64,000 bases of DNA from the NCBI GenBank assembly GCA_047967505.1, contig CM106538.1; one strand, 5' to 3'. The notes under the pieces are model-generated. The model had not been told where the DNA came from, searched no databases, and saw only the letters and a program-made list of their open reading frames with translations. Positions 1 to 64,000 of the stretch are shown here, piece by piece. Origin of the DNA: Dipteris shenzhenensis (lineage: Eukaryota). A program made the position numbers and the translations under genes. How positions within the stretch are numbered: position 1 is the stretch's first letter; each line of letters opens with the position of its first letter.

Positions 1-482
1 GGCAGATAATACACCAAATCTAGTTCAAGGGACAAGCATTCTCCCTATGAACAATTTCACTAGTACAAAAGGATTAGTGAAAGATGTACTCTATGCACTG
101 AACTCAGCAAGGACCTATTGTCAGTATGTCAAATGATGGAACACAACTACCGAGTCATCTTTGACGGAGATGAATGCACTATCATAGACAAATGCAAAAG
201 ATTGTAGGAAAAGGAGGACACTTGTATAGAATGCTAGCTACACTACCAAATTTGCATACCATGTCAGCTCAACCACAACAGATGCCACTATCTGCGAAAT
301 GGCACAAAAGACTTGCTAGATCTCAGGAATCAAAATATGGAAATCAAGAATCCTATGCTCCAATTTCTTGGAAAAGTTTGCAAAGCATACTGCTTCAGCA
401 AACAAAAGCAAACCAACTTTGGCAAAAGCACCTCTTGAGCATGAGGTATTCTTGATTTAAAACATACAAATGTATGGGGTTA
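1..482 (+). pseudogene. Degenerate Ty1/copia fragment (protease to GAG-pre-integrase region), family A
   Basis: Inverted paralog of ~5800-6312 (e.g. gcagataatacacc..ttcaagggac..cctatgaacaatttca..tacaaaaggattagtgaaagatgt); contains frameshifts and stops. Confidence 0.85.
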
Positions 483-741
483 TGTGACAAAATATGAAGA
501 GGGGAGAGGAGAAGAGTGGATATGAGGAGAGAGGGCATAGCTAGAGAGCACACCACAAATGACTAACTGTACACTAAATTTAGTTGAAAAAATAGAATAT
601 ATATAAACCCATTTAGGGTTAGGGTTAGGGGATCTAACCCTTTCCTTTATAGCACTCTATAAGGTTAGTGCTATGCACATATGATCGCATGATGGTGCTA
701 TGCACACGTGATCACATGATGTTGAGCGTGAACTCTCAACA
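483..741 (-). repeat. 3' LTR of copia A
   Basis: On the minus strand it starts TGTTGAGAG directly after the purine tract GAGGGAAGG and ends TTTTGTCACA. Homologous copies lie at 20581-20970 (+). The left boundary is uncertain by about 2 bp. Confidence 0.8.
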
Positions 742-769
742 CCTTCCCTCAAGATCAACATCATGAAGT

Positions 770-1990
770 AGGCCTTCCCTCAAGATGATGATTTTGGGGA
801 ATCAAAGAAGAACTGAGCATTACATTCCATCACATGAAAAATGCATATTCCTGTGTTAATCTCCTAGTCTCATGATCTCCAACATAGTCACTGTCATAGT
901 ATCCATGCAACCGTGGATGACTTCCTCTGTATTCTATCCCAAACTGTCTTGTACCTCTGATGTATCTCAAGACTCTTTTGGCTGCATTCCAGTGAGACTG
1001 TTTTGGATTTGCCATAAACTGTGCTAGTGAGCTTACTGCATAACAAATATCTGGCCGTATGATTGTCAAATATATAAGAGATCCAATGAGTTGCATGTAG
1101 TATCTATCATTGACTGTAGGCTTTTCTGAATCTTTAGTAAGTTTCAAACTCTGTTCCATGGGAGTGGCTACCATCTACAAATCTGCCATATGAAACTTCA
1201 TTAGGAGACTGTCAACATACTTGAGCTGACTCATGAATGTGCTATCTGAATCTCTCCACAACTCAATTCCAAGACAATAGTGCATAAGTCCAAGACCTTT
1301 AATGTCGAACTCTATAGATTAGTCTTGTTTCAATTTTTTGATGAAGCTATCCTTGCTTCCTGTCACAATCAGATCATCTACGTACAAAAGTGAAATAGTA
1401 ATGTCTTCCCCTTGAACTTTGTACTAGAGAGTATGATCTACATTGGACTTCATGTATCCTAGATTAGCAAAATACTTGTCAATTCTGCTGTACCAACTTC
1501 AGGGTGCTTGCTTTGAGCCGTAGAGACTTTTCTTGAGATGCTTTGTATCTTTGAATACTGCCATCTGGATTGCACTTCACTTTGTATACCCATTTGTTTG
1601 CTATGGCCTTCTTTCCTGGTGGAAGGTCACATAATTCCCAAGTATTATTCTTATACAAAGCATCCATTTCTTCATTCATAGCAGTTTGCCATTCTGGCTT
1701 ATCTACTACATCTTCGAAGTACACTGGCTCGTCTGTAGCCATGATGGTAGTCATAAGAGCATAGTTGGTGGTTTCCACCTGAATTGCTTTGCCTTTTTGA
1801 GCATATCTCAATCTAGCTGGAGGTCTGCTTTCCCTAGTAGACTGTCTGAGCTGCTATGGCTCTGCTTGGGGTGTTGCTGGCAATTCTTACTCTTCTTCAT
1901 CAACCTGTTCTGTACATGACTGTGAAGTCGATGCTTCTATCTCCTATGTAGGTGAGGTTTTCCATTCTAATTCCTCATCAAAGATTACAT
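770..1990 (-). pseudogene. Copia A reverse transcriptase / RNase H remnants
   Basis: ORFs 1479-1811 (NNTWELCDLPPGKKAIANKWVYKVK..RYKA) and 830-1174 (IGSLIYLTIIRPDICYAVS..HWNAAKRVLRY); part of RT is deleted. Confidence 0.9.
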
Positions 1991-2378
1991 TGAGAAAACA
2001 TGTGTACCTCAGGATCTGTGGAGCGCTCTAGGGTGGATGAAACCTATGTGGAAACATGATGAAGAGAGTGTTCATTACATGTACCTCAAGTCAATTAGGT
2101 TCCAAGATAGATTAGCTTCGAGTCATAAATAGAATCTTGAGTGAGTGCATTTCTCTTCTCAATGTGTATTCAACAATACATGGTAGGACTCTTATATAGA
2201 GAGTGACCTTTGAATAGTCAACACATGTGGGATCTTCTGATCTAGATCTCTCCTTGTGGATATCCTCAATCCACATCTCCACATCATGTAGTCCAAATCC
2301 TAGGGTGGCTGCTTTGATTCTTTCCTATACCATACCTTAGCCTCTAATTATGTGCTCATGGCACCACAACTCTCAATA
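1991..2378 (-). repeat. 3' LTR of element B
   Basis: Direct repeat of 4782-5169, about 15 substitutions counted by eye. Confidence 0.95.
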
Positions 2379-4769
2379 CCTCCCTTTGGTGCCATGATCC
2401 TTTGGCTACTGCAAGGTGGCCATATGTGAGTTACAAATGCATCACCTCCCCTTAGTGCATGCATTGCTACTTAAGGTGGTCAAGTTTGGTTTACATGTCA
2501 ATACCTTTCCTGGGTGCTTTCATAGCTACTCTCAGGTGGTCAGGCTTGATTTACAAAACATGTGGGTTGAAGGTGGCAAGGATTTTGCTTTTCAATGCTT
2601 CATGTCGATGGCATTCGCTTCTTCGCTTGACATAGCTTGATGCATGATGCTTTGTTCTTCCATGTGCCTTAATGCTTTATGTGTGGATGCCATGTTCTAT
2701 GCTATGGTCATCTCATGCACTTGTGCTTTCGGCATGCTTTTGGCGTTCATGTGTTGATTTGTCATTTGTTGCAAAGGTCTTACCAATTGATTTCTTTCAA
2801 TATTCGTAGTGTCTAATTGCTAACAATGATTCTGATCTGACAGGCACGTAGAGCTCGAAAAGACGATCACTTTTCCTTTTAGAGCATGTGCAAATTCCTC
2901 CTAGATTGCAAGTTACTCCTTGTCGAAGTTTTTGTGAAGAAGAGGGGGCCTTGATGACGTGGCTTGGCGTTCACATGTTGCTTACAAGCTGTGCTGGGCA
3001 AGGGGTGACTGTGCTGAGGTGGCACTTGGTGATGTGGTAGTTAACCAATCTTGAACCTAAACTTAACCATGGTTTAGTGTAGGTTGCTTGACCAATGACC
3101 AAACCCAGGGTGGCCTGACTCAACCATGATCCAACCCTATCTACCAATGACCACACCTTGGCTAACCAAGGTTAACTGTACTTAGCCAAGGTAAAGACTT
3201 ATCCTACCACATGTCAATCTTAGGCAACCTTGGAGAAAACCTTTGAAAAGAGTTTGCAACAGAGATGTGAAAATATCTGTGACCTCCGTGAAGAGGATGA
3301 GTTGTGAAGACCTCACATTGAAAGCCTTTAACATATGGCTAGTTGGAGCACAGTAGCTATCGTGTGCATGTGGAGGCAAGTTTGCTGGTGTGGGTCCTGC
3401 CCATTTGGAGAAGTAAGAGCCGGTCGCTTTAGAGTTGTGAGGGAGCTCTATGGAGGTTGATAGGAGCTCGCGGGAGCTTGGAGCACGTTTTGGAGATGCC
3501 GATGGCACAGCTATAGATCTGCAGAGCTCATGGAGAGGCTGTTGCTGTCGTTGGAGATTAGGAGCCAATTGAGCGTGGGCTGGCGTCATTTGGAGAAGGC
3601 TCGTTGGCTGTGGTAGAAGTAAGGGTTTACCGCACAAGGCTTGTTGGTCTGTGGATGCCGCAACTGAGCTACTGCTCTGTGAGCCAGGAGTCACTGGGCT
3701 TGTAGCATATGGAGGCATCGGGTTGGCTTTTAGAGGTGCAAGAGCGGTGGTCATTGTTGCAGCTGGAGCATGACCTCCGTTTGGTTGACTGGAGCTTCTA
3801 TGTGTCGACGGTGGCTTGGTCTTAGTGTGGACATTTGTTGATATGTGGTCTACGCAAGAGAGGGAGCAGCCCGTAGGTGCTGAGAATAGTCTATTTGCTA
3901 CGTTTAATGGCTAGCTCAGACTAAGCCAGTGAATGCTAGGGCAAAGCATCTTGAGTTCTGCACAGCCCGTAGGGAGTCGTTGCTTTGCATGAGCTCATTG
4001 TTTGCTGAAGGTGATTGATGGCATTGGAGTAGTGGTGGCGAGGGCATTGTTTGTCAAGATTCGACTGTGGTAATTACGCTTGGGTGAGTCTTGTAGGAGA
4101 CTTTGGACGAGCTGCTAGAGTAGGTGCTATAGGAGGAGCCGTTACTCACGTAGGTTCTTTTGCTTTTGGAGCTATTGTCTGCTGCATTCCCATTTGTGGA
4201 TGCTTAGGCTGAGGAAGCGACTAGGCTGCAGATATGGAGCTATGGGGCGGCACACATTGGGAGCCAGATATGGCAGTTGAGCCTGGGAGTAGAAGTTGGA
4301 AGGCTTTGTGGTGGCCACCCATGTTATTTGGAGGTTGGCATGTCAAGACAGAGCTTGCAAAGATATCTTCTTGGCTAGCTGATGGGCTTGCACAGATAGC
4401 GCTTGGTGGCTTCAAGGCTAGAAGCCGTGGCTGGTCGACTAATTGATTTGGAGCACTGGGGATGACAATAGATAGGAAAATTTTCTCAAAGCTCTCAACA
4501 AACTGAACAATTAGAGACTCTCTTTCTCACAATCTCTCTTTAAGAAGAAGAAGAAGAACAACTCCTCATAGATCTATCTCACAAAATAGATGTATAAAAG
4601 AAATGAACTCTCTCTCTCTCTTATCAAGAATGACAGAAATATCTCAAAGCAGTGAACAGAATTTTCATTCAATGGATGGAATTCTCTCAATCTAAAAACT
4701 AAAACTAACCTAGGAGAAAGCATGTGCTCCTAAGGCAAGCCTACAACTAATCTAGGAGACTAGACCTAA

Positions 4770-4781
4770 GCTCTGATACCA
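4770..4781 (-). promoter_or_regulatory. Primer-binding site (tRNA-iMet) of element B
   Basis: TGGTATCAGAGC on the minus strand, abutting the LTR end. Confidence 0.9.
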
Positions 4782-5169
4782 TGAGAAAACATGTGTACCT
4801 CAGGATCTGTGGAGCGCTCTAAGGTGGATGAAACTTGTGTGGAAACATGATGAAGAGAGTGCTCATGACATGTACCTCAAGTCAATTAGGTTCCAAGATA
4901 GATTAGCTTGGACTCATAAATAGAATCTTGAGTGAATGCATTTCTCTTCTCAATGTGTATTCAACAATACATGGTAGGCCTCTTATATAGAGAGTGACCT
5001 TTGAATAGTCAACACATGTGGGACCTTCCGATCCACATCTCTCCTTGTGGATATCCTCAATCCACATCTCCACATCATGTAGTCCACATCCTAGGGTGGC
5101 TACTTTGATTCTTTCCTATACCATACCTTAGCCTCTAATTATGTGCTCATGGCACCACAACTCTCAATA
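4782..5169 (-). repeat. 5' LTR of element B
   Basis: Direct repeat of 1991-2378, followed by the PBS on the minus strand. Confidence 0.95.
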
Positions 5170-7630
5170 TACATCTTTGGAGATAATGACCTTGCAATTG
5201 ATGGGATCATACAATTTATATGCTTTGCTTTCTCACTGTAGCCAACCATGATGCATTTGCGTGACTTCGCATCCAATTTTTTGCGATGATCATCATGTAT
5301 GTGGGCATATGCTATGCAACCAAATATGTGGAGATGCCCAATGTGTGGCTTGTGTCCAGTGAATGCTTCATAAGGAGTCATACCATGTATCAGTTCTGAT
5401 TAAGCAAGTAGTTTGCTATAGCTATTGCTTCTGCCCAATACTGATTCAAAAGATGCTTTTCACTAAGCATTGCCCTAGCATTGTCTGCTAAAGTCCCATT
5501 CTTCCTTGCAGCTCTTGCATTCTGTTGAGTAGTATTTGCATATGTGAATTGTCTTCATATGCCGTGACTTCTGCAAAAGTTCATGAATGCTGAAGACATG
5601 TATTCACCTCCTCTATTTGATCTCATGACCTTGATCTTTCTGCCTATCTGGTTTTCTACCATGGCTTTGAATTCTTGAAATCTGGAAAACACTTCAGATT
5701 TCTCTTTCAGAAAGTAGATCCAACAATATCTACTGTAGTAGTCGATGAAAGTCAAGTAGTAAAGTGAACCATTGATGCTGTGGGTCTAAGCATAACCCCA
5801 TAGATCTGTATGAATTAAATCAAGAATACCTCATGCACGAGAGGTACTTCTGCCAAAGTTGGTTCGCTTTTGTTTGCCAAAGCAGCATACTTCATAAACT
5901 TTTCCAAGAAACTATAGCTTCTGAATCCCAATTGCCATATTCTGATTCCTGAGATCTAACAAGTACTTGAGATTAACATGACCATATCTCTTGTGCCATT
6001 TTGTAGATAGTGGCATCTATTGCGGTTGAGCTAACATGGCATGCTTATCTGGTACTGTAGCTAGCATTCTGTATAAGCGTCCTTCCTTGACACCTTTTGC
6101 TACTACTGACATCTTTTGGATTTATCTCTGATAGTGCATTCATCACCGTCGAAGATGACTCGATAATTGTGTTCCGTCATTTGACCTACTGACAAGAGGT
6201 TCTTTTTGAGCTTCAGAACATAGAGCACATCTTTCACTAATCCTTTTGTACCAATGAAATTGTTCATAGGGATAACACCTGTCCCTTGAACCGGATTCGG
6301 TGTATTATCTGCTGTGTAGATGACATTTTTTTGACCTTCTAGTGGCTTCATTTCTGTGAACCATTCCTGATGATTTGTCATGTGAGATGATGCACCACTA
6401 TTGATGTACCAATGATCTTGTTCCACTTGGTCGACTTGATAGCTGAAATCCTCTTTGGGATTGTAATCAGTGTCTGGGTACACTTGTCTGGGTACACTGT
6501 ATCAGTCTGATGCATTTCCTCACTTGCAAGAAACATATTACCATGTTCATTTGCAAAATGATTGCGACTAGAATGTCCATCATGATGCTTTCCTCTGCCT
6601 CAAAAATTCCCTCGATTACTGCTGTGGATTGACCGCCTTGGTCGTATTGCTTCTTGCGGAAATCTCTTTCATAGTGTCCAAACTTGTGACAATAGTTGTA
6701 CTGAATGTTTGACACATTGGTGGATGCATTCCCTCGTCCTTGAAATCTTCCTTGGTTGGAATGATTTTCTCTTTGCTGATTCTGATGTTGCTAAGGATGA
6801 TGTTGATGCTAATGCTGATGTTGACTTTGATTTTGTTGCTGATGATGACCACTTCTCTGATATGATCTACCTCTGCCTCTGCCTCTGCCTCTGCTTCTGT
6901 GTGAAGCTATGAAAGCTTGATCATTAGAATGACCTTTTCGTGCTTGAATTGCATGAGTCCTAAGTTCTTCACCAAGTAGGACTGCTGACTAAAGTTCTTC
7001 CAGTGTCAAAATTTGCCATTGAATGGCAATACTCTAGACTAGATTCTTGTATCCCTCTCCTAGTCTACTCAGGATTACTTGAACCATTTCTGTGAGGTTC
7101 ATAGTCTCTCCTGCTGCTGCAAGTTGATTGTTGTAGTCTTTTATGCAGAGTACATAAGCATGACCGGTTTTACTACTGTTGCAAAAACTCTGGTTGATTT
7201 AGTTTCTCAGTATGAGAATTCTAGATGTGTTCTTGTACTCGTAGAGAGCTGCAAACATATCCCATGCTTCTTTCAATGTCTTGACTGTGTTGAGCTGTCC
7301 TAGCATGACATCTTGCACATTCTGCTTGATCAGATGATAGGCGTACTTGTCTTTCTTATCCCATTCTGCCTGAGCTCGGGCAATGGCAAGATCTGCTATT
7401 AGTGTGAAAACTGTTTGTGTAGTTGTAGATCTCGTTGCCGGTGTTGTGACAACAGGTGGAGTAGAGCTACTGGTGGCCGGATCGTCCAATGGTCTAGGTG
7501 TAGACCCATTGACATACTCCCATTTGTCTTGAAGTACAAGAATGGTCTCCATTTGGTATTTCCATGTACCGTAATTGGAGTTGTCTAACTTAGCAAATGC
7601 CTCCAGATTGAGGTTGCTAGTCGTAGACAT
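5170..7630 (-). pseudogene. Copia A gag-protease-integrase (fragmented)
   Basis: 7199-7630 (KLDNSNYGTWKYQM, copia gag N-terminus), 6103-6483 (WYINSGASSHMT, protease), 5555-5755 (FIDYYSRYCWIYFLKEKSEVF, integrase core), 5139-5381 (FGCIAYAHI..KKLD). Confidence 0.92.
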
Positions 7631-8865
7631 GGTGCAAGAAATGTACTCAAAAGTGTCATGAAAATCTCTGTATGAATCAACAGCAAATACACTGACTGTG
7701 CCAAGTAAAATCTTTGAACCGTCGGTGAAGATAGAACTACAATATATAAAATCTGATCTGTATTACAAGGCTTGTGGCAATGATGCTGGGAATAGCCAAG
7801 AGGCTTTACAAGGCTGAAATGATGTGCACAATGCCGTGAGATAGCCAAATAGGCTCTACAATGGTGGCATGTGTGTGTGAAATTAAGTGCTATCTACCCA
7901 CTGAAACAATCTGCAATGTCTCTGTACTCTCTGAAGTTTGCTCACTGAACGATGAATGTAAGGTTTCAGGTAATGTAATGATGTGAAACCGTATGTGAGC
8001 ATATGGACTGACTCCGAGTAGGTACTAGTCAAAGAATTTTGGGCATGGCTTAGATTGGCAACTTGGGGAAATTCAAAGCATCCCCTTTATGGCGATCTAG
8101 TCTACTCTGATCTAGATCTATATCAATCTTCGATCGATGAAAGAACATCAAATAATTCCTTTCTTTTGTTCTTTTTAAGTGCTGGGTCAAATGCGTCAAT
8201 GTAGAGGCAAATGTGCGTGAAGGAAGTGGTTTTGTGTGGCAAGGCTCAAATGTGAGTGTAACTTGCACCGAAATGTACACATGATGTGACAAGCACGTAG
8301 AGCACAAAAAATCAAGTGACTTTCCTTTTTGGAGCGCCCTCAAATTCTTCCTGGATCAAGAGATACGACTTGATCTAGGTGGAGGGGCAAAAGGAGTGCA
8401 ATGGTGCTCAATGATGATGTGTCACTATGGGTCACATGCAATGATGACGTGGCATTGTGCCTAGCAAGAGGTGTGCCAGTGGAGCCCTATGCTGAGGTAG
8501 TAGGAGTGGTCACATATAGTGACTGTGGAGCACTATGTGTGCCTGCAGAGGTCCAGTGTGCCACGTCGCACAAATGGTGTGGTAGATGATGATGTCAGTA
8601 AAGGTGATGTGGCACTAGTGATGTGGCTATGTTGATGTGGCAATTAACATGGCAATGTTGACATGGCAGTTGTGACATGGCAGTGATGTTGATGTGGTAG
8701 ATAGAGTGCCACATGGTTGGTCACAAGCACACACACATATTTAAATATGCCTTTTACCTTGGTCAAATTTATCCATAACAGTTCCCCCCCCAGGCAAGGA
8801 ATGCACAGCATGTCCATGCCTGGGACCATCACGCACAAAGAAGGGCTTGAGATAATGCTTGTTGA

Positions 8866-11800
8866 TCACCTTCTTGCCATATGGCTCATGTAGACTTGTA
8901 TGGACCCATTGCTATGTTCCTTGATGACTTTGTATGGACGGGTCCACAATGGAAGGAACTTTTTATACATTTGGTGGTCCAATCTGTTATCAAAGCATAG
9001 CACAACATCCCCCTCAGCAAAGTGTCTTTCCCATCTCTTGCGAATCTTAGCATCCAAGTGGGCCTTTTGTTGGTTCTTTTGGATCTCTGTTTGATGTAGT
9101 GCAAGGTGTCGGGTTTCATCTAACTTCTCAAGTTGTACCAACCTGGCCTCTACATGTTCATCTTCTGTCATCCTCTATTCTCGTGCCAACAATCTCAAGG
9201 CCGGAATCTCTATCTCTAGTGGTAAAACTACCTCAGTACCGTACACCAACTCAAAAGGAGTGTGGCATGTAAACATTTTATGGGTGATGTTGTAAGCCCA
9301 CACGGCTTCAGTGACCTTTTGATCCCACTGGCTCCTATTCCTTGTGGCCATTTTCCCATGGATTTACAAAGGAGGCCGTTGGTCCGCTCCGTTTGTCCCA
9401 TGGATGCTGGATAATAGATGCTAGAAGTGCGATGATCAATACCCATGCAATCCATGAGCAACTCCACTGCTTCATTTAAGAATGGACTCCCATGGTCAGA
9501 TACTATTTCCATGGGTGTCCCAAACCTTGTGCAGATACGTTCAAATATGAAATTTGAAACTGCCTTACCATTTGCAGTGGGGAGGGCAATAGCTTCAGCC
9601 CACTTAGTGACATACTGAGTGGCTACCAAAAGATGCTTCTTTTTGCGGGTAGTCATGGGCAGGGGCCCAACAAAATCTATTCCCCACTTCTGAAATGGAT
9701 GGATGGACATCACTGGATGATTTTGCCCAGGACACAAATCCTTCCTACCAAAGAATTGACATGATTCATAAGTTTTGCAATACATAGTGACATCCTTGAA
9801 CAAGGTCGGCCAATAGTACCTAGCTGTATAGTCACTGGCATAATGGCCTCCACAAAATCCATCATGATAACGCTTCAATACCTTAGGTACTTCATCTGCA
9901 TCAATGGCCCATCTTAGTACCTCATCCATGCCTTGACAGTACAACACCCCATCAAAGAGAGTGTAGCACCTACTATCTCTACGGATCCTCTTTCTCTCAT
10001 AGCTAGTACTTTCTAGAGGAAAGGAGAAAGCGGTTAGAAATCTGTAGATACCACCATACCATGATCCCCAACTTCTATGGCTACTACAAGGGTTACATCG
10101 AGGCACTCCTCTAAATTCTTCTTAGCTGTATAGTCACTGGCATAATGTCCTCCACAAAATCCATCATGATAAAATTTCAATACCTTAGGTAATTCATCTG
10201 CATCAATGGCCCATCTTAGTACCTCATCCATGCCTTGACAGTACAACACCCCATCAAAGAGAGTGTAGTGCCTACTATCTCTACGGATCCTCTTTCTCTC
10301 ATAGCTAGTACTTTCTAGAGGAAAGGAGAAAGCGGTTAGAAATCTGTAGATACCACCATACCAGGATCCCCAACTTCTATGGCTACTACAAGGGTTACAT
10401 TGAGGCACTCCTCTAAATCAATCAAAGCATTCTTCAAGTTGGAACAACCCCCTTTTACAATTTTGAAAGAAAAATCATATTTTTATAAAACTGCCAATCG
10501 TTTGGCCAACCGGCCCATGGGATTTGGTGATTGAAGAACCTGTTTTGCAAGACCATTGCTAGAGATTATAATGAAGGACTTTCCAGCCACATAATGCTTA
10601 AATTTCTCAATGCAGAACACCAAAGACAAGGCATGCTTGTTAACCTCAGAGTAGCGTCATTCAGTTTCAAGCAATTGTCGAGAAGCAAATCGGACGGGAT
10701 ACATGAACTGATCCTCCCCTTGCTGGAGAAGAATACCCACCAAAGTGTGCTCACCAAACCCAGGATTAATATAGAAAGTCTTTGACCAATCAGGATTGCA
10801 TGGAATGGGTTCTGAAGCTAGAGCACTCTTGATTTGTACAAACCCATGATCACAATCCTCATCCCAAGAGAAATCAACCCCATCTTTTAATAACGTAGTC
10901 ATGGGTCACGTCAAAGTAGCATATTGATCAATGAAGCGGCGATAGTATCCTGCTAGATTGACAAAGGAGCATACCTGACGTTTCATTGTTGGTGGGGAGA
11001 GCTTGAGGATAGCTTCTACCTTCTTGGGGTCAGGCTTGACGCCCTTGAATGAGACAATATGTCCCAGTAACCTCCCTTGAGTGGTTTCAATGGTGCATTT
11101 TTCAGGGTTGAGGCTACCATTTGCATCATTGACCCTTTGGAAGGCCAACCTAACCTTCATGACGTGCTCCTTCCATGCTGAGAATATATAGAAATCATCT
11201 AAAAACACGTCCAAGAAAACCCCCAAATAAGGAGCAAACACCATCTGCATAAATCTTTGAAAGGTAGCATGAACATTGGTGAGGCCAAATGGCATTACTT
11301 TGAATGCAAACATCCCCCAGGCTGTGGCAAATGTGGTTTTAAGCACATCCTCCTCGGCAATTCTAATTTGATAAAACTTGAAGTTACCATCACAGAAAGT
11401 ATACATCTCATGACCACTTATCTTCTCAAGAATGAGGTCTTGAAAGGGTAGAGGATGATGGTTCCTCTTGGTGGCCGCATTGAGTTTCTTATAATTGATG
11501 CAGACTCGCCACTTGTTGTTTTTCTTTGGGGTGACTACCACTGGTGAAACCCATTCAGTATTGTGAACTGGGATAATAAACCCAACTTCTACAAGCTTCC
11601 GTAACTCTGAGTGCAAAGCGTCACTCTGTAGGGTCCCTAACCTCCGATATTTTGGAGCCACTAGCTTAGCATCAAGCTTCAGCTCTATCTTGTGTTTTAT
11701 GGCAGTCACATGGCGAAGGTGGTGGTAGCTAGTTGCGAAGAGGTTAGGGAAAACTTTGAACATTTCTAGGAACTCGTCTTCCTTGCTTGGAGTGAGGTTT

Positions 11801-12500
11801 GGGGAGAGCATAGATTCAAGCTGTTGAGGACTATCTGTTACCTTTTTCACAGGTGGTGGGGTTGGAGACACCCCCATCATGTAAACTTCTTCCTCCGAGA
11901 ACTCCTCCCCCCCATCCGAATCTTCCATTGATTCAGACACCGAGGATGAGAGAGTATCACTATCCTGCTCCTCTTCTTCTTTTGGTTCAGTGGCACCTCG
12001 TTGCATTGGGATCTTCTCCTTTGAAGCACCAAAAGACATGTGTCCTATCTTCCAATAGCTGACTGCATCACTCTTTCTCAACCACGGTCTCCTGAGTATG
12101 GCTGGGTAACTCTTGCTTGTATCTTCAATGTCCACTACATAGAAATTGATGGTGGTGGTCAACCCATTGACAGTGATGGGTAAATCCTCAATGACTCCTA
12201 GGGTGGCGAGTCGTCAATCATCTGCTACCTTGATTCAAGTGGAGGAGCGCCTTGTGCATTTCAAATTCAACTTCTTCATGATACAAGGCACCATGATATT
12301 ACATGCAACTCCCCCATCAACACACACACTTCTGACACAGCAATTATCTATGATGACGTCTACTATATGCGGGTGCCGATTTACTTCTTCAGAGATAGAA
12401 GAAATCTCTCATACCTTTCCCTTTTTCTTGTTCCTTTTTGTTGAGAGCCCTTGCTGCAGCTCACGTCTCACCTTAGGGCTTAATGCTATTAGTTGAGGAA
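8866..12500 (-). pseudogene. Element C pol (PR-RT-RH-INT, no aRH), fragmented
   Basis: 10906-12162 RT (WVSPVVVTPKK, MPFGLTN, FLDDF), 10657-10902 RH (FYINPG..VGILLQ), 9228-10106 INT (WGIDFVGPLP, SDHG), 8866-9171 INT C-terminus. Confidence 0.92.
9821..10419. repeat. 302-bp tandem duplication in the integrase N-terminal region of C
   Basis: ORFs 9228-10106 and 10034-10408 begin with near-identical ~95-aa sequences offset by 302 nt. Confidence 0.93.
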
Positions 12501-12531
12501 GCGTGATGCTCAAAGACCAATGAGCAAGGTC

Positions 12532-13712
12532 CTAAATGACCGAATAGTCTTCTTGCCCTAAGTTGATAGGAAAATCTAAAGGCGACCACTTACTCCTACG
12601 AGATCTTTTAGTCTTCTCTCTTGGTGGGCCTGCCATCTTAGCATTTGAGGGCTCTAAGGACACCTTCTTCCTAGGGTAGTGGCGGTCCTGGAGAGGGGTC
12701 CGAGGTGGCACGACTTCTCTTCCCGAGGTCAAGGACCTCTACGTTAGAATTCTCGGTGCCTGATCCACCTAGAAGATTCACCTTTGGAATATTGGGACAT
12801 TCGGTGTGATAATGACCCTTCTGGTGGCACTCATAGCACACGACATTGGCACGTTCTCTTTGAGGGCAATTGGCTTGATTTTTGATGCCTACCACCTCAA
12901 GCCAAATATCATTTAGGACCTTGGCTAGGTCATTGACTCTGAGTTCTTTAGCAAGAGGGGCCAAGGGAGTAGGAAGGAGGAGGGCTTGTCGGCGAGGCTG
13001 GGGAAATCTTCCAGGTGGAGGGTGAGGATATACACCTTGTTGAGGGTAAGCATCTAAGGGAGGACCATACATTTCAAGTGGAGGCAGTGGGTACATCCCT
13101 GATGGGGGGTACGGGTATGCCCCTAAGTTGGACTCCCCAAGTTGTTGTTGCAAAAAATTGAGGGGGTTGCGAAGGGACAACCGTCTTCTTTGAAGCGGGG
13201 TCAGACTGAACTTTATGAAACTTTTGAGCAATCTCATGTGCTAGCGCCATGGTTTCTGGATTTTCCCATTTAAGCTTGAGGCAGAATTTGTCACTTGCTC
13301 CTACTACAAGGAATCCCAGCACATGCTAAGTCATTCTAGCTCAAAATCCAGTGTTGTCCTCCTGCATGGTAATTAAATGGTCCAGGAGCGCGGCCGCTCG
13401 ATCCACATATCAATGTGCCATCTCACCTTCTGACTACTTCAAGTTTGCCACCTGCAGGTACACATTCTCCGGCTCCTCTTCTTTGCTAAAATACTCGATC
13501 ATAGCTGCTATCAACCTCGGCCAACTTTGGCAAACATCTTCGGCCTGCTTCTCATACCACACTTGAGCCATACCCTCTAGAAATGTGGGAAGAACCAACA
13601 ACCATCTATCTTCAGTAAGAAAGTTGAGAGAAACACAACAGCGCTTGAAGGCCACAAGATACTCACTTGGATTTTCTTCAATCCGACCACAGAACATTGG
13701 AATGTCAGCCAT
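12532..13712 (-). pseudogene. Element C gag (retrotransposon gag plus CCHC knuckle)
   Basis: MADIPMFCG..LPTFLEGMAQVWYE..W..LIAAM; knuckle CYECHQKGHYHTEC; homologous to element E gag. Confidence 0.88.
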
Positions 13713-13953
13713 GCTTGAAAAATGGAAAAGAGAGAGGTGAAATGAGGCTTATCTATTGGCAAACAATGGAAAGAGGTAGCTTGAACTAAAAATCTGGTGA
13801 AGATACATCCACAAAGCACACATAGGTAGGGTAGGGTGTGACTAGTGTGTATTGTGAAACACTATACGGTAAGAATCTTCAGCATAGAATAGCTCATAGA
13901 CAATCTTAAAAGGACCAACCCTTATTGGTTGAGACATGATATTGCATCCATCT

Positions 13954-14118
13954 TTACAGGCGAGGGTTAGAAACACGGCATTGCATGAGGTTGTTCATCA
14001 AGGCAAACAAGAATGCCATGACAAATGTCAACAGTTGGAGAGCTTGCACATCACCTTCAACTTCTTCCCGTTCTTGTGGTCGCCATACTATTTCTTCAAG
14101 GGGTGTGCGATTTGGCAT
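13954..14118 (-). CDS. Accessory ORF-B of element C (54 aa, unknown function, hydrophobic C-terminal half)
   Basis: Hand-translated MPNRTPLEEIVWRPQEREEVEGDVQALQLLTFVMAFLFALMNNLMQCRVSNPRL*; aligns without gaps to 23459-23599. Confidence 0.75.
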   Translation of the reverse strand: MPNRTPLEEIVWRPQEREEVEGDVQALQLLTFVMAFLFALMNNLMQCRVSNPRL

Positions 14119-14251
14119 CCTTCTTTTGAGTAATGTCCTTAAGGACCTTTTTGATGTTGTTCCAAAGTTGGTAAACTCGTATCAAAGATGCACAACACTG
14201 AGTTTCATGATGACCACAACCTTTGCATTCTTTACAAATGATCACCCTCAT
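14096..14251 (-). CDS. Small CCHC zinc-knuckle ORF in the leader of C (51 aa)
   Basis: MRVIICKECKGCGHHETQC.. has C-x2-C-x4-H-x4-C spacing and overlaps the flanking ORFs. Confidence 0.45.
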   Translation of the reverse strand: MRVIICKECKGCGHHETQCCASLIRVYQLWNNIKKVLKDITQKKDAKSHTP

Positions 14252-14696
14252 TCGTGGCTTGCGGCTTTGTTGGGAAAGTTCTTCCACTCATTTTATGCGT
14301 GATTGAAGTACAAGCTTCATGTGCCAAGAAATAAGCAACTAAATTTTGAGCTTGAGGTATATGCTAAATTTTTACCTCTTCAAATTGTTTGCAAAGTTCC
14401 AATGCTTGTTGATGTTGTGGAACCAAGCCTTCGCTCTGCACCTTCCACCTTCTGCTAACTTGTTCACACACGAGTTGATAATATCCTTGCATCTCAAGTT
14501 TCTTGATGTGATGTTCTTGCACCTTTTGTAGCCTAAAAATGAGTGTCGAGTACTCAGCTTGGTCACAAGTACTTGCAGGTGCAGACTTGCTATAACAATA
14601 CACCTCACCCCCCAGTGAAGTGAGCTTCACACCTACACTAGCAGCCTTAGTCGAAGGTTTGTATGCTCCATCAAATTGAAGGATCCAAGATGTCAT
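14232..14696 (-). pseudogene. Free-standing archaeal-type RNase H (aRH) ORF upstream of gag, with a premature TAG at 14364-14366
   Basis: WILQFDGA..AEYSTLI..LEMQG.YQLVCEQV..WKV..L..F..V.I*HIPQAQN.VA.FLAHEA; aligns with the aRH in element E pol. Confidence 0.88.
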
Positions 14697-14920
14697 TACA
14701 CCAAGACTAAAATCCGGGCATCCCAGGTTTCTCAGTAGTCCAAGATAGGTAGAAGGAGGGGGTGGGGAGAATTCAATACTTGAGCAAGATGTTCCATGCC
14801 AAATAAACTTACAATCCTTTGTTGATAGTTTATCTTTCGACCAAAAAGAATTACAACTTGAAGCTCAAAATGTGGCACAAAGGGTTGATTAGGTACAAAG
14901 GGACTCCTTGGTCGAAACAT
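14696..14920 (-). pseudogene. Accessory ORF-A of element C (74 codons, one internal TGA)
   Basis: MFRPRSPFVPNQPF..VILFGRKINYQQRIVSLFG..PLLLPILDY*ETWDARILVLV*; homologous to 30758-30982. Confidence 0.8.
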
Positions 14921-15360
14921 TACCAACCATAGCCAAGCCCTAGAAACTGTTGTAGTCAGGTCGAGAAGAAATTGTTTAAGATGAGCTTATCCACAGGAAT
15001 TAATAAGCAGATGCACCAAATCTCCCCCCAAGCTTGTGGATCATCCCACCCTTGGAAGAATGTCACCCTTTTAATGACCTCTGATGCAGCAAGTAGCTCG
15101 ATCACCGCACAATGAGTAGAACTAGAATCAAAGCCCTCTGAGTGTATCAATAGGTCTTCACCTTGAATTATCCATGGTGTATCATCCCACCCGTCGTCTC
15201 CTCAAGCAATGCATTGTACAATTAGTTGTTGAAGATCAACATGAAGATGAAGGAAGAGATCTCGCCAATTGGTAGTTGTAATGAGCAGAGGACCAAGCGC
15301 CAAATCCTTGAACCTGTCGAGAAGTGACATAAATATCCACCCTCCTTGTGTGGCGTGCAT
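14920..15360 (-). pseudogene. Accessory ORF-0 of element C (~146 codons, two internal TGA)
   Basis: In-frame extension of ORF 14956-15150 from ATG 15360 to TAA 14922-14920, which overlaps the ORF-A ATG. Confidence 0.5.
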
Positions 15361-15659
15361 ACTTAAAAAAATTTCAAAATCTACAATCTAGTACGAGATA
15401 TGGATGGAGCACATGAAGTGTACTTTTTCTTTTTATAGCAAGATGAAACTCCCTACGGTTAGAGAGTTACAGTTCATGAGATTTCAAGATATAAGCAATA
15501 TCATTACACTTTAATCACTTCCTATTTGCTGGCCCATTGGTAAGTCTTCCTTTTGTGAATGGGGAGATCTTGGCTTCAATTCCCACTCCTTAATAAAAAG
15601 GAGAGGAGAGGAGAAGAGAAAGAGAAGAAGAAGAGGATAGAGGGGCGTGAGGTCTATTG

Positions 15660-15960
15660 CAGATGCACAGGAACAGTTTTGTAAACTCACAGGTTGGATG
15701 CGCAAGGACAGTTTTGACGCGCGGACGACCAGAAGACGTGATGCACAAGAACAGTTTTGCAAACGCATAGATTGGATGCGCAAGAACAGTTTTAATGCGT
15801 GGATGACCAAAAGATGCACAGTGCGCACGTAAGACAATGGGGATACACGTGTGACCAGTAGACGTGCAAATGCATGCACAGGAACCTAGAAGATGAGCAG
15901 GAACCGTGAGCAAAAGGCATGCAGGTTGGAGACGCAAAAATAGAGAAGTTTTGCAACCGC
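15660..15960. repeat. Degenerate tandem repeats (GATGC(A/G)CA..AACAGTTTT units) in the 5' LTR/leader of C
   Basis: Recurring gatgcacaggaacagtttt / gatgcgcaagaacagtttt with ~35-40 bp subunits and a ~77-bp period. Confidence 0.7.
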
Positions 15961-17109
15961 AGAGATGGAGAACCGCAAGCAGAAGACACGTAGATTAGAG
16001 GCACAGAATTAGAGAACCAAACACAAAAGATGCCGCAGAATCGCACATAGTCGTAGGAGTAACAGATGTCAACGGACGGATTGTATGCCACTAGTCATGG
16101 AGACTTCGTATCCCAGCAGCCACACCAATTCTATTAACTAGAAAAATAAATCAAGGCATGAGGCTTGACGCTAGGCATGGCGACGCCCGAGAGCCATAGA
16201 AGAAAAGGAAACGTGAGGGGAGAAGCATTAACATGGGTGGGGAAAAGGGATTAAGAGGGGTGGAAATGAAGAGGAGGACTATGGCACAAGGGGGAAAGGA
16301 GAGGGGGAAGAGAAGCATGTACATGATGGGAGGTGGAATGTAGAGATGGAGACATCAAGGAAAGAGAGTCATGCTTTATTTGAAAGGAAGGATGGGGAAA
16401 TCAAAGTACTAAATAGCTAGGTGGCTTTACAAGAATGAGCGTGTCCCATCAAGGAATAGCCCCCTCCTTTTATAGCCAAAAGAGGGGGTCTCTCCCAATA
16501 AATGCATCCTTCCACATGCATGGTGTGTGTGGAGGAATCTCGCATGTGGGCTAGGTGGATACGCACCCTCAATTGTATGCGACAACCCTTTGCCTCATTT
16601 TCCCACATAAATCAAACCCCATATCCCAAGTCTAAGATACTCCCTTGGTCTCTCCCCAATTTTATAATACGTTCAAACATCTAGGAGGACAAGTGGAGGA
16701 CTATCCTACTTTCCCCATTATTTAACTTGCACTCTTGGACTATCGACACCCCCCCCACATGGGCCTATCCTACATGGAGGGAATAATCCAATATAATATC
16801 CATCTCCAGCTATTTTATATTACTTCTCCCATGGTCCTTGGGCCATGTCTCACTAAATGCAGGCATGGGACCGCCTAGGTGGAGGGGTGGCACATGGAGG
16901 AACCATGCCACCTTAACATTTTATAATACTACTACCATGGATTATGTACAACACCTCTTATGGGTCCTCTTACGTGGAAGGGTGGTACATGGTCATGCCC
17001 TACCACCTCAACCCTAGGCCCTATGTACACCATATTGTATTATACTATTGCCACACATACAAGCACACACACATATTTATGCCTTTTACCTTGGTCAAAT
17101 TTATCCATA

Positions 17110-17113
<4 letters not shown>

Positions 17114-17163
<50 letters not shown>
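17114..17163. repeat. (TG)n microsatellite
   Basis: About 25 TG units adjacent to the 5' end of element C. Confidence 0.97.
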
Positions 17164-17167
<4 letters not shown>

Positions 17168-18162
17168 ACTAATATATCCAATATGCATCAGAATTTCCAA
17201 TGGTCATTTGTTCTTTTGGTATGTTGCTCCATATGGTCTAGCTGGCTACCATACATTATTGTTGGTAATGTAAATTTTATAGTAGTTAAAACTTTACATT
17301 GTGTTTTGAAGCATCTTTTAATTTGTCATGTTTTTAGACATGTCAATGTTGTAATTACCAATTACTATTTTATATACGTTCTTATTTGTAATTTGTAGAT
17401 TATATTGCCATAAGAATGTAATAAACATTTTGATCTAAAATGTTTGGGGTATTATCCGCTCTCAGTGTACCAAGTCTTTGGGCTTGGAGTTTATCTCCAA
17501 GGGCGTAACTATCTTTGGAGCTGACCTGGGTCCTGATAAAGCTACTCTTTGGGATGTGATCAGATATGCCACTCTCCATAGAATCTAGTCAGCCCGGTAT
17601 GATGCATCGGTTAATGGTGCTATTGTGTTTTCTATGTTGTGTAAGCATGCAGTTATAGATATAGGTGTCCATGTCTGGCTAGTTAGCCAGAGGTAGATGT
17701 TAGAGTTCATCTCTAGAACTTGTTGTATGAGATGGATTTTGGTTTTCACTGAGTAATAAAAGAGCAAACCGCTTTCAATAAAATTTTTTTAAAAAAAGTT
17801 TATTTGTGGTGAAACACCCCAAGCAGAGCCACAATAGCTCAGACAGTCTACTAGGGAAAGCGAACCTCCAGCCTGTTGGGATATCTCAAGGTGTATGCCT
17901 CAGGCACACCTTATGTTTCTATGTGTGAGTGCTAGAGGCACAGTTAGGTGCCCACAAGCACAGTTAGGTGGTGGAAAAGCCACATAGGATGATTGAGTGA
18001 ATCTAGGAGCAGATTGAGGAGATGATTGTGGAGCTTTGAGGTCATCAGTGATGTCAGTGACCTTGTATGAGGTGCCTACTTAAGGACCTCTTTCTTCTTC
18101 ATTCTATATGCAAGTATTCTGATTTTGTGTCAACTCTACTCTTTCCTTTCAGTATTCCAACA

Positions 18163-18175
18163 TGGTATCAGAGCC
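18163..18175 (+). promoter_or_regulatory. PBS (tRNA-iMet) of element D
   Basis: TGGTATCAGAGCC directly after the LTR end CAACA. Confidence 0.92.
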
Positions 18176-19016
18176 ATTTGATCCCCCTTGAGCCCATTTC
18201 TGCCACATCATCATCTTCTTCTTCATCTTCTTCTTCTCCACTTTCCTCTTTCTTCCCAAAATCTTTGAGAGCTTGGTTCTCCACCTACAAACGACCATTG
18301 CCCAAACCCTCTGAGCTGGAAACTCCTCTAGTATGGGCGAACTTCCACCTGCAAGCAATTGAAGAAAAAACGTCTGTGGTGGCTGCCATTCTCCAAACAG
18401 CGAATTTCTTCTGTTGCTCAATACTCCCTGCCTGCTCCGCCATTGCCTGAGCCCTCTTAGGAGTAGATGGGCGACCTCAAGACGAAGATTTTGAGCCATT
18501 TTTCAAGTCATTTGGTTTAGTAACGAGGGAGAAATCGTCAAAACTCAGTTTCAGCCTGTAGCAACTCTCCCGGGCAAAAGTGCACACCATTTCGTCCAAC
18601 CTCTGTGCTGGACCTTCTCTGGTATATGAGCTTTCTTTTGCTTCAGAAAGCCCTCTTTTCCTTGCTTTGAAGAGTGTGATATGAGCCCTCCAAGTTCAGC
18701 TCTCTAGTTTTGACAGTTTTGACATACTCTTGAAAATGATGCTACATAAAATGCTACTCTAGCATTTCTGGTCATTTGAAGTTTTCAATAACTTCACTAT
18801 AAGTGTTGCTTCAGTTTTGTTTTGACTTGCTAGACCTGGTTGTGATTGGAAAGAGTTTATTTCATCCACTCTTATGAAGCATGCAAAAGTAGCATCATTG
18901 TTTGAAAACTAGTCACTACTATTTGCTACATCAAGTGCCTATACTTTGGAAGTATTTCAGTTCTTTTTCACTTGTAAGAGAGAAGACACTACCCAATACT
19001 TGGGTTAGAGCCTCTC

Positions 19017-19418
19017 ATGGCTTGCTTATGCCAAATATGTGAAAAGCCAAAACATAAAGCAATGTCTTGTTATGCTACAAAGGATGAAAATGCCAACCTG
19101 ACTTCCTTATTGAAGATTGCCAAAACAATGGTTGCCAAAAAGGAAGCAACTACAGAGATCTACCCTCCCATAGCACTTTTATTTGACTCCAAGTACAAGA
19201 AAAAGATGAAGGTCAGACACCTAAGATATGCTTCTCTACACAACTATGGAGATGACAAGATAATTGTTCTCTTGAAGGATATGACTTTCAAATCCACTTG
19301 TTCTATCATAGTACCATCTTATAAGGCACTAGACACTGCCCATGTGGTAAGACCTTGCCTTGACATGGATATTTTGCCTCCACAAGATGAGGCATCCCAT
19401 GAAGATTATGCATTTTAA
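19017..19418 (+). CDS. 133-aa ORF with N-terminal CCHC zinc knuckle inside element D
   Basis: Intact ATG..TAA; CQICEKPKHKAMSC matches C-x2-C-x4-H-x4-C. Confidence 0.6.
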   Translation: MACLCQICEKPKHKAMSCYATKDENANLTSLLKIAKTMVAKKEATTEIYPPIALLFDSKYKKKMKVRHLRYASLHNYGDDKIIVLLKDMTFKSTCSIIVPSYKALDTAHVVRPCLDMDILPPQDEASHEDYAF

Positions 19419-20580
19419 ACTCATCTCTATGTATGCTCCAGATCTCTCTTTTTATGTCAAGGTACTCAGCCTGGATAGTCCTCCAAAATGAATGAAAATA
19501 AACTATTGTGTTTTGTGTGTTTTGTAAACACCTCTGGTCACCTTATGATGTAGGCCATGTGTATGTTTTGTTCCATGGTACCTCCTACAGACATTGTGTG
19601 CATGTACATGTAGGGGAGATAACCATTGGAAGGTCTGTTTTTATCCCTTTCTGTTTACCTTACACCCAAGGGAACCCTTGCTAGCATGAGAACCTAGCCA
19701 TAGATTAATCCTTGACCACCATGAGATGGCATGAGAAACTATGAGACTAGATGTATCCTTGACATAGCCTGAGGCATTCCCTTGAGGGGGGGTTTGTTGG
19801 GATATCTCAAGGTGTATGCCTCAGGCACACCTTATGTTTCTATGTGTGAGTGCTAGAGGCACAGTTAGGTGCCCACAAGCACAGTTAGGTGGTGGAAAAG
19901 CCACATAGGATGATTGAGTGAATCTAGGAGCAGATTGAGGAGATGATTGTGGAGCTTTGAGGTCATCAGTGATGTCAGTGACCTTGTATGAGGTGCCTAC
20001 TTAAGGACCTCTTTCTTCTTCATTCTATATGCAAGTATTCTGATTTTGTGTCAACTCTACTCTTTCCTTTCAGTATTCCAACACAGCCAGATTAACATAT
20101 GCTCAAAAAGGCAAAGCAATTTAGGTTGAAACGACCAACTATACTCTTATGACTACCATCATGGCTATAGAACAGCCAAAGATGGAGTATACAAGCCAAA
20201 ATGGCAAACTGCTATGAATGAAGAAATGGATGCTTTGTATAAGAATAATACTTGGGAATTATGCAACCTTCCACCGGGAAAGAAGGCCATAGCAAACAAA
20301 TGGGTATACAAAGTGAAGTACAATCTAGATGGAAGTATTCAAAGATACAAAGCCAAACTAGTTGCAAAAGGATTTGCACAGTAATATGGTCAAGACTATG
20401 ATGAGACTTATGCTCTAGTTGCAAAGATGGATTCCATACGATCCTTGATATCACTAGCGACACTCAGCAGATGGAATGTGTATCAGCTCGATGTCAAGAA
20501 TGCATTTCTCAATGGTTACCTAGACGAGGAAGTCTACATGCAACAACCAGCAAGTTATGTTGAACCAAGAAAGGAGAATA

Positions 20581-20970
20581 AGGTTTAGGGTTAGATGCTA
20601 TAAAGGAAAGGGTTAGATGCCCTAACCCTAATCCTAAATGGGTTTGTATATATTCTACATTTTCAACTAAATCTAGTGTACAGTCAGTCATTTGTGGTGT
20701 GCTCTCTAGCTATGCCCTCTCTCCTCATCTCCACTCTTCTCCGCTCCCCTCTTCATATTTTTTCCATCATGTGATCATATGTGCATAACACTAACTAAAT
20801 AGAGTGCTATAAAGGAAAGGGTTAGATGCCCTAACCCGAACCCTAAATGGGTTTGTATATATTCTACATTTTCAAATCTAGTGTACAATTAGTCATTTGT
20901 GTTGTGCTCTCTAGTTGTGCCCTCTCTCCTCATCTCCACTCTTCTCCTCTCCCCTCTTCATATTTTGTCA
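20581..20970 (+). repeat. Two tandem partial copies of the copia A LTR
   Basis: Units of ~210 bp (gctataaaggaaagggttagatgccctaacc..cccctcttcatatttt) are inverted homologs of part of 483-741. Confidence 0.85.
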
Positions 20971-22383
20971 ACTTATAGTATCAATCCATATTAGACTAAA
21001 CTAGATCTACATTGGTCAAACAAAGGTCTAAGACAATCGCCCAATAGTGAATCAGTAGGAAGGGACTCACCTGATACCATAAAAGGGATCCCATTTCCCT
21101 CATTGCAATGTTAGCATATAGTAGGTCTTTTAGCCAACATCAGATTGCAAGACTCCCCATAGCCCAAGGAGCACTTATTAGCCTTTAATAATGATAGGAG
21201 TGGGAGAAAAGGAGCAAAATACCTCTCTCCACCTTACCTTCCCACCTCACCATCATAGGAAGGGATAGTGTGATGCCAAAAATTGATATTTTTAATTTGG
21301 CATTGGTATTGTTTTTCTCTATGTTTGATAAGAGTTTGAGTATCAAGTGATAGCCTAGCGGCTCTCACTTATTTCTATTTTCTATGATATTGTATGGGAT
21401 GGAGAGGATGAGTGGAATGGCTCATTGTAAATACCATAGGTATGAATTATAAATACCTTGGTATGGGGTGAGAGTTATTTGTGTATGGGATTTTATGGAG
21501 TTTTTTAGAAAATAGGAAGAGTGAGTCATATAAAGAGGTGGGCTCATGTCCATGTGTTCCAATAATATAAGAGAGGCCACATGCCAAGCGTGTGGAAGGC
21601 ATGTGGAGGAGTGTGAAGTCAAGAGGAATCCTTCTAGAACTCCTATGTGGAATAAGGAGGATGTGGACATGTGGAAAAGAGAGGGTCCCTATGGACTCCA
21701 TGTGAGGAGACTCTTGACTTTCTCAATATTTTAGGAGTCTTGAGCATCTTGTGATGGGACACATGGCAAGAGTAGCCAAAAAGGACATGGATGGTGACAT
21801 ACGTGCTTATGTGATTGATGGGGAAAGGAATCTACAGGTAGCAATTGTAAATGGGTGAAGGAGGGTAACAAAATCTCTATAAAAGGAACCCTCCTCTCCC
21901 TTGTTCATCAATCTCTTCCACCATTAGGCCTTATGTTGCTATAGCTCTAGTCTCCCCAAGCCTCTTCCATGAGCCTTCTCTCCCTCTTGTAGATATTCTC
22001 TTATGTAGACTCTTGAGTCCATCTCTCTCTAGTTTATTCTCTCTCTATGAGTAGTCTTGGAGCTTCCGCTCCCTCTTGTATGTATGAAACCTCTTCTTCT
22101 CCCTTGTGTTTGTAATGTTGGAGTGGATTCTCACTCTATTTGTAATGAAGGTCACTTCAGGTTCTCTCTCTCTTGAGTGTCTCTTCCCTTTTCTTTCTTT
22201 CAAAGCCTTAAAAGTTCTTTCTATTCGGCTGCTCACTGTGCACACATGGTCCATCTATTTCCTGAGCCACCATGCAAACTTCTTCCCCTCATCTAGGCGA
22301 AATCAATGAGGGGTGGATCGTTGATGAAGGTGGAGTCTTGAGGGAGCATCCTGCTCAGGCGAAATTAGCATGGATGGAGGGCA

Positions 22384-22920
22384 ATTTTCATGACAGTTTG
22401 ACCCCCTGTTAGTATTTTGCTCATAACTTTCTGCCGGTAGTCCGATTGTAATGAAATTTATATCAGCGCGAAGCTCTCTTTAAGGGCATGTTTGTATGTG
22501 GTCAGATCTTGAATCAAATACTGCTGCAATAAGTTATGATTCTCTGTGTGTGACAGTCTGTTTTTATGACAGTTTTTTCCCCCGTCTAGTAAACTGTCCA
22601 TAACTTTTTGGCCGCTTCTCTGTTTCTTACGAAACATATATCAGCACGAAGCTCTCTTTAAGGCGCATGTCTCTAATGCTTATATCTTGAATCAGATACT
22701 ACTGCAAAATGTTATGAGTCTCTGTGTCTGACAGTCTGTTTTCATGATAGTTTTTACCCCCTTTGAGTAAACTATCCATATCTCTTCAACCGTCTGTCTG
22801 TTTTCAATGAAACTTATATCAGCGCGAAGCCCATCTCAAGGCGCATCTCTTTGTTGATTGAATCTTTGATATCATGTCTCTACTGAAAGTTATAGGTCTT
22901 TGTGTCTAATGACAGTTTGT
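22384..22920. repeat. Three ~178-bp tandem repeats inside the LTR of E (also ~30175-30710)
   Basis: TATCAGC anchor at 22461, 22639 and 22817. Confidence 0.85.
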
Positions 22921-22965
22921 AGAGTGTTTTGAGCTAAGTATAAAGGTGTCTATGAAGGAGGTGCA

Positions 22966-23190
22966 ATATTTCCTCGGAATCTACCCATCCGACCCAATCA
23001 GCCCCTTCAAACTCCTAGATATATATCAATTCATGTCATGTTGAGCTGCAAGATCTTCTTTCAACAACGTATCGCTCTTCTCTTTGGCGCAGACCAGCTC
23101 GTTGAGATTATGGCCTCTGCTGATCCTTTCCTTCTCCCTATGCTTGATTACAACATCACTTGGGATGTTACCATCTTCATTCTCATCTGA
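22966..23190 (+). pseudogene. ORF-A copy in the 5' LTR of E (start codon ATA, otherwise open)
   Basis: IFPRNLPIRPNQP..QQRIALLFG..PFLLPMLDYNITWDVTIFILI*. Confidence 0.7.
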
Positions 23191-23340
23191 GGGAGGAAAG
23201 TATGGTATGGTATCTTGGCATAAAAGCTTCTTTCTAATGTCCCATTCTCAATGATAAATATCTTTGGCAGTCAATTTGAAAGCAGTAGGAAGTGAAGAGG
23301 TGCGTGAAGTTTATTACCCCCAACTTCATGTCACATCTTT

Positions 23341-23357
23341 TGGTGGAGACGCCGGGT
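23341..23357 (+). promoter_or_regulatory. PBS of E, probably tRNA-Ala
   Basis: TGGTGGAGACGCCGGGT, 5 nt after the LTR, is complementary to a ..TCTCCACCA 3' end typical of eukaryotic tRNA-Ala. Confidence 0.7.
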
Positions 23358-23458
23358 ACGTTTGGTATTGGATTCATCCCACCTTACTAAATAGTCTCGG
23401 GTGTGCTTGATTGCATGTTATGCCTAGAAGAGGCATGTGTTTTGATGAGGTAAAGAAG

Positions 23459-23599
23459 ATGCTTGGAAGAACTCCGTTAGAAGAGATTGCAACCCGTTTA
23501 AGAGAACTTGAAGATTGTGAAGGTGATGCTCAAGCTATTCGCACAGTCACCATGATCATATCCTTTATGTTTGCACTGTTGAATATGTTGGTGAATTGA
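23459..23599 (+). CDS. Accessory ORF-B of element E (46 aa)
   Basis: MLGRTPLEEIATRLRELEDCEGDAQAIRTVTMIISFMFALLNMLVN*; homolog at 13954-14118 (-). Confidence 0.75.
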   Translation: MLGRTPLEEIATRLRELEDCEGDAQAIRTVTMIISFMFALLNMLVN

Positions 23600-23943
23600 C
23601 AACACCGGCAGCAGGCACAATGATAGATTGGGGATTGTTCCATGCACTGGTAGCTTGGTGTGAAGAAGAGTTGAGTCTTTGGGTAGTTTTCGACTATAAT
23701 AGTGGAGTGGTGATTCTTAATGCTTTCAACTTCTTTTGCTATGCAAATGATGAAGAGTACAATATCTTGAAGCTTTTATGTGTACTTCCTATTGTGAGAA
23801 GGGTGATTCTAGAATGCATGTATACACAATGTTTTCATGGTGCTGGTTGGTGGTCACTTACTTTTGAAGATTTTGTTGAGGATCACATTGTGGAGGGTTT
23901 TCAACAAGTGGTTATGCATAATAAGTTGGTCTTGGTATACTAA
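23596..23943 (+). CDS. Accessory ORF-C of element E (107-115 aa, unknown function)
   Basis: Open frame between ORF-B and gag (first ATG at 23620), protein-like composition, weak similarity to ORF-0 of C. Confidence 0.55.
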   Translation: MTTPAAGTMIDWGLFHALVAWCEEELSLWVVFDYNSGVVILNAFNFFCYANDEEYNILKLLCVLPIVRRVILECMYTQCFHGAGWWSLTFEDFVEDHIVEGFQQVVMHNKLVLVY

Positions 23944-24017
23944 GGCTCTATGGGATCTTGTTCAAATCTTGTTTGGGATATTATTTGGATCTTGGTGTTT
24001 CCTTTTTGTGTTTCATC

Positions 24018-25454
24018 ATGGTGAAGATTCCAGTGTTTCGAGGGACCCAAGGGGAAGACCCGGAGTCTTATCTTCAGGATTTTGTTCGAGGATGCCGGCT
24101 TTCTGGATGGTCCATGAAGGATCGGGCAGAGATTTTGCCTGATTTTCTTGAAGGTGTAGCCTTGAGTTGGCATGAGACCTTGCCGGACTCTACCAAGGAG
24201 GACTGGAACCAAGTGGTGGCAGCAATGAAGCAGAGATTTGGGGCAGTGGAGTCGCCAAATGCTTTGATGTTGCAGTTGGACCGGTTCTATCAAGGAGAGG
24301 GTGAGTTGGTCTCTGCGTTGGCAATCCGATATGAAACTTTTTGGACAAAGTATGAAAGGGCAGCTTTGCGAGCTGTGGCATCTACATCATCGGCCCCTCA
24401 AAGTCTCTCAGGGATGCAGCACTTAAAGATGAGCAAATTTGTTATGGCTTTGGAGCCTCGTCTTCGCTCAAAAGTAATGAGTAAAGATCCAACAACATAC
24501 GTGGAGGCACTTCGCATTGCGACCAAGAAAGAAGCTTCTCTAAAGATCGAATCCTCTTTTGTGTCTTCAACAGCTTCAAATTCTAAGGTGGAGGTAATGG
24601 GCACTCCTCAAGTACCAAAGTCCTCTGAGTTAGATCATAATATCTCCCAATTGATGGCAGAGTTTGCTGATTTGAAATTGCATTTGGTTAATGCACGACA
24701 ACCTAGAGCACCAAAGAGTGAAGATAGGCCTCGAGATAGGAGTGGGGTCACTTGCTATGAATGTAATGAAAAAGATCACTATCACCCCGAGTGTCCTAAA
24801 TTGAGAAAGAAAGAAGAAAAACAAGTATCCTTGTTAGAAGCTTCTTCAGGGGATGAGGAAAGAGAGGTAATGATGGCTAAACGGGGGCGTGGTAAAGCAA
24901 AAGAAGAAGAAGAAAGCAAGGAAGAAGTAGATGAGGAACATCAAGAAGAGGAACACCATAGTAAGAAAAAGAAGGCATCTAGAAGGAGAATTAGCCAGTC
25001 AGACTTTCCTTTAGGACAAGGAATTGGAAGCTATGACTTGTTGTCCGACCTTAAAGAAAAGGAAGCTCATATCACCTTTGGTCAATTACTTGCTTTGTCT
25101 CCAAAACTACGGAAGGAATGGGGAAAACTAGCAAGCACAAGAGTGTCAAAGAAGAAAAAGAAGAAAAGTGCCATTCCTATTGTTCAAAAGGTAGATATAG
25201 ATGTTGGTGATGATGTACCTGTGGTTGATGTGATCATTGATGGTCAAGTGATTTCTAATGTGTACATTGATGGAGGTGCATTGATTAATGTCATGAGTGA
25301 GAAGACCATGATAGATACTGATTTAAAATACTCTAGTACTACCTCTCCTTATCACATCAAATTGGCTAACAACACTAGGGTTAAGACCTTGGGAGTTGTG
25401 AAGAATCTAGAAGTGGATGTATGTGGAATTTCTATGCCGACTACTTTTCAGTGA
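24018..25454 (+). CDS. Element E gag-protease
   Basis: MVKIPVFRG..LPDFLEGVALSWHE; knuckle CYECNEKDHYHPEC; protease VYIDGGALINVM; frameshift near 25440. Confidence 0.92.
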   Translation: MVKIPVFRGTQGEDPESYLQDFVRGCRLSGWSMKDRAEILPDFLEGVALSWHETLPDSTKEDWNQVVAAMKQRFGAVESPNALMLQLDRFYQGEGELVSALAIRYETFWTKYERAALRAVASTSSAPQSLSGMQHLKMSKFVMALEPRLRSKVMSKDPTTYVEALRIATKKEASLKIESSFVSSTASNSKVEVMGTPQVPKSSELDHNISQLMAEFADLKLHLVNARQPRAPKSEDRPRDRSGVTCYECNEKDHYHPECPKLRKKEEKQVSLLEASSGDEEREVMMAKRGRGKAKEEEESKEEVDEEHQEEEHHSKKKKASRRRISQSDFPLGQGIGSYDLLSDLKEKEAHITFGQLLALSPKLRKEWGKLASTRVSKKKKKKSAIPIVQKVDIDVGDDVPVVDVIIDGQVISNVYIDGGALINVMSEKTMIDTDLKYSSTTSPYHIKLANNTRVKTLGVVKNLEVDVCGISMPTTFQ

Positions 25455-25899
25455 TCCCTACCAAGCCAGATGCACGTGCCTATCCATTGATTTTGGGAAG
25501 GCCTTGGCTACGCAAGGTGAAGGCTGTTCAAAAGTGGGATACTGGAGAATTGATTTGCAAGGAAATGATAAGAAGGTGCGCTACAACATCAGAAGCCGCA
25601 AAAAGGAAGTTGTCAAGGAGGAGTCTTCAACATCAAAGAGTTCAAGCTCTGACTTAACCAATGAAGAAGAAGAGACAGGGTGTAGCTTCGAGGAGTCCAA
25701 CTCAGAGGGTGAGGTGGAAGGAGTGGCCTTTGGTCTTTGTCTTGGTGCTGATCGGGATGAGTCAGGAAGGAACAAGGTGGTGGTGCAAGAAGATCCTATA
25801 GAGACACTTCATGTGGAGGATGTGGAGCACACTAAATGACGCCAATGCAATGAAGAGCTTCTTGGTGATTCTCTATCAGGTAGTGAGAAGCTCCAGTAC

Positions 25900-28800
25900 T
25901 TGGATATGCTAGATGATTTTCCATGTTTGTTTGCAACAAGCTATTCACAGGTTCGACCAGTCTCTCTTGTGGAGCACAAGATTGAGTTGAAGCCAGAAAG
26001 CAAGCCAGTTGTGCAACGCTTAAGGCGATTGGGGGTGATCCAAGCTGAGGCACTAAAGAAAGAGGTAACACAACCAGTTGAGGCGGGATTCATCTTTCCT
26101 GTTGATGATTCAGAATGGATATCTCCTGTAGTTGTCACACCAAAGAAAGGAAATAAGTGGCGAGTTTGTGTGGACTTTCGTCCTTTGAATGCATGCACTA
26201 AGAGGGATCATTTTCCTTTGCCATTCCAAGATGAAATACTAGACCAAGTAGTAGGGCATGAGATGTATTTTGTATGTGATGGGTATTCTGGGTACTTTCA
26301 AATTTGTATTCGGGAGGAAGATCAAAAGAAAACATCATTTGTCACACCTTGGGGAGTTTTTGCTTACAGAGTGATGCCTTTTGGGTTGACGAATGCACCA
26401 GCTACATTTCAAAGGTTCATGAGTCAAGTCCTGGAGCCTTACTTGGGAAAGTTCATAAGGGTGTTTTTGGATGATTTTTGCATTTATTCTCAGCACATAG
26501 ATCACATGGAGAAGTTAAAGATGGCCTTAGCTAGGATTGATGAAGCAAAAGGGTGTCTAAATCCTAGCAAGTGTCATTTGGCTCAAACAAAAGTAGTCTT
26601 GTTGGGGCATATTGTGTGTGAAGAAGGCCTGCAAATGGATCCTGACAAGGTTCAAGCAATCATGACATTGCCAAGTCCTGAGAGTGTCACTGGTGTTCGC
26701 AGAATTCTAGGAAAGAGCAAGTATTATCAACACTTTTGTGATGATTTCACAGAGATAGTGCATCCCATGAACTTGTTGACAAGAAAAGGAGTTTCTTTCC
26801 AATGGGGTGTGGAGCAACAAGAATCTTTCCAGCAACTTAAGGAGGCCATGAGTAAGGGCCCAATATTGAAGCCCCCTAATTGGTCTCAAGATTTTTATGT
26901 AAATCCAAGTGTATCTTTGCATTCAGTTGGTGCTGTATTGCTACAAAAAGGAGAGGTAGGTAGAATGCAACCCATCTATTATGCCAGCCAACAGCTTACA
27001 AATGTGGAAACAAGGTATGAAGAAATGGAGCAGCAAACTCTCTCTTTGGTGTTTTCCATCAGAAACTTTCGCTCCTATTTATTACCTCGACCATTTTTCT
27101 TCCTTACCTCTCAGTTTGTATTAGCATATCTAGTTCGCAAGCCTAATCCTGGGGGGAGATTTGCAAAATGGTTGTCAGAGCTTCAAGAGTTCTCTTTCTC
27201 TTTTGTCACGAAAAATACCACTAGGTCCACTATGGCAGATTTGTTCACAGGACGGGAGGATCTAGGAGAAGAAAAGAAATGTAAGGAGAACATTAAAGAT
27301 GAAAGGGATACACCACCAACAACTTTTGTTTTGTATTTTGATGGGGCTTTTAGTCCTTCATGCCAACAAGGAGCCGGGGGGATAGTCTTGATGAATCCTG
27401 AAGGTCAAGAGGTATGGGCAAGAGGACAAGAGCTTCCAGGTATCACTACTAACAATGCAGCTGAGTATAATGCTTTGATTCTTGGTTTGGAGGGTTGTGT
27501 TCAAAGTCAAGTTAAAGAATTGGAAGTAAGAGGAGATTCTCAGCTTATTATAAAGCAAATGCAAGGGCATTACAAGACAAGAAGTCCTCATTTGAAGGAG
27601 CTTAATCAAAAGGCTATGGCACTATGTAGTCAGTTTGATTTTTGCAAGTTTGTTCATATAAACAGAAAAGAAAATCAAAGGGCAGATGAGTTAGCTACTC
27701 AAGCCATTGTAGTACAAGACCGGGGGGTGGTTTCTTTGGTAGACACTGGATGGCCAGAACTACAAGATGTTCAGCAATATGTGGAAGAAGGCATGTTTCC
27801 TCGAGGGTTAACTCCACAACAGAAGCAGAGATTGGTAAGGAAGGCTTGTCCCTATACTATTATTGATGACATTCTTTATAAATTGGGAAAAGATAAGGTG
27901 CTCTGTCGAGTGGTCCATCCCATGGAGACTAGGAGAATCCTAGAAATGTGTCATGAATGCTCTGGTCATTTTACTTCAGCAAGCACAGCTATGAGAATTC
28001 TTAATGCAGGCTACTTTTGGCCACACCTCCATAAGGATGTATATGAATGGTGTCGAAGTTGTAAAGTATGCCAAAAGTTTGGAAGGCGACATTTGATTCC
28101 TGGGCCCTTGAAGCCTATTCTAGCATATGGACCATTTGAGAGGTGGGGGTTGGACTTTGTGGGACCACTCCCTCGCTCATCTCAAGGCAAGCATTATTTA
28201 TTGGTGGCCACAGATTATGCGACTCGATGGGCAGAGGCCAAGGCCACAGTCAATAGCAAGGCAAGCACAGTTGCAAAATTTCTCTTTGATCAAATTTATT
28301 CACGCTTTGGTTGTCCTTTGGAAATTCTCACTGATGGAGGAACCTCTTTTAGAAATGAACTAATTGAACATGTGGTGCATAAGCTAAAGATAAATCATAG
28401 CATGTCCATGCCATACTATCCCCAATGTAATGGCTTGGTTGAGAAAACAAATGGATTGTTGTGCAATTCAATGGGAAAGCTTGTTGACACTAAGAAAAGG
28501 CATTGGGATAGGCACTTGGCAGAAGTTTTATGGGCTTACAGAACCACACACAAGCTAGCTATTGGGTTTACAGCATTCCAACTAGTGTATGGAATAGAAG
28601 CCATTTTACCCATTGAATTGGAGATACATAGTCTTCGCACAGCTGTTGCAAGAATAAAAGGGCAAGAGGATGCCTATGCTCAACACTTGGTACAGCTAGA
28701 AGCCTTGGATGAATGCAGATTACAGGCCTTACAAAACTTGAAATCTTCTCAAAAAAGGCGCAAGGCCCATTTTGACACCAAATTATGCAAGAAGAAAGAT

Positions 28801-29007
28801 ATTGCAGAAGGAGATTTGGTAATGAGATTTGATAGCCGTCTGGACAAGCGGCTAGACAAAAAGTTTATCGGTCGATGGGAGGGACCATATCGAGTCAAAA
28901 AGAAGTTCACGAATGGAACCTATAAGCTTGAGGAGGTTGATGGCATGGTGATACCCGGACGCACCAATGAGTATCGCCTTAAATTCTTCTATGCTCGACT
29001 ACCTTGA
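25900..29007 (+). CDS. Element E pol: RT - degenerate RH - aRH - integrase
   Basis: RT (MPFGLTNAPATFQR, FLDDF), RH (FYVNPS..VGAVLLQ), aRH (LYFDGA..TNNAAEY..GDSQLIIKQ..HINRKENQRADELA), INT (WGLDFVGP, TDGG, NGLVEKTN). Confidence 0.95.
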   Translation: MDMLDDFPCLFATSYSQVRPVSLVEHKIELKPESKPVVQRLRRLGVIQAEALKKEVTQPVEAGFIFPVDDSEWISPVVVTPKKGNKWRVCVDFRPLNACTKRDHFPLPFQDEILDQVVGHEMYFVCDGYSGYFQICIREEDQKKTSFVTPWGVFAYRVMPFGLTNAPATFQRFMSQVLEPYLGKFIRVFLDDFCIYSQHIDHMEKLKMALARIDEAKGCLNPSKCHLAQTKVVLLGHIVCEEGLQMDPDKVQAIMTLPSPESVTGVRRILGKSKYYQHFCDDFTEIVHPMNLLTRKGVSFQWGVEQQESFQQLKEAMSKGPILKPPNWSQDFYVNPSVSLHSVGAVLLQKGEVGRMQPIYYASQQLTNVETRYEEMEQQTLSLVFSIRNFRSYLLPRPFFFLTSQFVLAYLVRKPNPGGRFAKWLSELQEFSFSFVTKNTTRSTMADLFTGREDLGEEKKCKENIKDERDTPPTTFVLYFDGAFSPSCQQGAGGIVLMNPEGQEVWARGQELPGITTNNAAEYNALILGLEGCVQSQVKELEVRGDSQLIIKQMQGHYKTRSPHLKELNQKAMALCSQFDFCKFVHINRKENQRADELATQAIVVQDRGVVSLVDTGWPELQDVQQYVEEGMFPRGLTPQQKQRLVRKACPYTIIDDILYKLGKDKVLCRVVHPMETRRILEMCHECSGHFTSASTAMRILNAGYFWPHLHKDVYEWCRSCKVCQKFGRRHLIPGPLKPILAYGPFERWGLDFVGPLPRSSQGKHYLLVATDYATRWAEAKATVNSKASTVAKFLFDQIYSRFGCPLEILTDGGTSFRNELIEHVVHKLKINHSMSMPYYPQCNGLVEKTNGLLCNSMGKLVDTKKRHWDRHLAEVLWAYRTTHKLAIGFTAFQLVYGIEAILPIELEIHSLRTAVARIKGQEDAYAQHLVQLEALDECRLQALQNLKSSQKRRKAHFDTKLCKKKDIAEGDLVMRFDSRLDKRLDKKFIGRWEGPYRVKKKFTNGTYKLEEVDGMVIPGRTNEYRLKFFYARLP

Positions 29008-29058
29008 CGGCCAACAGATCGGCTCTGTACTAGAGAGGATCTGCTGGGGGGGGAAAGA

Positions 29059-31127
29059 TGTGATGCCAAAAATTGATATTTTTAATTTGGCATTGGTATT
29101 GTTTTTCTCTATGTTTGATAAGAGTTTGAGTATCAAGTGATAGCCTAGCGGCTCTCACTTATTTCTATTTTCTATGATATTGTATGGGATGGAGAGGATG
29201 AGTGGAATGGCTCATTGTAAATACCATAGGTATGAATTATAAATACCTTGGTATGGGGTGAGAGTTATTTGTGTATGGGATTTTATGGAGTTTTTTAGAA
29301 AATAGGAAGAGTGAGTCATATAAAGAGGTGGGCTCATGTCCATGTGTTCCAATAATATAAGAGAGGCCACATGCCAAGCATGTGGAAGGCATGTGGAGGA
29401 GTGTGAAGTCAAGAGGAATCCTTCTAGAACTCCTATGTGGAATAAGGAGGATGTGGACATGTGGAAAAGAGAGGGTCCCTATGGGCTCCATGTGAGGAGA
29501 CTCTTGACTTTCTCAATATTTTAGGAGTCTTGAGCATCTTGTGATGGGACACATGGCAAGAGTAGCCAAAAAGGACATGGATGGTGACATACGTGCTTAT
29601 GTGATTGATGGGGAAAGGAATCTACAGGCAGCAATTGTAAATGGTAAAGGAGGGTGACAAAATCTCTATAAAAGGAGCCCTCCTCTCCCTTGTTCATCAA
29701 TCTCTTCCACCATTAGGCCTCATGTTGCTATAGCTCTAGTCTCCCCAAGCCTCTTCCATGAGCCTTCTCTCCCTCTTGTAGATATTCTCTTATGTAGACT
29801 CTTGAGTCCATCTCTCTCTAGTTTATTCTCTCTCTATGAGTAGTCTTGGGGCTTCTGCTCCCTCTTGTATGTATGAAACCTCTTCTTCTCCCTTGTGTTT
29901 GTAGTGTTGGAGTGGATTCTCACTCTATTTGTAATGAAGGTCACTTCAGGTTCTCTCTCTCTTGAGTGTCTCTTCCCTTTTCTTTCTTTCAAAGCCTTAA
30001 AAGTTCTTTCTATTCGGCTGCTCACTGTGCACACATGGTCCATCTATTTCCTGAGCCACCATGCAAACTTCTTTCCCTCTTCTAGGCGAAATCTATGAGG
30101 GGTGGATCGTTGATGAAGGTGGAGTCTTGAGGGAGCATCCTGCTCAGGCGAAATTAGAATGGGTGGAGGGCAGTTTTCATGACAGTTTGACCCCCTGTTA
30201 GTATTTTGCTCATAACTTTCTGCTCGGTAGTCCGATTGTAATGAAATTTATATCAGCTCAAAGCTCTCTTTAAGGGCATGTTTGTATGTGATCAGATCTT
30301 GAATCAAATACTGCTGCAAAAAGTTATGATTCTCTGTATTTGACAGTCTGTTTTCATGATAGTTTTTACCCCCGTCTAGTAAACTGTCCATAACTTTTTG
30401 GCCGCTTCTCTGTTTCTTACGAAAAATATATCAACACGAAGCTCTCTTTAAGGGGCATGTCTTTAGGTACTTATATCTTGAATCAGATACTGCTGCAAAA
30501 TGTTATGAGTCTCTGTGTCTGACAGTCTGTTTTCATGATAGTTTTTACCCCCTTCTAGTAAACTGTCCATATCTCTTCAACCGTTTGTCTGTTTTCAATG
30601 AAACCTATATCAGCGCGAAGCCCATCTCAAGGCGCATCTCTTTGTGTGATTGAATCTCTGATATCATGTCTCTACTGAAAGTTATAGTCCTCAGTGTCTA
30701 ATGATAGTTTGTAGAGTGTTTTGAGCTAAGTATAAAGGTGTCTATGAAGGAGGTGCAATGTTTCCTCGGAATCTACCCATCCGACCCAATCAGCCCCTTC
30801 AAACTCCTCGATATATATCAGTTCATGTCATTTTGAGCTGCAAGATCTTCTTTCAACAACGTATCACTCTTCTCTTTGGCACAGACCGGCTCATTGAGAT
30901 TATGGCCTCTGCTGATCCTTTCCTTCTCCCTATGCTTGATTACAACATCACTTGGGATGTTACCATCTTCATTCTCATCTAAGGGAGGAAAGTATGGTAT
31001 GGTATCTTGGCATAAAAGCTTCTTTCTAATGTCCCATTCTCAATGATAAATATCTTTGGCAGTCAGTTCGAAAGCACTAGGAAGTGAAGAGGTGCGTGAA
31101 GTTTATTACCCCCAACTTCATGTCACA
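29059..31127 (+). repeat. 3' LTR of E
   Basis: Follows the PPT GGGGGGGGAAAG; direct repeat of 21269-23335. Confidence 0.96.
30758..30982 (+). CDS. Intact accessory ORF-A (74 aa) in the 3' LTR of E
   Basis: MFPRNLPIRPNQP..VILSCKIFFQQRITLLFG..PFLLPMLDYNITWDVTIFILI*; homolog in C at 14696-14920. Confidence 0.75.
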   Translation: MFPRNLPIRPNQPLQTPRYISVHVILSCKIFFQQRITLLFGTDRLIEIMASADPFLLPMLDYNITWDVTIFILI

Positions 31128-33781
31128 ATAGCCCTTCATCTTTTAGTTGTATTTCAACCTATTAGAAGTATAATAAATGAGAAGTATACCATTTAGAAGT
31201 ATACTAAATGAGAAATACTCTCTTCAAAGCGTGGAAATTGCAACCGAATCCTACATTCTTCATACTCACAAATAAAAAGCACAAGAAGTGGCTCCCTTTA
31301 ACCTCAATTCATGTTTTAACATTCATCAAATAGTTAACAGGGTCAGGTATTGCTCACTTCTTTGTTACATTGGTTTCAAAGCTTCAATATTTTTTCGAAG
31401 ATTGTGAGATTAGAGTTAGGGAGGGTTGAATGAGACAAGCAAGAAATGATTTACAATTTTTCTAGAACGCAATGAGACACTTGCCCCTCCAACTTGAATG
31501 AATAAGTGACAATGGGATGATGCAATCCTTGCTGTGTATGTAGGCATAACCGTCACAAACCCCATCACTTATGTATAACAAATGTCTCAAGAGAGAGATT
31601 ATTCAAGGACCACATGAGACTATGCCACCCGAGGCTATCCAAGAATTTAAAAAATAAGGTGATTATGCTACTTAGGAGCTTGGAAGCCAAATAATAATAC
31701 AATCATGAGTCTCATGAGGAACAAGAATAATGTCATTAAGTCTTCTTCTCTCACAAAACTTAATTTGTCTATGTCATGGCAATAAGATGGATCCTCTAAT
31801 TCTACTAACATGTCTTAAAGTTACTTTTTCATGGTCCCTATTATGGACAATGAGGATTGTACATAGAGCTAGTTAGTTAGCTATGTGAAAGTTCTTGAAA
31901 GGTAGAACAAGACTTTCTTTCATCCACCTTAATACTAGCTATTCAATGATATGTTTGTAGTTTTAGGATGAAGGATTATGACGCTCTCTATTACTACGAG
32001 CTCGCATGGAAGTTTGAGCTCATGATCAAGTGGCAATAAGGATGCCCATAGCAAGGAATACCAAGACTCCACAATTCTTGGAGACAAAACTCTTGTGTAG
32101 CCTCTAACAGTGACTCATGTATAGCCTCCAATAGTGACTCATGTGTCATGGGGATCTTGGAAGAATGCCAATGAAGTCCTTGACTCCAACCTACTCCTTA
32201 TGAGAGCAATGCAAGCACAAACGGTTCACAAGTGATGGCTCTCAAAGTTGTTGCAATTATGAATCACTATGAAGAGAAGGGAGAGGAGAAGGGAGAGACA
32301 ATGAGGGGGGAGAAGGAGAAGGGGGATACAAGGAGAATGAAGGAAATAAGACACAACCCAAGAAGAGCATAAGTTGCTTGACTATCAACATCTCTCAATG
32401 AAGGCAGAGTCAACCAAAGTAAGAGAAATCTTTAAATAACTAATAGAGACAAGGCATTTGGAATTCCAAGTGCAAGTACAAGGCAAATCCATTGCTATTG
32501 GATTAAGGTAGATCATTAGTTGTTGGTATTGCAACTACAATGAAAGGCAAGCATTTATATCACCCAACCTGCACCTATACAAAGGGTAGAAATGTAAATG
32601 GTGTAGAGATGAAGACGCTCTGATGTACCTAGCAACATGCATGCAAAGGACTAACTAGAGCACTTGATGATACTTCCAACGCAGTTGATGTTGTAGGGGG
32701 CCAACTAAAAATAGGCAAGCCGTTTCTTCTTGTTTATGATGAGAATAGTCCATGAAGCATAAGAGAAGCCATCCAATGAAGGAGAAGAATCATATATGTA
32801 GATTGCTTGGGGTTTTTTTCCACATCTATAGAGTAGGATCAGTAGACCAATATACAACTAACTCACTCATGACCAACTTGGAGCTTACTTGGGTCTTTTT
32901 TCAACATTGGTAGAGTAGGATCTTCCAATTTGATCGTGTTTGCCGTAGTATTGAAAAGCATATGAAGCCAAAAGTCACGATTGTGAGAGTTGTATTGTCG
33001 CCACATCCAAGATGATTTAAGTTCTTTTATAAAGATCTAAATTCCAATCAATTAACGTTCTACATTCTATATATTTGGCAAACTAAATTTGCATCATTCC
33101 CATGGATGGGTTGAAATATCCCTTTGCGTTTTGGACATCTTGATTTTGAGCTTTGGTTGCTCTCTTGCAAAGGTGCTTTAGACTCATTTTTTATTGTGAG
33201 TTGCAATTTATGGAGATTGGTTCATAGAGAGGAGGATATGATGGTTTTTCCCAAAGTGTCATCCCCATATTCTCTCATTATTGATGTCCTAGAGTTAAGA
33301 TCTATCGTCATACTTTATGCATTAGATACACAATTTTTTTTTCTTAGCTAATTCTACACCACTTTAGCCATCTTTAACCTTGGTCTTCCCAAGATTTCCA
33401 AGAACATAAGCTAATTTTAATTTTATCAAAGAAATAAAACAAAAGAAATAATAGGTGATTTGTGTGTGTGTGTGTGGATTAGATAAGAAGCCCAAAAGAA
33501 GGTCCAAGAATATATGCATAACAAAAAACATGATAAGATATTCCACGGGTAAAATCTTTTACAATACTTCAACCAACAATGCTCATCCCTCCAATAAGAA
33601 CAAGTTAGAACATGAAATTACCATTACTCTAGTTTCGAATACATGCTTCATAGCATAGCTAGACTTGTTATTGATGTCCAAAGCAATGTGCTAAGTATTA
33701 TTATCCAAGGAGACACACCATGGGTTAGAAGTATTAAGCCCATATACACTAAAAATAGATTATGTATACTACCAACAAAAA

Positions 33782-33891
33782 ATTGTCCATTTGTAATGGC
33801 ATTCCAGTAGATGTGCATAAGTATTTAAGAGCAGGCAATCTCTCTCAAATACTTATGCTCATCTAATGGAATGCCATTAGAAAAAGACAAT
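33782..33891. repeat. Inverted repeat / hairpin (~50-bp arms, ~10-nt loop)
   Basis: attgtccatttgtaatggcattccagtagatgtgcataagtatttaagag pairs with ctctcaaatacttatgctcatctaatggaatgccattagaaaaagacaat with a few mismatches. Confidence 0.88.
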
Positions 33892-35471
33892 CCATACTTA
33901 GTAAGAAGCATACATCAATGTTAAAGAAGACCCATTTTTTAGGTTAATCTTATGATGAAGCATTACCAAAATAAGGCACTTTTTAGGGAAGTAAAGATAA
34001 ATCACTAATTAGTGAGCCAAAACACAATGAGGATTCCTTTGAAACCTTGTGATGTGCAAAGTGTATCATGAAGCAATGAATAGAACTTTGTGGAGCTAGC
34101 AAGAGTACATCAAGGACCACAAAGAGAGAGAGAGAGAGAGAGAGAGAGGATTACGTAAAACATAAAAGAAATTGCACAACTATACAACTACATTTTAAAA
34201 ACCAGCTGAAAGCACCAAATCCAAGATTGGTACAAACAATATCACTAGTTGCATCTACTTTTCCTTGTAAGCTTTGTAGAGTAAACTAGCATTTTTTTCC
34301 AATTGATTTGGACACTAGCACATGATAGAAAAAGTCCTACATAAAGAGCACGTTGCCATTGGAATCCATTTAGCCCTTCTTAACTTTAGAGTCTGATTTA
34401 TTGTTTTAAGTGATGTGATTGGATGGACAATGGCAAATCCGTAGAGCCAGGATTGTGTCTTGGAGCTAGATGGGCCCAAGAGGATGGTAAAAGAATGAGA
34501 AGGGAGAGTAGTATAAAGAGATTAGGGTTGGCCCTCCCTTCAAAAGGTGACTTGTATAAAAGACCAAATGGTTGACTTTGGTCCTTATTGTTGTTTGCAC
34601 AAGTTTGAATACAAGCTCCCTCTTCTCTTCCAAGAGAGTGTTTTGGGTGTTCCCTTGTTTCCATTGTAGTGCCCTTGTGTTTGCCACTACATCCCCCTTC
34701 ACTCTCCTCTTCCCTTCTCCTTCTTCATCTCCTTCCCTTCTCCCTTCCCTTCTCCCCTCTCCCCCTTCCCTCTTTCTTGTGTGGAAACACATTAAACACA
34801 TTGCAACAATTTGGAGGCCTCTTGAGTGACACTTGTAGACGACTAATACTATGCATTGCTCTCACAAGGAGTAGCTTGGAGTGAAGGCTCCATCGGCAAC
34901 TCTTCAACATCCCCATGACACGTGAGTCACCCCCGAGACCCACAACATTTTTGGTGCTGCTATCGGGGAATGAAGGTATGCTTTTGCATTGCACTTGTCT
35001 TCCTTTATTATCTACCCATTGCACAAGTCTTCAAGCTTAACTTGGAGCTTGTTAGTGGAGTTGTAGGAGAAGAAAGAGGGAGGAAGTGAGAGGTTTGGAT
35101 GAAAAAGTAGGAAAACTGTTTTTTTTTGTTGGAAAGTCATTTTGGAGCATTTGAAGCTTGTTTTTTATGCTTTTTAGTGTTTTGAGTTGGAAGGAAGATA
35201 GTTTGTAAGATTTCTTAGGAGCGTATGAGGTCGAAACACACAAAAAACAACAAAAATTTATGAATCTTGCTGAATTTTGAAGTGGTTTTGTGTGGTAAAA
35301 CTCACCCCTCAAGAAATCTTGCATTTTGCCTTTCAAAAGTTGTTTTTCTTTCAAGTTTTTTTCATTGAGTAGGTAGATTAGGTAGTTTAGCCCTCCCCCA
35401 TCACAAAAGAACATGAACAGAAACTTCACAATCATCATGAATCATCAAAAACCAATCAGTGAAATTGTGTG

Positions 35472-36040
35472 TTCCTATCCCCACGGGTCGGTGCGATAGC
35501 CCTATCCTGCCGACCGACGCCATAATCATATCCCGCCGATCAAACTTGCATTGATCGGTGCCATAACCATATCTCATTGGTCAAACTTGTGTTGACCTAT
35601 CACCTTAGCAATATCCCGCCGACTTGCTATCATGCTAGTCGTTGCTTTAATTCTATCCCGCCGACTCGACAAATGCCAATACCTAACCCGTCACCCTAAT
35701 TAATTATTGTCAATCAGCTATCCCACTGGTCAAACTTGTGTTGACCCGGTGCCATAAGGCTATCCCGCCGGTCGTTGCCATAGCTCTATCCCATCGGCCG
35801 TTGCCTTAACTCTATCCTACCGACCGTTGCCATAACTCTATCCTGTCGACTTGCTATCTCGCCGGTCATTGCCATAGCTCTATCTCGTCGGCTGTTGCCT
35901 TAACTCTATCCTGCCGACTTACTATCCCACTGACCATTGCCATGACTTTATCCTGCCGACTTGCTATCCCGCCGGTTGTTGCTTTAGCTCTATCCCACCA
36001 ATCGTTTCCATAGCCCTATCCCCATGACTGTAGGGATAGC
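35472..36040. repeat. Degenerate minisatellite with core CTATCCCGCCG(A/G) in the leader of F
   Basis: Roughly 20 variable copies at 15-45 bp spacing (ttgccatagctctatcccgccg). Confidence 0.85.
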
Positions 36041-36924
36041 TCTGGGAACCCAAAAATTAAGAAAAAGCACATGAAAATTGGGCCACAAGGGGTTGCCTTC
36101 CCTTGACCCCATGTTGAGGCGGACTCTACCTAGAATTGAGGCCTCCCCTGTGGCAATGAACACATGATCTCGAGATCAAGAAGAGTCCTACAAGATCATC
36201 TTGAGCCTAAAGACAGTGTCTTAAATACCATCTTGTCGAACTCCATACATAGCTTGGCATCCTCAGGGTCAGTAAGCTCAAAAGTCAGTTCTCACTCATT
36301 ACAAGAACCACCACCAAGTGAATTATCAAGGCTTGAAAGAGTCCATGAGTTAAGATAGAGACATGGGTGAACCCTCCAATGTTAGAGCCTCAGTAGCTAT
36401 GGACTCCATCCCAACTGACCTCCACTCTCCTACCCCATCTACAGCACCAGCTACATTAAGGGAAACCTTTTCCAATATCATGGGAAGGTTTGGATTGACA
36501 GACCCAATAGAGTGGCTAAACCCATTTGCTGGGCAGACTAGGGCAATGTCAGAGGCTCAAATGCTAGCCCAACCACTGATCTCAGAAGCCATACTCAGGG
36601 AGCCAAGTCCCACGATACCTAATGGCAATCAACCCCTATCATAGCAATTCTTTGATGATAGGCAATCCAATGGGGAGGAATTTGGACCCACATTCTCACC
36701 AGGGGCCCAAAATCTAAAGCAAAGGGGGTAGAGGAGTAACCCTGAAGGTCAACAGTTAAGACCCTCCACCTCATAATCCCCCATGATGCCTCCTTGGCAG
36801 CAAAAGCATAGGAGATATTCCCTACCCAACAAGTGCCCCTTATAGGCCTATGCATGCAGGGAACATACCACTCCCTAGAGGACCTCTCGTCTAACCTATT
36901 AGGCCCAACCCAACCCAAGTCACA

Positions 36925-38660
36925 ATGCCAATGCCTAATGGGCCTGGATCCTCCCATCCCAACCTCATGACATCAAATCCGTGGAACTCTTCATCAAGAC
37001 CACCAATGTATGGGACATTGCCCACCATACCACAACCTCCTCCTGTATTACAAACGGTCCTTACAAACGAAGCTATGAGAATTCTAGTGCAAGCACTAGG
37101 AAGGGGGGCCGCCACTCCACTAATGTTTCCAAGATGGGATACCAACCCCTCAAGGAGAAAGCCTATCACAATCTCCAAGCTAATCACCAAGTTTGTAGGA
37201 GGAGGAGACCCAGTCTCCCATGTTGAGAGGTTTGAATAAATCTGTGAGACTTTGGTGATATTGGGGATCTAGACAAGGTCAATGCTTTTAGCTTGAGTCT
37301 TGATGGCAAGGCTGGACAATGGTTTAGAGCCTTAAACCCTGAGGATAAACTAAATTGGGACACATTGCATAAATCGTTCATTCTAGGGTTTGCCCCTAGT
37401 GGTCCCAAATGGAGCCCACTTAACCAGCTTTATGAGGTGAAGCAGAAGGACATTGAATCCTTAAGAGACTGTATCACTAGAATTAAACATTTGAACTCGT
37501 GATGTGAACCCCATGAGAGGATGAGTGATGTGAAACTTCTGCCACGCTTGCTCATAGGGCTATGGGATGCTAAGCTGTTGCTATGAATCCCACATCATTT
37601 GAGCTATGCAGCAAGATAGCGATATGCTTAGGGGATAACATGAGGGAGAATCCCCAATAGGATAAATCGTTAGTTTCCTTTGATATGTCCTAAATAGCAC
37701 AGGCTTCAACCTCAAAAGCAACTAGTGATGCAAGCATTATGCCCAAGGTGCTCAATAGGGAAGAGTTGGCCACAGATCTATTAAACAAGTTGAGCCAACA
37801 ATGGAATATAGAAGCACCAAAAGATGCTCCTAGCAACCCCCATCTCTTTCCACAAAGAGATAACATATGGTGCCGGGTATGCACGGGAAATCATCCCAAT
37901 GCCCTCGTCTTAGAGCCAAGCCAACACTCTATTGTGCCCATTGTGCTCATTGGGGAAATCATGACACATCCCAATGTCATCATCCTAGGGTGATTCCTCA
38001 ACCCATGTATCAACAAGGGCCGCATCTACCATTGCCTGCACCACCCGATCCATCCAATCAGGCACAATTGGCAATACAAGGAGCCACATCAGCCAATCAA
38101 GGGCAATTTAGGGCTCAAAACAATCCATTACCCCCGCCAATACTGGGACGTCAACCACCACCTCCACGAATTACTCTTCTGAATCAAGTATTGGTTGAAG
38201 AGCTACCTAGTGATTGGGGAGTCCCTAGACCTACCTTCAGTGGAAACAAATATCCCCAAAATGGTCACAATGCAAATTGGTCTAGCATTATAAGTCACTA
38301 CATTATACAAGGTGACCAACACATCCTGGTCTACCAAACAACACCGATTTCTCATAAAATGGGAGATAGGAACAACTTGACCAAGGCACAACCCATTCAA
38401 TGACATATGTGTCAAGGGCCACACCCTGCCAATGAGTGTCCATATAAGGGGAAATCTAAGTAGCCAATCACATGTGCACCAGCGTCAAATACACCACCAC
38501 CATTATGCACTAGGTGTGGTGTGGACCATCTTTTTAAGGATTGCTCGATGAGAAGGCCATCTAAGACCACAAGCCTTAACTTCTTAAGCATTGAGAGAGG
38601 CCAAGTGTCATAAGTATCCTTGAATGTAATCATGAGGTTGCAAGCTAAAGCCCTCAATAT
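36925..38660 (+). pseudogene. Element F gag remnant with several zinc-knuckle motifs
   Basis: KFVGGGDPVSHVERFE, SLDGKAGQWFRAL..WDTLHKSFILGF, QKDIESLRDCITR; Cys/His motifs at 37867-38545. Confidence 0.8.
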
Positions 38661-39553
38661 TTCCATATAATAAGCATTTACAATGGGTTAATAGGATCTA
38701 GTGAGGCCCTGTATAATATATGAGCCTAGCTCATGATACAAACAAGAAGATAATGTCACCATTCAAATCCATTTGACCTCTCAAAAACCTTTTGTTATGG
38801 TCTATTACAAGTTTTGCAAACTAAATCAATAATTTTCAAATAGATAATCATTTCAAGTGGAGTAGGCATGTCTAGTTGGGCCAAGTATTTGTAGTTGTAA
38901 GAAAATAATACAACGTCTGTCTCCCAGCCGTGCGCTCCTGTGAAAGAAGCTTCCATGGCATGCTGGAAATAGTAGAAGATGGAGGCTGAATGCTAAGGAA
39001 TCAGGGTTACTGTAGCCAGTGATGAAATGTGCTTCACGGGCTTGCTCTTATATAGCCACCAGTCATAGTCGGTTAGGCTCAATTGGGTGGCCGACCCAGT
39101 TCGCCCAAAACGGTCGATTGGGTCGGTCCAGAAATAGGCCACCGACCATACGATAGAACCAGTGGCGCAAAATAGAGCAACTAACCTATGGTCTCCATTC
39201 GGCCCATAGCCATCCGGGATCATCTGAGGCTCCAAACGGGCCCCACAACCCAAGAGTGGGCTACCTCGGAAAATGCTCCGTCTACCCTCAGTGCAGTCAG
39301 TCAAGGGATGCCTTCCCGCACTTGCATGTAGCCTAGTTGGCGGTGTGCCAACTCTATCTGAAGTTGTCCAGCCATCAGGCCACACATGGCCCCCATCTGG
39401 TGTCCAAACCAGGACCTACCGGATAACCGATCTACTCAAATGCCTTCTCCTCATATGGGGGGGCTTACAAGTAGAGTTAGCTGGTTCCCGCATAGTTACA
39501 CGAGTGGAGCATTGATATCTAACACCCCCCTCAATGTCCACCCGCAAGTAAAC

Positions 39554-42072
39554 TTACTTTTTTGGCCCAATGCCAAGTCGATGAAGATGCCTCTCTAGCA
39601 AGTCTCTTCCAAGAGCCTTCGTGAAGATCTCCGCAGCATTCTCTATAGTTGGACAGTACACTAAGTCGACCTCTCCATCCATGATCAGCTCGCGTACAAA
39701 GTGATATTGAATCTCAATGTGTTTTGTGCGAGCGTGGAACACCGGGTTCTTTGCAATCGCCATGCAACTTTGATTGTTACATGATAATTTCGTAGGCTTG
39801 TTCTACACTGCACCCATGTCCCCCAAAATCCTCCTCAACCACACTGCTTCACAAGAAGCAAAGCATGCAGATTTGTTCTCGGCCTCGGTAGAAGAAAGAG
39901 CAACTGTGGGTTGCTTCTTGCTGACCCATGACACAACTCTAGATCCAAGTGAGAAACAGTACCCTGTCACTCATCTCCAGCTGTCCACGTCTCCTGCCCA
40001 ATCCGAGTCACAGAATCCGGTCAAGATGTTGCCCTTGGTATAGGTGATGCCTTGATGTATTTCAGCACCCGCATCCCTGCCCTCCAATGGTTCTCCTGGG
40101 GCTTATTGGAAAACCTACTTAGTACACCACAGAAAAGGCTTGCAGTGGAGTCATCCTGTTCACAGCCTTCATGTAGCTACGATTGAGGATGTAAACTGCA
40201 GTGTTACATGCTTCAGCCCAAAAAGTCTTTGGCAAATCTTTCCCTTTCATCATACTCCGGCCCATTTCGTAGATGATGCGCATCTTGTGTTCTGCTACTC
40301 CAATTTGCTGTGATGTATGTGGCGGGGGTTTCTGCCTCTTGATTCCGTGACTTTTGTAGTAACTTTTGAATTCAATCGATGTGAACTCTCCACCTCTATC
40401 TGATCTCAGCTTCTTCACCTTCCTCCCCGATTCTTTCTCGACCATTACATGCCATTTCTTGAACCTACTGAAAGCCTCGTCTTTCGTCTTCAAGAAGTAT
40501 ATCCATATCCTTCTACTGTAGTCGTCGATCAGCGTCATGAAGTAGAAGGAACCACCCAAAGCTTCCGTCTCCATCTTTCCACAGAGGTCCGTGTGAACGA
40601 GCTCTGGAGGAGCCTTTGCTCTGTTGGCCTCTTTAGGAAAGGGCTGTCGATGCTACTTGCCCATCATGCAAGCTTCACATACATCGGGCAGATCTGAAAT
40701 TTCTGGTAGGTCTGCAATCATTCCACTTTTATGCATCTCCTTCAAAGAACTAAGGTTTAGATGACCAAACCTCTCATGCCACAGCTTAGTGTTCTTCACA
40801 TCCGCTCGAGCACTGAAAGCTGAGAGTTCGTAAATGTTGTTGCGCCGTGTACCTTTACCAACGACCTTTCCTTCAAGATCCAGGATCTATGCACCATTCT
40901 TATCGAATTGAACTTTGAGGTTTTGATCCGTGATCGCAGAAATGGACAACAAGTTCCTCTTGATATCTGGCACATAAAGAACATCGGACAAGTGTTTTAC
41001 AACTCCATCTGACTTGAGAGCAATCGTACCTTTTCCTTTTGCTGGACATTTTGCATCAGTGCCGACTGCTACCATGATGTCATTCCCTACTGGCTGTAGA
41101 GAGGTATACCAATCCTTTCGATTGGTCATGTGGCGCGATGCACCACTGTCAATGATCCAAGGTTCATCCGCAGGTACATGAACTGCCTCCGTGCAAATCT
41201 CCTCAATTGCTACGAACAGCTCTATTGGTACTGCCTGCGCGCTGTTGCTAGACTCTTTCTTTACTCCATTCTTCTCATCTGCAATCTTCTTTCGGTACTC
41301 ATTCTGCTTGTGCCCTGCCTTGTTGCAATAGAAGCACTTGATCTTCTTCTTTCTCTTTTTATCATTAAGATGGGTTACCAGAGTCCTTACCCTTACCTTT
41401 CTTTGATCTGGTCCAAAATGCTGAATCTTCTCCAGTCCTCGTCTTTTGACGCATCTCCTCCTCCAGAAGCATCGCGCTGAAATCCTCAAAGTTGAGGGGC
41501 GGATTTCTGTTCTACATATTCAATGCCGTAATAAGACCGTCGTACCTTGGTGGGAGAATCCGTATGCACCTTCATGCTGGATTCTCGCTGGTGATGGTGA
41601 TGCCAATCGCAGTCATCTGATCGCGCAGATTCTTCACCCTGGTGATGAACTTCTCTACCACTTCAGACTCAGATAATTTTTCGTTCGCGAGTTGAGTCTC
41701 CAGATTCTGAATCCACGTCTGATTCGTGGTCTCGTACTGATTTTTCAAGACCATCCATGCCTCCTCCAATGTGGTGACATGTTGAATTAACGCCATGACA
41801 GAATCACTAACACTGCAGACAATAGAACACCGTGCATCTGTATTTCTTCTTGTCCACGCGAGAATCTCATCCGCAGTTGGTACTATCTGTTGTCCTGCAT
41901 TGGCTGGATCCGGTCTCGGAACCGGCCTCACGTCCACCCCAATAGCAGTGTCCCAAAGCTCATATGCGCTTAGGATGGTCTTCATCTTGAACTTCCAGAG
42001 AGGATAGTTAGAGCCGTCCAACTTTCCACTTTCGCCGAACGGTGGGATTCGCAGTCTTGCAGGCTGGGCCAT
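39554..42072 (-). pseudogene. Copia X gag-PR-INT fused to RT C-terminus/RH (most of RT deleted)
   Basis: 41572-42072 gag, 40887-41489 (WIIDSGASRHMT), 40119-40574 INT. At ~40125 the sequence jumps to VLSRFSNKP..HW. 39554-39763 is RH (KNPVFHARTKHIEIQYHFVRE). Confidence 0.9.
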
Positions 42073-42357
42073 CTCTCACAATCTGCTCGCAAACAGAAAC
42101 ACACTACCAAATCTTCTTGCTCTATAGAGTCCAGGCTCTGATACCATGTAAGAAAATAATACAACGTCTGTGCTCAACAGATAATAGGATCTCGTACACA
42201 AGAGAGAAAACAAGATAGTATGGAGAATCCAAAATTTGATTACTGTAGAACTGATACAATAGAAGGCGCTGCCTCCCAGCCGCGCGCTCCTGTGAAAGAA
42301 GCTTCGATGGCATGCTGGAAACAGTAGAAGACGGAGGCTGAATGCTAAGGAATCAGG

Positions 42358-45300
42358 TGTTGAGATATCGAGCTCCACTCGCGATATGCCAGGGTGACCG
42401 TTGTGCATTTATGTCACCGACTTGTTAGCTACAGATGCGGTTGGTACACCGCCCACAAATAATAGCTGGATGACAGCTATCCTTATCTACACTAGTTCGT
42501 GACTCAGTTAGTATGCCACCTTAGTTAGTTGAGTTTGGTTTGAGACCCACATATAGGGTTCTTCTATTTTCTTTGTACTTGAGTTCTTTTGGCTTTCACA
42601 ACTAAGAAGAGGAAAACTGTTTTCAGCCTCCACCTTTGTGTGTATTCCCCCATTGTGATTGTGAGAAAGCCTCAAGTGAGACTCCTTCCCTCTCTCCCAC
42701 TATCTTCACATGGTATCAGAGCCTTGTTCGTGGTAAGGAGCTCAAGAAAGCAAACCAAGTTCGCAGTGTCCTGGTAAGAGGACCAGTGTTGCTTTCCTTT
42801 TTCGAGTTTGGGAGCAAATCTCTGCAGGTAGCACAGCGGAAGTGCAAGAGTGCACTGTCTCAGATTGAGACGCCCTTCGTGGTGTGGCGAGAGGGCATTA
42901 TATGCTGCGGGTGAGGGCAAAGTCCTCGGTGACTTTATTTTTCTAATTCGAGGTCATTTTGGGGCCCGTTTTGGAGGCGGAAGTTCTCCGCAGGCACTCA
43001 GAAAAAGGCCCTGTTTTTGCTATGCGACCACTGTTCTGCAAGTCGGTGAAAAGTTGCCGCAAAAATTGCATCGTATGCCTATGCGCAGAGACATTGGGAG
43101 TTGCAGATTCATGCTTGTTGCCTGTTGATGCAAAATCGTCACTAGGAAGTGACTGTGTGGTGAAATACCACTTTCGTCAGTTTTGCAGATCTGCCCGTGT
43201 GAGGCAAAAGCTGTGTTTTTTGCAGTGACAGAATATTTTGCAGTGTTCTGTAATGGCATCTGATTCTCTTTCACAGATTGTCACTGAAAAGCTTGACAAG
43301 AACAACTTCCAGGCATGGAAGTTTAGAATGACGAATTTCTTAATGGGAAAAGGCTATTGGGAGTTCATTACAGGAAATGAAGAAGAACCTGTTCTTCCTA
43401 ATGTTCCCAATCAACAGGAAATGCAGGCATTCAAAGGATGGAATGAGAGAGCTAGGAAAGTTATGTACTGGCTGTCTATCAGTATTTCGGACTCCATGAT
43501 TATGCATATTCAGGATGCAAGTACGCCAAAGGAGGCATGGGATACTTTGGCAAAAATGTAACAGCACAAATACGCAAGCCAGGAAAATGCAGCTCAAGCA
43601 GGAGCTGCACAATGTGCAGAGAGAAAATATGAGCATCAATGACTACCACATGAAGGTGAAGAAAATTGCGGATGCACTTGCTTCCATTGGGTCACCAGTG
43701 GATGATGACGATTTAGTTTCTGTGACCTTGAATGGTCTAGGAAAGGATTATGCACAGTTCCGGACATCCATTGCCGTCCGTCAAAAATTTCCTAATTTTG
43801 AGGAGTTGATTGCTCTTCTAATTTCTGAAGAGCAGAGAAATGCTGGTGCATCTTCTTCAGCAGGAACTTCAAAAGAAATTGTCTTCTACTCAAATGCTGG
43901 CAGAGGATGCTGGCAGAGGTAGAGGCAGAGGTAGAGGAGGCCGATCTGCAGGCCATGGTAGAAATCAGAATATGCAGCAAATGCAAGAAAACCAGTCCTA
44001 TGCAGGAGGACGTGGTAACTCTAGAGGCAGGGGGAGCCAAAGAGGTCGTGGTGGATGGCAGAGAGGCCAAAATGCAAACAGCAATGTTGAATGCTACTAC
44101 TGTGGTAAAATGGGGCATATGGCTAAAGACTACTACAAAAAGCAAAATGACATTATGAATGGAAAATTGCAGCAAGGCAATTATGCATCCTCTAGTAGAC
44201 AGGGTGATGACAGAAATGAGCATTTGTTTATGGTGCAGCATATGACAAATTCTGTGACAAGTGCAGAAGAAAGCAATGATGTGTGGTATGTTGACTCAGG
44301 TGCATCAAACCACATGACAGGTCATGCTGAATGGATGCAGGATGCAAGGAAAATGGAAAAACCAGGATTTGTGGAGACTGGTGATGATACTGCACATCCT
44401 ATTGTGCAGATTGGCGAAATTCCCTTGTCTATGCAGGATGGGAAAAAGAAATACTTGTCTGATGTATTTCATGTCCCGAACATCACCAAGAACCTGGTTT
44501 CTGTTGGTCAGATGGTTGAGCAGGGCTTGCAGGTCAGATTTAATCCTCATGGATGCTTTGTTGAGGATATGAAAAATAATGGTCGCTTGATAGCAAAAGG
44601 AAAGAAGAAGGGCAGGATGTTTACGTTGGATGCGGACATGCCTGAATTGAGTGCAGCAATGTTTGCACATGGGACCGGTGTAGTTGCAGATATTGATATC
44701 TGGCACAAACGCATTGGTCATGTTAATATACAACGACTTAAATCAATGCAAGCCCAAAATATTGTTGCAGGATTGCCTAAATTCAAGGTTGCAGAAATGC
44801 ACAAGGTTTGTGAAGCCTGTCAATTTGGGAAATAGGCAAGGAAACCTTTTCCTAGGCATGTTCAAGAGAGTAAAAAGCCATTGGAATTAATCCACTCTGA
44901 TGTGTGGACTACTAAAGCTGCATCTATTGGTGGCTGTCACTATTTTGTCACATTTATTGATGACTTCAGCAGAAAACTTTGGGTGTATTTTATGAAAAAG
45001 AAAAGTGAAGTGTTTCGGCACTTCAAAGCTTTCAAAGCTATGGTTGAAAAAGAAATAGGCCTGCAAATAAAATGCCTAAGGTTAGATGGAGGGGGAGAGT
45101 ACCTCTCAAATGAGTTTGCAAGGTTCTTGCAGGAGCATGGTATAAAGCAGCAATATTCATGCAGTCATACCCCACAGCAAAATGGAATTGCAGAAATGAA
45201 AAACAGGCGTATTGGAGAGGTATCTCGGGCTATGCTAAATGAAAAAGATCTACCAGATTATTATTGGGCTGAAGCAGTTGCTACAGCAGTTCATATAATG

Positions 45301-47944
45301 AACAGGACTCCCACTGCAGCAATACATGGCATGACGCCAGAGGAGATGTATACTGGTAGAAAACCAGATATTTCTCATTTGAAAATTTTTGGTTGCATTG
45401 CCTATGTCCATGTGCCAGATGAGTTGAGGTCCAAGTTGGATCCAAAAGCTGAGAAGTGCGTCTTTATTGGTTATTCTCTGCAGCAGAAAGGGTATAGATG
45501 CTATAACCCCTCTACTCGTAAGTTTACAGTGAGCAGAGATGTTGTTTTTGATGAGATGAGCAGCTGGTATAAACCAGTAAATGTGATGATTGATGTAGAT
45601 GCACAAAATGGTAATGCTGCACAGAATTCACAGCAGCAATCACAAAATATCAGTGGACCTACAGTGTCCTCTAGTAGTGGTTCACATACCTCGCCATGGA
45701 CAGGTAGATTGAGATCAGGAGAATCTCCTCAAAGCAATGCAGATAGTGGTACGCAGGTATCATGAAAAGGAAAAGAGAAGGTAGATCAGCCCATGTTTGA
45801 TGTGAATGCAGGTCACTCTTATGTGGATAGTGAATCCAGTGGCTCAGAGCAGAGCATTGATGATGAGTTGGGTATTCCTTCTGTTGTTACACCTGGAGTA
45901 AGGAAGACCAGGGATGTTTTGAGAGCATCTGGAAGTGAGCCTATTTTGCGCAGGTCTACCAGGGTTAGGTATCCTGTGGATACGCTGAAATATGATGGAT
46001 TTACAACCATTCACTATGCCTATATGGTCAAAGTGATACAGGAACCAAAACCCACTTCTTTTGAGCAAGCCGTGGGAAATGAAAAATGGGAGAAAGCCAT
46101 GGATTAAGAAATGGATGCCTTGGATGCAAATGCTACATGGGAATTGGTGCCTTTGCCTAAAGACAAGAATGCAATTGGCTGTAAGTGGGTTTATAAGATC
46201 AAGCACAATGCAGATGGTTCTGTGAATAGATACAAAGCAAGATTAGTTGTCAAGGGGTATGCACAGACATATGGCATTGATTATGAAGAAACTTTCAGCC
46301 CGGTTGCAAGGATGGCAACCGTAAGAGCAACCATTGCTATGGCTGCATCAAAGGGATGGTCTTTACATCAGATCGATGTAAAGAATGCCTTCTTGCATGG
46401 TGATTTGCAAGAAGAGGTCTTTATGGAGCAGCCAGCAGGTTATGTTCATGCTATTCATCCTGAGTTTGTTTGCAGGTTGAAGAAAGCCTTGTATGGCTTG
46501 AAGCAAGCACCTAGAGCATGGTCTGACAAGATAGGACAGTATCTTGTCACTATTGGCTTTCAGATTTCCAAGGCAGATTTCTCACTCTATGTGAGAAAAA
46601 CAGAGAAAGGGATTATGCTGCTTGTCATTTATGTTGATGATTTGATCATCACAGGTTATAGTGATGAAGATATCCTTCATGTGAAAATGCTTTTGAGGCA
46701 GAAGTTTGAGATGAAGGATTTGGGAGAGCTGCGTTATTTCTTGGGCATTGAGGTGATTAGATCACCAAGTGGGATACAGCTCTTGCAGAGGCAATATGGA
46801 CTGGACATGCTGTCCAAATATGGGATGACAGGCTGTAAGCCTATTTCAGTTCCTTTGGAGCAGAATGTGAAGCTGAGCGTAGATGCAGGTGAGCTTCTGG
46901 AAGACCCTACTATGTACAGACGCATAGTAGGAAGTTTAATTTACATGACTATTACCAGGCCAGATTTGAGCTATGCTGTTGGGTTGGTAAGTCAGTTTAT
47001 GCAGGCTCCAAGGAAACTGCATTTGGATGCAGCTAGACGCATACTCAGGTATGTGAAGTCCACATTGCAGTATGGACTATTTTATGAGGCTGGGGTTCAG
47101 ATACAGTTGCATGGATACACTGATGCTGATTGGGCTGGTAGTATTTCTGATAGACGATCTACCAGTGGGTATGTGTTCTCTTTTGGGAGTGCTGCAGTCA
47201 CTTGGAGCAGCAAGAAACAGCCTACAGTTGCCTTGTCGAGCACAGAGGCTGAGTACAGGGGTGCAGCAATGGCTGCATGTGAGGTAGCTTGGTTGCATAA
47301 GCTACTCTATGATATGCATCAGTCTACAGATGGGCCAGTTGTCATTTATTGTGACAACATGAGCAGTATACACTTGGCAAAGAACCCAGTCTTTCATGCT
47401 AGAACAAAGCACATTGAGGTGCATTATCACTATGTGCGGGAGAAAGTGTTACTAGGTCTTATTGATCTAGTTTATGTCAGCACAGAGGATCAGGTAGCTG
47501 ACATCTTCACAAAAGCATTGGGCGCAGAGAAGCTGCGCAAGTTCAGAGACATGCTTGGTGTGCAGGAATTGGGATTGAGCTCGAGGGGGAGTGTTGAGAT
47601 ATCGAGCTCCACTCGCGATATGCCAGGGTGACCGTTGTGCATTTATGTCACCGACTTGTTAGCTACAGATGCGGTTGGTACACCGCCCACGAATAATAGC
47701 TGGATGACAGCTATCCTTATCTACACTAGTTCGTGGCTCAGTTAGTATGCCACCTTAGTTAGTTGAGTTTGGTTTGAGACCCACATATAGGGTTCTTCTA
47801 TTTTCTTTGTACTTGAGTTCTTTTGGCTTTCACAACTAAAAAGAGGAAAACTATTTTCAGCCTCCACCTTTGTGTGTATTCCCCCATTGTGATTGTGAGA
47901 AAGCCTCAAGTGAGACTCCTTCCCTCTCTCCCACTATCTTCACA
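42358..47944 (+). mobile_element. Near-intact Ty1/copia element Y (5.6 kb)
   Basis: 353-bp LTRs at 42358-42710 and 47592-47944 (4 transitions seen). TSD TCAGG at 42353-42357 and 47945-47949. iMet PBS at 42711. PPT GAGGGGGAG. Confidence 0.97.
43253..47631 (+). pseudogene. Copia Y gag-pol polyprotein with a few frameshifts/stops
   Basis: gag (KLDKNNFQAWKFRM), PR (WYVDSGASNHMT), INT (FIDDFSRK), RT (YVDDLII), RH (YTDADWAG); stops at 44835, 45765 and 46107. Confidence 0.95.
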
Positions 47945-49244
47945 TCAGGGTTGCTGTAGCCAGTGATGAAATGGGCTTCACGGGATTGCTCTTATATAGC
48001 CACCAATCATAGTCGGTTAGGCTTAATTGGGTGGCCGACCCAGTCTGCCCAAAACAGTCGACTGGGGGTCGGTCCCAAAATAGGCCACCGACCATACGAT
48101 AGAACCGGTGCACAAAACAGAGCAACTAACCTATGGTCTCCGTTCAGCCCACAACCATCCGGGATCATCTGAGGCTCCAAACGGACCTCGCAACCTGAGA
48201 GTGGGCTACCCCGGGAAATGCTCCGTCTACCCCCAGTGCAGTCAATCAAGGGATGCCTTCCCGCACTTGCATGTAGCCTAGTTGGCGGTGTGCCAACTCT
48301 ATCTGAAGCCGTCCAGCCATCAAGCCACACATGGCCCCCATCTGGTGTCCAAACCAGGACCTACCGAATAACCGAGCTACTCAAACACCTTCTCCTCATA
48401 TGGGGGGGCTTACAAGTAGAGTTAGCTAGTTCCCGCGTAGTTACACGAGTGAAGCATTGATATCTAACAATAGTATCCTATTAGATGATATGACCAATAT
48501 TGGTGTGTCACCATCGGAATCCCTTTTACCCCTTTATTGTAAGCTTTGTGTATTGACTTGTCCTTGCCTTTTCCATCATGTAAGAAATAGTGGGTAAGTA
48601 GTACAGTGAGTTAATGGGGTCTACATGAAACATGGAACCATACTTGGTGAAAGCCCATGTCATGACTAGATTCATGGCATCCCTTCAAAAGCTCTCAAGG
48701 TTGAATATGCTCATATTCCAAGTCACATGTTAATTCAAGATTCAAAGAACGAAGGATTCGGAGAGGCAAGTATTTCACCCAATTTATTAGCACCAATGAG
48801 AAGGACAATAAGTTGTGATAAGAATATCTTTTTGCTCAACAATACATGAACTAAGACATAGTGAGAGGACTGAAGAGTTGGAGTTCTTTCACAATTACAA
48901 AACTAGCACATGTTTATACATGCATGAATTTGAGCCTCTACCTTTGTTAGAAAATGTGAGAGCATTGAATTGTCAAGAGTACATGACTTCAATGGAAAAA
49001 TGAGCACGAAGCATCAACCTTCATATGGGATTTTGTGATGCAAATTAGGGTGGAGGTTAAGAGGCAAAGTCGACATTTGGTTTTAAATTCTTTCTCAATC
49101 AACATTGCATACCAAGGTTAAGCAAGAATTGCTTTGTCGATGATACTGCTTTATCAATACGTGCTTGTGAAACAATATGGCTCTGAAGGCTTCTAGGTAA
49201 AAACTGCTCTGTCCAATTGCTAGATCTTCTATGATAACTTGAGT

Positions 49245-49320
49245 GTGATTGCTTTAGCAAAGAATCCAAAAGATCATGGGGAGGTGAAGCATGTTAATAT
49301 TCCCTATCATTTCATTCAAT
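49245..49320 (+). pseudogene. Small copia RNase H remnant
   Basis: Translates VIALAKNPKDHGEVKHVNIPYHFIQ, matching the copia AI.LAKNP..H.RTKHI.I.YHF motif. Confidence 0.6.
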
Positions 49321-50992
49321 ATCAAACATGACAATATCCATTGCTTTTAATTGAAATTTGCAAAGTCGATAACAACCTTGTGTACCATAGGCAAGGAACC
49401 TTCCAAGTAAAGGGAAAATGTCACAATAGGAATGTCCGAATTGTAGAAATGGTGATTCCATGTTATTGTAAGTAGTTTATATAGGTGGTGTGTGAAAAAC
49501 ATGGATAAGGGGATCAACCCCATGCAAATTGTACATGATGTTATAGTTTTGGAAAAATATGTGCAATGTGAGATTACCACCTCCTCACCATCATCCCTCC
49601 TCATGGCGTTAACAACAAGGACCTTCCTACAAACTTGCAGGTTTCATATTCTACAAGCCTACATACACCATCGCCAATGTTCTATTTCTACAAGCCCTCT
49701 AGATTTTGGAGGCTTGGAGAATGGGGTTTTGGACTCAAAGAACGTCCAAACTTGGCAAACTAAGAAGGTGGAATGCATCCAACCAAATTTTGAAGGGAAA
49801 CTCCATGGTGGGTTGGGGAGGCTGAGCTTGAACTCTCGTCCACAAGCTATGTGTCTTGTCATCATATTGAGATCTCTTGTCCAGATGCAAAGAATTGCTT
49901 GAGAACCACGTGGATGCTAGTATCGAAAGATTTTGCATGTACTAAAGTGTAATGGAGCAACCCAACTATTCAAGGTAGGTCAAACTCCCTCAACAAACAA
50001 ATAACGACTGGTGCTGCTCTAGGGGGTGGGTGGAACAAACAATTTCAAGGAAAACAAGCGTTGGCTTCTCCATAGGCCTAGCCAAAAGAATGGACATGTG
50101 TAAGTCTAAAAGTCTACATTGACTCTAGAGAATTAAGCAAGGAAAAAACAAACACTAACTCTTGCCTTTGCAAAGACAACAAGATACATTTGTGAGATTT
50201 CTTTTAAAAAGCAAGCCTAGGTTATCGGGATAGTACACGACCTAGAAACTACAAAAAATTGGGTTTTAAGACTTGCCAATTTGATCTAGTATTTTGCACT
50301 CCACAATCCTCAAACACACCAAAAGAGAATATCCCCAGACATGTGGCAACTACAATGCAAACCACATTGAATTTCTTCGATACTCTTTTCTTGATCAAAG
50401 CCCTTACAAAATGTAAATGAGATGGATGCTGGTACTTTTCCAACAACTTCCTAGCACTTTTCTGGCTGTTGAGGTAAGACACTGATGGCAACGGGCTGCA
50501 CAGAACACTTGGCAATTGGAGGTTTAGTCTGCTCTAGCTGGCTGTCTGTGGATTAGGTGTAGCAAATGGGAAATTTTACATGTTGTCATTGTCTGAAGCC
50601 GTGTTCCCTCTATTAGTTGGTTGTGTTTTCTGGCTGCTGGTGAGTGGTGTGTCAACGTGTGTGTAGCATTAAAATGCATCTGCAATCGACACAGATTGGA
50701 TGCCTAGGATTAAATTCCAACTTACAATTACAAAGACGAGATCTACAATATTGGGAATTAATTGCTCCATATTTAGCATAATGTCTAAACCAATGTGAAT
50801 CATTCTGGTGATTGATATCCTTGTCATTTATCATGGATGTCAACCTAGAAACCAAAGAAGAAGGTCCTAAATTTTTTTAACAGCATGAAGTTATAAACAT
50901 CCAAATAGTAAATTCCATTGACTCTGTATATAACTAGGATGCACATTCCTCAAAAGGAGATTGACTATTAAAGCAAAAAACATAGAATGACA

Positions 50993-51128
50993 AAAGGAGC
51001 AAAGGATGACAATCCCAAGCAGGTAAATTCTAACAAAGGCTTTGCGTCCATGATCGGTGTGGCGAAAGGAACAAAGGATGACATTCCAAAGCAGGGAACT
51101 TCTAACAAAGGCTTTGCGTCCATGATCA
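50993..51128. repeat. ~75-bp direct duplication
   Basis: aaaggatgaca..tctaacaaaggctttgcgtccatgatc occurs twice. Confidence 0.85.
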
Positions 51129-51138
51129 GTGCGGTTCC

Positions 51139-51693
51139 AAAATCACTGGCATTGCTTCTAAAAATCAAAGTCAGATCAAATACAATTTGCTTTTCTCTGG
51201 TTCTTGTTCTTTGAAGCCGGCTTTGGCAGTTGCAATGACAAACGTAGACATTGGAAAACAGTTGCACTAACAAATCTGAATAAAAGCTGCCATAAAAGAA
51301 GGGGAAAAGGTGTAAAAGTAAGCTTCACAAAATCACTGGCATTGCTTCTAAAAATCAAAGTCAGATCAAATACAATTTGCTTTTCTCTGGTTCTTGTTCT
51401 TTGAAGCCGGCTTTGGCAGTTGCAATGACAAACGTAGACATTGGAAAACAGTTGCACTAACAAATCTGAATAAAAGCTGCCATAAAAGAAGGGGAAAAGG
51501 TGTAAAAGTAAGCTTCACAAATCACTGGCATTTCTTCTAAAAATCAAAGTCAGAGCAAATACAATTTGCTTTTCTCTGATTCTTGTTCTTTGAAGCTAAC
51601 ATTGGCAGTTGCAATAACAAACATAGACATTGGAATAACAATTGCACTAAGAAATCTGAATGAAAACTGCCATAAAAGAAGGGAAAAAGGTGT
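51139..51693. repeat. Three tandem ~190-bp repeats
   Basis: AATCACTGGC anchor at 51141, 51331 and 51520; the first two copies look identical and the third is diverged. Confidence 0.93.
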
Positions 51694-52407
51694 AGCAAGC
51701 TATACGTTATAAAAATACATGTGGTATATGGGCTGCAGAGCCAATAGCACTATGCTTGTTGACCTCATTGTTCTTATATTAACTGCATGAATCAGCTCAG
51801 ATACAAGCCATATCTCTTTCAAATCTATTATCACAACCAACCACATTTAGGCATAGCTCATGTCTGATACAGAAGACAACTTCTCCAGTACGATTGACCA
51901 CAAGAATTATGGATCCTGACGTTCCTGTAAATTGCTTCCATTAAGTCAATAAATGCTGTGTAAAAGGATGCTGATACTTATAATTAGATAGTATCTTTAA
52001 CCATAAATATGAGCTCTCTGTTACCAATCTGCACAAAGAGCTGTTCCAATTGAGCCCACATTGCCTGGTTTTCGCTCAACACAAGTTGCTAGGCACACCT
52101 CACAATGACTTCTCCTGACCATATGGAAGGTAGAAAGTGTAATTTTCTGTCTTGAACGCCACTAGCTACCTTTATGTACCTCTGATGAACTTGTTGCAAT
52201 TAACTAGACCATCCTTTGAGTACACTCTTGCAAAGAAATTTAACGGGGGGAGGACATTATGCTGCTGTGTGTGGGTAGTGCTAGAAAAGGTCCTGTCGTG
52301 CAAGGATACACACATGTTGATGAAAATTCAACAAACAGGGTCACTTCTGCTGTGTATGTGAAGAATGCACATCTTGCTTCCAATATAGTATTTCTTATGC
52401 CCACTTG

Positions 52408-52512
52408 TTAAAAATCCTCATCCTGATCTTGCAAATGCTGGCGAAGCTGATTCTGGCTATCTAATGGCATGTATTGTGCCATAATAGCCCTGATTTCAGA
52501 GTCCATATATGC
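52408..52512 (-). CDS. VSR: Vacuolar sorting receptor, last exon (cytosolic tail)
   Basis: AG acceptor; AYMDSEIRAIMAQYMPLDSQ..EDF* with the YMPL sorting motif diagnostic of VSR/BP-80. Confidence 0.96.
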   Translation of the reverse strand, partial: AYMDSEIRAIMAQYMPLDSQNQLRQHLQDQDEDF

Positions 52513-52607
52513 CTGAAAAGCCAGTATCAGCCCAGATGTATAAGTAACATTTTAAGCTAATCAAACTGATATTCTTCAATATATAATCATGCAGAAAACA
52601 TCCATAC

Positions 52608-52717
52608 CCGCAGCCTATATTTATACACAAGATAAGCACCAATGCCAGCAGTTGCCAAGCTAATCAAAACTAAGACTGACACAATCCATGCGACTCTCGA
52701 TGCGGCTTCCTTCTTAC
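52608..52717 (-). CDS. VSR: VSR exon (transmembrane helix)
   Basis: AG..GT boundaries; KKEAASRVAWIVSVLVLISLATAGIGAYLVYKYRLR; phases match the neighbouring exons. Confidence 0.94.
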
Positions 52718-52867
52718 CTGCCAGGGCTCAACAAAAATAATAGTAAATTCTCAAAGCACTTAAAATCCAAATGGCTTGCAAAATTCGACACTGTGTTCTT
52801 AAAATTCAAAAATTTAAATTTCAATGACATAATTAAAATGAGCTCTATACATCACAATGGGCCTTAC

Positions 52868-52996
52868 TTATACATGCATCGTGATCCTTCATGTAAAGAT
52901 AATTCCCTTGGCATTCACAATCATAGCTGCCCCACGTATTTTTACAACTGCATTGTGGGCATTGGCAAGCCGTTTTTTCTTTGCATTCATCAATGT
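52868..52996 (-). CDS. VSR: VSR exon (Ca-binding EGF-like repeat)
   Basis: [47 protein letters not shown]. Confidence 0.95.
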
Positions 52997-53125
52997 CTGA
53001 CATGTGAAAGGATAAGATCTCAGAAACAATAGTCGATAAAGCCTTCTAAGACATTCTAGAGAAGACTTTCCCAAAGTTATGTAAAGAGGGTAGTCAGTAA
53101 GGTGGCGCTGCGTAGAAGAAACCAC

Positions 53126-53189
53126 CTTCACATCCATCGAATCCATTGCCCGCAAAGCCTGGTGGACACTCACATCCAGCGTTTGAATC
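53126..53189 (-). CDS. VSR: VSR exon (EGF-like)
   Basis: AG..GT; DSNAGCECPPGFAGNGFDGCE. Confidence 0.93.
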
Positions 53190-53281
53190 CTGTGATACAC
53201 ATGTCAGCGTACAGTTCCATTTTGCTCAACACAGGAGTCTTTAAACATTAACTTGAATTTTACAGCATTGAAAGCACTCAC

Positions 53282-53364
53282 TAGGCATGCAGAAAAAGTC
53301 TTCCCATCTTTCGTCTCCTGCCAGCATCCTCCATTTTGTATCTTACATCGCCCTTGCCCAGTAG
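53282..53364 (-). CDS. VSR: VSR exon (EGF-like); upstream exons not found in the window
   Basis: TTTCAG acceptor and GTGAGT donor; TGQGRCKIQNGGCWQETKDGKTFSACL. Confidence 0.94.
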
Positions 53365-54109
53365 CTGAAAGGGCAAAAGGTACAACATTCAGACAACATT
53401 CTTGTTCATCCCTAACCAAACAATGACACTTGAACCTGCTTCACCACTATCATGGTCTTGTAATTCGAAACCACCAAAAAAAAGGAAAAAGCAAAAGAAT
53501 CTCTTTCCAAAACCACCCAAAGCTGATTGGAACCCAAGAACAATGGGCCAGGTTTTGTTTATTTTCCTATACTGAGTTCAGGATAATTGAAAAAGGGCGT
53601 GTTGGGAGGCTTGGTAGAAAGAGATCTAAACACACAAGAGAAGATCAATCTACAAAATGAACAGTGTTCTCACATTATACAAAGAACTACTACAATATAA
53701 ACCCAAACTCATAGGGTTGGCTCAAAGCCTATTCACAGTACACATAAATTCACATTAGGGTATGCCTTTTTCATAAGATAGTCTTTGATTTGACACCTGT
53801 GCATAAAACGAATTCACCTATTGTCTTCGGAGTGTCCTATGTCCCTTAAGATCTCACAATCTTTTGAGAAGCATTGTCCATCAACCAATGGCCTAGTGGA
53901 AAGAAAATCCGTCATAGCCAAGTAGTCATAGATTAGGTCTGTTAAATTACACGGCGCAATGGAACAGAAACTGAACAAAGAATAGAGAGTACACAGCAAA
54001 CTGAAGATGAACAAAAATTTCCTTCAATACTGATGTAGTACAAACGATGGCAGAACGACGCTCCTGCGAGCCCTTCTCCCCCCGCCATAGCCTCTACCTC
54101 CCTACCGTC

Positions 54110-54515
54110 CTTCCACCTCGCCTTGCGCCCTCGCCCGTCGCAGCGCCTTCGCCTCGCCTTGCGCCCCTCGCCCCTCGCCACCGCCTTGCTCCGCCTAGCC
54201 TCGTCGTCGCCTCTCCCTTCACCTCGCCACGCCCTCGCCTCCGCCCTCGCCTTCGCCTCGCCCTCGCCCTCGCCACGCCCTCGCCTTCGCCTTCGCCTCC
54301 GCTATATACCCGCCGCCTCGCCTCGCCATCGCCTCCTCTTCTTCCGCCTCGCCTCGCCTTCTCCTCCTCCGTCTCACATCGCTCACCACAGCCTCGCCAC
54401 AGCCCGCCCGCCTCGTCCTGCCTCGCCTCGCCTCACCTCCTCCTCCGCCCCGCCTCGCCTCGCCACTACCCCCCGTCGCCTCGCCTCGCCACTGCTTCGC
54501 CGTCGCCTCGCCTCA
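54110..54515 (+). repeat. (CGCCT)n-type low-complexity repeat in the LINE 5' UTR
   Basis: Dozens of cgcct/cgccc/cgcctt units. Confidence 0.9.
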
Positions 54516-54618
54516 CCATTTCCTCATCCACATCCAGGCTCCATCCCTCGTCTAGCTCCTCTCCCTTTTTGGTGGCAGCCTCTTCCTCATCGGAGTTCTC
54601 GCAGTCTGTCTTGGCGGT

Positions 54619-56685
54619 ATGGCGGCTCCCTGCCCAGAACCGGAGGCCCAACCGGACCCCCCCTCTCCAGAAGCCTACCGCGTGATCTTGACAGAGCAAC
54701 AGTCGTCCCGGGTACAACAGGTTGCCAATGACTTTGCCCACACTTCAGTCTATGGCAGAGTCATTGGACACTCTCCCTCCAGACCAGCCATCAGGGATTG
54801 GCTTCAATCCACTCTTATGCTAGAGGATAGCCACATCGAGGAGGTGGCCCTTATGGGAAGGGGCATCTTCTGGCTTAAACTCTCCACTGCGAAAGCTGCG
54901 AGCAACCTGATTGCTGGTTCCCTCACATCTGTGGATGGAAAGATCATCATGATAGTCCCTTGGTACCGAGGATTCAGCGCAGCGGACTTTGATGCTCGTT
55001 TCCGCATACCTCGCCACCCAGTGACGCTAGTATTTCCAGGCCTTGCTACTGAGTTGCGGCCGATAGTCAGGGACCTGGGTTCCCACTTTGGCTGGGTGAT
55101 GCATGACACTTTTGTCGACGCGGTTGCTACGGCAAGAGCTCCCAGAGTCCGTGTGGCTGTGGCAGATCTTGCGTCCCTCCCTGCAGTGATTGAGATTGTG
55201 ACAGATGCTGGCAGCATTACTCAGAGTATGGTAGTCACAGGACAGCCAGGCCAGTGCCTGAGGTGTCATGGCTTTGGGCACCTGGCTGCTGCTTGTCCGC
55301 GCTTCTCCAGCTCCTCTCGGCCCCCCCTCGCCCCCCCCGCAGCCCCCTCCCCCTCCCTCCAGGCAGCCACGTCAGGAAGAGCAGAGGCAACCGGAGTTCG
55401 GTCCTGAGGTGGCTGGCGACTGGACCGAGGTCAGAAGAAAAAGAGGAAAGAATAAGAAGACTTCTGACAAAGGCAAGGAGGCAGAGGTTACCCAGCCTAG
55501 GTTACCCAGCCTGCAGCAGCGCCTCAGAGACCTGACAGGCAGCTGCCCCAGGGTCCAGGGAGAGCTTCTTCTTCGTCTGTAGCCCGCCCTCCGCAACCTC
55601 AGGTCCCCCTCTCTCCCGATCCCCAGCTTCCCCCCACCCAGCCCCAGCCCCTACCCCAGCCGCAGTCCCCTTCTTTCGACCCTCAGCATCAACCCCCGCC
55701 TCTTCCTCTTCAGCCCCCGCCTCTTCCTCTTCAGCCCCAGTCCCAGCCCCAGCCCCAGCCCCATCCCTCCTCCCCCGCCCCTCTCAACTCTTCCGCAGTG
55801 TCAGCTTCACCGGTGGTTTCTCAGCCGCGTGCAGCCCCCACTCCCCCACCTCCGCCCCCCCCCCGCTAGTCGCTTCCGTGGAGTCTGTGTCTCCTACCCC
55901 CAGCCTCCTTCCCCTTCCTCACCCCAGGCAGGGCACCCCGATGCTGCACCACCCCTGGAGCAGCCTTCCTTGTTTGCTAGCCCGGCCCCCTCAGTTGCAG
56001 ATTCTGGCGGGCCTCAGTTCCAGGAGAGAGAGCTCCCTCGCGACTTCTACAGGTCCGGTCCCTAGGATTACTTGGATGTGGCCGACCTCGGGACCTTCCC
56101 AGCTTGCCTCGACATCAGTATCTTCCTGCTCCGTAAAGGGGCGGATGGGAAGATCGCAGCCTTGGCCCCGAGGGATGGCCCCAGCTTTGCTTTCACTTTT
56201 CTCAGCGACGGCACCGAGTTTTGGACAGACGACTCGGTCTGGGAGGCTCTCAGAGAGCAGACGCACGCTCAGATTTGCTCCTGGATAGGACCGTCGGGTG
56301 GACAGCTTCTCGAGACTCAGTGGTCCGAGGGTGACGTGCGCCTGCGGTGGCGATGCGCCGCCAAGCGTTTCAGATTGATTGTGATCCTCAGGCCCCCTCT
56401 GTCGTGGCCCCTCCCCCAGGATGTCAGAGCCTGAACACCACAGAAACTTCGCGCCTTCTACGAGATGACTACCTCAGAGATCTCGATTGGCTCGAGAAAG
56501 CGTTTGTCCATGGCACCAAAGGCCTCACGCCTTTGCTAAAAGTTTTGAAGAACAGGCAGGATGACCCTGCCTCCCCCTCCAAACCCTCACAAAAGCGTCA
56601 GCGCCTTCATTCAGAACTACCAGCCTCTTCATCGACCTCGGCCGCGAGCAGACAGTTGTTCGCAGCCTACCAGTCCTCATCATGA
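54619..56685 (+). pseudogene. LINE ORF1 (DUF4283/RRM-like, CCHC knuckle, Pro-rich linker, C-terminal region), frameshifted
   Basis: VYGRVIG..WL..MGRGIFWLK..IVPW; CLRCHGFGHLAAAC; continues through ORFs 56072-56434 and 56347-56685. Confidence 0.8.
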
Positions 56686-59600
56686 CCTTACACCTTGTCT
56701 CCTGGAACGTGAACGGGTTTCATTCTTCTGGCACCCGTGGTCCTAGGAAGCTCATCTTAAGACAAGAACTTCAACCAGCAGTGATTGGTCGCTTGGATAT
56801 ACTCCTGCTCCAGAAGCATAAGCTTTCAGTGGCTCATACCCGTAGCTGCGGGAAGATCCTCTCTGAACGCTCTCACACTTATTGGGAGCCCTCGATCGGT
56901 GCACAGGGGAGGAGTGGCGGTGTCTACACTTCCGTTTGCGAGTCGATTGCCCAGGGAGTTTTTGGCCATGGTACATTGATCCCAGGCCGTGCACTTTGGG
57001 TTGGCCTAGAGTTGGAGGGCTCCAAAATAGGAATCCTCAACATCTATGCACCCACAGACCTCCGACGCAGAGCCACCTTCTGGAGGACACTCACAGAGAT
57101 TCTCCCAGACATGGATTCGTGGATTGTTGGAGGTGACTTCAACAATCTGGAGACTTTGGAGGACTAGCAGGGCAGAGGACCAGAGTTTACAGGTATAGCT
57201 CAGGCAGAGCAGTCCGCTTGGGACTCATTTCTCTTCGCGACAGGAGGTAGGGACAGCTGGAGAGGACCGTCCTTCCGCCGATGGCACGGGAGCTTGGACT
57301 TCTCGTGGGGTTTCCGCAGGGAAGGGGGCAGACTATTGGAGAGATTGGACAGATTTTATGTCAGTGATTGGGCCATCAGCAGAGGTGGTCAGGTGGGTGT
57401 AGTGCCAGGGACGACGCTCTCCGCCGACCACGCGCCAGTGCTCTTGTCACTAGACTCGGCAGCTCAGTCCCTTCCTCCCCGTTCGTGCAGGATTCCTGAT
57501 TCCATCTTCTCTAGGGAGGAGGTGCGCAGTAGTATCGGTCGCCTTTGGGACAGAGATTGGGGCAAGTGCGTGGATTTGGTAGAGTCGGTGGCGCAAGCTC
57601 TGCAGGAGTCCAGCCAGATTTGCCAGCTCGCAGCCCTTCAGGTTCGCCAGGAGTGGTGGGGCAGAGAGAGAGCTCTTCGTAGGGACCTCGCTTCCATTCA
57701 GCGGCTCCAGCAGGCAGCTCCGGGTTCGGAGGAGCTTCGGATCCAGGCCCTTCGAGCCTGAGCCCTTCTTGAGGAGACTCTCCAGCGTCGCTCAGAGTTT
57801 TCTTATCACGCCTCCCTCTCCTACTGGGCTCGGAAGGGCAACCGGATGAGCAAAGAATTCTTCAGGACGCATGGCCAGAGGGCAGCAGGTGACCAGCTCC
57901 GGAGTCTTAGGACAGCGGAGGGTCACATCATTACCGACCAAGAAGAGGTCTTGGGGTTGGCTACCGACTTCTACAGGACTCTTTTCCAGCAGGAGCAACT
58001 TGCCCCCCGCACTAGACGTTCCCGTGAGGAGGTGTGGAGGCACATCCCGGCCCTTGTTCAGCCCAGCATGCAGACGACGCTGATGGCACCGTTCACCACT
58101 GTTGAGATGCAGGAGGCCTTGATGGCCATCGATGGGCAGAAATGCCCTGGTGAGGATGGGCTTTCTAGAGCTTTCTTCACCTCTTTCTGGGATCAGATCC
58201 ATCATCCCCTCCTAGCAGCCCTCCAGAGGATTTTCAGCAGCGGACCTATGCCAGAGAGCCTCTCTTCGGGATTGATCTGTCTCATCCTGAAGGGGGGAGA
58301 TCGACAGGAGATCCGTCAGTGGCGCCCGATCACTCTCCTCACCACTGCCTATAAAATCCTTGCCAAGATGATCAGCGCCAGAGTTCGGCCACTACTTCCT
58401 GACCTCATTCATGACACTCAGAAAGGCTTTGTCCAAGATCGCAGTATCCTGGATAATGTCTTTTTTTCACCTTCTCAGAGGCGACGGAGTGGGCTCAGCA
58501 CAGCGGGTCGCACTTAGCCATCCTACTTCTCGACTTTGAGAAGGCCTACGATCGAGTGGACTGGTCCTTCCTGGAGGGTACTTTGGAGAGACTTGGATTC
58601 CCAGTGGGATGGATTCAGGGCATTTCAGCGTTATACAGGACAGCTTCCAGCAGGGTCATCATCGGCGGCAAGATGGGAGAGCGATTTCGATTGGAGAGAT
58701 CAGTGCGTCAGGGTTGCCCCCTCGCTCCTTACCTGTTTCTCTTCTTCGCCGAGGCGATGACATACTATCTTCGGGCGAGATCGACAGGGATCCGGGGTGT
58801 TCGCCTTCCCATCAGGGAGGACACGGAGCTCCTGGACTCGGAGTATGCAGATGACACAGCGCTGTACGTTCAGGATGATGAGATGATGCTGGAGAGGGTG
58901 AGGCTGGCCTTAGAGGTCTTCTGTTCGGCAGCCGATGCGAAAATCAACTGGAACAAATCAGTTGGTTTTCTCACAAACCCTGGGGCATGCTCACAGTGGG
59001 GGAGGTTTTTGGGTTTCAGATGGATCCCACGGGGGCAGACTACTAGATATCTCGGCTTTCAAGTCGGCCTGGACATCACGCCAGCTCAACAGTTTCTCCC
59101 GGTGCTAGATTCCATACGACGGAAGCTGGCTTTCTGGAGCACTGCTAAGCTCTCTCTTGCAGGTCGTGCTCTTGTAGTCAACCAGGTTCTCCTGGCCACG
59201 GCCTGGTATGTGGCCTCTTGTTGGTGCTTCTCGAGATCCTGCGTGGCACAGCTCAGCGGGATGGTCCGGAATTTCCTGTGGTCTGGGGGGGATGGTCTCA
59301 AAGATACCAGAGCCAGGGTAGCCTGGCAGACAGTCATTCTTCCGCAGGCTGAGGGTGGCTTGGGGGTCATTGATCCTGAGCTTCAGAGTCAGGCCCTGCT
59401 GGGCAAGTTAGTTATCCGCGGTTTGACCCCGGGGGGGCAAACGTGGAAGATGTTACTTCAGCAGGGGATCAGTTCTTGCATCCCGTGCCGAGGAGGAGAG
59501 TGGCTACCGTCCCTCAGGTGGATCTTCACCTCTGCACCGCTTACCCGCCCCTGCTCCCCGCTCATTCGTAGCCTGCTCACGGTTTGGAGGCGACTCCGTC

Positions 59601-61080
59601 TCAGTCTCCTCCAGTCGCCTCCTAGCAGTCAGGAGGAGATCGACCGCCAGCCGCTCATCTGGAATGATCAGGTCGAAGATGCCTTGGGCCTTCAGCTGGG
59701 GGAGAGGTCACATATCTCGTGGGACGGCTGGATGCGGGGGCCTACCCGGTCCCTTCGAGTTTGGAGGGACACTTACAGACACTTGGAGACCGTTGCTCTA
59801 GCAGCCGCAGCCGGAGGTGTCCGTGGAGCTCGGGCGAGACGCAGAGAGATAGATGGAGCGATTCCTGCCGGTTGGTTGGTTCCACCCGAGATTCAGATCC
59901 TCATGCCTGGTGATGCCCGATGGCTTGGACAGTTCACCCCTCGTGGCATCCCACTGGTTGTTGCAGGCCGCCTGGCAACACCTCTGTATCCTTCTTCGCC
60001 GTTTTGGGGGACGGCTGACTCAAGAGAGAGGGTGTGCTCATCGACCCCCTTCTCTCGTGGCAGAGGGTTCGTGTCGTAGGCCTCCTGGGAAAGGTTTGGC
60101 GGATCGATCCTAGTATAGAGCAGGATCAGCTGCAGTTATGGCGCCTCTGGCTTTGGGAGGGGCGGGCCCTGTCAGAGCTTGATTGGGACCCAGGAGAGTG
60201 GAGATGGCCAGAGGTTGTGGCAGGCCAGGGGCCGACCCCTTTCTTCGCTTACAGCACGAAACTGGGCAGGAGAGTTCTCGGGAGGATGCAGAGCAGACCG
60301 CCCACCCAACGGCCCAGTTGGTATTCTCAGGGTATTTCCAGGCTATTTTTGCAGGCCTTCTGGAAGGCCCTGTGGGAGAGCTGGCGGCCGCGGAAGATTT
60401 CCTACTTCCTTTGGCTACTCGCCCACAAGGGTCTTCCAGTGGGGAGCTGGTTGCGGCAGATTGGTCAGAATGGACTCTGTCAGATTTGTCATGAGGACGA
60501 GGAGTCGCCAAAGCACTGCCTATGAAGCTGCACTCGCACCCAGAACGTGTGGAGGTGGGCCTTCGGGATCCTTACTCGTGCAGCACCGGAGTTAGGTTTG
60601 ATCACCTGGGGCGCGTTCTGCTGGTGCAGCACCACACCTGGCTATCACCAGTTGTTCGAGGCAAGCCCGCAGGACCCCATGTTCCTTATCACACAGGGGA
60701 CTTGGGGGCCGCTTGAGGGCATCCCACAGCACTTGGTAGAGGCGGACACAAGATCTCAAGTGAGGCAACCAGTCTGGGAGATTATTAGCAGCATCGTCGG
60801 ATGGCACATTTGGACCTCGCGCTGCGCGCAGATCCTCGGTGGTACCTCTCTTTCGACTGCCCAGGTCATGGCTGACATCTGGAGCGAGATTATCCACACG
60901 CTCAGAGGCCAGTGGGACCAGATCCAGGGGGATTCCCGGGCTGGCCGGGAGAAGCAGAGACGTTTCCTCCGAGATTGGGATACGCAGGGCCTCTTCTTCG
61001 AGCATACTTCTCAGGGCCTTCAGTGGCGCTACTCACCGCCTCTCTGGCTGTTTATTCACACCCGCCTGATCCCTCCGTGA
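56682..61080 (+). pseudogene. LINE ORF2 (AP endonuclease - RT - zf-RVT) with several stops/frameshifts
   Basis: LVSWNVNG, NIYAP, GGDFN, RLDRFY, DHAPV; WRPITLL, RQGCPLAPYLF, YADDT; W...HKGLP..C..C...E...HCL. Confidence 0.95.
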
Positions 61081-61794
61081 GAGAGAGCTTTTTGTTTCCT
61101 CTTAGGGCTGCGTCCGATTTGTGAATGCAGCCCCGTCAGCTGCAAAACTGACCCCATGTATCTTGTTTTTTCGAAGTAATATAATCAGCACTGTTTTTTC
61201 GAAAAAAAATAGTACAAACGATGGCTCCGTCCACCCGTGCGCTCCCACAATGGAGCTTAGATGGCGATCTAGACAGATACTAGGTAAAGAGCTACTAGCT
61301 AGAAGATCTCTGCTGGAAGATCTGATCTGGTACAATGGACTGAGGAGGTCGCCTCTTTATAGCTATGAGGACGGTAGTCGGATCAACGTAGTCGGTCGAA
61401 CCAACCAGGTGAAGCTGACCAGTCAACCTAGTCGGTGGAACCGACTAGTTGTCCATGGAATATTCAGAGAATATTTCCTATACCGTTGCCTCAGGGGCTC
61501 TTGCCCCCAAACCCCCACCAGGGGGCCGCTGGCCACCCTGGGACCCCCCAGCGGGCCACCAGGCCCCAACAAGAATAAGGAGCTCCTACACGATCACCTT
61601 TCTACCATGAAAGGTCTCATTGAAGACCTCATCTGACATGCAAATCAGGATCCATCCAGTGTCCGAGGCTCACACATGGCTTCTCCTCATATGGAGGCCT
61701 TACAACTTGAGCACCTTGGACCACTAGTGGTTACCAGGAGGGTGGGGCATTGAGCATATCTAACACCCCTCCTCAATGTCCACCCGTAGGTGAA

Positions 61795-64000
61795 CTACCT
61801 TCTCGGCCCAATGCCGACTCTCTGAAGATGACCCTGAAGTTGATCCTTCCCGAGTGCCTTGATGAAGATATCTGCTCCATTTTGCTCTGTTGGACAGTAG
61901 ACCAATTCCACTATCCCGTCCTCGATCAAATCACGCACATAGTGATACTGAATCTCTATATGTTTTGTGCGTGCATGCAACACTGGATTTTTAGCAATGG
62001 CCATGCAACTTTGATTGTCGCATCTTAGCACAATTGCCTCATCCTCTTGCACTCCCATGTGCCATAAGATCCTCCTCAGCCACACTGCTTCACAAGCAAC
62101 AAAACATATTGCCTTGTACTCAGCCTCGGTAGAAGACAATGCCATTGTTTATTGTTTCTTACTAATCCAAGAGAAGATACCTGAACCTAAAGAGAAACAA
62201 TATCCAGAAACTGATTTCCTAGAATCACCATCTCCAGCCCAATCTGAGTCACAATGACCAGCCAAGGAAGTGCCCGTATCATAAGTGATGCCATAATCAA
62301 GAGTGCCCTTCACATACCTGAGCATCCGCATCCCTGCATTCCAATGATTCTCCCCGGGCTTATTGGAGAACCTACTCAAAACGCCAACAACAAAACTGAT
62401 GTCCGGTCTAGTGTTGCACAAATAGATGAGACTGCCGACCAACTTCCTATACCTCCCGATGTCTACTGGGGTGGTGAGGCATCCTCCATAGACAGCCTCG
62501 TATTTGCCTCCATAGGTGTAGCTATCTCCTTGCACTCAAACATACCAAATGCCTTCAAGATCTCCTTTGCATATTTCTGCTGAGAGATGAAGATCTTGCC
62601 TGGCTCTTGCCAGACTTTAATCCCCAAACAATAGTACATCAAGCCTAAGTTTGTCATCTCAAACTCTGTGCTCAATGCCTTTCTAGTCTGCTGGATCATG
62701 TCTTCATAGTCACCTGTAATAAGGAGATCATCCACTATAGAACAATAATAGCAGATTTTCCACCTTTCCTATACACATACAAGTTAACATCTGAGGCACA
62801 TCTTTTGAAGTTTAATTTATGAAAGAATTTGTATATCCGTTGGTACCATGCTGTTGGGGCCTGTTTCAGCCCGTACAGAGCCTTCTTCAGCTTACATACA
62901 ATGGAGGGCCTCAAACCCAAGTGGCCACGTACACATCCTCCTTAAGGTCACCATTCAAGAATGCTGATTTAACATCCATTTGATAAACTGGCCACTTTTT
63001 ATGAGCAGCCACCAATAGTACTGTGCGAATAGTGGTCATTCTGGCAGTCGGGGCGAAAGATTCAAAAATTTAACCCTTCAACCTGCGAAAGTCCTTGTGC
63101 AACCAATCTGGCTTTGTACTTTTCCAAAGTCCCATCGGCCTTGTACTTTACCTTCCAAACCCACTTGGTGCCAATAACCTTTCTGTTAGGTGGTCGATCT
63201 ACTAGCTCCCAAGTTTCATTCTTCATGATGCTGTCATATTCTACTTGCATAGCATTTTTCCAATCTCGGTCTGCAAGTGCTTCCTCCAAACTTGCAAGCT
63301 CCTTTACTTCTGCAATAATCTCAACCATCAAGGCCATATTGACTATGTGAGCAGAAGCCCTCCTTTGCTCCTCGATTCTCTGAGACCGCCTTGGTCCATC
63401 TACATGCTGCTCAACAGACATAAGCATCTGGTTATCATGGTCATAGAGCTACCTTACCCATTGCCGCAATGGCTTTTCCGATGGTGTAACAACAGGTTGG
63501 TGACTTATACCTTCATCATCTGATATTTCCTCCTCCTTTATAGCTCCTAGACCAGGTCCATAGTGAAGTATCTCTTCGCTTGATGATAAAGTGGAAGAGC
63601 TTTTCTCTACCTCCACTGCATGTGGCTGCTCCCTGAACACCACATCGCGGCTCGCTATGATCTTCTTTGCCTCTCAGTCATACAGCTTATAGGCTTTCTT
63701 CTCATCACAATAGCCTAAGAAGATACATTTAGTGCTTTTTAGTTGTAGCTTGTTTCTCTCTTTGTCTGGTACATGCGCATAGCATTCACACCCAAACGTT
63801 CTGAAGTGGTAGACAGATGGCTTCTTACTGCTGTAAGCCTCATGTGGTGTTTTACCTTTAAGTGCCTTTGTATAGCTGCAATTAAGGATGTAAACCGCAA
63901 TATTGACAGCCTCAGCCCAAAAGTGGTTTGGCAATCCAGCACCTTTCAACATACACCTCCCCATCTCCACGGTGGTCCGCATTCGGCGTTCAACAACCGA
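61795..64000 (-). pseudogene. Copia Z integrase/RT/RNase H fragments
   Basis: FWAEAVN, WELVDRP..KYKARLVAQG, LYGLKQAP, DDLLITG, CDSDWAGD, KNPVLHARTKHIEIQYHYVR. Confidence 0.93.

Follow-up and report, generated by a model that had tools for sequence, protein, structure and literature searches.

Two small genes, ORF-A and ORF-B, are apparently held in common ahead of gag by diverged Tat retrotransposons of Dipteris shenzhenensis

Five small open reading frames (ORFs) lie in series ahead of gag in a Ty3/gypsy element, here called C, of Dipteris shenzhenensis (GCA_047967505.1, contig CM106538.1). They occupy positions 13954–15360 of the 64,000-nt stretch that was analysed, which we refer to as the window, and raise the question of what they are and whether they belong together. 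The initial annotation regarded them, with three ORFs of a second element, E, as one cassette of selected accessory genes resembling those of a complex retrovirus. All of the ORFs that it listed are present, those of C on the minus strand (Table 1), and the five-ORF "cassette" of C resolves into four kinds of thing and is not one unit. As read from their sequences, C and E are two diverged plant-type Tat (Ty3/gypsy) retrotransposons that have in common ORF-A and ORF-B ahead of gag. We consider it probable that positions 13954–15360 belong to a decayed Tat Ty3/gypsy element of the published pre-capsid type, of which they comprise the 5′ leader and the terminal 150 nt of the LTR, and that ORF-A and ORF-B are real small genes. 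ORF-A (~72 residues, folded) and ORF-B (54 residues, membrane-anchor-like) are apparently new to the literature.

A second, archaeal-type RNase H (aRH), by which the Tat lineage (OTA superclade) is recognized, was detected with Pfam in both elements. In E it lies within pol, where the domain order is RVT_1, RT_RNaseH, RVT_3/RNase_H (residues 474–601) and rve. In C it stands, broken, at 14693–14313, ahead of gag (13712), and none is found in pol; residues 434–621 of E pol (aRH) have no counterpart between RT-RH and INT of C, where a 300-nt tandem duplication sits. The stand-alone ORF of C matches Pfam RVT_3 (E = 7.9e-13) and is 35% identical to residues 472–600 of E pol, with homology continuing past its stop to 14313; relative to the aRH of E, two catalytic Asp positions are Tyr. 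A stand-alone aRH ahead of gag has already been published as structure #4 (PMC10508981) and as "pre-capsid" (PMC13468544). By domain order, E is the Tat retrovirus-like structure #1 (RT-RH-aRH-INT) and C is structure #4, or pre-capsid. Both the aRH before gag in C and the RT-RH-aRH-INT order in E match the Tat layouts in these two papers, whereas the small ORFs flanking aRH, the knuckle after aRH and the ORF within the LTR go unmentioned in the portions of the papers that were covered (PMC10508981, PMC13468544). A count of the words "zinc", "knuckle" and "CCHC" in the main text of PMC10508981 gave 0 for each.

E has the complete anatomy of an LTR retrotransposon (LTR pair, PBS, G-rich PPT, and a 4-nt ATAG duplication as TSD), and contigs from two sequencing runs diverge exactly after 23335, at the end of its 5′ LTR. 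Of these features, C shows a recognizable LTR start, PPT and PBS-like site only. The LTR start matches the sequence after the polypurine tract at 8780 (57 nt, 93%), the 3′ LTR being a remnant at 8780–8723 only, and we infer the end of the 5′ LTR at 15210 from the PBS-like site 4 nt beyond it. This site lies at the same distance from the CA end as in E, and a PBS motif scan of the window returned two matches (the C site and E's own PBS) vs. 0.16 expected by chance. A search of the 64-kb window for tRNA genes as primer candidates returned none. Since ORF-A carries an in-frame stop, aRH is broken by a stop, and gag and pol are in pieces, C is by these signs a decayed copy, and the serial look of its five ORFs is partly owed to such decay, with in-frame stops and shifted frames.

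Table 1. Features of elements C and E and of fragment F in the 64,000-nt window
Feature	Position	Strand	Remarks
C 5′ LTR	15210..17112	-	~1.9 kb; begins AGTTATGG at 17112, ends ...ATGCA at 15210 (end inferred)
C PBS-like site	15190..15205	-	13/16 positions match PBS of E
C ORF-0	15202..15360	-	52 aa; within last 150 nt of LTR, extends into PBS
C ORF-A	14696..14920	-	74 codons; in-frame stop 14734-14732; initially annotated as 14920-14732
C stand-alone aRH	14313..14696	-	decayed; stop 14366-14364; initially annotated as 14696-14364
C CCHC zinc-knuckle ORF	14096..14251	-	51 aa; other-frame 23-nt overlap with ORF-B start
C ORF-B	13954..14118	-	54 aa: acidic N-terminal helix, hydrophobic segment of 17-19 residues, short basic tail
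C gag (and protease)	12142..13712	-	fragmented
C pol (RT-RH then INT)	8893..11763	-	no aRH between; 300-nt tandem duplication 9821-10418
E 5′ LTR	21269..23335	+	TG...CA, 2067 nt (2.07 kb), 97% identical to 3′ LTR
E ORF-A, 5′ copy	22966..23190	+	inside 5′ LTR, 145 nt before LTR end; initially annotated as 23038-23190
E PBS	23341..23356	+	5 nt past LTR end
E ORF-B, conserved core	23459..23599	+	from Met common to C; initially annotated from 13 codons earlier, 23420
E ORF-C	23620..23943	+	107 aa; E only
E gag-PR and pol (RT-RH-aRH-INT)	24018..29007	+	two frame breaks, one in-frame stop between PR and RT
E 3′ LTR	29059-31127	+	97% identical to 5′ LTR
E ORF-A, second copy	30758..30982	+	in 3′ LTR; 74 aa, open; ATG at C's aligned position
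F, third ORF-A copy	48702..48902	-	broken by frameshift and stops; ORF-A profile 41.8 bits

Among the other small ORFs, ORF-0 has no Pfam match and no counterpart in E, neither the ORF-A nor the ORF-B profile detects it, and an attempt to read it as a diverged ORF-A yielded no alignment. ORF-C has no counterpart in C and matches neither profile, so that its standing as a gene of E is not upheld; both are most likely chance ORFs. The CCHC ORF contains a perfect CX2CX4HX4C knuckle, as read from its residues, and is known only from the C family, the leader of E lacking a counterpart. Of the five accessory ORFs attributed to C, ORF-A and ORF-B thus stand, aRH was already published, ORF-0 is unsupported and the CCHC ORF is confined to the C family. 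The products had gone unrecognized in the initial annotation, which still applies to ORF-A and ORF-B (no Pfam family matched) but not to aRH, a known RVT_3 protein. Similarly, the possibility raised in the initial annotation that these ORFs correspond to accessory ORFs already described applies to aRH, which matches the Tat pre-capsid one, whereas ORF-0, ORF-A, the CCHC ORF, ORF-B and ORF-C contain no eORF domain (no PMD, Transposase_28 or Athila ORF-1 match at Pfam E ≤ 1).

The alignment of ORF-A and ORF-B between C and E, on which the initial annotation had been built, is borne out at the protein level: without gaps, ORF-A is 40% identical over 75 aa (70 bits) and ORF-B 49% over 47 aa (59 bits), with all other frames at or below 30 bits. 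Gag and pol of the two elements are 35–48% identical (pol 48%), which puts ORF-A and ORF-B at roughly the level of conservation of gag. The surrounding DNA had been described as showing no obvious identity, and the flanks indeed cannot be aligned, but identity is detectable in, and confined to, the ORF-A and ORF-B blocks, one of the two matching at 61% over 118 nt and the other at 63% over 134 nt. Differences between C and E are distributed over the three codon positions as 35/22/48 of 75 in ORF-A (chi-square p 1.2e-4) and 18/14/27 of 47 in ORF-B (p 0.021). For ORF-A, pN is 0.38 and pS 0.73, giving a dN/dS of ~0.21, compared with ~0.12 for ORF-B; both values are rough, given that dS is saturated and that frame and region were picked for aligning. 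The same check, as proposed at the outset, gives a ratio of about 1 (0.93–1.33) in the off-frames of this C–E pair, far above that in the coding frame. By this comparison, ORF-A and ORF-B have both evolved as coding sequence, and the suggestion of selected small genes holds for these two, which also have relatives, while ORF-0 and ORF-C show no conservation.

In E, ORF-A lies within the 2.07-kb LTR and is present twice, a feature missed by the initial annotation, and in C it lies after the PBS-like site. One fixed cassette common to both elements is therefore not what is found, as ORF-A precedes the PBS in one and follows the PBS-like site in the other. The conserved start position is ATA in the 5′ copy of E, and the start Met of C aligns with that of the 3′ LTR copy. 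ORF-A of C scores 79.7 bits against the ORF-A profile; beyond its internal stop, homology continues for 12 codons to a stop common with E, and this final stop overlaps the start of aRH as TAATG, ORF-A directly abutting aRH. The third copy has no Met in the homologous stretch and belongs to an LTR-like fragment (F), the sequence of which is interrupted by a Copia LTR 233 nt further on. TATA-like motifs close to ORF-A, at 22939 (E), 48922 (F) and 15436 (C), were rejected as transcription-start markers, their distances to the ORF not being conserved.

When 1.84 billion representative proteins were searched with the ORF-A profile, 42 passed a threshold of E ≤ 1e-3, including 14 that also passed E ≤ 1e-10. 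Of the 41 that re-match the profile, 30 have the same end position and 22 the same start Met, keeping in mind that these are gene calls on short metagenome contigs and that calling favours open frames, which biases the intact share upward; their tie to Tat elements comes from the window and from one protein, P0004. Relatives down to 32% identity retain start, stop and length, and P0002 is an intact close relative of the ORF-A of C. These matches place ORF-A in an unnamed protein family, large and diverse, whose small members have a conserved start and stop. One candidate, P0013, a 1012-aa ARM-repeat protein, was discarded as spurious, since it matched the first profile through 8 weak repeats and did not match the larger profile. 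A word-based protein search with ORF-A among similar lengths had found nothing and was judged too insensitive because HMMER later found the relatives; the word-based search of longer proteins with ORF-B of E also found nothing. The ORF-A alignment and the gag N-terminus alignment, scanned against JGI metagenomes, gave no confirmed locus.

In ORF-A (~72–74 aa), a compact β-α-α-β-β domain is predicted after an N-terminus rich in Pro and Asn, and the AlphaFold2 model built from 38 sequences is confident (pLDDT 86.5, pTM 0.67). This fold, which answers the call for structure prediction made in the initial annotation, has no known match: the best hits were E 0.3 against the PDB (Foldseek), Z 3.2 in the VIA wide fold search and E 0.41 against BFVD, the sequence profile had 0 hits in the PDB, none of the 38 family sequences matched Pfam above noise (0/38), and an ESM Atlas search with P0009 reached a best score of 0.79, below lead level. 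A KH-like reading of the fold was dropped, KH domains being absent from the fold-search lists.

ORF-B is modelled as a single helix (residues 6–50), with a Kyte-Doolittle hydropathy of 1.8–2.1 over 17–19 residues and a low hydrophobic moment, and thus looks like a tail-anchored peptide with a transmembrane-like segment. Its N-terminus reads MPN.. in C and 10/14 relatives and MLG.. in E, without the MGxxxS/T myristoylation motif, and its tail of 8–9 residues contains three Arg in some relatives (e.g. P0055, P0056) and two in the window's C copy. Fourteen relatives were found, 10 of which are exactly 54 aa long; all 14 are close kin of C, and deep conservation is seen from E alone. The window copy of E stops 8 codons before the contigs of three runs, in which the longer version has 54 codons, the length found in C. 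No usable match to ORF-B was obtained in the ESM Atlas. Complex prediction for ORF-A with ORF-B gave a score of 0.00, which permits no reading either way.

These data bear on the possibility that the blocks are conserved as cis-acting nucleic-acid signals (R/U5, packaging, dimerization), or uORFs valued for translation itself, with protein conservation incidental. Such signals usually reside in the LTR end and leader, where the blocks indeed sit, and between 22965 and the gag ATG of E there are more than 30 ATGs, reminiscent of shunt-type plant pararetrovirus leaders, which are long and combine many short ORFs with a stable stem (PMC5902531). However, the third-position excess and the dN/dS of 0.1–0.2 occur in one frame only, the 38-sequence alignment gives a confident fold, start, stop and length are still held at 32% identity, and the 695-nt leader RNA folds no more stably than shuffled sequences (z +0.9, 20 shuffles). 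We therefore find this explanation quite improbable.

Considering that the four units of C are adjacent or overlapping and that C is visibly decayed, the small ORFs might also be the wreck of one larger upstream gene (ORF-A-aRH-CCHC-ORF-B), of which E would retain vestigial ends, its aRH having moved into pol. Two fusions are in keeping with this, P0004 (ORF-A and aRH) and P0063 (the tail of the CCHC ORF and ORF-B). Yet in P0004 the junction stands where the family has its conserved hydrophobic end, which makes this protein look like a frameshifted copy, and the common end and common start Met of the ORF-A relatives, as well as the free-standing 54-aa ORF-B in most of its relatives, argue against a broken gene; in E, moreover, ORF-A and ORF-B are parted by the LTR end and PBS and lie in different frames. 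We regard a single ancestral gene as unlikely.

Acquisition of ORF-A and ORF-B by the two elements independently, as fragments of host genes or of other repeats with no role in the element, would fit the different placement of ORF-A in C vs. E, the relative P0026, which is fused to permease-like sequence, and the lack of any family, structure or annotation linking the two ORFs to retroelement biology. It is difficult to reconcile with the fact that the blocks keep one order and orientation before gag in both C and E, despite a pol identity of only 48%, with the presence of ORF-A in F as well, or with a divergence that matches that of gag and pol, as co-inheritance predicts; furthermore, certain relatives behave like repeats in that they recur on several contigs (8 in one case). 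We give independent capture very little weight. The preferred reading remains that ORF-A and ORF-B are small genes of the elements themselves, conserved between Tat elements as divergent as their gag and pol.

Similar arrangements occur elsewhere. In the Drosophila MDG1 group (412, Stalker2), sORF1 and sORF2 lie upstream of gag, encode about 110 and 70 aa and have low dN/dS; sORF2 has a single central hydrophobic membrane segment and an MGxxxS/T motif, and shares with FAST-like proteins a polybasic patch (≥3 K/R within 15 residues after the TM) in a cytoplasmic tail (bioRxiv 10.1101/2025.03.14.642691). Here too, two small sense ORFs (~72 and 54 aa) with low dN/dS precede gag and the second has one hydrophobic segment, and where MDG1 has a polyadenylation site between the sORFs (bioRxiv 10.1101/2025.03.14.642691), E has the LTR end between ORF-A and ORF-B. 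The host kingdom and the Ty3/gypsy lineage differ, and ORF-B lacks MGxxxS/T and has its segment near the C-terminus. Closer in lineage, within the same superclade of plant Ty3/gypsy elements, are the eORFs of Ogre, Retand and Athila, which likewise precede gag in sense orientation. These are large, with PMD, Transposase_28 or Athila ORF-1 domains (PMC6317226, PMC4408406), unlike ORF-A and ORF-B with their 54–75 aa and no Pfam match. When plant LTR retrotransposons were surveyed for extra ORFs, the lower size limit was 250 codons (PMC6317226), and genes of 54–75 codons were hence invisible to that survey. Searches of openly accessible main texts for small or LTR-borne ORFs of plant LTR retrotransposons turned up no account of ORF-A or ORF-B.

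The frame of ORF-A within the LTR of E, and hence its presence twice in the element, recalls MMTV sag and HIV nef. Of these genes of vertebrate retroviruses, sag lies in U3 and nef overlaps U3, both being expressed from spliced or LTR-internal transcripts. Stop-start coupling is exemplified by SART1 and influenza B. The UAAUG type of coupled reinitiation has been documented in the hypovirus CHV1 (PMC2699510; reviewed in PMC10275272), which the TAATG of C and the ATGA of the E family resemble as sequence motifs only. The ATGA is formed in contigs of other runs, where the ATG of ORF-C overlaps the stop of ORF-B.

As to expression, ORF-A and ORF-B would be translated from the 5′ part of the element RNA, and the stop-start overlaps (ORF-A/aRH in C, ORF-B/ORF-C in the E family) might hand ribosomes on by termination-reinitiation; located at the 3′ end of the LTR, ORF-A of E-type elements could be expressed from any LTR as well. 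By our reading, ORF-B would be lodged in a membrane and ORF-A, as a soluble protein, would partner or regulate the particles of the element; no structural or family match hints at a function. As side observations, a single fixed expression mechanism does not explain why ORF-A precedes the PBS in E and follows the PBS-like site in C, and the leader ATGs before the gag ATG of E leave access to gag unexplained. It is conceivable, though a long shot, that the pair is a plant counterpart of MDG1 sORF1/sORF2, a module of one soluble and one membrane-anchored protein that ties particles to membranes or carries them from cell to cell without an envelope gene, and that ORF-A, having moved into the LTR of E-type elements, turns every such LTR, solo ones included, into a self-contained small gene with promoter, ORF and poly(A) signal that supplies the family in trans.

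ORF-A and ORF-B are candidates for explaining the expression of a stand-alone aRH before gag, a problem posed in PMC10508981, and for membrane dealings or cell-to-cell spread of envelope-less plant elements, while ORF-A of E is a candidate case for whether LTRs can bear genes of their own. Their two profiles could serve to annotate and subdivide early-plant Tat lineages.

The resemblance to complex retroviruses, with spliced accessory genes, that had been suggested finds no support, as the only joint seen in run contigs is a single 129-nt skip within gag without canonical intron ends. Contigs of two sequencing runs, the RNA type of which is a guess, run collinear with the genomic sequence over the LTR end and through ORF-B and ORF-C, which bears neither way on transcription. 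In some E-family contigs, 8 nt are deleted from ORF-A, 1 nt is deleted from ORF-C, or the initially annotated ORF-B has 1–2-nt indels 5′ of its conserved Met.

This part of the contig is a nest of plant-type retrotransposons, and comparison of C and E, two diverged Tat (Ty3/gypsy) elements within it, reveals two small, conserved coding units upstream of gag, of which one is carried by the LTR in E. All of the ORFs listed in the initial annotation were found in place, and its alignment of ORF-A and ORF-B between C and E at the protein level proved to be gapless, with 40% identity over 75 codons for ORF-A (70 bits) and 49% over 47 codons for ORF-B (59 bits), while other frames scored at most 30 bits; for scale, protein identity between the two elements is 35-43% in gag and 41-48% in pol. 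The accompanying statement that the surrounding DNA has no obvious identity was correct for the flanks, which do not align, but within the ORF-A and ORF-B blocks the DNA is 61% and 63% identical, respectively. The differences are concentrated at third codon positions (pooled p 3e-6), the counts at positions 1/2/3 being 35/22/48 of 75 for ORF-A (chi-square p 1.2e-4) and 18/14/27 of 47 for ORF-B (p 0.021). The selection claimed earlier is supported for this pair by dN/dS of about 0.21 and 0.12, ratios that are rough because synonymous sites are saturated, against 0.93-1.33 in the two off-frames. ORF-A and ORF-B look like small accessory genes, so far undescribed, that belong to early-plant Tat elements. 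Overall, the initial observation is partly confirmed and its interpretation partly supported: a selected accessory set can be upheld for ORF-A and ORF-B, but the archaeal-type RNase H (aRH) ORF was already published, and ORF-0 and ORF-C lack a counterpart or profile match.

Coordinates of the retrotransposon features and ORF-A copies
Feature	Coordinates	Strand	Remarks
E 5' LTR	21269-23335	+	2.07 kb, TG..CA ends
E 3' LTR	29059-31127	+	97% identical to 5' LTR over 2078 aligned nt
E gag	starts 24018	+	
ORF-A of E, 5' LTR copy	22966-23190	+	inside LTR, 145 nt before LTR end
ORF-A of E, 3' LTR copy	30758-30982	+	ATG at same aligned position as in C
ORF-A copy F	48902-48702	-	broken; DNA 66% identical to that of E (176 nt)
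C PBS-like site	15205-15190	-	13/16 positions as in E PBS; 4 nt after a CA
C aRH	14693-14313	-	ahead of gag; RVT_3 match E 7.9e-13
Outer Copia	gag 42075-41575, integrase 40652-40122	-	5' LTR split by younger Copia; cuts F copy of ORF-A
Younger Copia	42357-47945	+	355-nt LTRs 99% identical

Judging from the domain order of its pol (RVT_1, RT_RNaseH, a second RNase H matching RVT_3/RNase_H at residues 474-601, and integrase), E has the "retroviral" Tat layout, with a 16-nt primer binding site (PBS) 5 nt past the 5' LTR, a G-rich polypurine tract ahead of the 3' LTR and a 4-nt repeat at its flanks. The LTR end is confirmed in other copies, because contigs of two sequencing runs leave the window sequence exactly after 23335. 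The window copy is mildly decayed, with an early stop in ORF-B and the ORF-A start lost in the 5' LTR, and between protease and RT (25440-25840) its frame breaks twice, near 25450 and near 25553, and meets an in-frame stop at 25837-25839. In three or four other runs the contigs stay open at these sites, so that gag, protease and pol seem to form one continuous frame in the E family. Three tandem repeats of ~178 nt (22385-22907) lie within the E LTR, directly upstream of ORF-A.

C is older than E and broken, its gag and pol being fragmented. Its LTR start at 17112 matches sequence behind a polypurine tract at 8780 (minus strand), where 57 nt of the 3' LTR survive, and a PBS pattern search of the window returned two matches vs. 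0.16 expected by chance. The aRH region of E pol (residues 434-621) has no counterpart in C between RT-RH and integrase, and the homology of the C aRH extends beyond that ORF's own stop. Exactly at the position of E's aRH, C pol carries a 300-nt tandem duplication (9821-10418, 97% identical).

The initial annotation missed that ORF-A of E is contained in the 5' LTR, with a second copy in the 3' LTR. Since ORF-A of C is located ~270 nt behind the PBS-like site, this gene comes before the PBS in one lineage and after it in the other. The C copy has an in-frame stop, past which homology goes on for 12 more codons to a stop common with E; the sequence of copy F, a third, broken copy, is cut by a Copia LTR 233 nt downstream of ORF-A. 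At 15036-15192 (minus strand) in C, the PBS-like site is overlapped at its 3' end by a 16-nt repeat, whose second copy lies 141 nt downstream, directly ahead of a polypurine-like run (TTGGGGGGAGA); this may be the scar of a rearrangement that put ORF-A behind the PBS.

A HMMER profile built from four window copies of ORF-A and searched against 1.84 billion representative proteins matched 42 at E<=1e-3, 14 of them at E<=1e-10; the relatives stem from gene calls on metagenome contigs, a procedure that favours open frames. Most of the relatives are 63-118 aa long, and their identity to E spans 32% to 59%; the ten that were inspected, together with nine further members of their clusters, are unnamed proteins encoded on 0.5-10 kb contigs in ENA or Logan assemblies. 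A larger profile was re-matched by 41, of which 30 share the end position and 22 the start Met. Among these database relatives, P0002 is intact and near to C ORF-A, P0004, from the C family, has its ORF-A continuing into aRH, and P0001, P0003 and P0022 contain two ORF-A domains in tandem; P0026, with a permease-like N-terminus joined to the ORF-A domain, may come from a chimeric contig. The ARM-repeat protein P0013 was rejected, as eight weak repeats matched the first profile but the larger one gave no match. None of 38 aligned ORF-A sequences matched a Pfam family above noise, and a PDB sequence search gave no match. The initial annotation had not recognized the products. AlphaFold2 with the 38-row alignment yielded a confident ORF-A model (pLDDT 86.5, pTM 0.67; strand 22-27, helices 29-40 and 42-50, strands 55-60 and 68-73), for which the PDB offered no notable match (Foldseek best E 0.3; VIA best Z 3.2), and neither did a set of predicted viral structures (best E 0.41). 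With low confidence, we favour a role for ORF-A in particle assembly, as a soluble partner or a regulator.

A word-based profile search with ORF-B turned up 14 relatives, each of them near the C copy: ten are exactly 54 aa, one is 55 aa, one is truncated, one has no stop and one is fused in frame to the tail of the CCHC ORF. The C ORF-B Met aligns to an internal Met of the E ORF as first annotated, and the small indels of some E-family contigs lie upstream of this shared Met. In three runs the E-family frame is open for 8 codons past the stop of the window copy, which brings ORF-B there to 54 codons, equal to C. Behind the acidic N-terminal half of the peptide come a hydrophobic segment, 17-19 residues long (Kyte-Doolittle 1.8-2.1, with a low hydrophobic moment), and a short Arg-bearing tail, and AlphaFold2 predicts a single helix from residue 6 to 50 (pLDDT 77). 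The closest functional parallel is a pair of ORFs, sORF1 and sORF2, that precede gag in the MDG1 group of Drosophila; sORF2 is a small membrane protein that has been linked to transmission between cells (bioRxiv 10.1101/2025.03.14.642691). ORF-B resembles sORF2 in small size, position and single hydrophobic segment, but this segment lies near the C-terminus in ORF-B, and no myristoylation motif is present.

The aRH part of C is already known, an aRH ORF upstream of gag being structure #4 of four mosses and one clubmoss in the main text of Biryukov and Ustyantsev (PMC10508981) and the "pre-capsid" layout in that of Prokopeva et al. (PMC13468544). The main texts of both papers mention neither flanking small ORFs nor a knuckle, and no account of plant ORF-A or ORF-B turned up in searches of the openly available literature. 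The REXdb survey (PMC6317226) set a minimum of 250 codons for the extra ORFs that it tallied, a cut-off that ORF-A and ORF-B do not reach. Biryukov and Ustyantsev (PMC10508981) also raise the question of how an aRH located outside pol might function. In C, ORF-A and aRH share the stop-start overlap TAATG, and in the E family full-length ORF-B and ORF-C share ATGA. Ribosomes loading at the 5' end would translate ORF-A first and, in C-type elements, could reinitiate on aRH at the overlap, which, if true, answers how a stand-alone aRH is made; ORF-B would be produced as a tail-anchored membrane peptide. In E, more than 30 ATGs precede gag; the leader RNA fold is of no unusual stability.

Among the other small ORFs, ORF-0 lies within the last 150 nt of the C LTR, running into the PBS, and showed no likeness to Pfam families, to ORF-A itself or to the ORF-A and ORF-B profiles. 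ORF-C has no counterpart in C and matches neither profile; its variants shown among run contigs fall 0/4/5 by codon position, with one in-frame and one frame-breaking deletion. The CCHC ORF, whose zinc knuckle is perfect, was found in the C family only.

According to the 2023 survey (PMC10508981), 40 algal genomes contained neither Tat nor aRH elements. Runs labelled 'algae metagenome' (X2, X3, X6) contain E-family sequence, the X2 contigs being 80-99% alike; land-plant DNA in these samples would explain its presence there.

Elsewhere in the window, nested Copia elements occupy 38917-48469, and 190-nt tandem repeats in three copies lie at 51135-51706. At 17874-20083, two 289-nt direct repeats (100% identical) enclose ~1.6 kb with a 133-aa ORF (19017-19418) starting MACLCQICEKPKHKAMSC, possibly a small LTR element of very recent origin. 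The GC-rich block at 54000-62000 (55-63% GC vs. about 42% elsewhere) is a retroelement of another kind; on the plus strand it has a series of long ORFs, and RVT_1 is matched at 58457-60076.

Follow-up and report, generated by a model that had tools for sequence, protein, structure and literature searches.

A stand-alone archaeal-type RNase H ORF upstream of gag in a dead retrotransposon copy, and the small ORF whose stop codon it overlaps

How an RNase H gene comes to stand on its own in front of gag, in an element whose pol carries another RNase H, and what such a gene could contribute to reverse transcription, are the questions raised by a retrotransposon that we call element C. It lies in a window of 64,000 nucleotides, the whole stretch of Dipteris shenzhenensis DNA that was analysed (contig CM106538.1). 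The window is plant-like, with nested transposable elements throughout; its other ORFs are pieces of Copia and gypsy gag and pol genes, and no host gene was seen in it. Among its contents are a Copia element on the plus strand (42357-47945) with 99%-identical LTRs (42357-42711 and 47591-47945), a repeat pair of 92% identity around that element (39000-39524 and 47944-48469), a further gypsy-like RT region (58457-60079, within 54000-61700, plus strand), and a second element, E, to which C is compared throughout.

Anatomy of element C and the damage to its RNase H ORF

Element C lies on the minus strand. Read from its 5' end, it is made up as follows:

14697 to 17113, minus strand: 5' LTR region, with the start at about 17113 supported
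14696 to 14950, minus strand: ORF A, whose TAA (14698-14696) shares a base with the ATG of the next ORF, and which contains a TGA at 14734-14732
14232 to 14696, minus strand: stand-alone archaeal-type RNase H (aRH) ORF, 154 codons, ATG to TAA
13954 to 14118, minus strand: ORF B, 54 codons, between the aRH and gag, with a counterpart at 23420-23599 in element E
12142 to 13712, minus strand: gag and protease region, ATG at 13712, split over frames (tblastn with E gag, and ORF list)
10420 to 12213, minus strand: PR, RT and native RNase H (RH), with three in-frame stops (Pfam RVT_1 and RT_RNaseH_2)
8893 to 10413, minus strand: integrase (INT), directly after RH with no aRH between them (Pfam rve and Integrase_H2C2; tblastn)
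8723 to 8795, minus strand: polypurine tract (at about 8790) and the first 57 bp of the 3' LTR, the remainder of which is missing or replaced

The start of the LTR is given by a 93% match of 8723-8779 to 17059-17111, and no LTR pair was found for C beyond this 57-bp stub. A long (TG/CA)n microsatellite adjoins the outer end of the 5' LTR (17114-17170). The integrase region contains a tandem duplication of 302 bp (9812-10413), the copies of which are 96-97% identical.

The 154-codon ORF matches the Pfam model RVT_3 from end to end (positions 2-123 of 123, E 3.9e-19, 69 bits against a cut-off of 21.6 bits, the ORF being queried with X at an in-frame TAG); RVT_3 represents the archaeal-type RNase H found in plant retroelements. 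The in-frame TAG, at 14366-14364, stands where 14 of 14 intact relatives of 154 aa (described below) have Gln, and two catalytic Asp codons have become Tyr codons, at 14483-14481, where GDS reads GYY, and at 14333-14331, where ADF reads AYF. The DEDD tetrad of the window copy is thus broken by Tyr at two of its four positions, in addition to the stop. In every aligned contig of other family copies, taken from four runs of public data, differences at 14483 and 14479 turn the GYY of the window back into GDS and so restore the Asp-Ser. At 76-77% identity to two intact proteins of 154 aa, P0001 and P0002, the window copy is an old member with private mutations, and an active enzyme is impossible from it. 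The TAG, the two Asp-to-Tyr changes, the stops in pol and the truncated 3' LTR together make this a dead copy of C.

Element E lies on the opposite strand and serves for comparison; its parts, and a further trace of ORF A elsewhere in the window, are:

21270 to 31127, plus strand: element E, with LTRs at 21270-23335 and 29060-31127 that are 97% identical
22966 to 23190 and 30758 to 30982, plus strand: ORF A copies of E, one inside each LTR
23341 to 23356, plus strand: PBS candidate of E, 5 nt past the LTR
23420 to 23599, plus strand: ORF B of E, 59 codons, between the PBS and gag
23925 to 25454, plus strand: gag of E
25840 to 29007, plus strand: pol of E, with an aRH at about 27337-27705
48887 to 48744, minus strand: ORF A relic

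E is not fully intact despite the 97% identity of its LTRs, as its protease region is coded in three different frames and the RT ORF has an in-frame stop ahead of it (25385-25840). Each of its LTRs also holds about three tandem repeats of about 178 bp directly 5' of ORF A (22385-22920 and 30173-30643); in tblastn these repeats were unrelated to ORF A.

The two pol genes differ precisely where an aRH could lie. The E protein carries RT_RNaseH at residues 349-451, RVT_3 at 500-622 and Integrase_H2C2 at 696-747. By tblastn, E pol residues 5-455 (RT-RH) map to 11817-10465 of C and residues 644-1030 (INT) map to 10351/10049-8893; RH and INT are therefore about 38 codons apart in C where E has 188 residues, which leaves no room for an aRH in C pol. 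Two contigs of other copies cross the same junction (10365-10648) and likewise have no aRH there (0 gaps in X4 record 25, 3 in X2 record 10). From these two contigs and the window copy, C-type pol would appear to lack an aRH family-wide. The first-pass annotation, made from the window alone, had read the two elements in this way: an aRH with its own ATG 5' of gag in C, a C pol that runs from RH straight into INT, an aRH inside pol between RH and INT in E, and a C copy probably killed by a premature TAG and two Asp-to-Tyr changes. The RVT_3 match and the gag ATG at 13712, the spacing and the two junction contigs, the order of the E domains and the comparison with the 14 intact relatives uphold this description on each count.

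A family with a separate RNase H gene

An ORF of this kind could be an unrelated fragment confined to the window copy, such as the 3' terminus of a plant L1 LINE or part of a gene for a host RNase H. The same Pfam domain does occur in L1 elements of plants and in host genes, cellular SAP-RNase H proteins are among the longer matches to P0001, and C is otherwise rearranged, with its tandem duplication and its truncated LTR. Several properties of the ORF argue against such an origin, however: it is a full ORF that has a start and a stop codon of its own; its ATG meets the conserved stop of ORF A with single-base precision; upstream of it there is no trace of a LINE RT or zinc finger; 14 intact relatives have the identical length; and other copies from four runs have the same flanks on both sides. 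We consider a stray fragment very improbable.

The relatives come from protein searches run with two length limits. Between 84 and 270 aa there were nine matches, all 67-80% identical to the C aRH, P0001 and P0002 among them being 154 aa long with 100% coverage. The 90% clusters of these two proteins have 25 and 8 members, and of the 23 cluster members listed, 14 have a length of exactly 154 aa, the contigs that encode them reaching 8.1 kb. These 14 intact proteins share the same Met start and the same end residue, are 89-99% identical to one another, and all keep D9, E48, D72 and D122. Over its full length, P0001 can be aligned to structures of archaeal-type RNase HI, and the catalytic motifs coincide (Halobacterium 4E19, E 2.8e-17; 3HST and 2EHG as well). 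Between 271 and 2000 aa, no close relative of P0001 was found fused into a polyprotein, the best identity being 44%; the matches in this range comprise aRH domains from the pol of angiosperm Tat elements, along with the cellular SAP-RNase H proteins. JGI metagenome contigs scanned with P0001 gave one locus, which at 33% identity is not a relative. One exception to the separate-ORF layout is the relative P0009, in which ORF A is fused in frame to the aRH; it looks like a copy with a short deletion that joined the two ORFs.

The surroundings of the gene in other copies were read from public-data contigs of four runs of one organism, aligned at 80% identity or more; six public DNA run sets were listed, with small shares (0.05-0.07), and no RNA set, which bears on expression in neither direction. 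The family contigs cover all 30 bins of C. They overlap along 14917-14083, across the ORF A/aRH junction and the aRH stop, and along 14055-13548, across the gag start; the adjacency of gag in other copies is read from short contigs of 80-95% identity, the listed pieces of which leave 14055-14083 uncovered. Transitions dominate the differences between the window and the family contigs over 8500-17300 (in run X1, 200 A>G, 196 G>A, 190 T>C and 180 C>T, against 21-43 of each transversion), as expected for old, methylated transposon copies.

Because 14 intact relatives have the same length and contigs from four runs have matching flanks, the aRH is, on this sequence evidence, a separate upstream ORF across the C family and not a private insert. 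The first-pass annotation had set as a check that intact relatives of C carry it as a separate upstream ORF with an intact D-E-D-D tetrad; the layout recurs in the 14 relatives and in the contigs of the four runs, and all four catalytic residues are kept in 14 of 14.

A gene shared by the family could still be carried without being used, C-type elements borrowing their RNase H from E-type elements. An E-type element with an intact in-pol aRH lies only 7 kb away, and Biryukov & Ustyantsev (2023, PMC10508981), in the accessible part of their paper, question how an aRH in a separate ORF could function. That all 14 full-length relatives, at 89-99% identity, keep the ORF open and the DEDD residues in place would nevertheless be unexpected for an unused stretch of 465 bp, with the reservation that young copies could look alike without selection. 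We regard borrowing as improbable, and the gene as more plausibly one that the family uses.

Decay of the native RNase H and the published Tat layouts

The native RH of both elements had been described in the first-pass annotation as lacking the first catalytic Asp, and alignment to the Ty3 RT/RNase H structure 4OL8 agrees: FYVNPS of E and FYINPG of C align at TTDAS, with no Asp in either. In the same alignment the third catalytic Asp position is occupied by another residue in both elements, and the Glu is also absent in C. The motif F[YF]VNPS is found in retrieved fern elements as well.

The phylogenies place C near such elements. The RT-RH tree, which has 24 rows, unites C and E in a single clade (SH-aLRT 99) with aRH-bearing elements of Adiantum nelumboides and ENA records; C branches first in this clade (95), and its long branch makes the precise placement uncertain. 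This clade joins the angiosperm Tat rows through a polytomy, in a tree whose rows do not include named reference Tat or Athila sequences. A protein search with C pol (328-1047 aa range) gave nothing above 55% identity, and its best named matches were to the fern Adiantum nelumboides. In an aRH tree of 20 rows and low resolution, the C-type and E-type aRHs pair (SH-aLRT 87, unstarred), apart from the in-pol aRHs of ferns and angiosperms; this is weak evidence for the pairing, and the literature cautions that aRH phylogenies have poor resolution.

Two features of C are those of Tat elements: an archaeal-type RNase H (RVT_3) is present besides the native RH (RT_RNaseH_2) in pol, and the catalytic core of the native RH is degraded. 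The accessible part of Biryukov & Ustyantsev (2023, PMC10508981) assigns all aRH-bearing LTR elements to Tat, distinguishes five Tat structures, of which structure #4 has the aRH upstream of gag, and reports that the native RH decays whatever the position of the aRH. Prokopeva et al. (2026, PMC13468544), as far as their text is accessible, name this layout 'pre-capsid' and credit it to the 2023 paper and to Wang et al. (2021); the hosts given for structure #4 in what is accessible of the two papers are four mosses and Selaginella tamariscina. The premise of the first-pass annotation that the known Tat aRH positions all lie within the polyprotein is contradicted by structure #4, and its proposal of a new aRH position does not survive, the layout being already in print. 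C, a dead copy, is most probably a member of this published layout.

Like structure #4, C is a Ty3/gypsy element, probably of the Tat lineage, with its aRH in an ORF of its own, unfused to gag or pol, located 5' of gag and with no aRH inside pol; where this ORF lies relative to the PBS and the LTR end has three candidate answers, discussed below. C differs in that (i), its RT-RH groups beside fern elements, whereas the published hosts are mosses and Selaginella tamariscina; and (ii), its aRH is preceded by a small ORF with a stop-start overlap, neither of which is mentioned in the accessible parts of the two papers (PMC10508981, PMC13468544). E corresponds to Tat structure #1 (retrovirus-like dual RH): it shares with C the degenerate native RH motif, ORF A, ORF B and the order gag-PR-RT-RH-INT, and differs in having its aRH in pol and in that 145 bp of LTR, and then the PBS, come after ORF A where C has its aRH.

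The explanation that we favour, and hold to be highly likely, is that C is a dead copy of a multi-copy Tat-lineage Ty3/gypsy family of structure #4 layout, in which a separate aRH gene replaces a decayed RH. On this model, the native RH in the pol of the C family has lost its catalytic residues, and the catalytic RNase H comes from the separate 154-codon aRH gene between the 5' LTR region and gag. The 5' region of the genomic RNA would be translated into a free aRH protein, which would supply in trans the cleavage of RNA/DNA hybrids for reverse transcription; the degenerate RH in pol would then serve as a connection or tether only.

ORF A, the UAAUG overlap and the end of the LTR

The stop of ORF A and the start of the aRH (ATG at 14696-14694) share a single base, in TAATG, the two ORFs having different reading frames. 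At this point four contigs of other copies (records 7, 16, 23 and 31) run through with 0 gaps, the 84-aa protein P0181 ends at the end of ORF A, and the 154-aa proteins start at the aRH ATG; the TAATG letters are presumably conserved in the relatives. P0181 aligns over its residues 2-84 to 14947-14699 at 76% identity (tblastn). A profile search of 1.84 billion representatives with ORF A gave 49 clusters at E<=1e-3, including 16 at <=1e-10; their proteins are mostly 63-118 aa long and the match reaches the protein C-terminus. In the alignment the start (often MNN), the core and the stop position are conserved, and the stop in C is at the conserved position.

In E, the same ORF resides in the LTR. 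The 250 bp 5' of the aRH ATG are the only upstream part of C that is similar to E (61% over 118 nt by blastn), and the similar region is inside the LTR of E. In translation, ORF A is 39% identical between C and E, comparable to the other proteins of the two elements; its start codon in E is ATG in the 3' LTR copy and ATA in the 5' copy. ORF A has no Pfam match and no usable match in the ESM Atlas. Its AlphaFold model, built with an alignment of 38 sequences, has a mean pLDDT of 82.9, exceeding 90 over residues 30-84, and a predicted beta-alpha-alpha-beta-beta arrangement for which no convincing fold relative was found (best E 0.51 with Foldseek against the PDB; best Z 3.3 with VIA-align against 48,161 chains). 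The second small ORF, ORF B, is similar between C and E over 134 nt (63% by blastn), with the same residue at 22 of 43 aligned codons and differences by codon position of 18/10/25, a pattern that leans towards coding; ORF B has no Pfam match.

Accessory ORFs of this general kind have precedents. Mouse mammary tumour virus encodes a superantigen, sag, in its LTR. Other Tat/Ogre elements have extra ORFs 5' of gag that encode PMD or transposase-28 domains, according to the accessible part of Ustyantsev et al. (2015, PMC4408406). All of these are accessory ORFs outside gag-pol, and sag is LTR-borne like ORF A of E, but none is an RNase H and none resembles ORF A.

That the aRH ATG overlaps the stop of a conserved ORF A suggests that the aRH may be translated as a second cistron by termination-reinitiation, which we advance as a tentative proposal. 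About 25 nt 5' of the overlap there is a UGGGA pentamer, of possible interest in view of the TURBS-like or rRNA-complementary elements that hold the 40S subunit in such systems. Against the proposal, the RNA around TAATG, in the mutated window copy, folds no better than shuffles (141 nt, z +1.28), and P0009 has the two ORFs fused. Termination-reinitiation at UAAUG is described for caliciviruses, influenza B segment 7, the hypovirus CHV1 and the non-LTR element SART1 in the accessible parts of two papers (PMC10275272, PMC2699510). The likeness to these systems is in the arrangement itself, the ORF A stop and the aRH AUG sharing one base and the ORFs being out of frame; the differences are that no structured upstream element was detected in C, that the upstream ORF has only about 75-85 codons, and that C is known from sequence. 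No LTR retrotransposon with the UAAUG mechanism came up in our literature search, nor did anything relevant on an LTR-borne ORF; ORF A and the TAATG detail are possibly new. The fuller form of the proposal, in which a previously undescribed ORF A of about 70-85 aa would open a bicistronic unit and the aRH would follow as its downstream cistron, expressed through UAAUG termination-reinitiation, is one that we consider possible and somewhat doubtful.

How the ORF A-aRH pair is placed in the element depends on where the C LTR ends, and there are three candidates for its 3' end: 15210, 14691 and about 14169. With the first, 15210, a terminal ...CA and a 4-nt spacer precede a 13/16 match to the E PBS (15205-15190), matches of this quality being expected 0.16 times in the whole window. 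This PBS-like sequence is about 240 bp 5' of ORF A and would put ORF A 3' of the PBS, unlike in E; 15190-15210 is either the real C PBS or a relic of rearrangement. The second candidate, 14691, at the aRH ATG, has the better terminal inverted repeat. The third, about 14169, comes after the aRH and would make the ORF A-aRH pair LTR-borne, as ORF A is in E. When the LTR tail and PBS of E were locally aligned to the three C regions, the observed scores were reached by 255, 77 and 61 of 300 shuffles. No aRH remnant was found in the LTR tail of E, and the window contains no tRNA gene for PBS comparison. The joints of the contigs cluster at 14956-15003, a hint that the window copy is rearranged just 5' of ORF A.

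With an LTR end at about 14169, ORF A and the aRH would be inside the C LTR and present twice per full copy, and the pre-capsid layout would be the same thing as the post-integrase one. This alternative draws on the position of ORF A inside both E LTRs, 145 bp from the end, combined with the start of the C aRH at the ORF A stop, and on one contig that joins gag at 12602 to 14956, as an internal deletion into the 3' LTR would. It would also speak to a discrepancy between the two papers, whose accessible texts differ on the moss layout, which is #4, 'upstream of gag', in 2023 (PMC10508981) and 'post-integrase' in 2026 (PMC13468544). Yet no significant LTR-end or PBS homology follows the aRH, the only PBS-like match (13 of 16 bases, 15205-15190) is upstream of ORF A, and the depth of the contigs has no clean two-fold step; the C 3' LTR moreover ends after 57 bp, which makes a direct comparison impossible in the window. 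An LTR-borne aRH is, in our view, unlikely, and we retain the reading of a pre-capsid aRH gene between the 5' LTR region and gag.

As first posed, the finding matters little because the layout and the decay of the native RH are in print and the copy is dead. What it adds is that the layout with an aRH before gag is independently confirmed in sequence data outside the published studies, and that many intact aRH genes of 154 codons exist in the C family, which has multiple copies. The published studies do not settle by what means an RNase H located outside pol is expressed, nor how it reaches the reverse-transcription complex. The base-exact overlap of ORF A and the aRH offers a concrete, testable mechanism of expression: if true, coupling at UAAUG would answer the published question by tying expression of a separate-ORF aRH to that of the element. 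Should the ORF A-aRH pair prove to be LTR-borne in C-type elements, 'pre-capsid' and 'post-integrase' could be one architecture. ORF A itself points to an unannotated family of accessory proteins in the fern- and lycophyte-type Tat elements.

Follow-up and report, generated by a model that had tools for sequence, protein, structure and literature searches.

A so far undescribed family of small accessory genes in plant Ty3/gypsy elements, with a member located in the LTR of one of them

Introduction

What the extra ORFs of plant LTR retrotransposons do has long been asked. The matter comes up again with a Ty3/gypsy element, here called E, whose LTRs contain an open frame of 74 codons (ORF-A), and the questions are whether this frame is a gene, where such a gene normally resides and what its product could do. 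Element E lies in the window, by which we mean the whole 64-kb stretch of DNA that was analysed, and which contains two Ty3/gypsy elements with an additional RNase H (E and a second element, C), several copia elements and one LINE. A first reading of these letters, made without database searches and called here the sequence-only reading, had proposed that ORF-A encodes a genuine but unnamed small protein, conserved between E and C and encoded inside an LTR. We conclude that ORF-A represents a real and so far undescribed small accessory family of plant Ty3/gypsy elements; no published description of it was found in the literature, as covered by open main texts.

Results

Element E and the copies of ORF-A in its LTRs

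The features discussed are collected in Table 1. Element E has the marks of a Ty3/gypsy element, namely LTRs of the form TG...CA, a primer-binding site (which we take to match tRNA-Ala), a polypurine tract, a target-site duplication and the order RT-RH-INT, and the PF13456 additional RNase H, a mark of the Tat clade that C has as well, sits between RH and INT. The end of its 5′ LTR at 23335 is backed by an independent contig from sequencing run X1 that departs from the element there, and the distance between the two LTRs is 0.027 (K2P). ORF-A is found in both LTRs downstream of a TATA-like box, as had been proposed, about 1,090 nt past the box in each; it ends 145 nt short of the LTR end in both, and the 5′ copy does begin with ATA, at 22966. 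The gene has been copied into both LTRs because the LTR end and the primer-binding site lie downstream of it, and it is still ahead of gag, on the same side as in the other elements described below. It would most simply be placed in a U5 or R region that has expanded. Members of the E family were also met in three further sequencing runs. Identity is 95-99% for most contigs of X1 and for all of those of X2; in X4, a divergent contig has a 2-nt insertion within ORF-A.

Expression of ORF-A from the LTR of E is doubtful, since 26 ATGs follow the TATA-like box of the 3′ LTR before the gene is reached and no clear splice acceptor was seen within 150 nt upstream of it. In one raw RNA run from a related organism, of which about 19% was examined, four partial reads were found. 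A Shine-Dalgarno-like stretch and a TATAAA stand just before the ATG (30730-30760); the metagenome loci described below do not share the former, which is probably due to chance. An Rfam search of 21200-24100 gave no real match, and no relic of a primer site of the type seen in the loci was found upstream of ORF-A in E. The LTR has three tandem repeats of ~178 nt past the TATA-like box and upstream of ORF-A (~22385-22920 and 30173-30643), and the number of repeat units differs in other copies.

Table 1. Positions of the features discussed, in window coordinates unless a metagenome locus is named
Feature	Position	Strand	Remarks
Element E, Ty3/gypsy	21269-31127	+	Order Gag, RT, RH, aRH, INT
Target-site duplication of E, 4 bp	21265-21268 and 31128-31131		
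5′ LTR of E	21269-23335	+	TG...CA; TATA-like box at 21878
ORF-A twin in 5′ LTR of E	22966-23190	+	First codon ATA; frame otherwise open
Primer-binding site of E	23341-23356	+	5 nt past 5′ LTR, downstream of ORF-A
ORF-B of E	23420-23599	+	Small pre-gag ORF, 59 aa; common to element C
107-aa pre-gag ORF of E	23620-23943	+	No significant relative found
gag and pol of E	24018-29007	+	Gag, RT, RH, additional RH, INT; three reading-frame segments
3′ LTR of E	29059-31127	+	TATA-like box at 29667
ORF-A, intact copy in 3′ LTR of E	30758-30982	+	ATG to TAA, 74 aa
Element C, Ty3/gypsy with additional RNase H	~17100-8700	-	Ends poorly preserved
Primer-binding-site candidate of C	16108-16127	-	
ORF-A homologue of C	14920-14696	-	Internal region; 74 codons; one in-frame stop, codon 63
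Separate additional RNase H ORF of C	14696-14313	-	Upstream of gag; PF13456, E 7.9e-13; interrupted by stop
ORF-B homologue of C	14124-13984	-	
Decayed gag-pol of C	13712-8893	-	Gag, RT, RH, INT; no additional RH within pol
Third ORF-A copy (T)	48875-48697	-	Frameshifted near 48753-48759; has stops
ORF-X/Y, accessory ORF of 170-270 aa	L008 1828-2634; L009 150-956; L010 330-1076; L004 472-978		z 4-8

Coding signal of ORF-A

The sequence-only reading had noted a common length and shared motifs in the ORF-A frames of E and C, and the two do have 74 codons each and align without gaps at 42% identity. Their alignment is significant, with a local score of 153 compared with 25.0±4.6 (SD) for shuffled sequences, none of which in 10,000 scored as high. 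The signal belongs to the frame, as the ORF frame scores 151 in this comparison and the five other frames in the same register score 16-76. Identity at the three codon positions is 0.53/0.70/0.38, so that second positions are best kept, and dN is 0.52 against a dS of 2.56 (NG86), a value at which the synonymous sites are saturated. Conservation at the codon level is also seen in the wider family, in which pN is lower than pS in 189 of 190 pairs (20 ORFs with DNA) and dN/dS is 0.05-0.13 in the six unsaturated pairs among the 14 closest. The view that ORF-A is a genuine coding sequence under selection is well supported by these comparisons, and it is presumably translated. The two copies within E are 91% identical as proteins and differ by seven non-synonymous changes and one synonymous change, a pattern that would be expected of drift after insertion.

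The third copy in the window, T, which the sequence-only reading had overlooked, is 54% identical to ORF-A over 41 aa (dN 0.37, dS 1.05 over 41 codons). It lies antisense to a decayed gag-like region at ~37200-38600 (within 34943-38916, + strand), across the copia insertion at 38917-48469, and it may be a fragment of its own or a gene placed 3′ in antisense.

The protein family

A word search with a single sequence found no relatives, and the family emerged only with profiles. A profile of four sequences matched 42 clusters among 1.84 billion representatives, one of which was a false repeat match, and a profile of 28 sequences matched 157 clusters from 446 candidates; among the 120 listed, none has a Pfam domain or a name. 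The ESM Atlas returned unnamed clusters only (0.95-0.96 in one query and 0.80 or less in another). P0012, a long tandem-repeat protein, was judged a false match and excluded, and the N-terminal part of P0026 looks chimeric. The bulk of the 153 proteins retained are 70-77 aa long (52 are of 75 aa and 29 of 72 aa), and their C-terminus is fixed, 138 of the 153 ending at the same alignment position. Nine positions, K29, Q34, F40, G41, L45, P54, Y62, D67 and L73, are conserved in at least 90% of 129 aligned sequences.

No matching family was found in Pfam (tested with 44 members), PHROGs or NCBIfam, and a PDB sequence search with ORF-A gave nothing significant. Pattern scans, which are insensitive, found no relatives in viral contigs, prokaryote genomes or phages, and a first metagenome scan of the same insensitive kind with the four-sequence profile was empty. 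The idea that ORF-A is a fragment of Gag or Pol was rejected, the hhalign probability being 0.1% against both E Gag and E Pol; the finding of no ORF-A-Gag fusion among 8,000 longer candidates scored is weak evidence. P0001, P0004 and P0022 are natural tandem or fused forms of ORF-A, and in P0001 and P0004 one strand is predicted to be shared by successive units, as the last of one and the first of the next.

Predicted structure

AlphaFold gives a confident small domain for ORF-A, with a mean pLDDT of 84.9 and 85.6 in two runs and low confidence in the N-terminal tail. The order is beta-alpha-alpha-beta-beta, with a strand at 22-27, helices at 29-40 and 42-50, and strands at 55-60 and 68-73. 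The protein is thus predicted to have a flexible Pro/Asn-rich N-terminal tail of ~20 residues, followed by a compact soluble domain of a three-stranded sheet and two helices. Few polar residues are conserved, and neither a catalytic signature nor a membrane helix is predicted. The charge is near neutral: the E protein has a net charge of +1 and a maximum 19-residue hydropathy of 1.39, the A1 (first-paralog) and E proteins range from -1 to +2, and the second paralog, A2, reaches +3 to +4.

Foldseek found no match at E <= 0.001, and the best fold match, a glyoxalase-like module (Z 3.2, rmsd 4.4, 48-49 aligned), is not significant; the absence of a significant match to these models does not establish a new fold. 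We take the order of strand and helices to resemble that of a KH domain, an assignment that was rejected because there is no GxxG loop between the helices; only one glycine is conserved (position 41, 99%), and the common residues at 44 are not glycine. A homodimer prediction scored 0.00 in a run without an alignment, in which the fold of the partner was uncertain. The proposal of a real but unnamed small protein holds up well, given the large family, the purifying selection, the fixed C-terminus and a confident predicted fold without a named relative.

Genomic home of ORF-A

Eleven metagenome loci, selected by their similarity to ORF-A, were recovered from 380 pattern matches. In 10 of the 11 gag is directly downstream of ORF-A, in the eleventh, L011, it follows by way of the wrap-around of a collapsed contig, and the primer-site candidate that is visible in seven loci is upstream of ORF-A in all seven. 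In L004 and L011 gag-pol is one uninterrupted frame, 1,771 and 1,722 aa long respectively, and follows the Tat domain order. ORF-A normally resides in the internal region of Ty3/gypsy elements, most of them Tat-like, past the primer-binding site and ahead of gag. The claim that it is encoded inside an LTR is therefore correct for element E and incorrect for C, whose copy is internal, and for the metagenome loci, and the LTR location is a derived feature of E's family alone. The proposed spread by solo LTRs would follow logically in the case of E.

A2 is present in 7 of the 11 loci and forms a separate clade (support 100/99); L011 has a third paralog. At five of the seven A1-A2 junctions the stop and start codons overlap as AUGA, and at the other two they are 9 and 5 nt apart; the five AUGA overlaps may go back to only one or two events. 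An overlap of the UAAUG type is also found at L004, between ORF-X and gag. In a TURBS, the 18S-complementary UGGGA motif forms the core upstream of the junction. This motif was found at none of the seven A1-A2 junctions and nowhere within 120 nt of the five AUGA junctions; in C and E it lies 30 nt ahead of the stop, within a Trp-Asp codon pair, and in L004 its distance to the stop is 94 nt. The search for a conserved RNA structure at the AUGA junction gave nothing convincing (-4.9 kcal/mol, covariation term +0.64).

The accessory ORF-X/Y, for which no Pfam or PDB match was found, occurs in four of the loci, where it forms part of one pre-gag cassette of small genes with ORF-A. In L008, L009 and L010, ORF-Y has no AUG; its start at an acceptor-like AG is suggestive of splicing. 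The 107-aa ORF of E was rejected as a member of this group, as the ORF-X/Y profile does not match it; its comparison with ORF-X of L004 gave z 3.1, with 42 of 3,000 shuffles scoring as high. A hydrophobic ORF of ~49 aa stands right after the primer site in L008 (1678-1827) and at the start of L009 and is conserved between both, and P0024 is such an ORF fused to A1.

Element C and its neighbours

In element C, ORF-A lies ~1.2 kb past the primer-site candidate, presumably a match to tRNA-His, and directly ahead of the RNase H ORF and gag, with no LTR location. Its stop overlaps the start of the additional RNase H ORF as TAATG (UAAUG), and the same adjacency is seen in protein P0003 from another assembly. 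ORF-B is the second small gene common to C and E, with a score of 123 compared with 22±4 for shuffled sequences (none of 3,000 as high; z 25); it has no Pfam match and was not found in the 11 metagenome loci. A stretch of C at ~15399-14930 (- strand) may be a decayed relative of ORF-X/Y, with z 4.8 in pairwise comparison, and is missed by the profile. Element C, with the rare placement of the additional RNase H ahead of gag (structure #4), and E, of structure #1, are neighbours in the window. The window also holds a LINE-like element at ~54000-61600 (+ strand) with endonuclease and RT, whose GC content is 55-63% in a 41% GC background, and nested copia elements together with two short elements whose LTRs are almost identical (100% and 96%), at 38917-48469, 42357-47945, 17874-20083 and 1991-5169.

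Probable transfer between lineages

At 4164-7208 of L007 there is a Ty3/gypsy element with a DUF4100-type Gag that bears the same A1-A2 pair as the Tat elements. This Gag has no significant similarity to the other Gags, the RT is 25% identical to those of E and the Tat elements, and no additional RNase H match is seen; the A1 and A2 proteins are 61-69% identical to their counterparts in L002 and L003, with which they form a group of 100/100 support in a tree made of the sequences from this analysis only. L007 is one assembled contig and could be a chimera. A link between DUF4100 and a retrotransposon was not found in the literature searched. The LTRs of L007 and E have a common TATA context. 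In 43 of 45 pairs the core of ORF-A exceeds the N-terminal 170 aa of Gag in conservation, with medians of 47% for the ORF-A core and 25% for Gag where Gag is under 40%, a comparison that is biased because the loci were found through ORF-A similarity. Gag is described as a variable domain anyway (PMC6317226). The ORF-A pair appears, on the basis of these comparisons, to have been swapped between unrelated element lineages.

Discussion

We give about an even chance to the proposal that ORF-A would be a soluble adaptor without enzymatic activity, which would bind a host partner that is conserved and help the RNA or particle of the element past a host barrier, which could be silencing, export or trafficking. 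Such an adaptor would not be a lineage-specific Gag partner. A host partner is suggested because ORF-A stays constant while Gag changes, and the portability that comes with a host partner would explain the swapping among unrelated lineages. As for expression, we lean towards a first gene that would be read from the 5′ leader of the element, or from a spliced or subgenomic RNA, and a second paralog that would be translated by termination-reinitiation at AUGA.

Several other explanations have to be weighed. The products of badnavirus ORF I and ORF II are virion-associated, and ORF-A could likewise be a structural co-factor of its own particle, that is, a small Gag-binding or self-assembling protein present in a fixed ratio with its paralog. 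The position of ORF-A always directly ahead of gag would be accounted for in this way, as would the coupling of the paralogs, the strong purifying selection, the fixed hydrophobic C-terminal strand and the natural occurrence of P0001 and P0004 as tandem or fused forms; we nevertheless find it unlikely, as near-identical gene pairs stand beside dissimilar Gags (L007 compared with L002 and L003) and ORF-A is above Gag in conservation in 43 of the 45 pairs. The double-gene-block movement proteins of plant viruses are encoded by two small tandem genes, which the tandem arrangement seen here recalls. The position, size and selection signature of ORF-A also match those described for the Drosophila MDG1 sORFs (10.1101/2025.03.14.642691), but a cell-to-cell movement factor acting via plasmodesmata, as the plant counterpart of MDG1 sORF2, is improbable in our judgement, because the models predict neither a membrane helix nor a polybasic tract and no Pfam movement-protein family is matched by 44 members at E <= 1. 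To the same low degree we credit a regulator of the translation or export of the element's polycistronic RNA, of the kind of CERV (PMC10309623) or the caulimovirus transactivator: the leaders are AUG-rich and contain several ORFs, and the acceptor-like AG of ORF-Y suggests spliced RNAs that would need regulated export, but the A1 and E proteins, with net charges of -1 to +2, have no basic RNA-binding or nuclear-localisation tract and the charge of A2 is only +3 to +4.

For element E alone, ORF-A could be a passenger that had a function in the internal cassette of an ancestor and lost it when the LTR boundary shifted beyond the gene. This reading is compatible with the host-partner adaptor, and the 26 upstream ATGs, the 5′ copy without an ATG, the neutral divergence of the LTR copies and the frameshifted X4 relative all agree with it; it remains rather doubtful, since the 3′ copy, though on a long branch, still has its start codon, the core conserved in the family and a stop at exactly the family position, and neutral change between LTRs after insertion is expected of any element gene. 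The explanation that ORF-A is a chance frame, a regulatory uORF with an irrelevant peptide or the shadow of a conserved LTR or RNA structure has the lack of a named homologue in its favour, but it is scarcely credible in view of the well-kept second codon positions, the saturated synonymous sites, the frame-specific signal and the conserved length and predicted fold. At the other extreme, it is conceivable, though quite unlikely, that the Ty3/gypsy elements of non-flowering plants carry a swappable operon-like cassette with stop-start coupling and splicing, in which a pair of new-fold ORF-A proteins would move the element between cells or disarm silencing, and that solo LTRs of E would be promoter-plus-gene units helping others in trans. 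If this were true, cassette-bearing elements would be the plant equivalent of complex retroviruses.

We return to the host-partner adaptor as the preferred reading. Since ORF-A is small, well-folded according to the models, strongly selected and common to unrelated Ty3/gypsy lineages, it should be easy to express, localise and pull down, and would lead straight to the host barrier. With the stop-start overlaps, eukaryotic translational coupling would gain an example from plant LTR elements. A whole gene within an LTR is uncommon, and in the case of E it is the derived state of one family.

Comparison with known systems

A close likeness in arrangement is to the Drosophila MDG1 group, in which sORF1 and sORF2 are described as short pre-gag ORFs that are both translated; sORF2 has a membrane helix and a polybasic tract and is tied to cell-to-cell transmission, and sORF1 is helix-turn-helix-like (10.1101/2025.03.14.642691). 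The MDG1 sORFs and ORF-A are alike in being short sense ORFs of similar size between the 5′ end and gag. ORF-A lacks the transmembrane helix and the polybasic tract of sORF2 and of FAST-like fusogens, and its hydrophobic stretches are short predicted strands. It also differs in its predicted soluble alpha/beta fold, in its paralogs with stop-start overlaps and in its plant host, and the two are likened here by description.

Among plant elements, the extra ORFs of Ogre, Retand and TatIII are described as long and as having plant-mobile-domain or Transposase_28 domains, and in Ogre-like lineages the extra ORF is upstream of gag and in sense orientation (PMC4408406, PMC6317226, PMC7264820). ORF-A resembles these as an extra gene of a Tat or Tat-like element that, as in the Ogre-like lineages, is in sense and ahead of gag; it differs in its length of 70-77 aa and in having no plant mobile domain or Transposase_28 in 44 members. 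According to the accessible part of the 2015 paper, extra ORFs are absent from early Tat lineages and from moss Tat-like elements (PMC4408406). The 2019 survey, as far as its accessible text states, counted only ORFs of at least 250 codons and would miss the ORF-A family because of that cut-off (PMC6317226). By domain order, E corresponds to Tat structure #1 (RT-RH-aRH-INT) and C to structure #4, with the additional RNase H ahead of gag (PMC10508981). Structure #4 is reported, in the portion of that account accessible to us, only from four mosses and one clubmoss, with no Tat in algae, and no small ORFs are given there around the pre-gag additional RNase H (PMC10508981); in C this ORF belongs to a cassette and its start overlaps the stop of ORF-A. 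Going by that distribution of Tat structures, the host of E and C is probably a non-flowering land plant.

Termination-reinitiation at AUGA or UAAUG is described for caliciviruses, influenza B and the SART1 retrotransposon (PMC10275272). The ORF-A loci share with such TURBS-type coupling the overlapping or close stop and start codons (five AUGA, gaps of 9 and 5 nt, and two UAAUG) and differ in the missing UGGGA at the A1-A2 junctions; the coupling is putative. Other reverse-transcribing elements also make accessory proteins, from RNA that is spliced or polycistronic, such as CERV of C. elegans Cer1 (PMC10309623) and the products of badnavirus ORF I and ORF II; no sequence or fold link between these and ORF-A was found, and they serve as an analogy only. 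In the accessible part of an Arabidopsis atlas, more host contacts are predicted for accessory than for core transposon proteins (PMC13547354).
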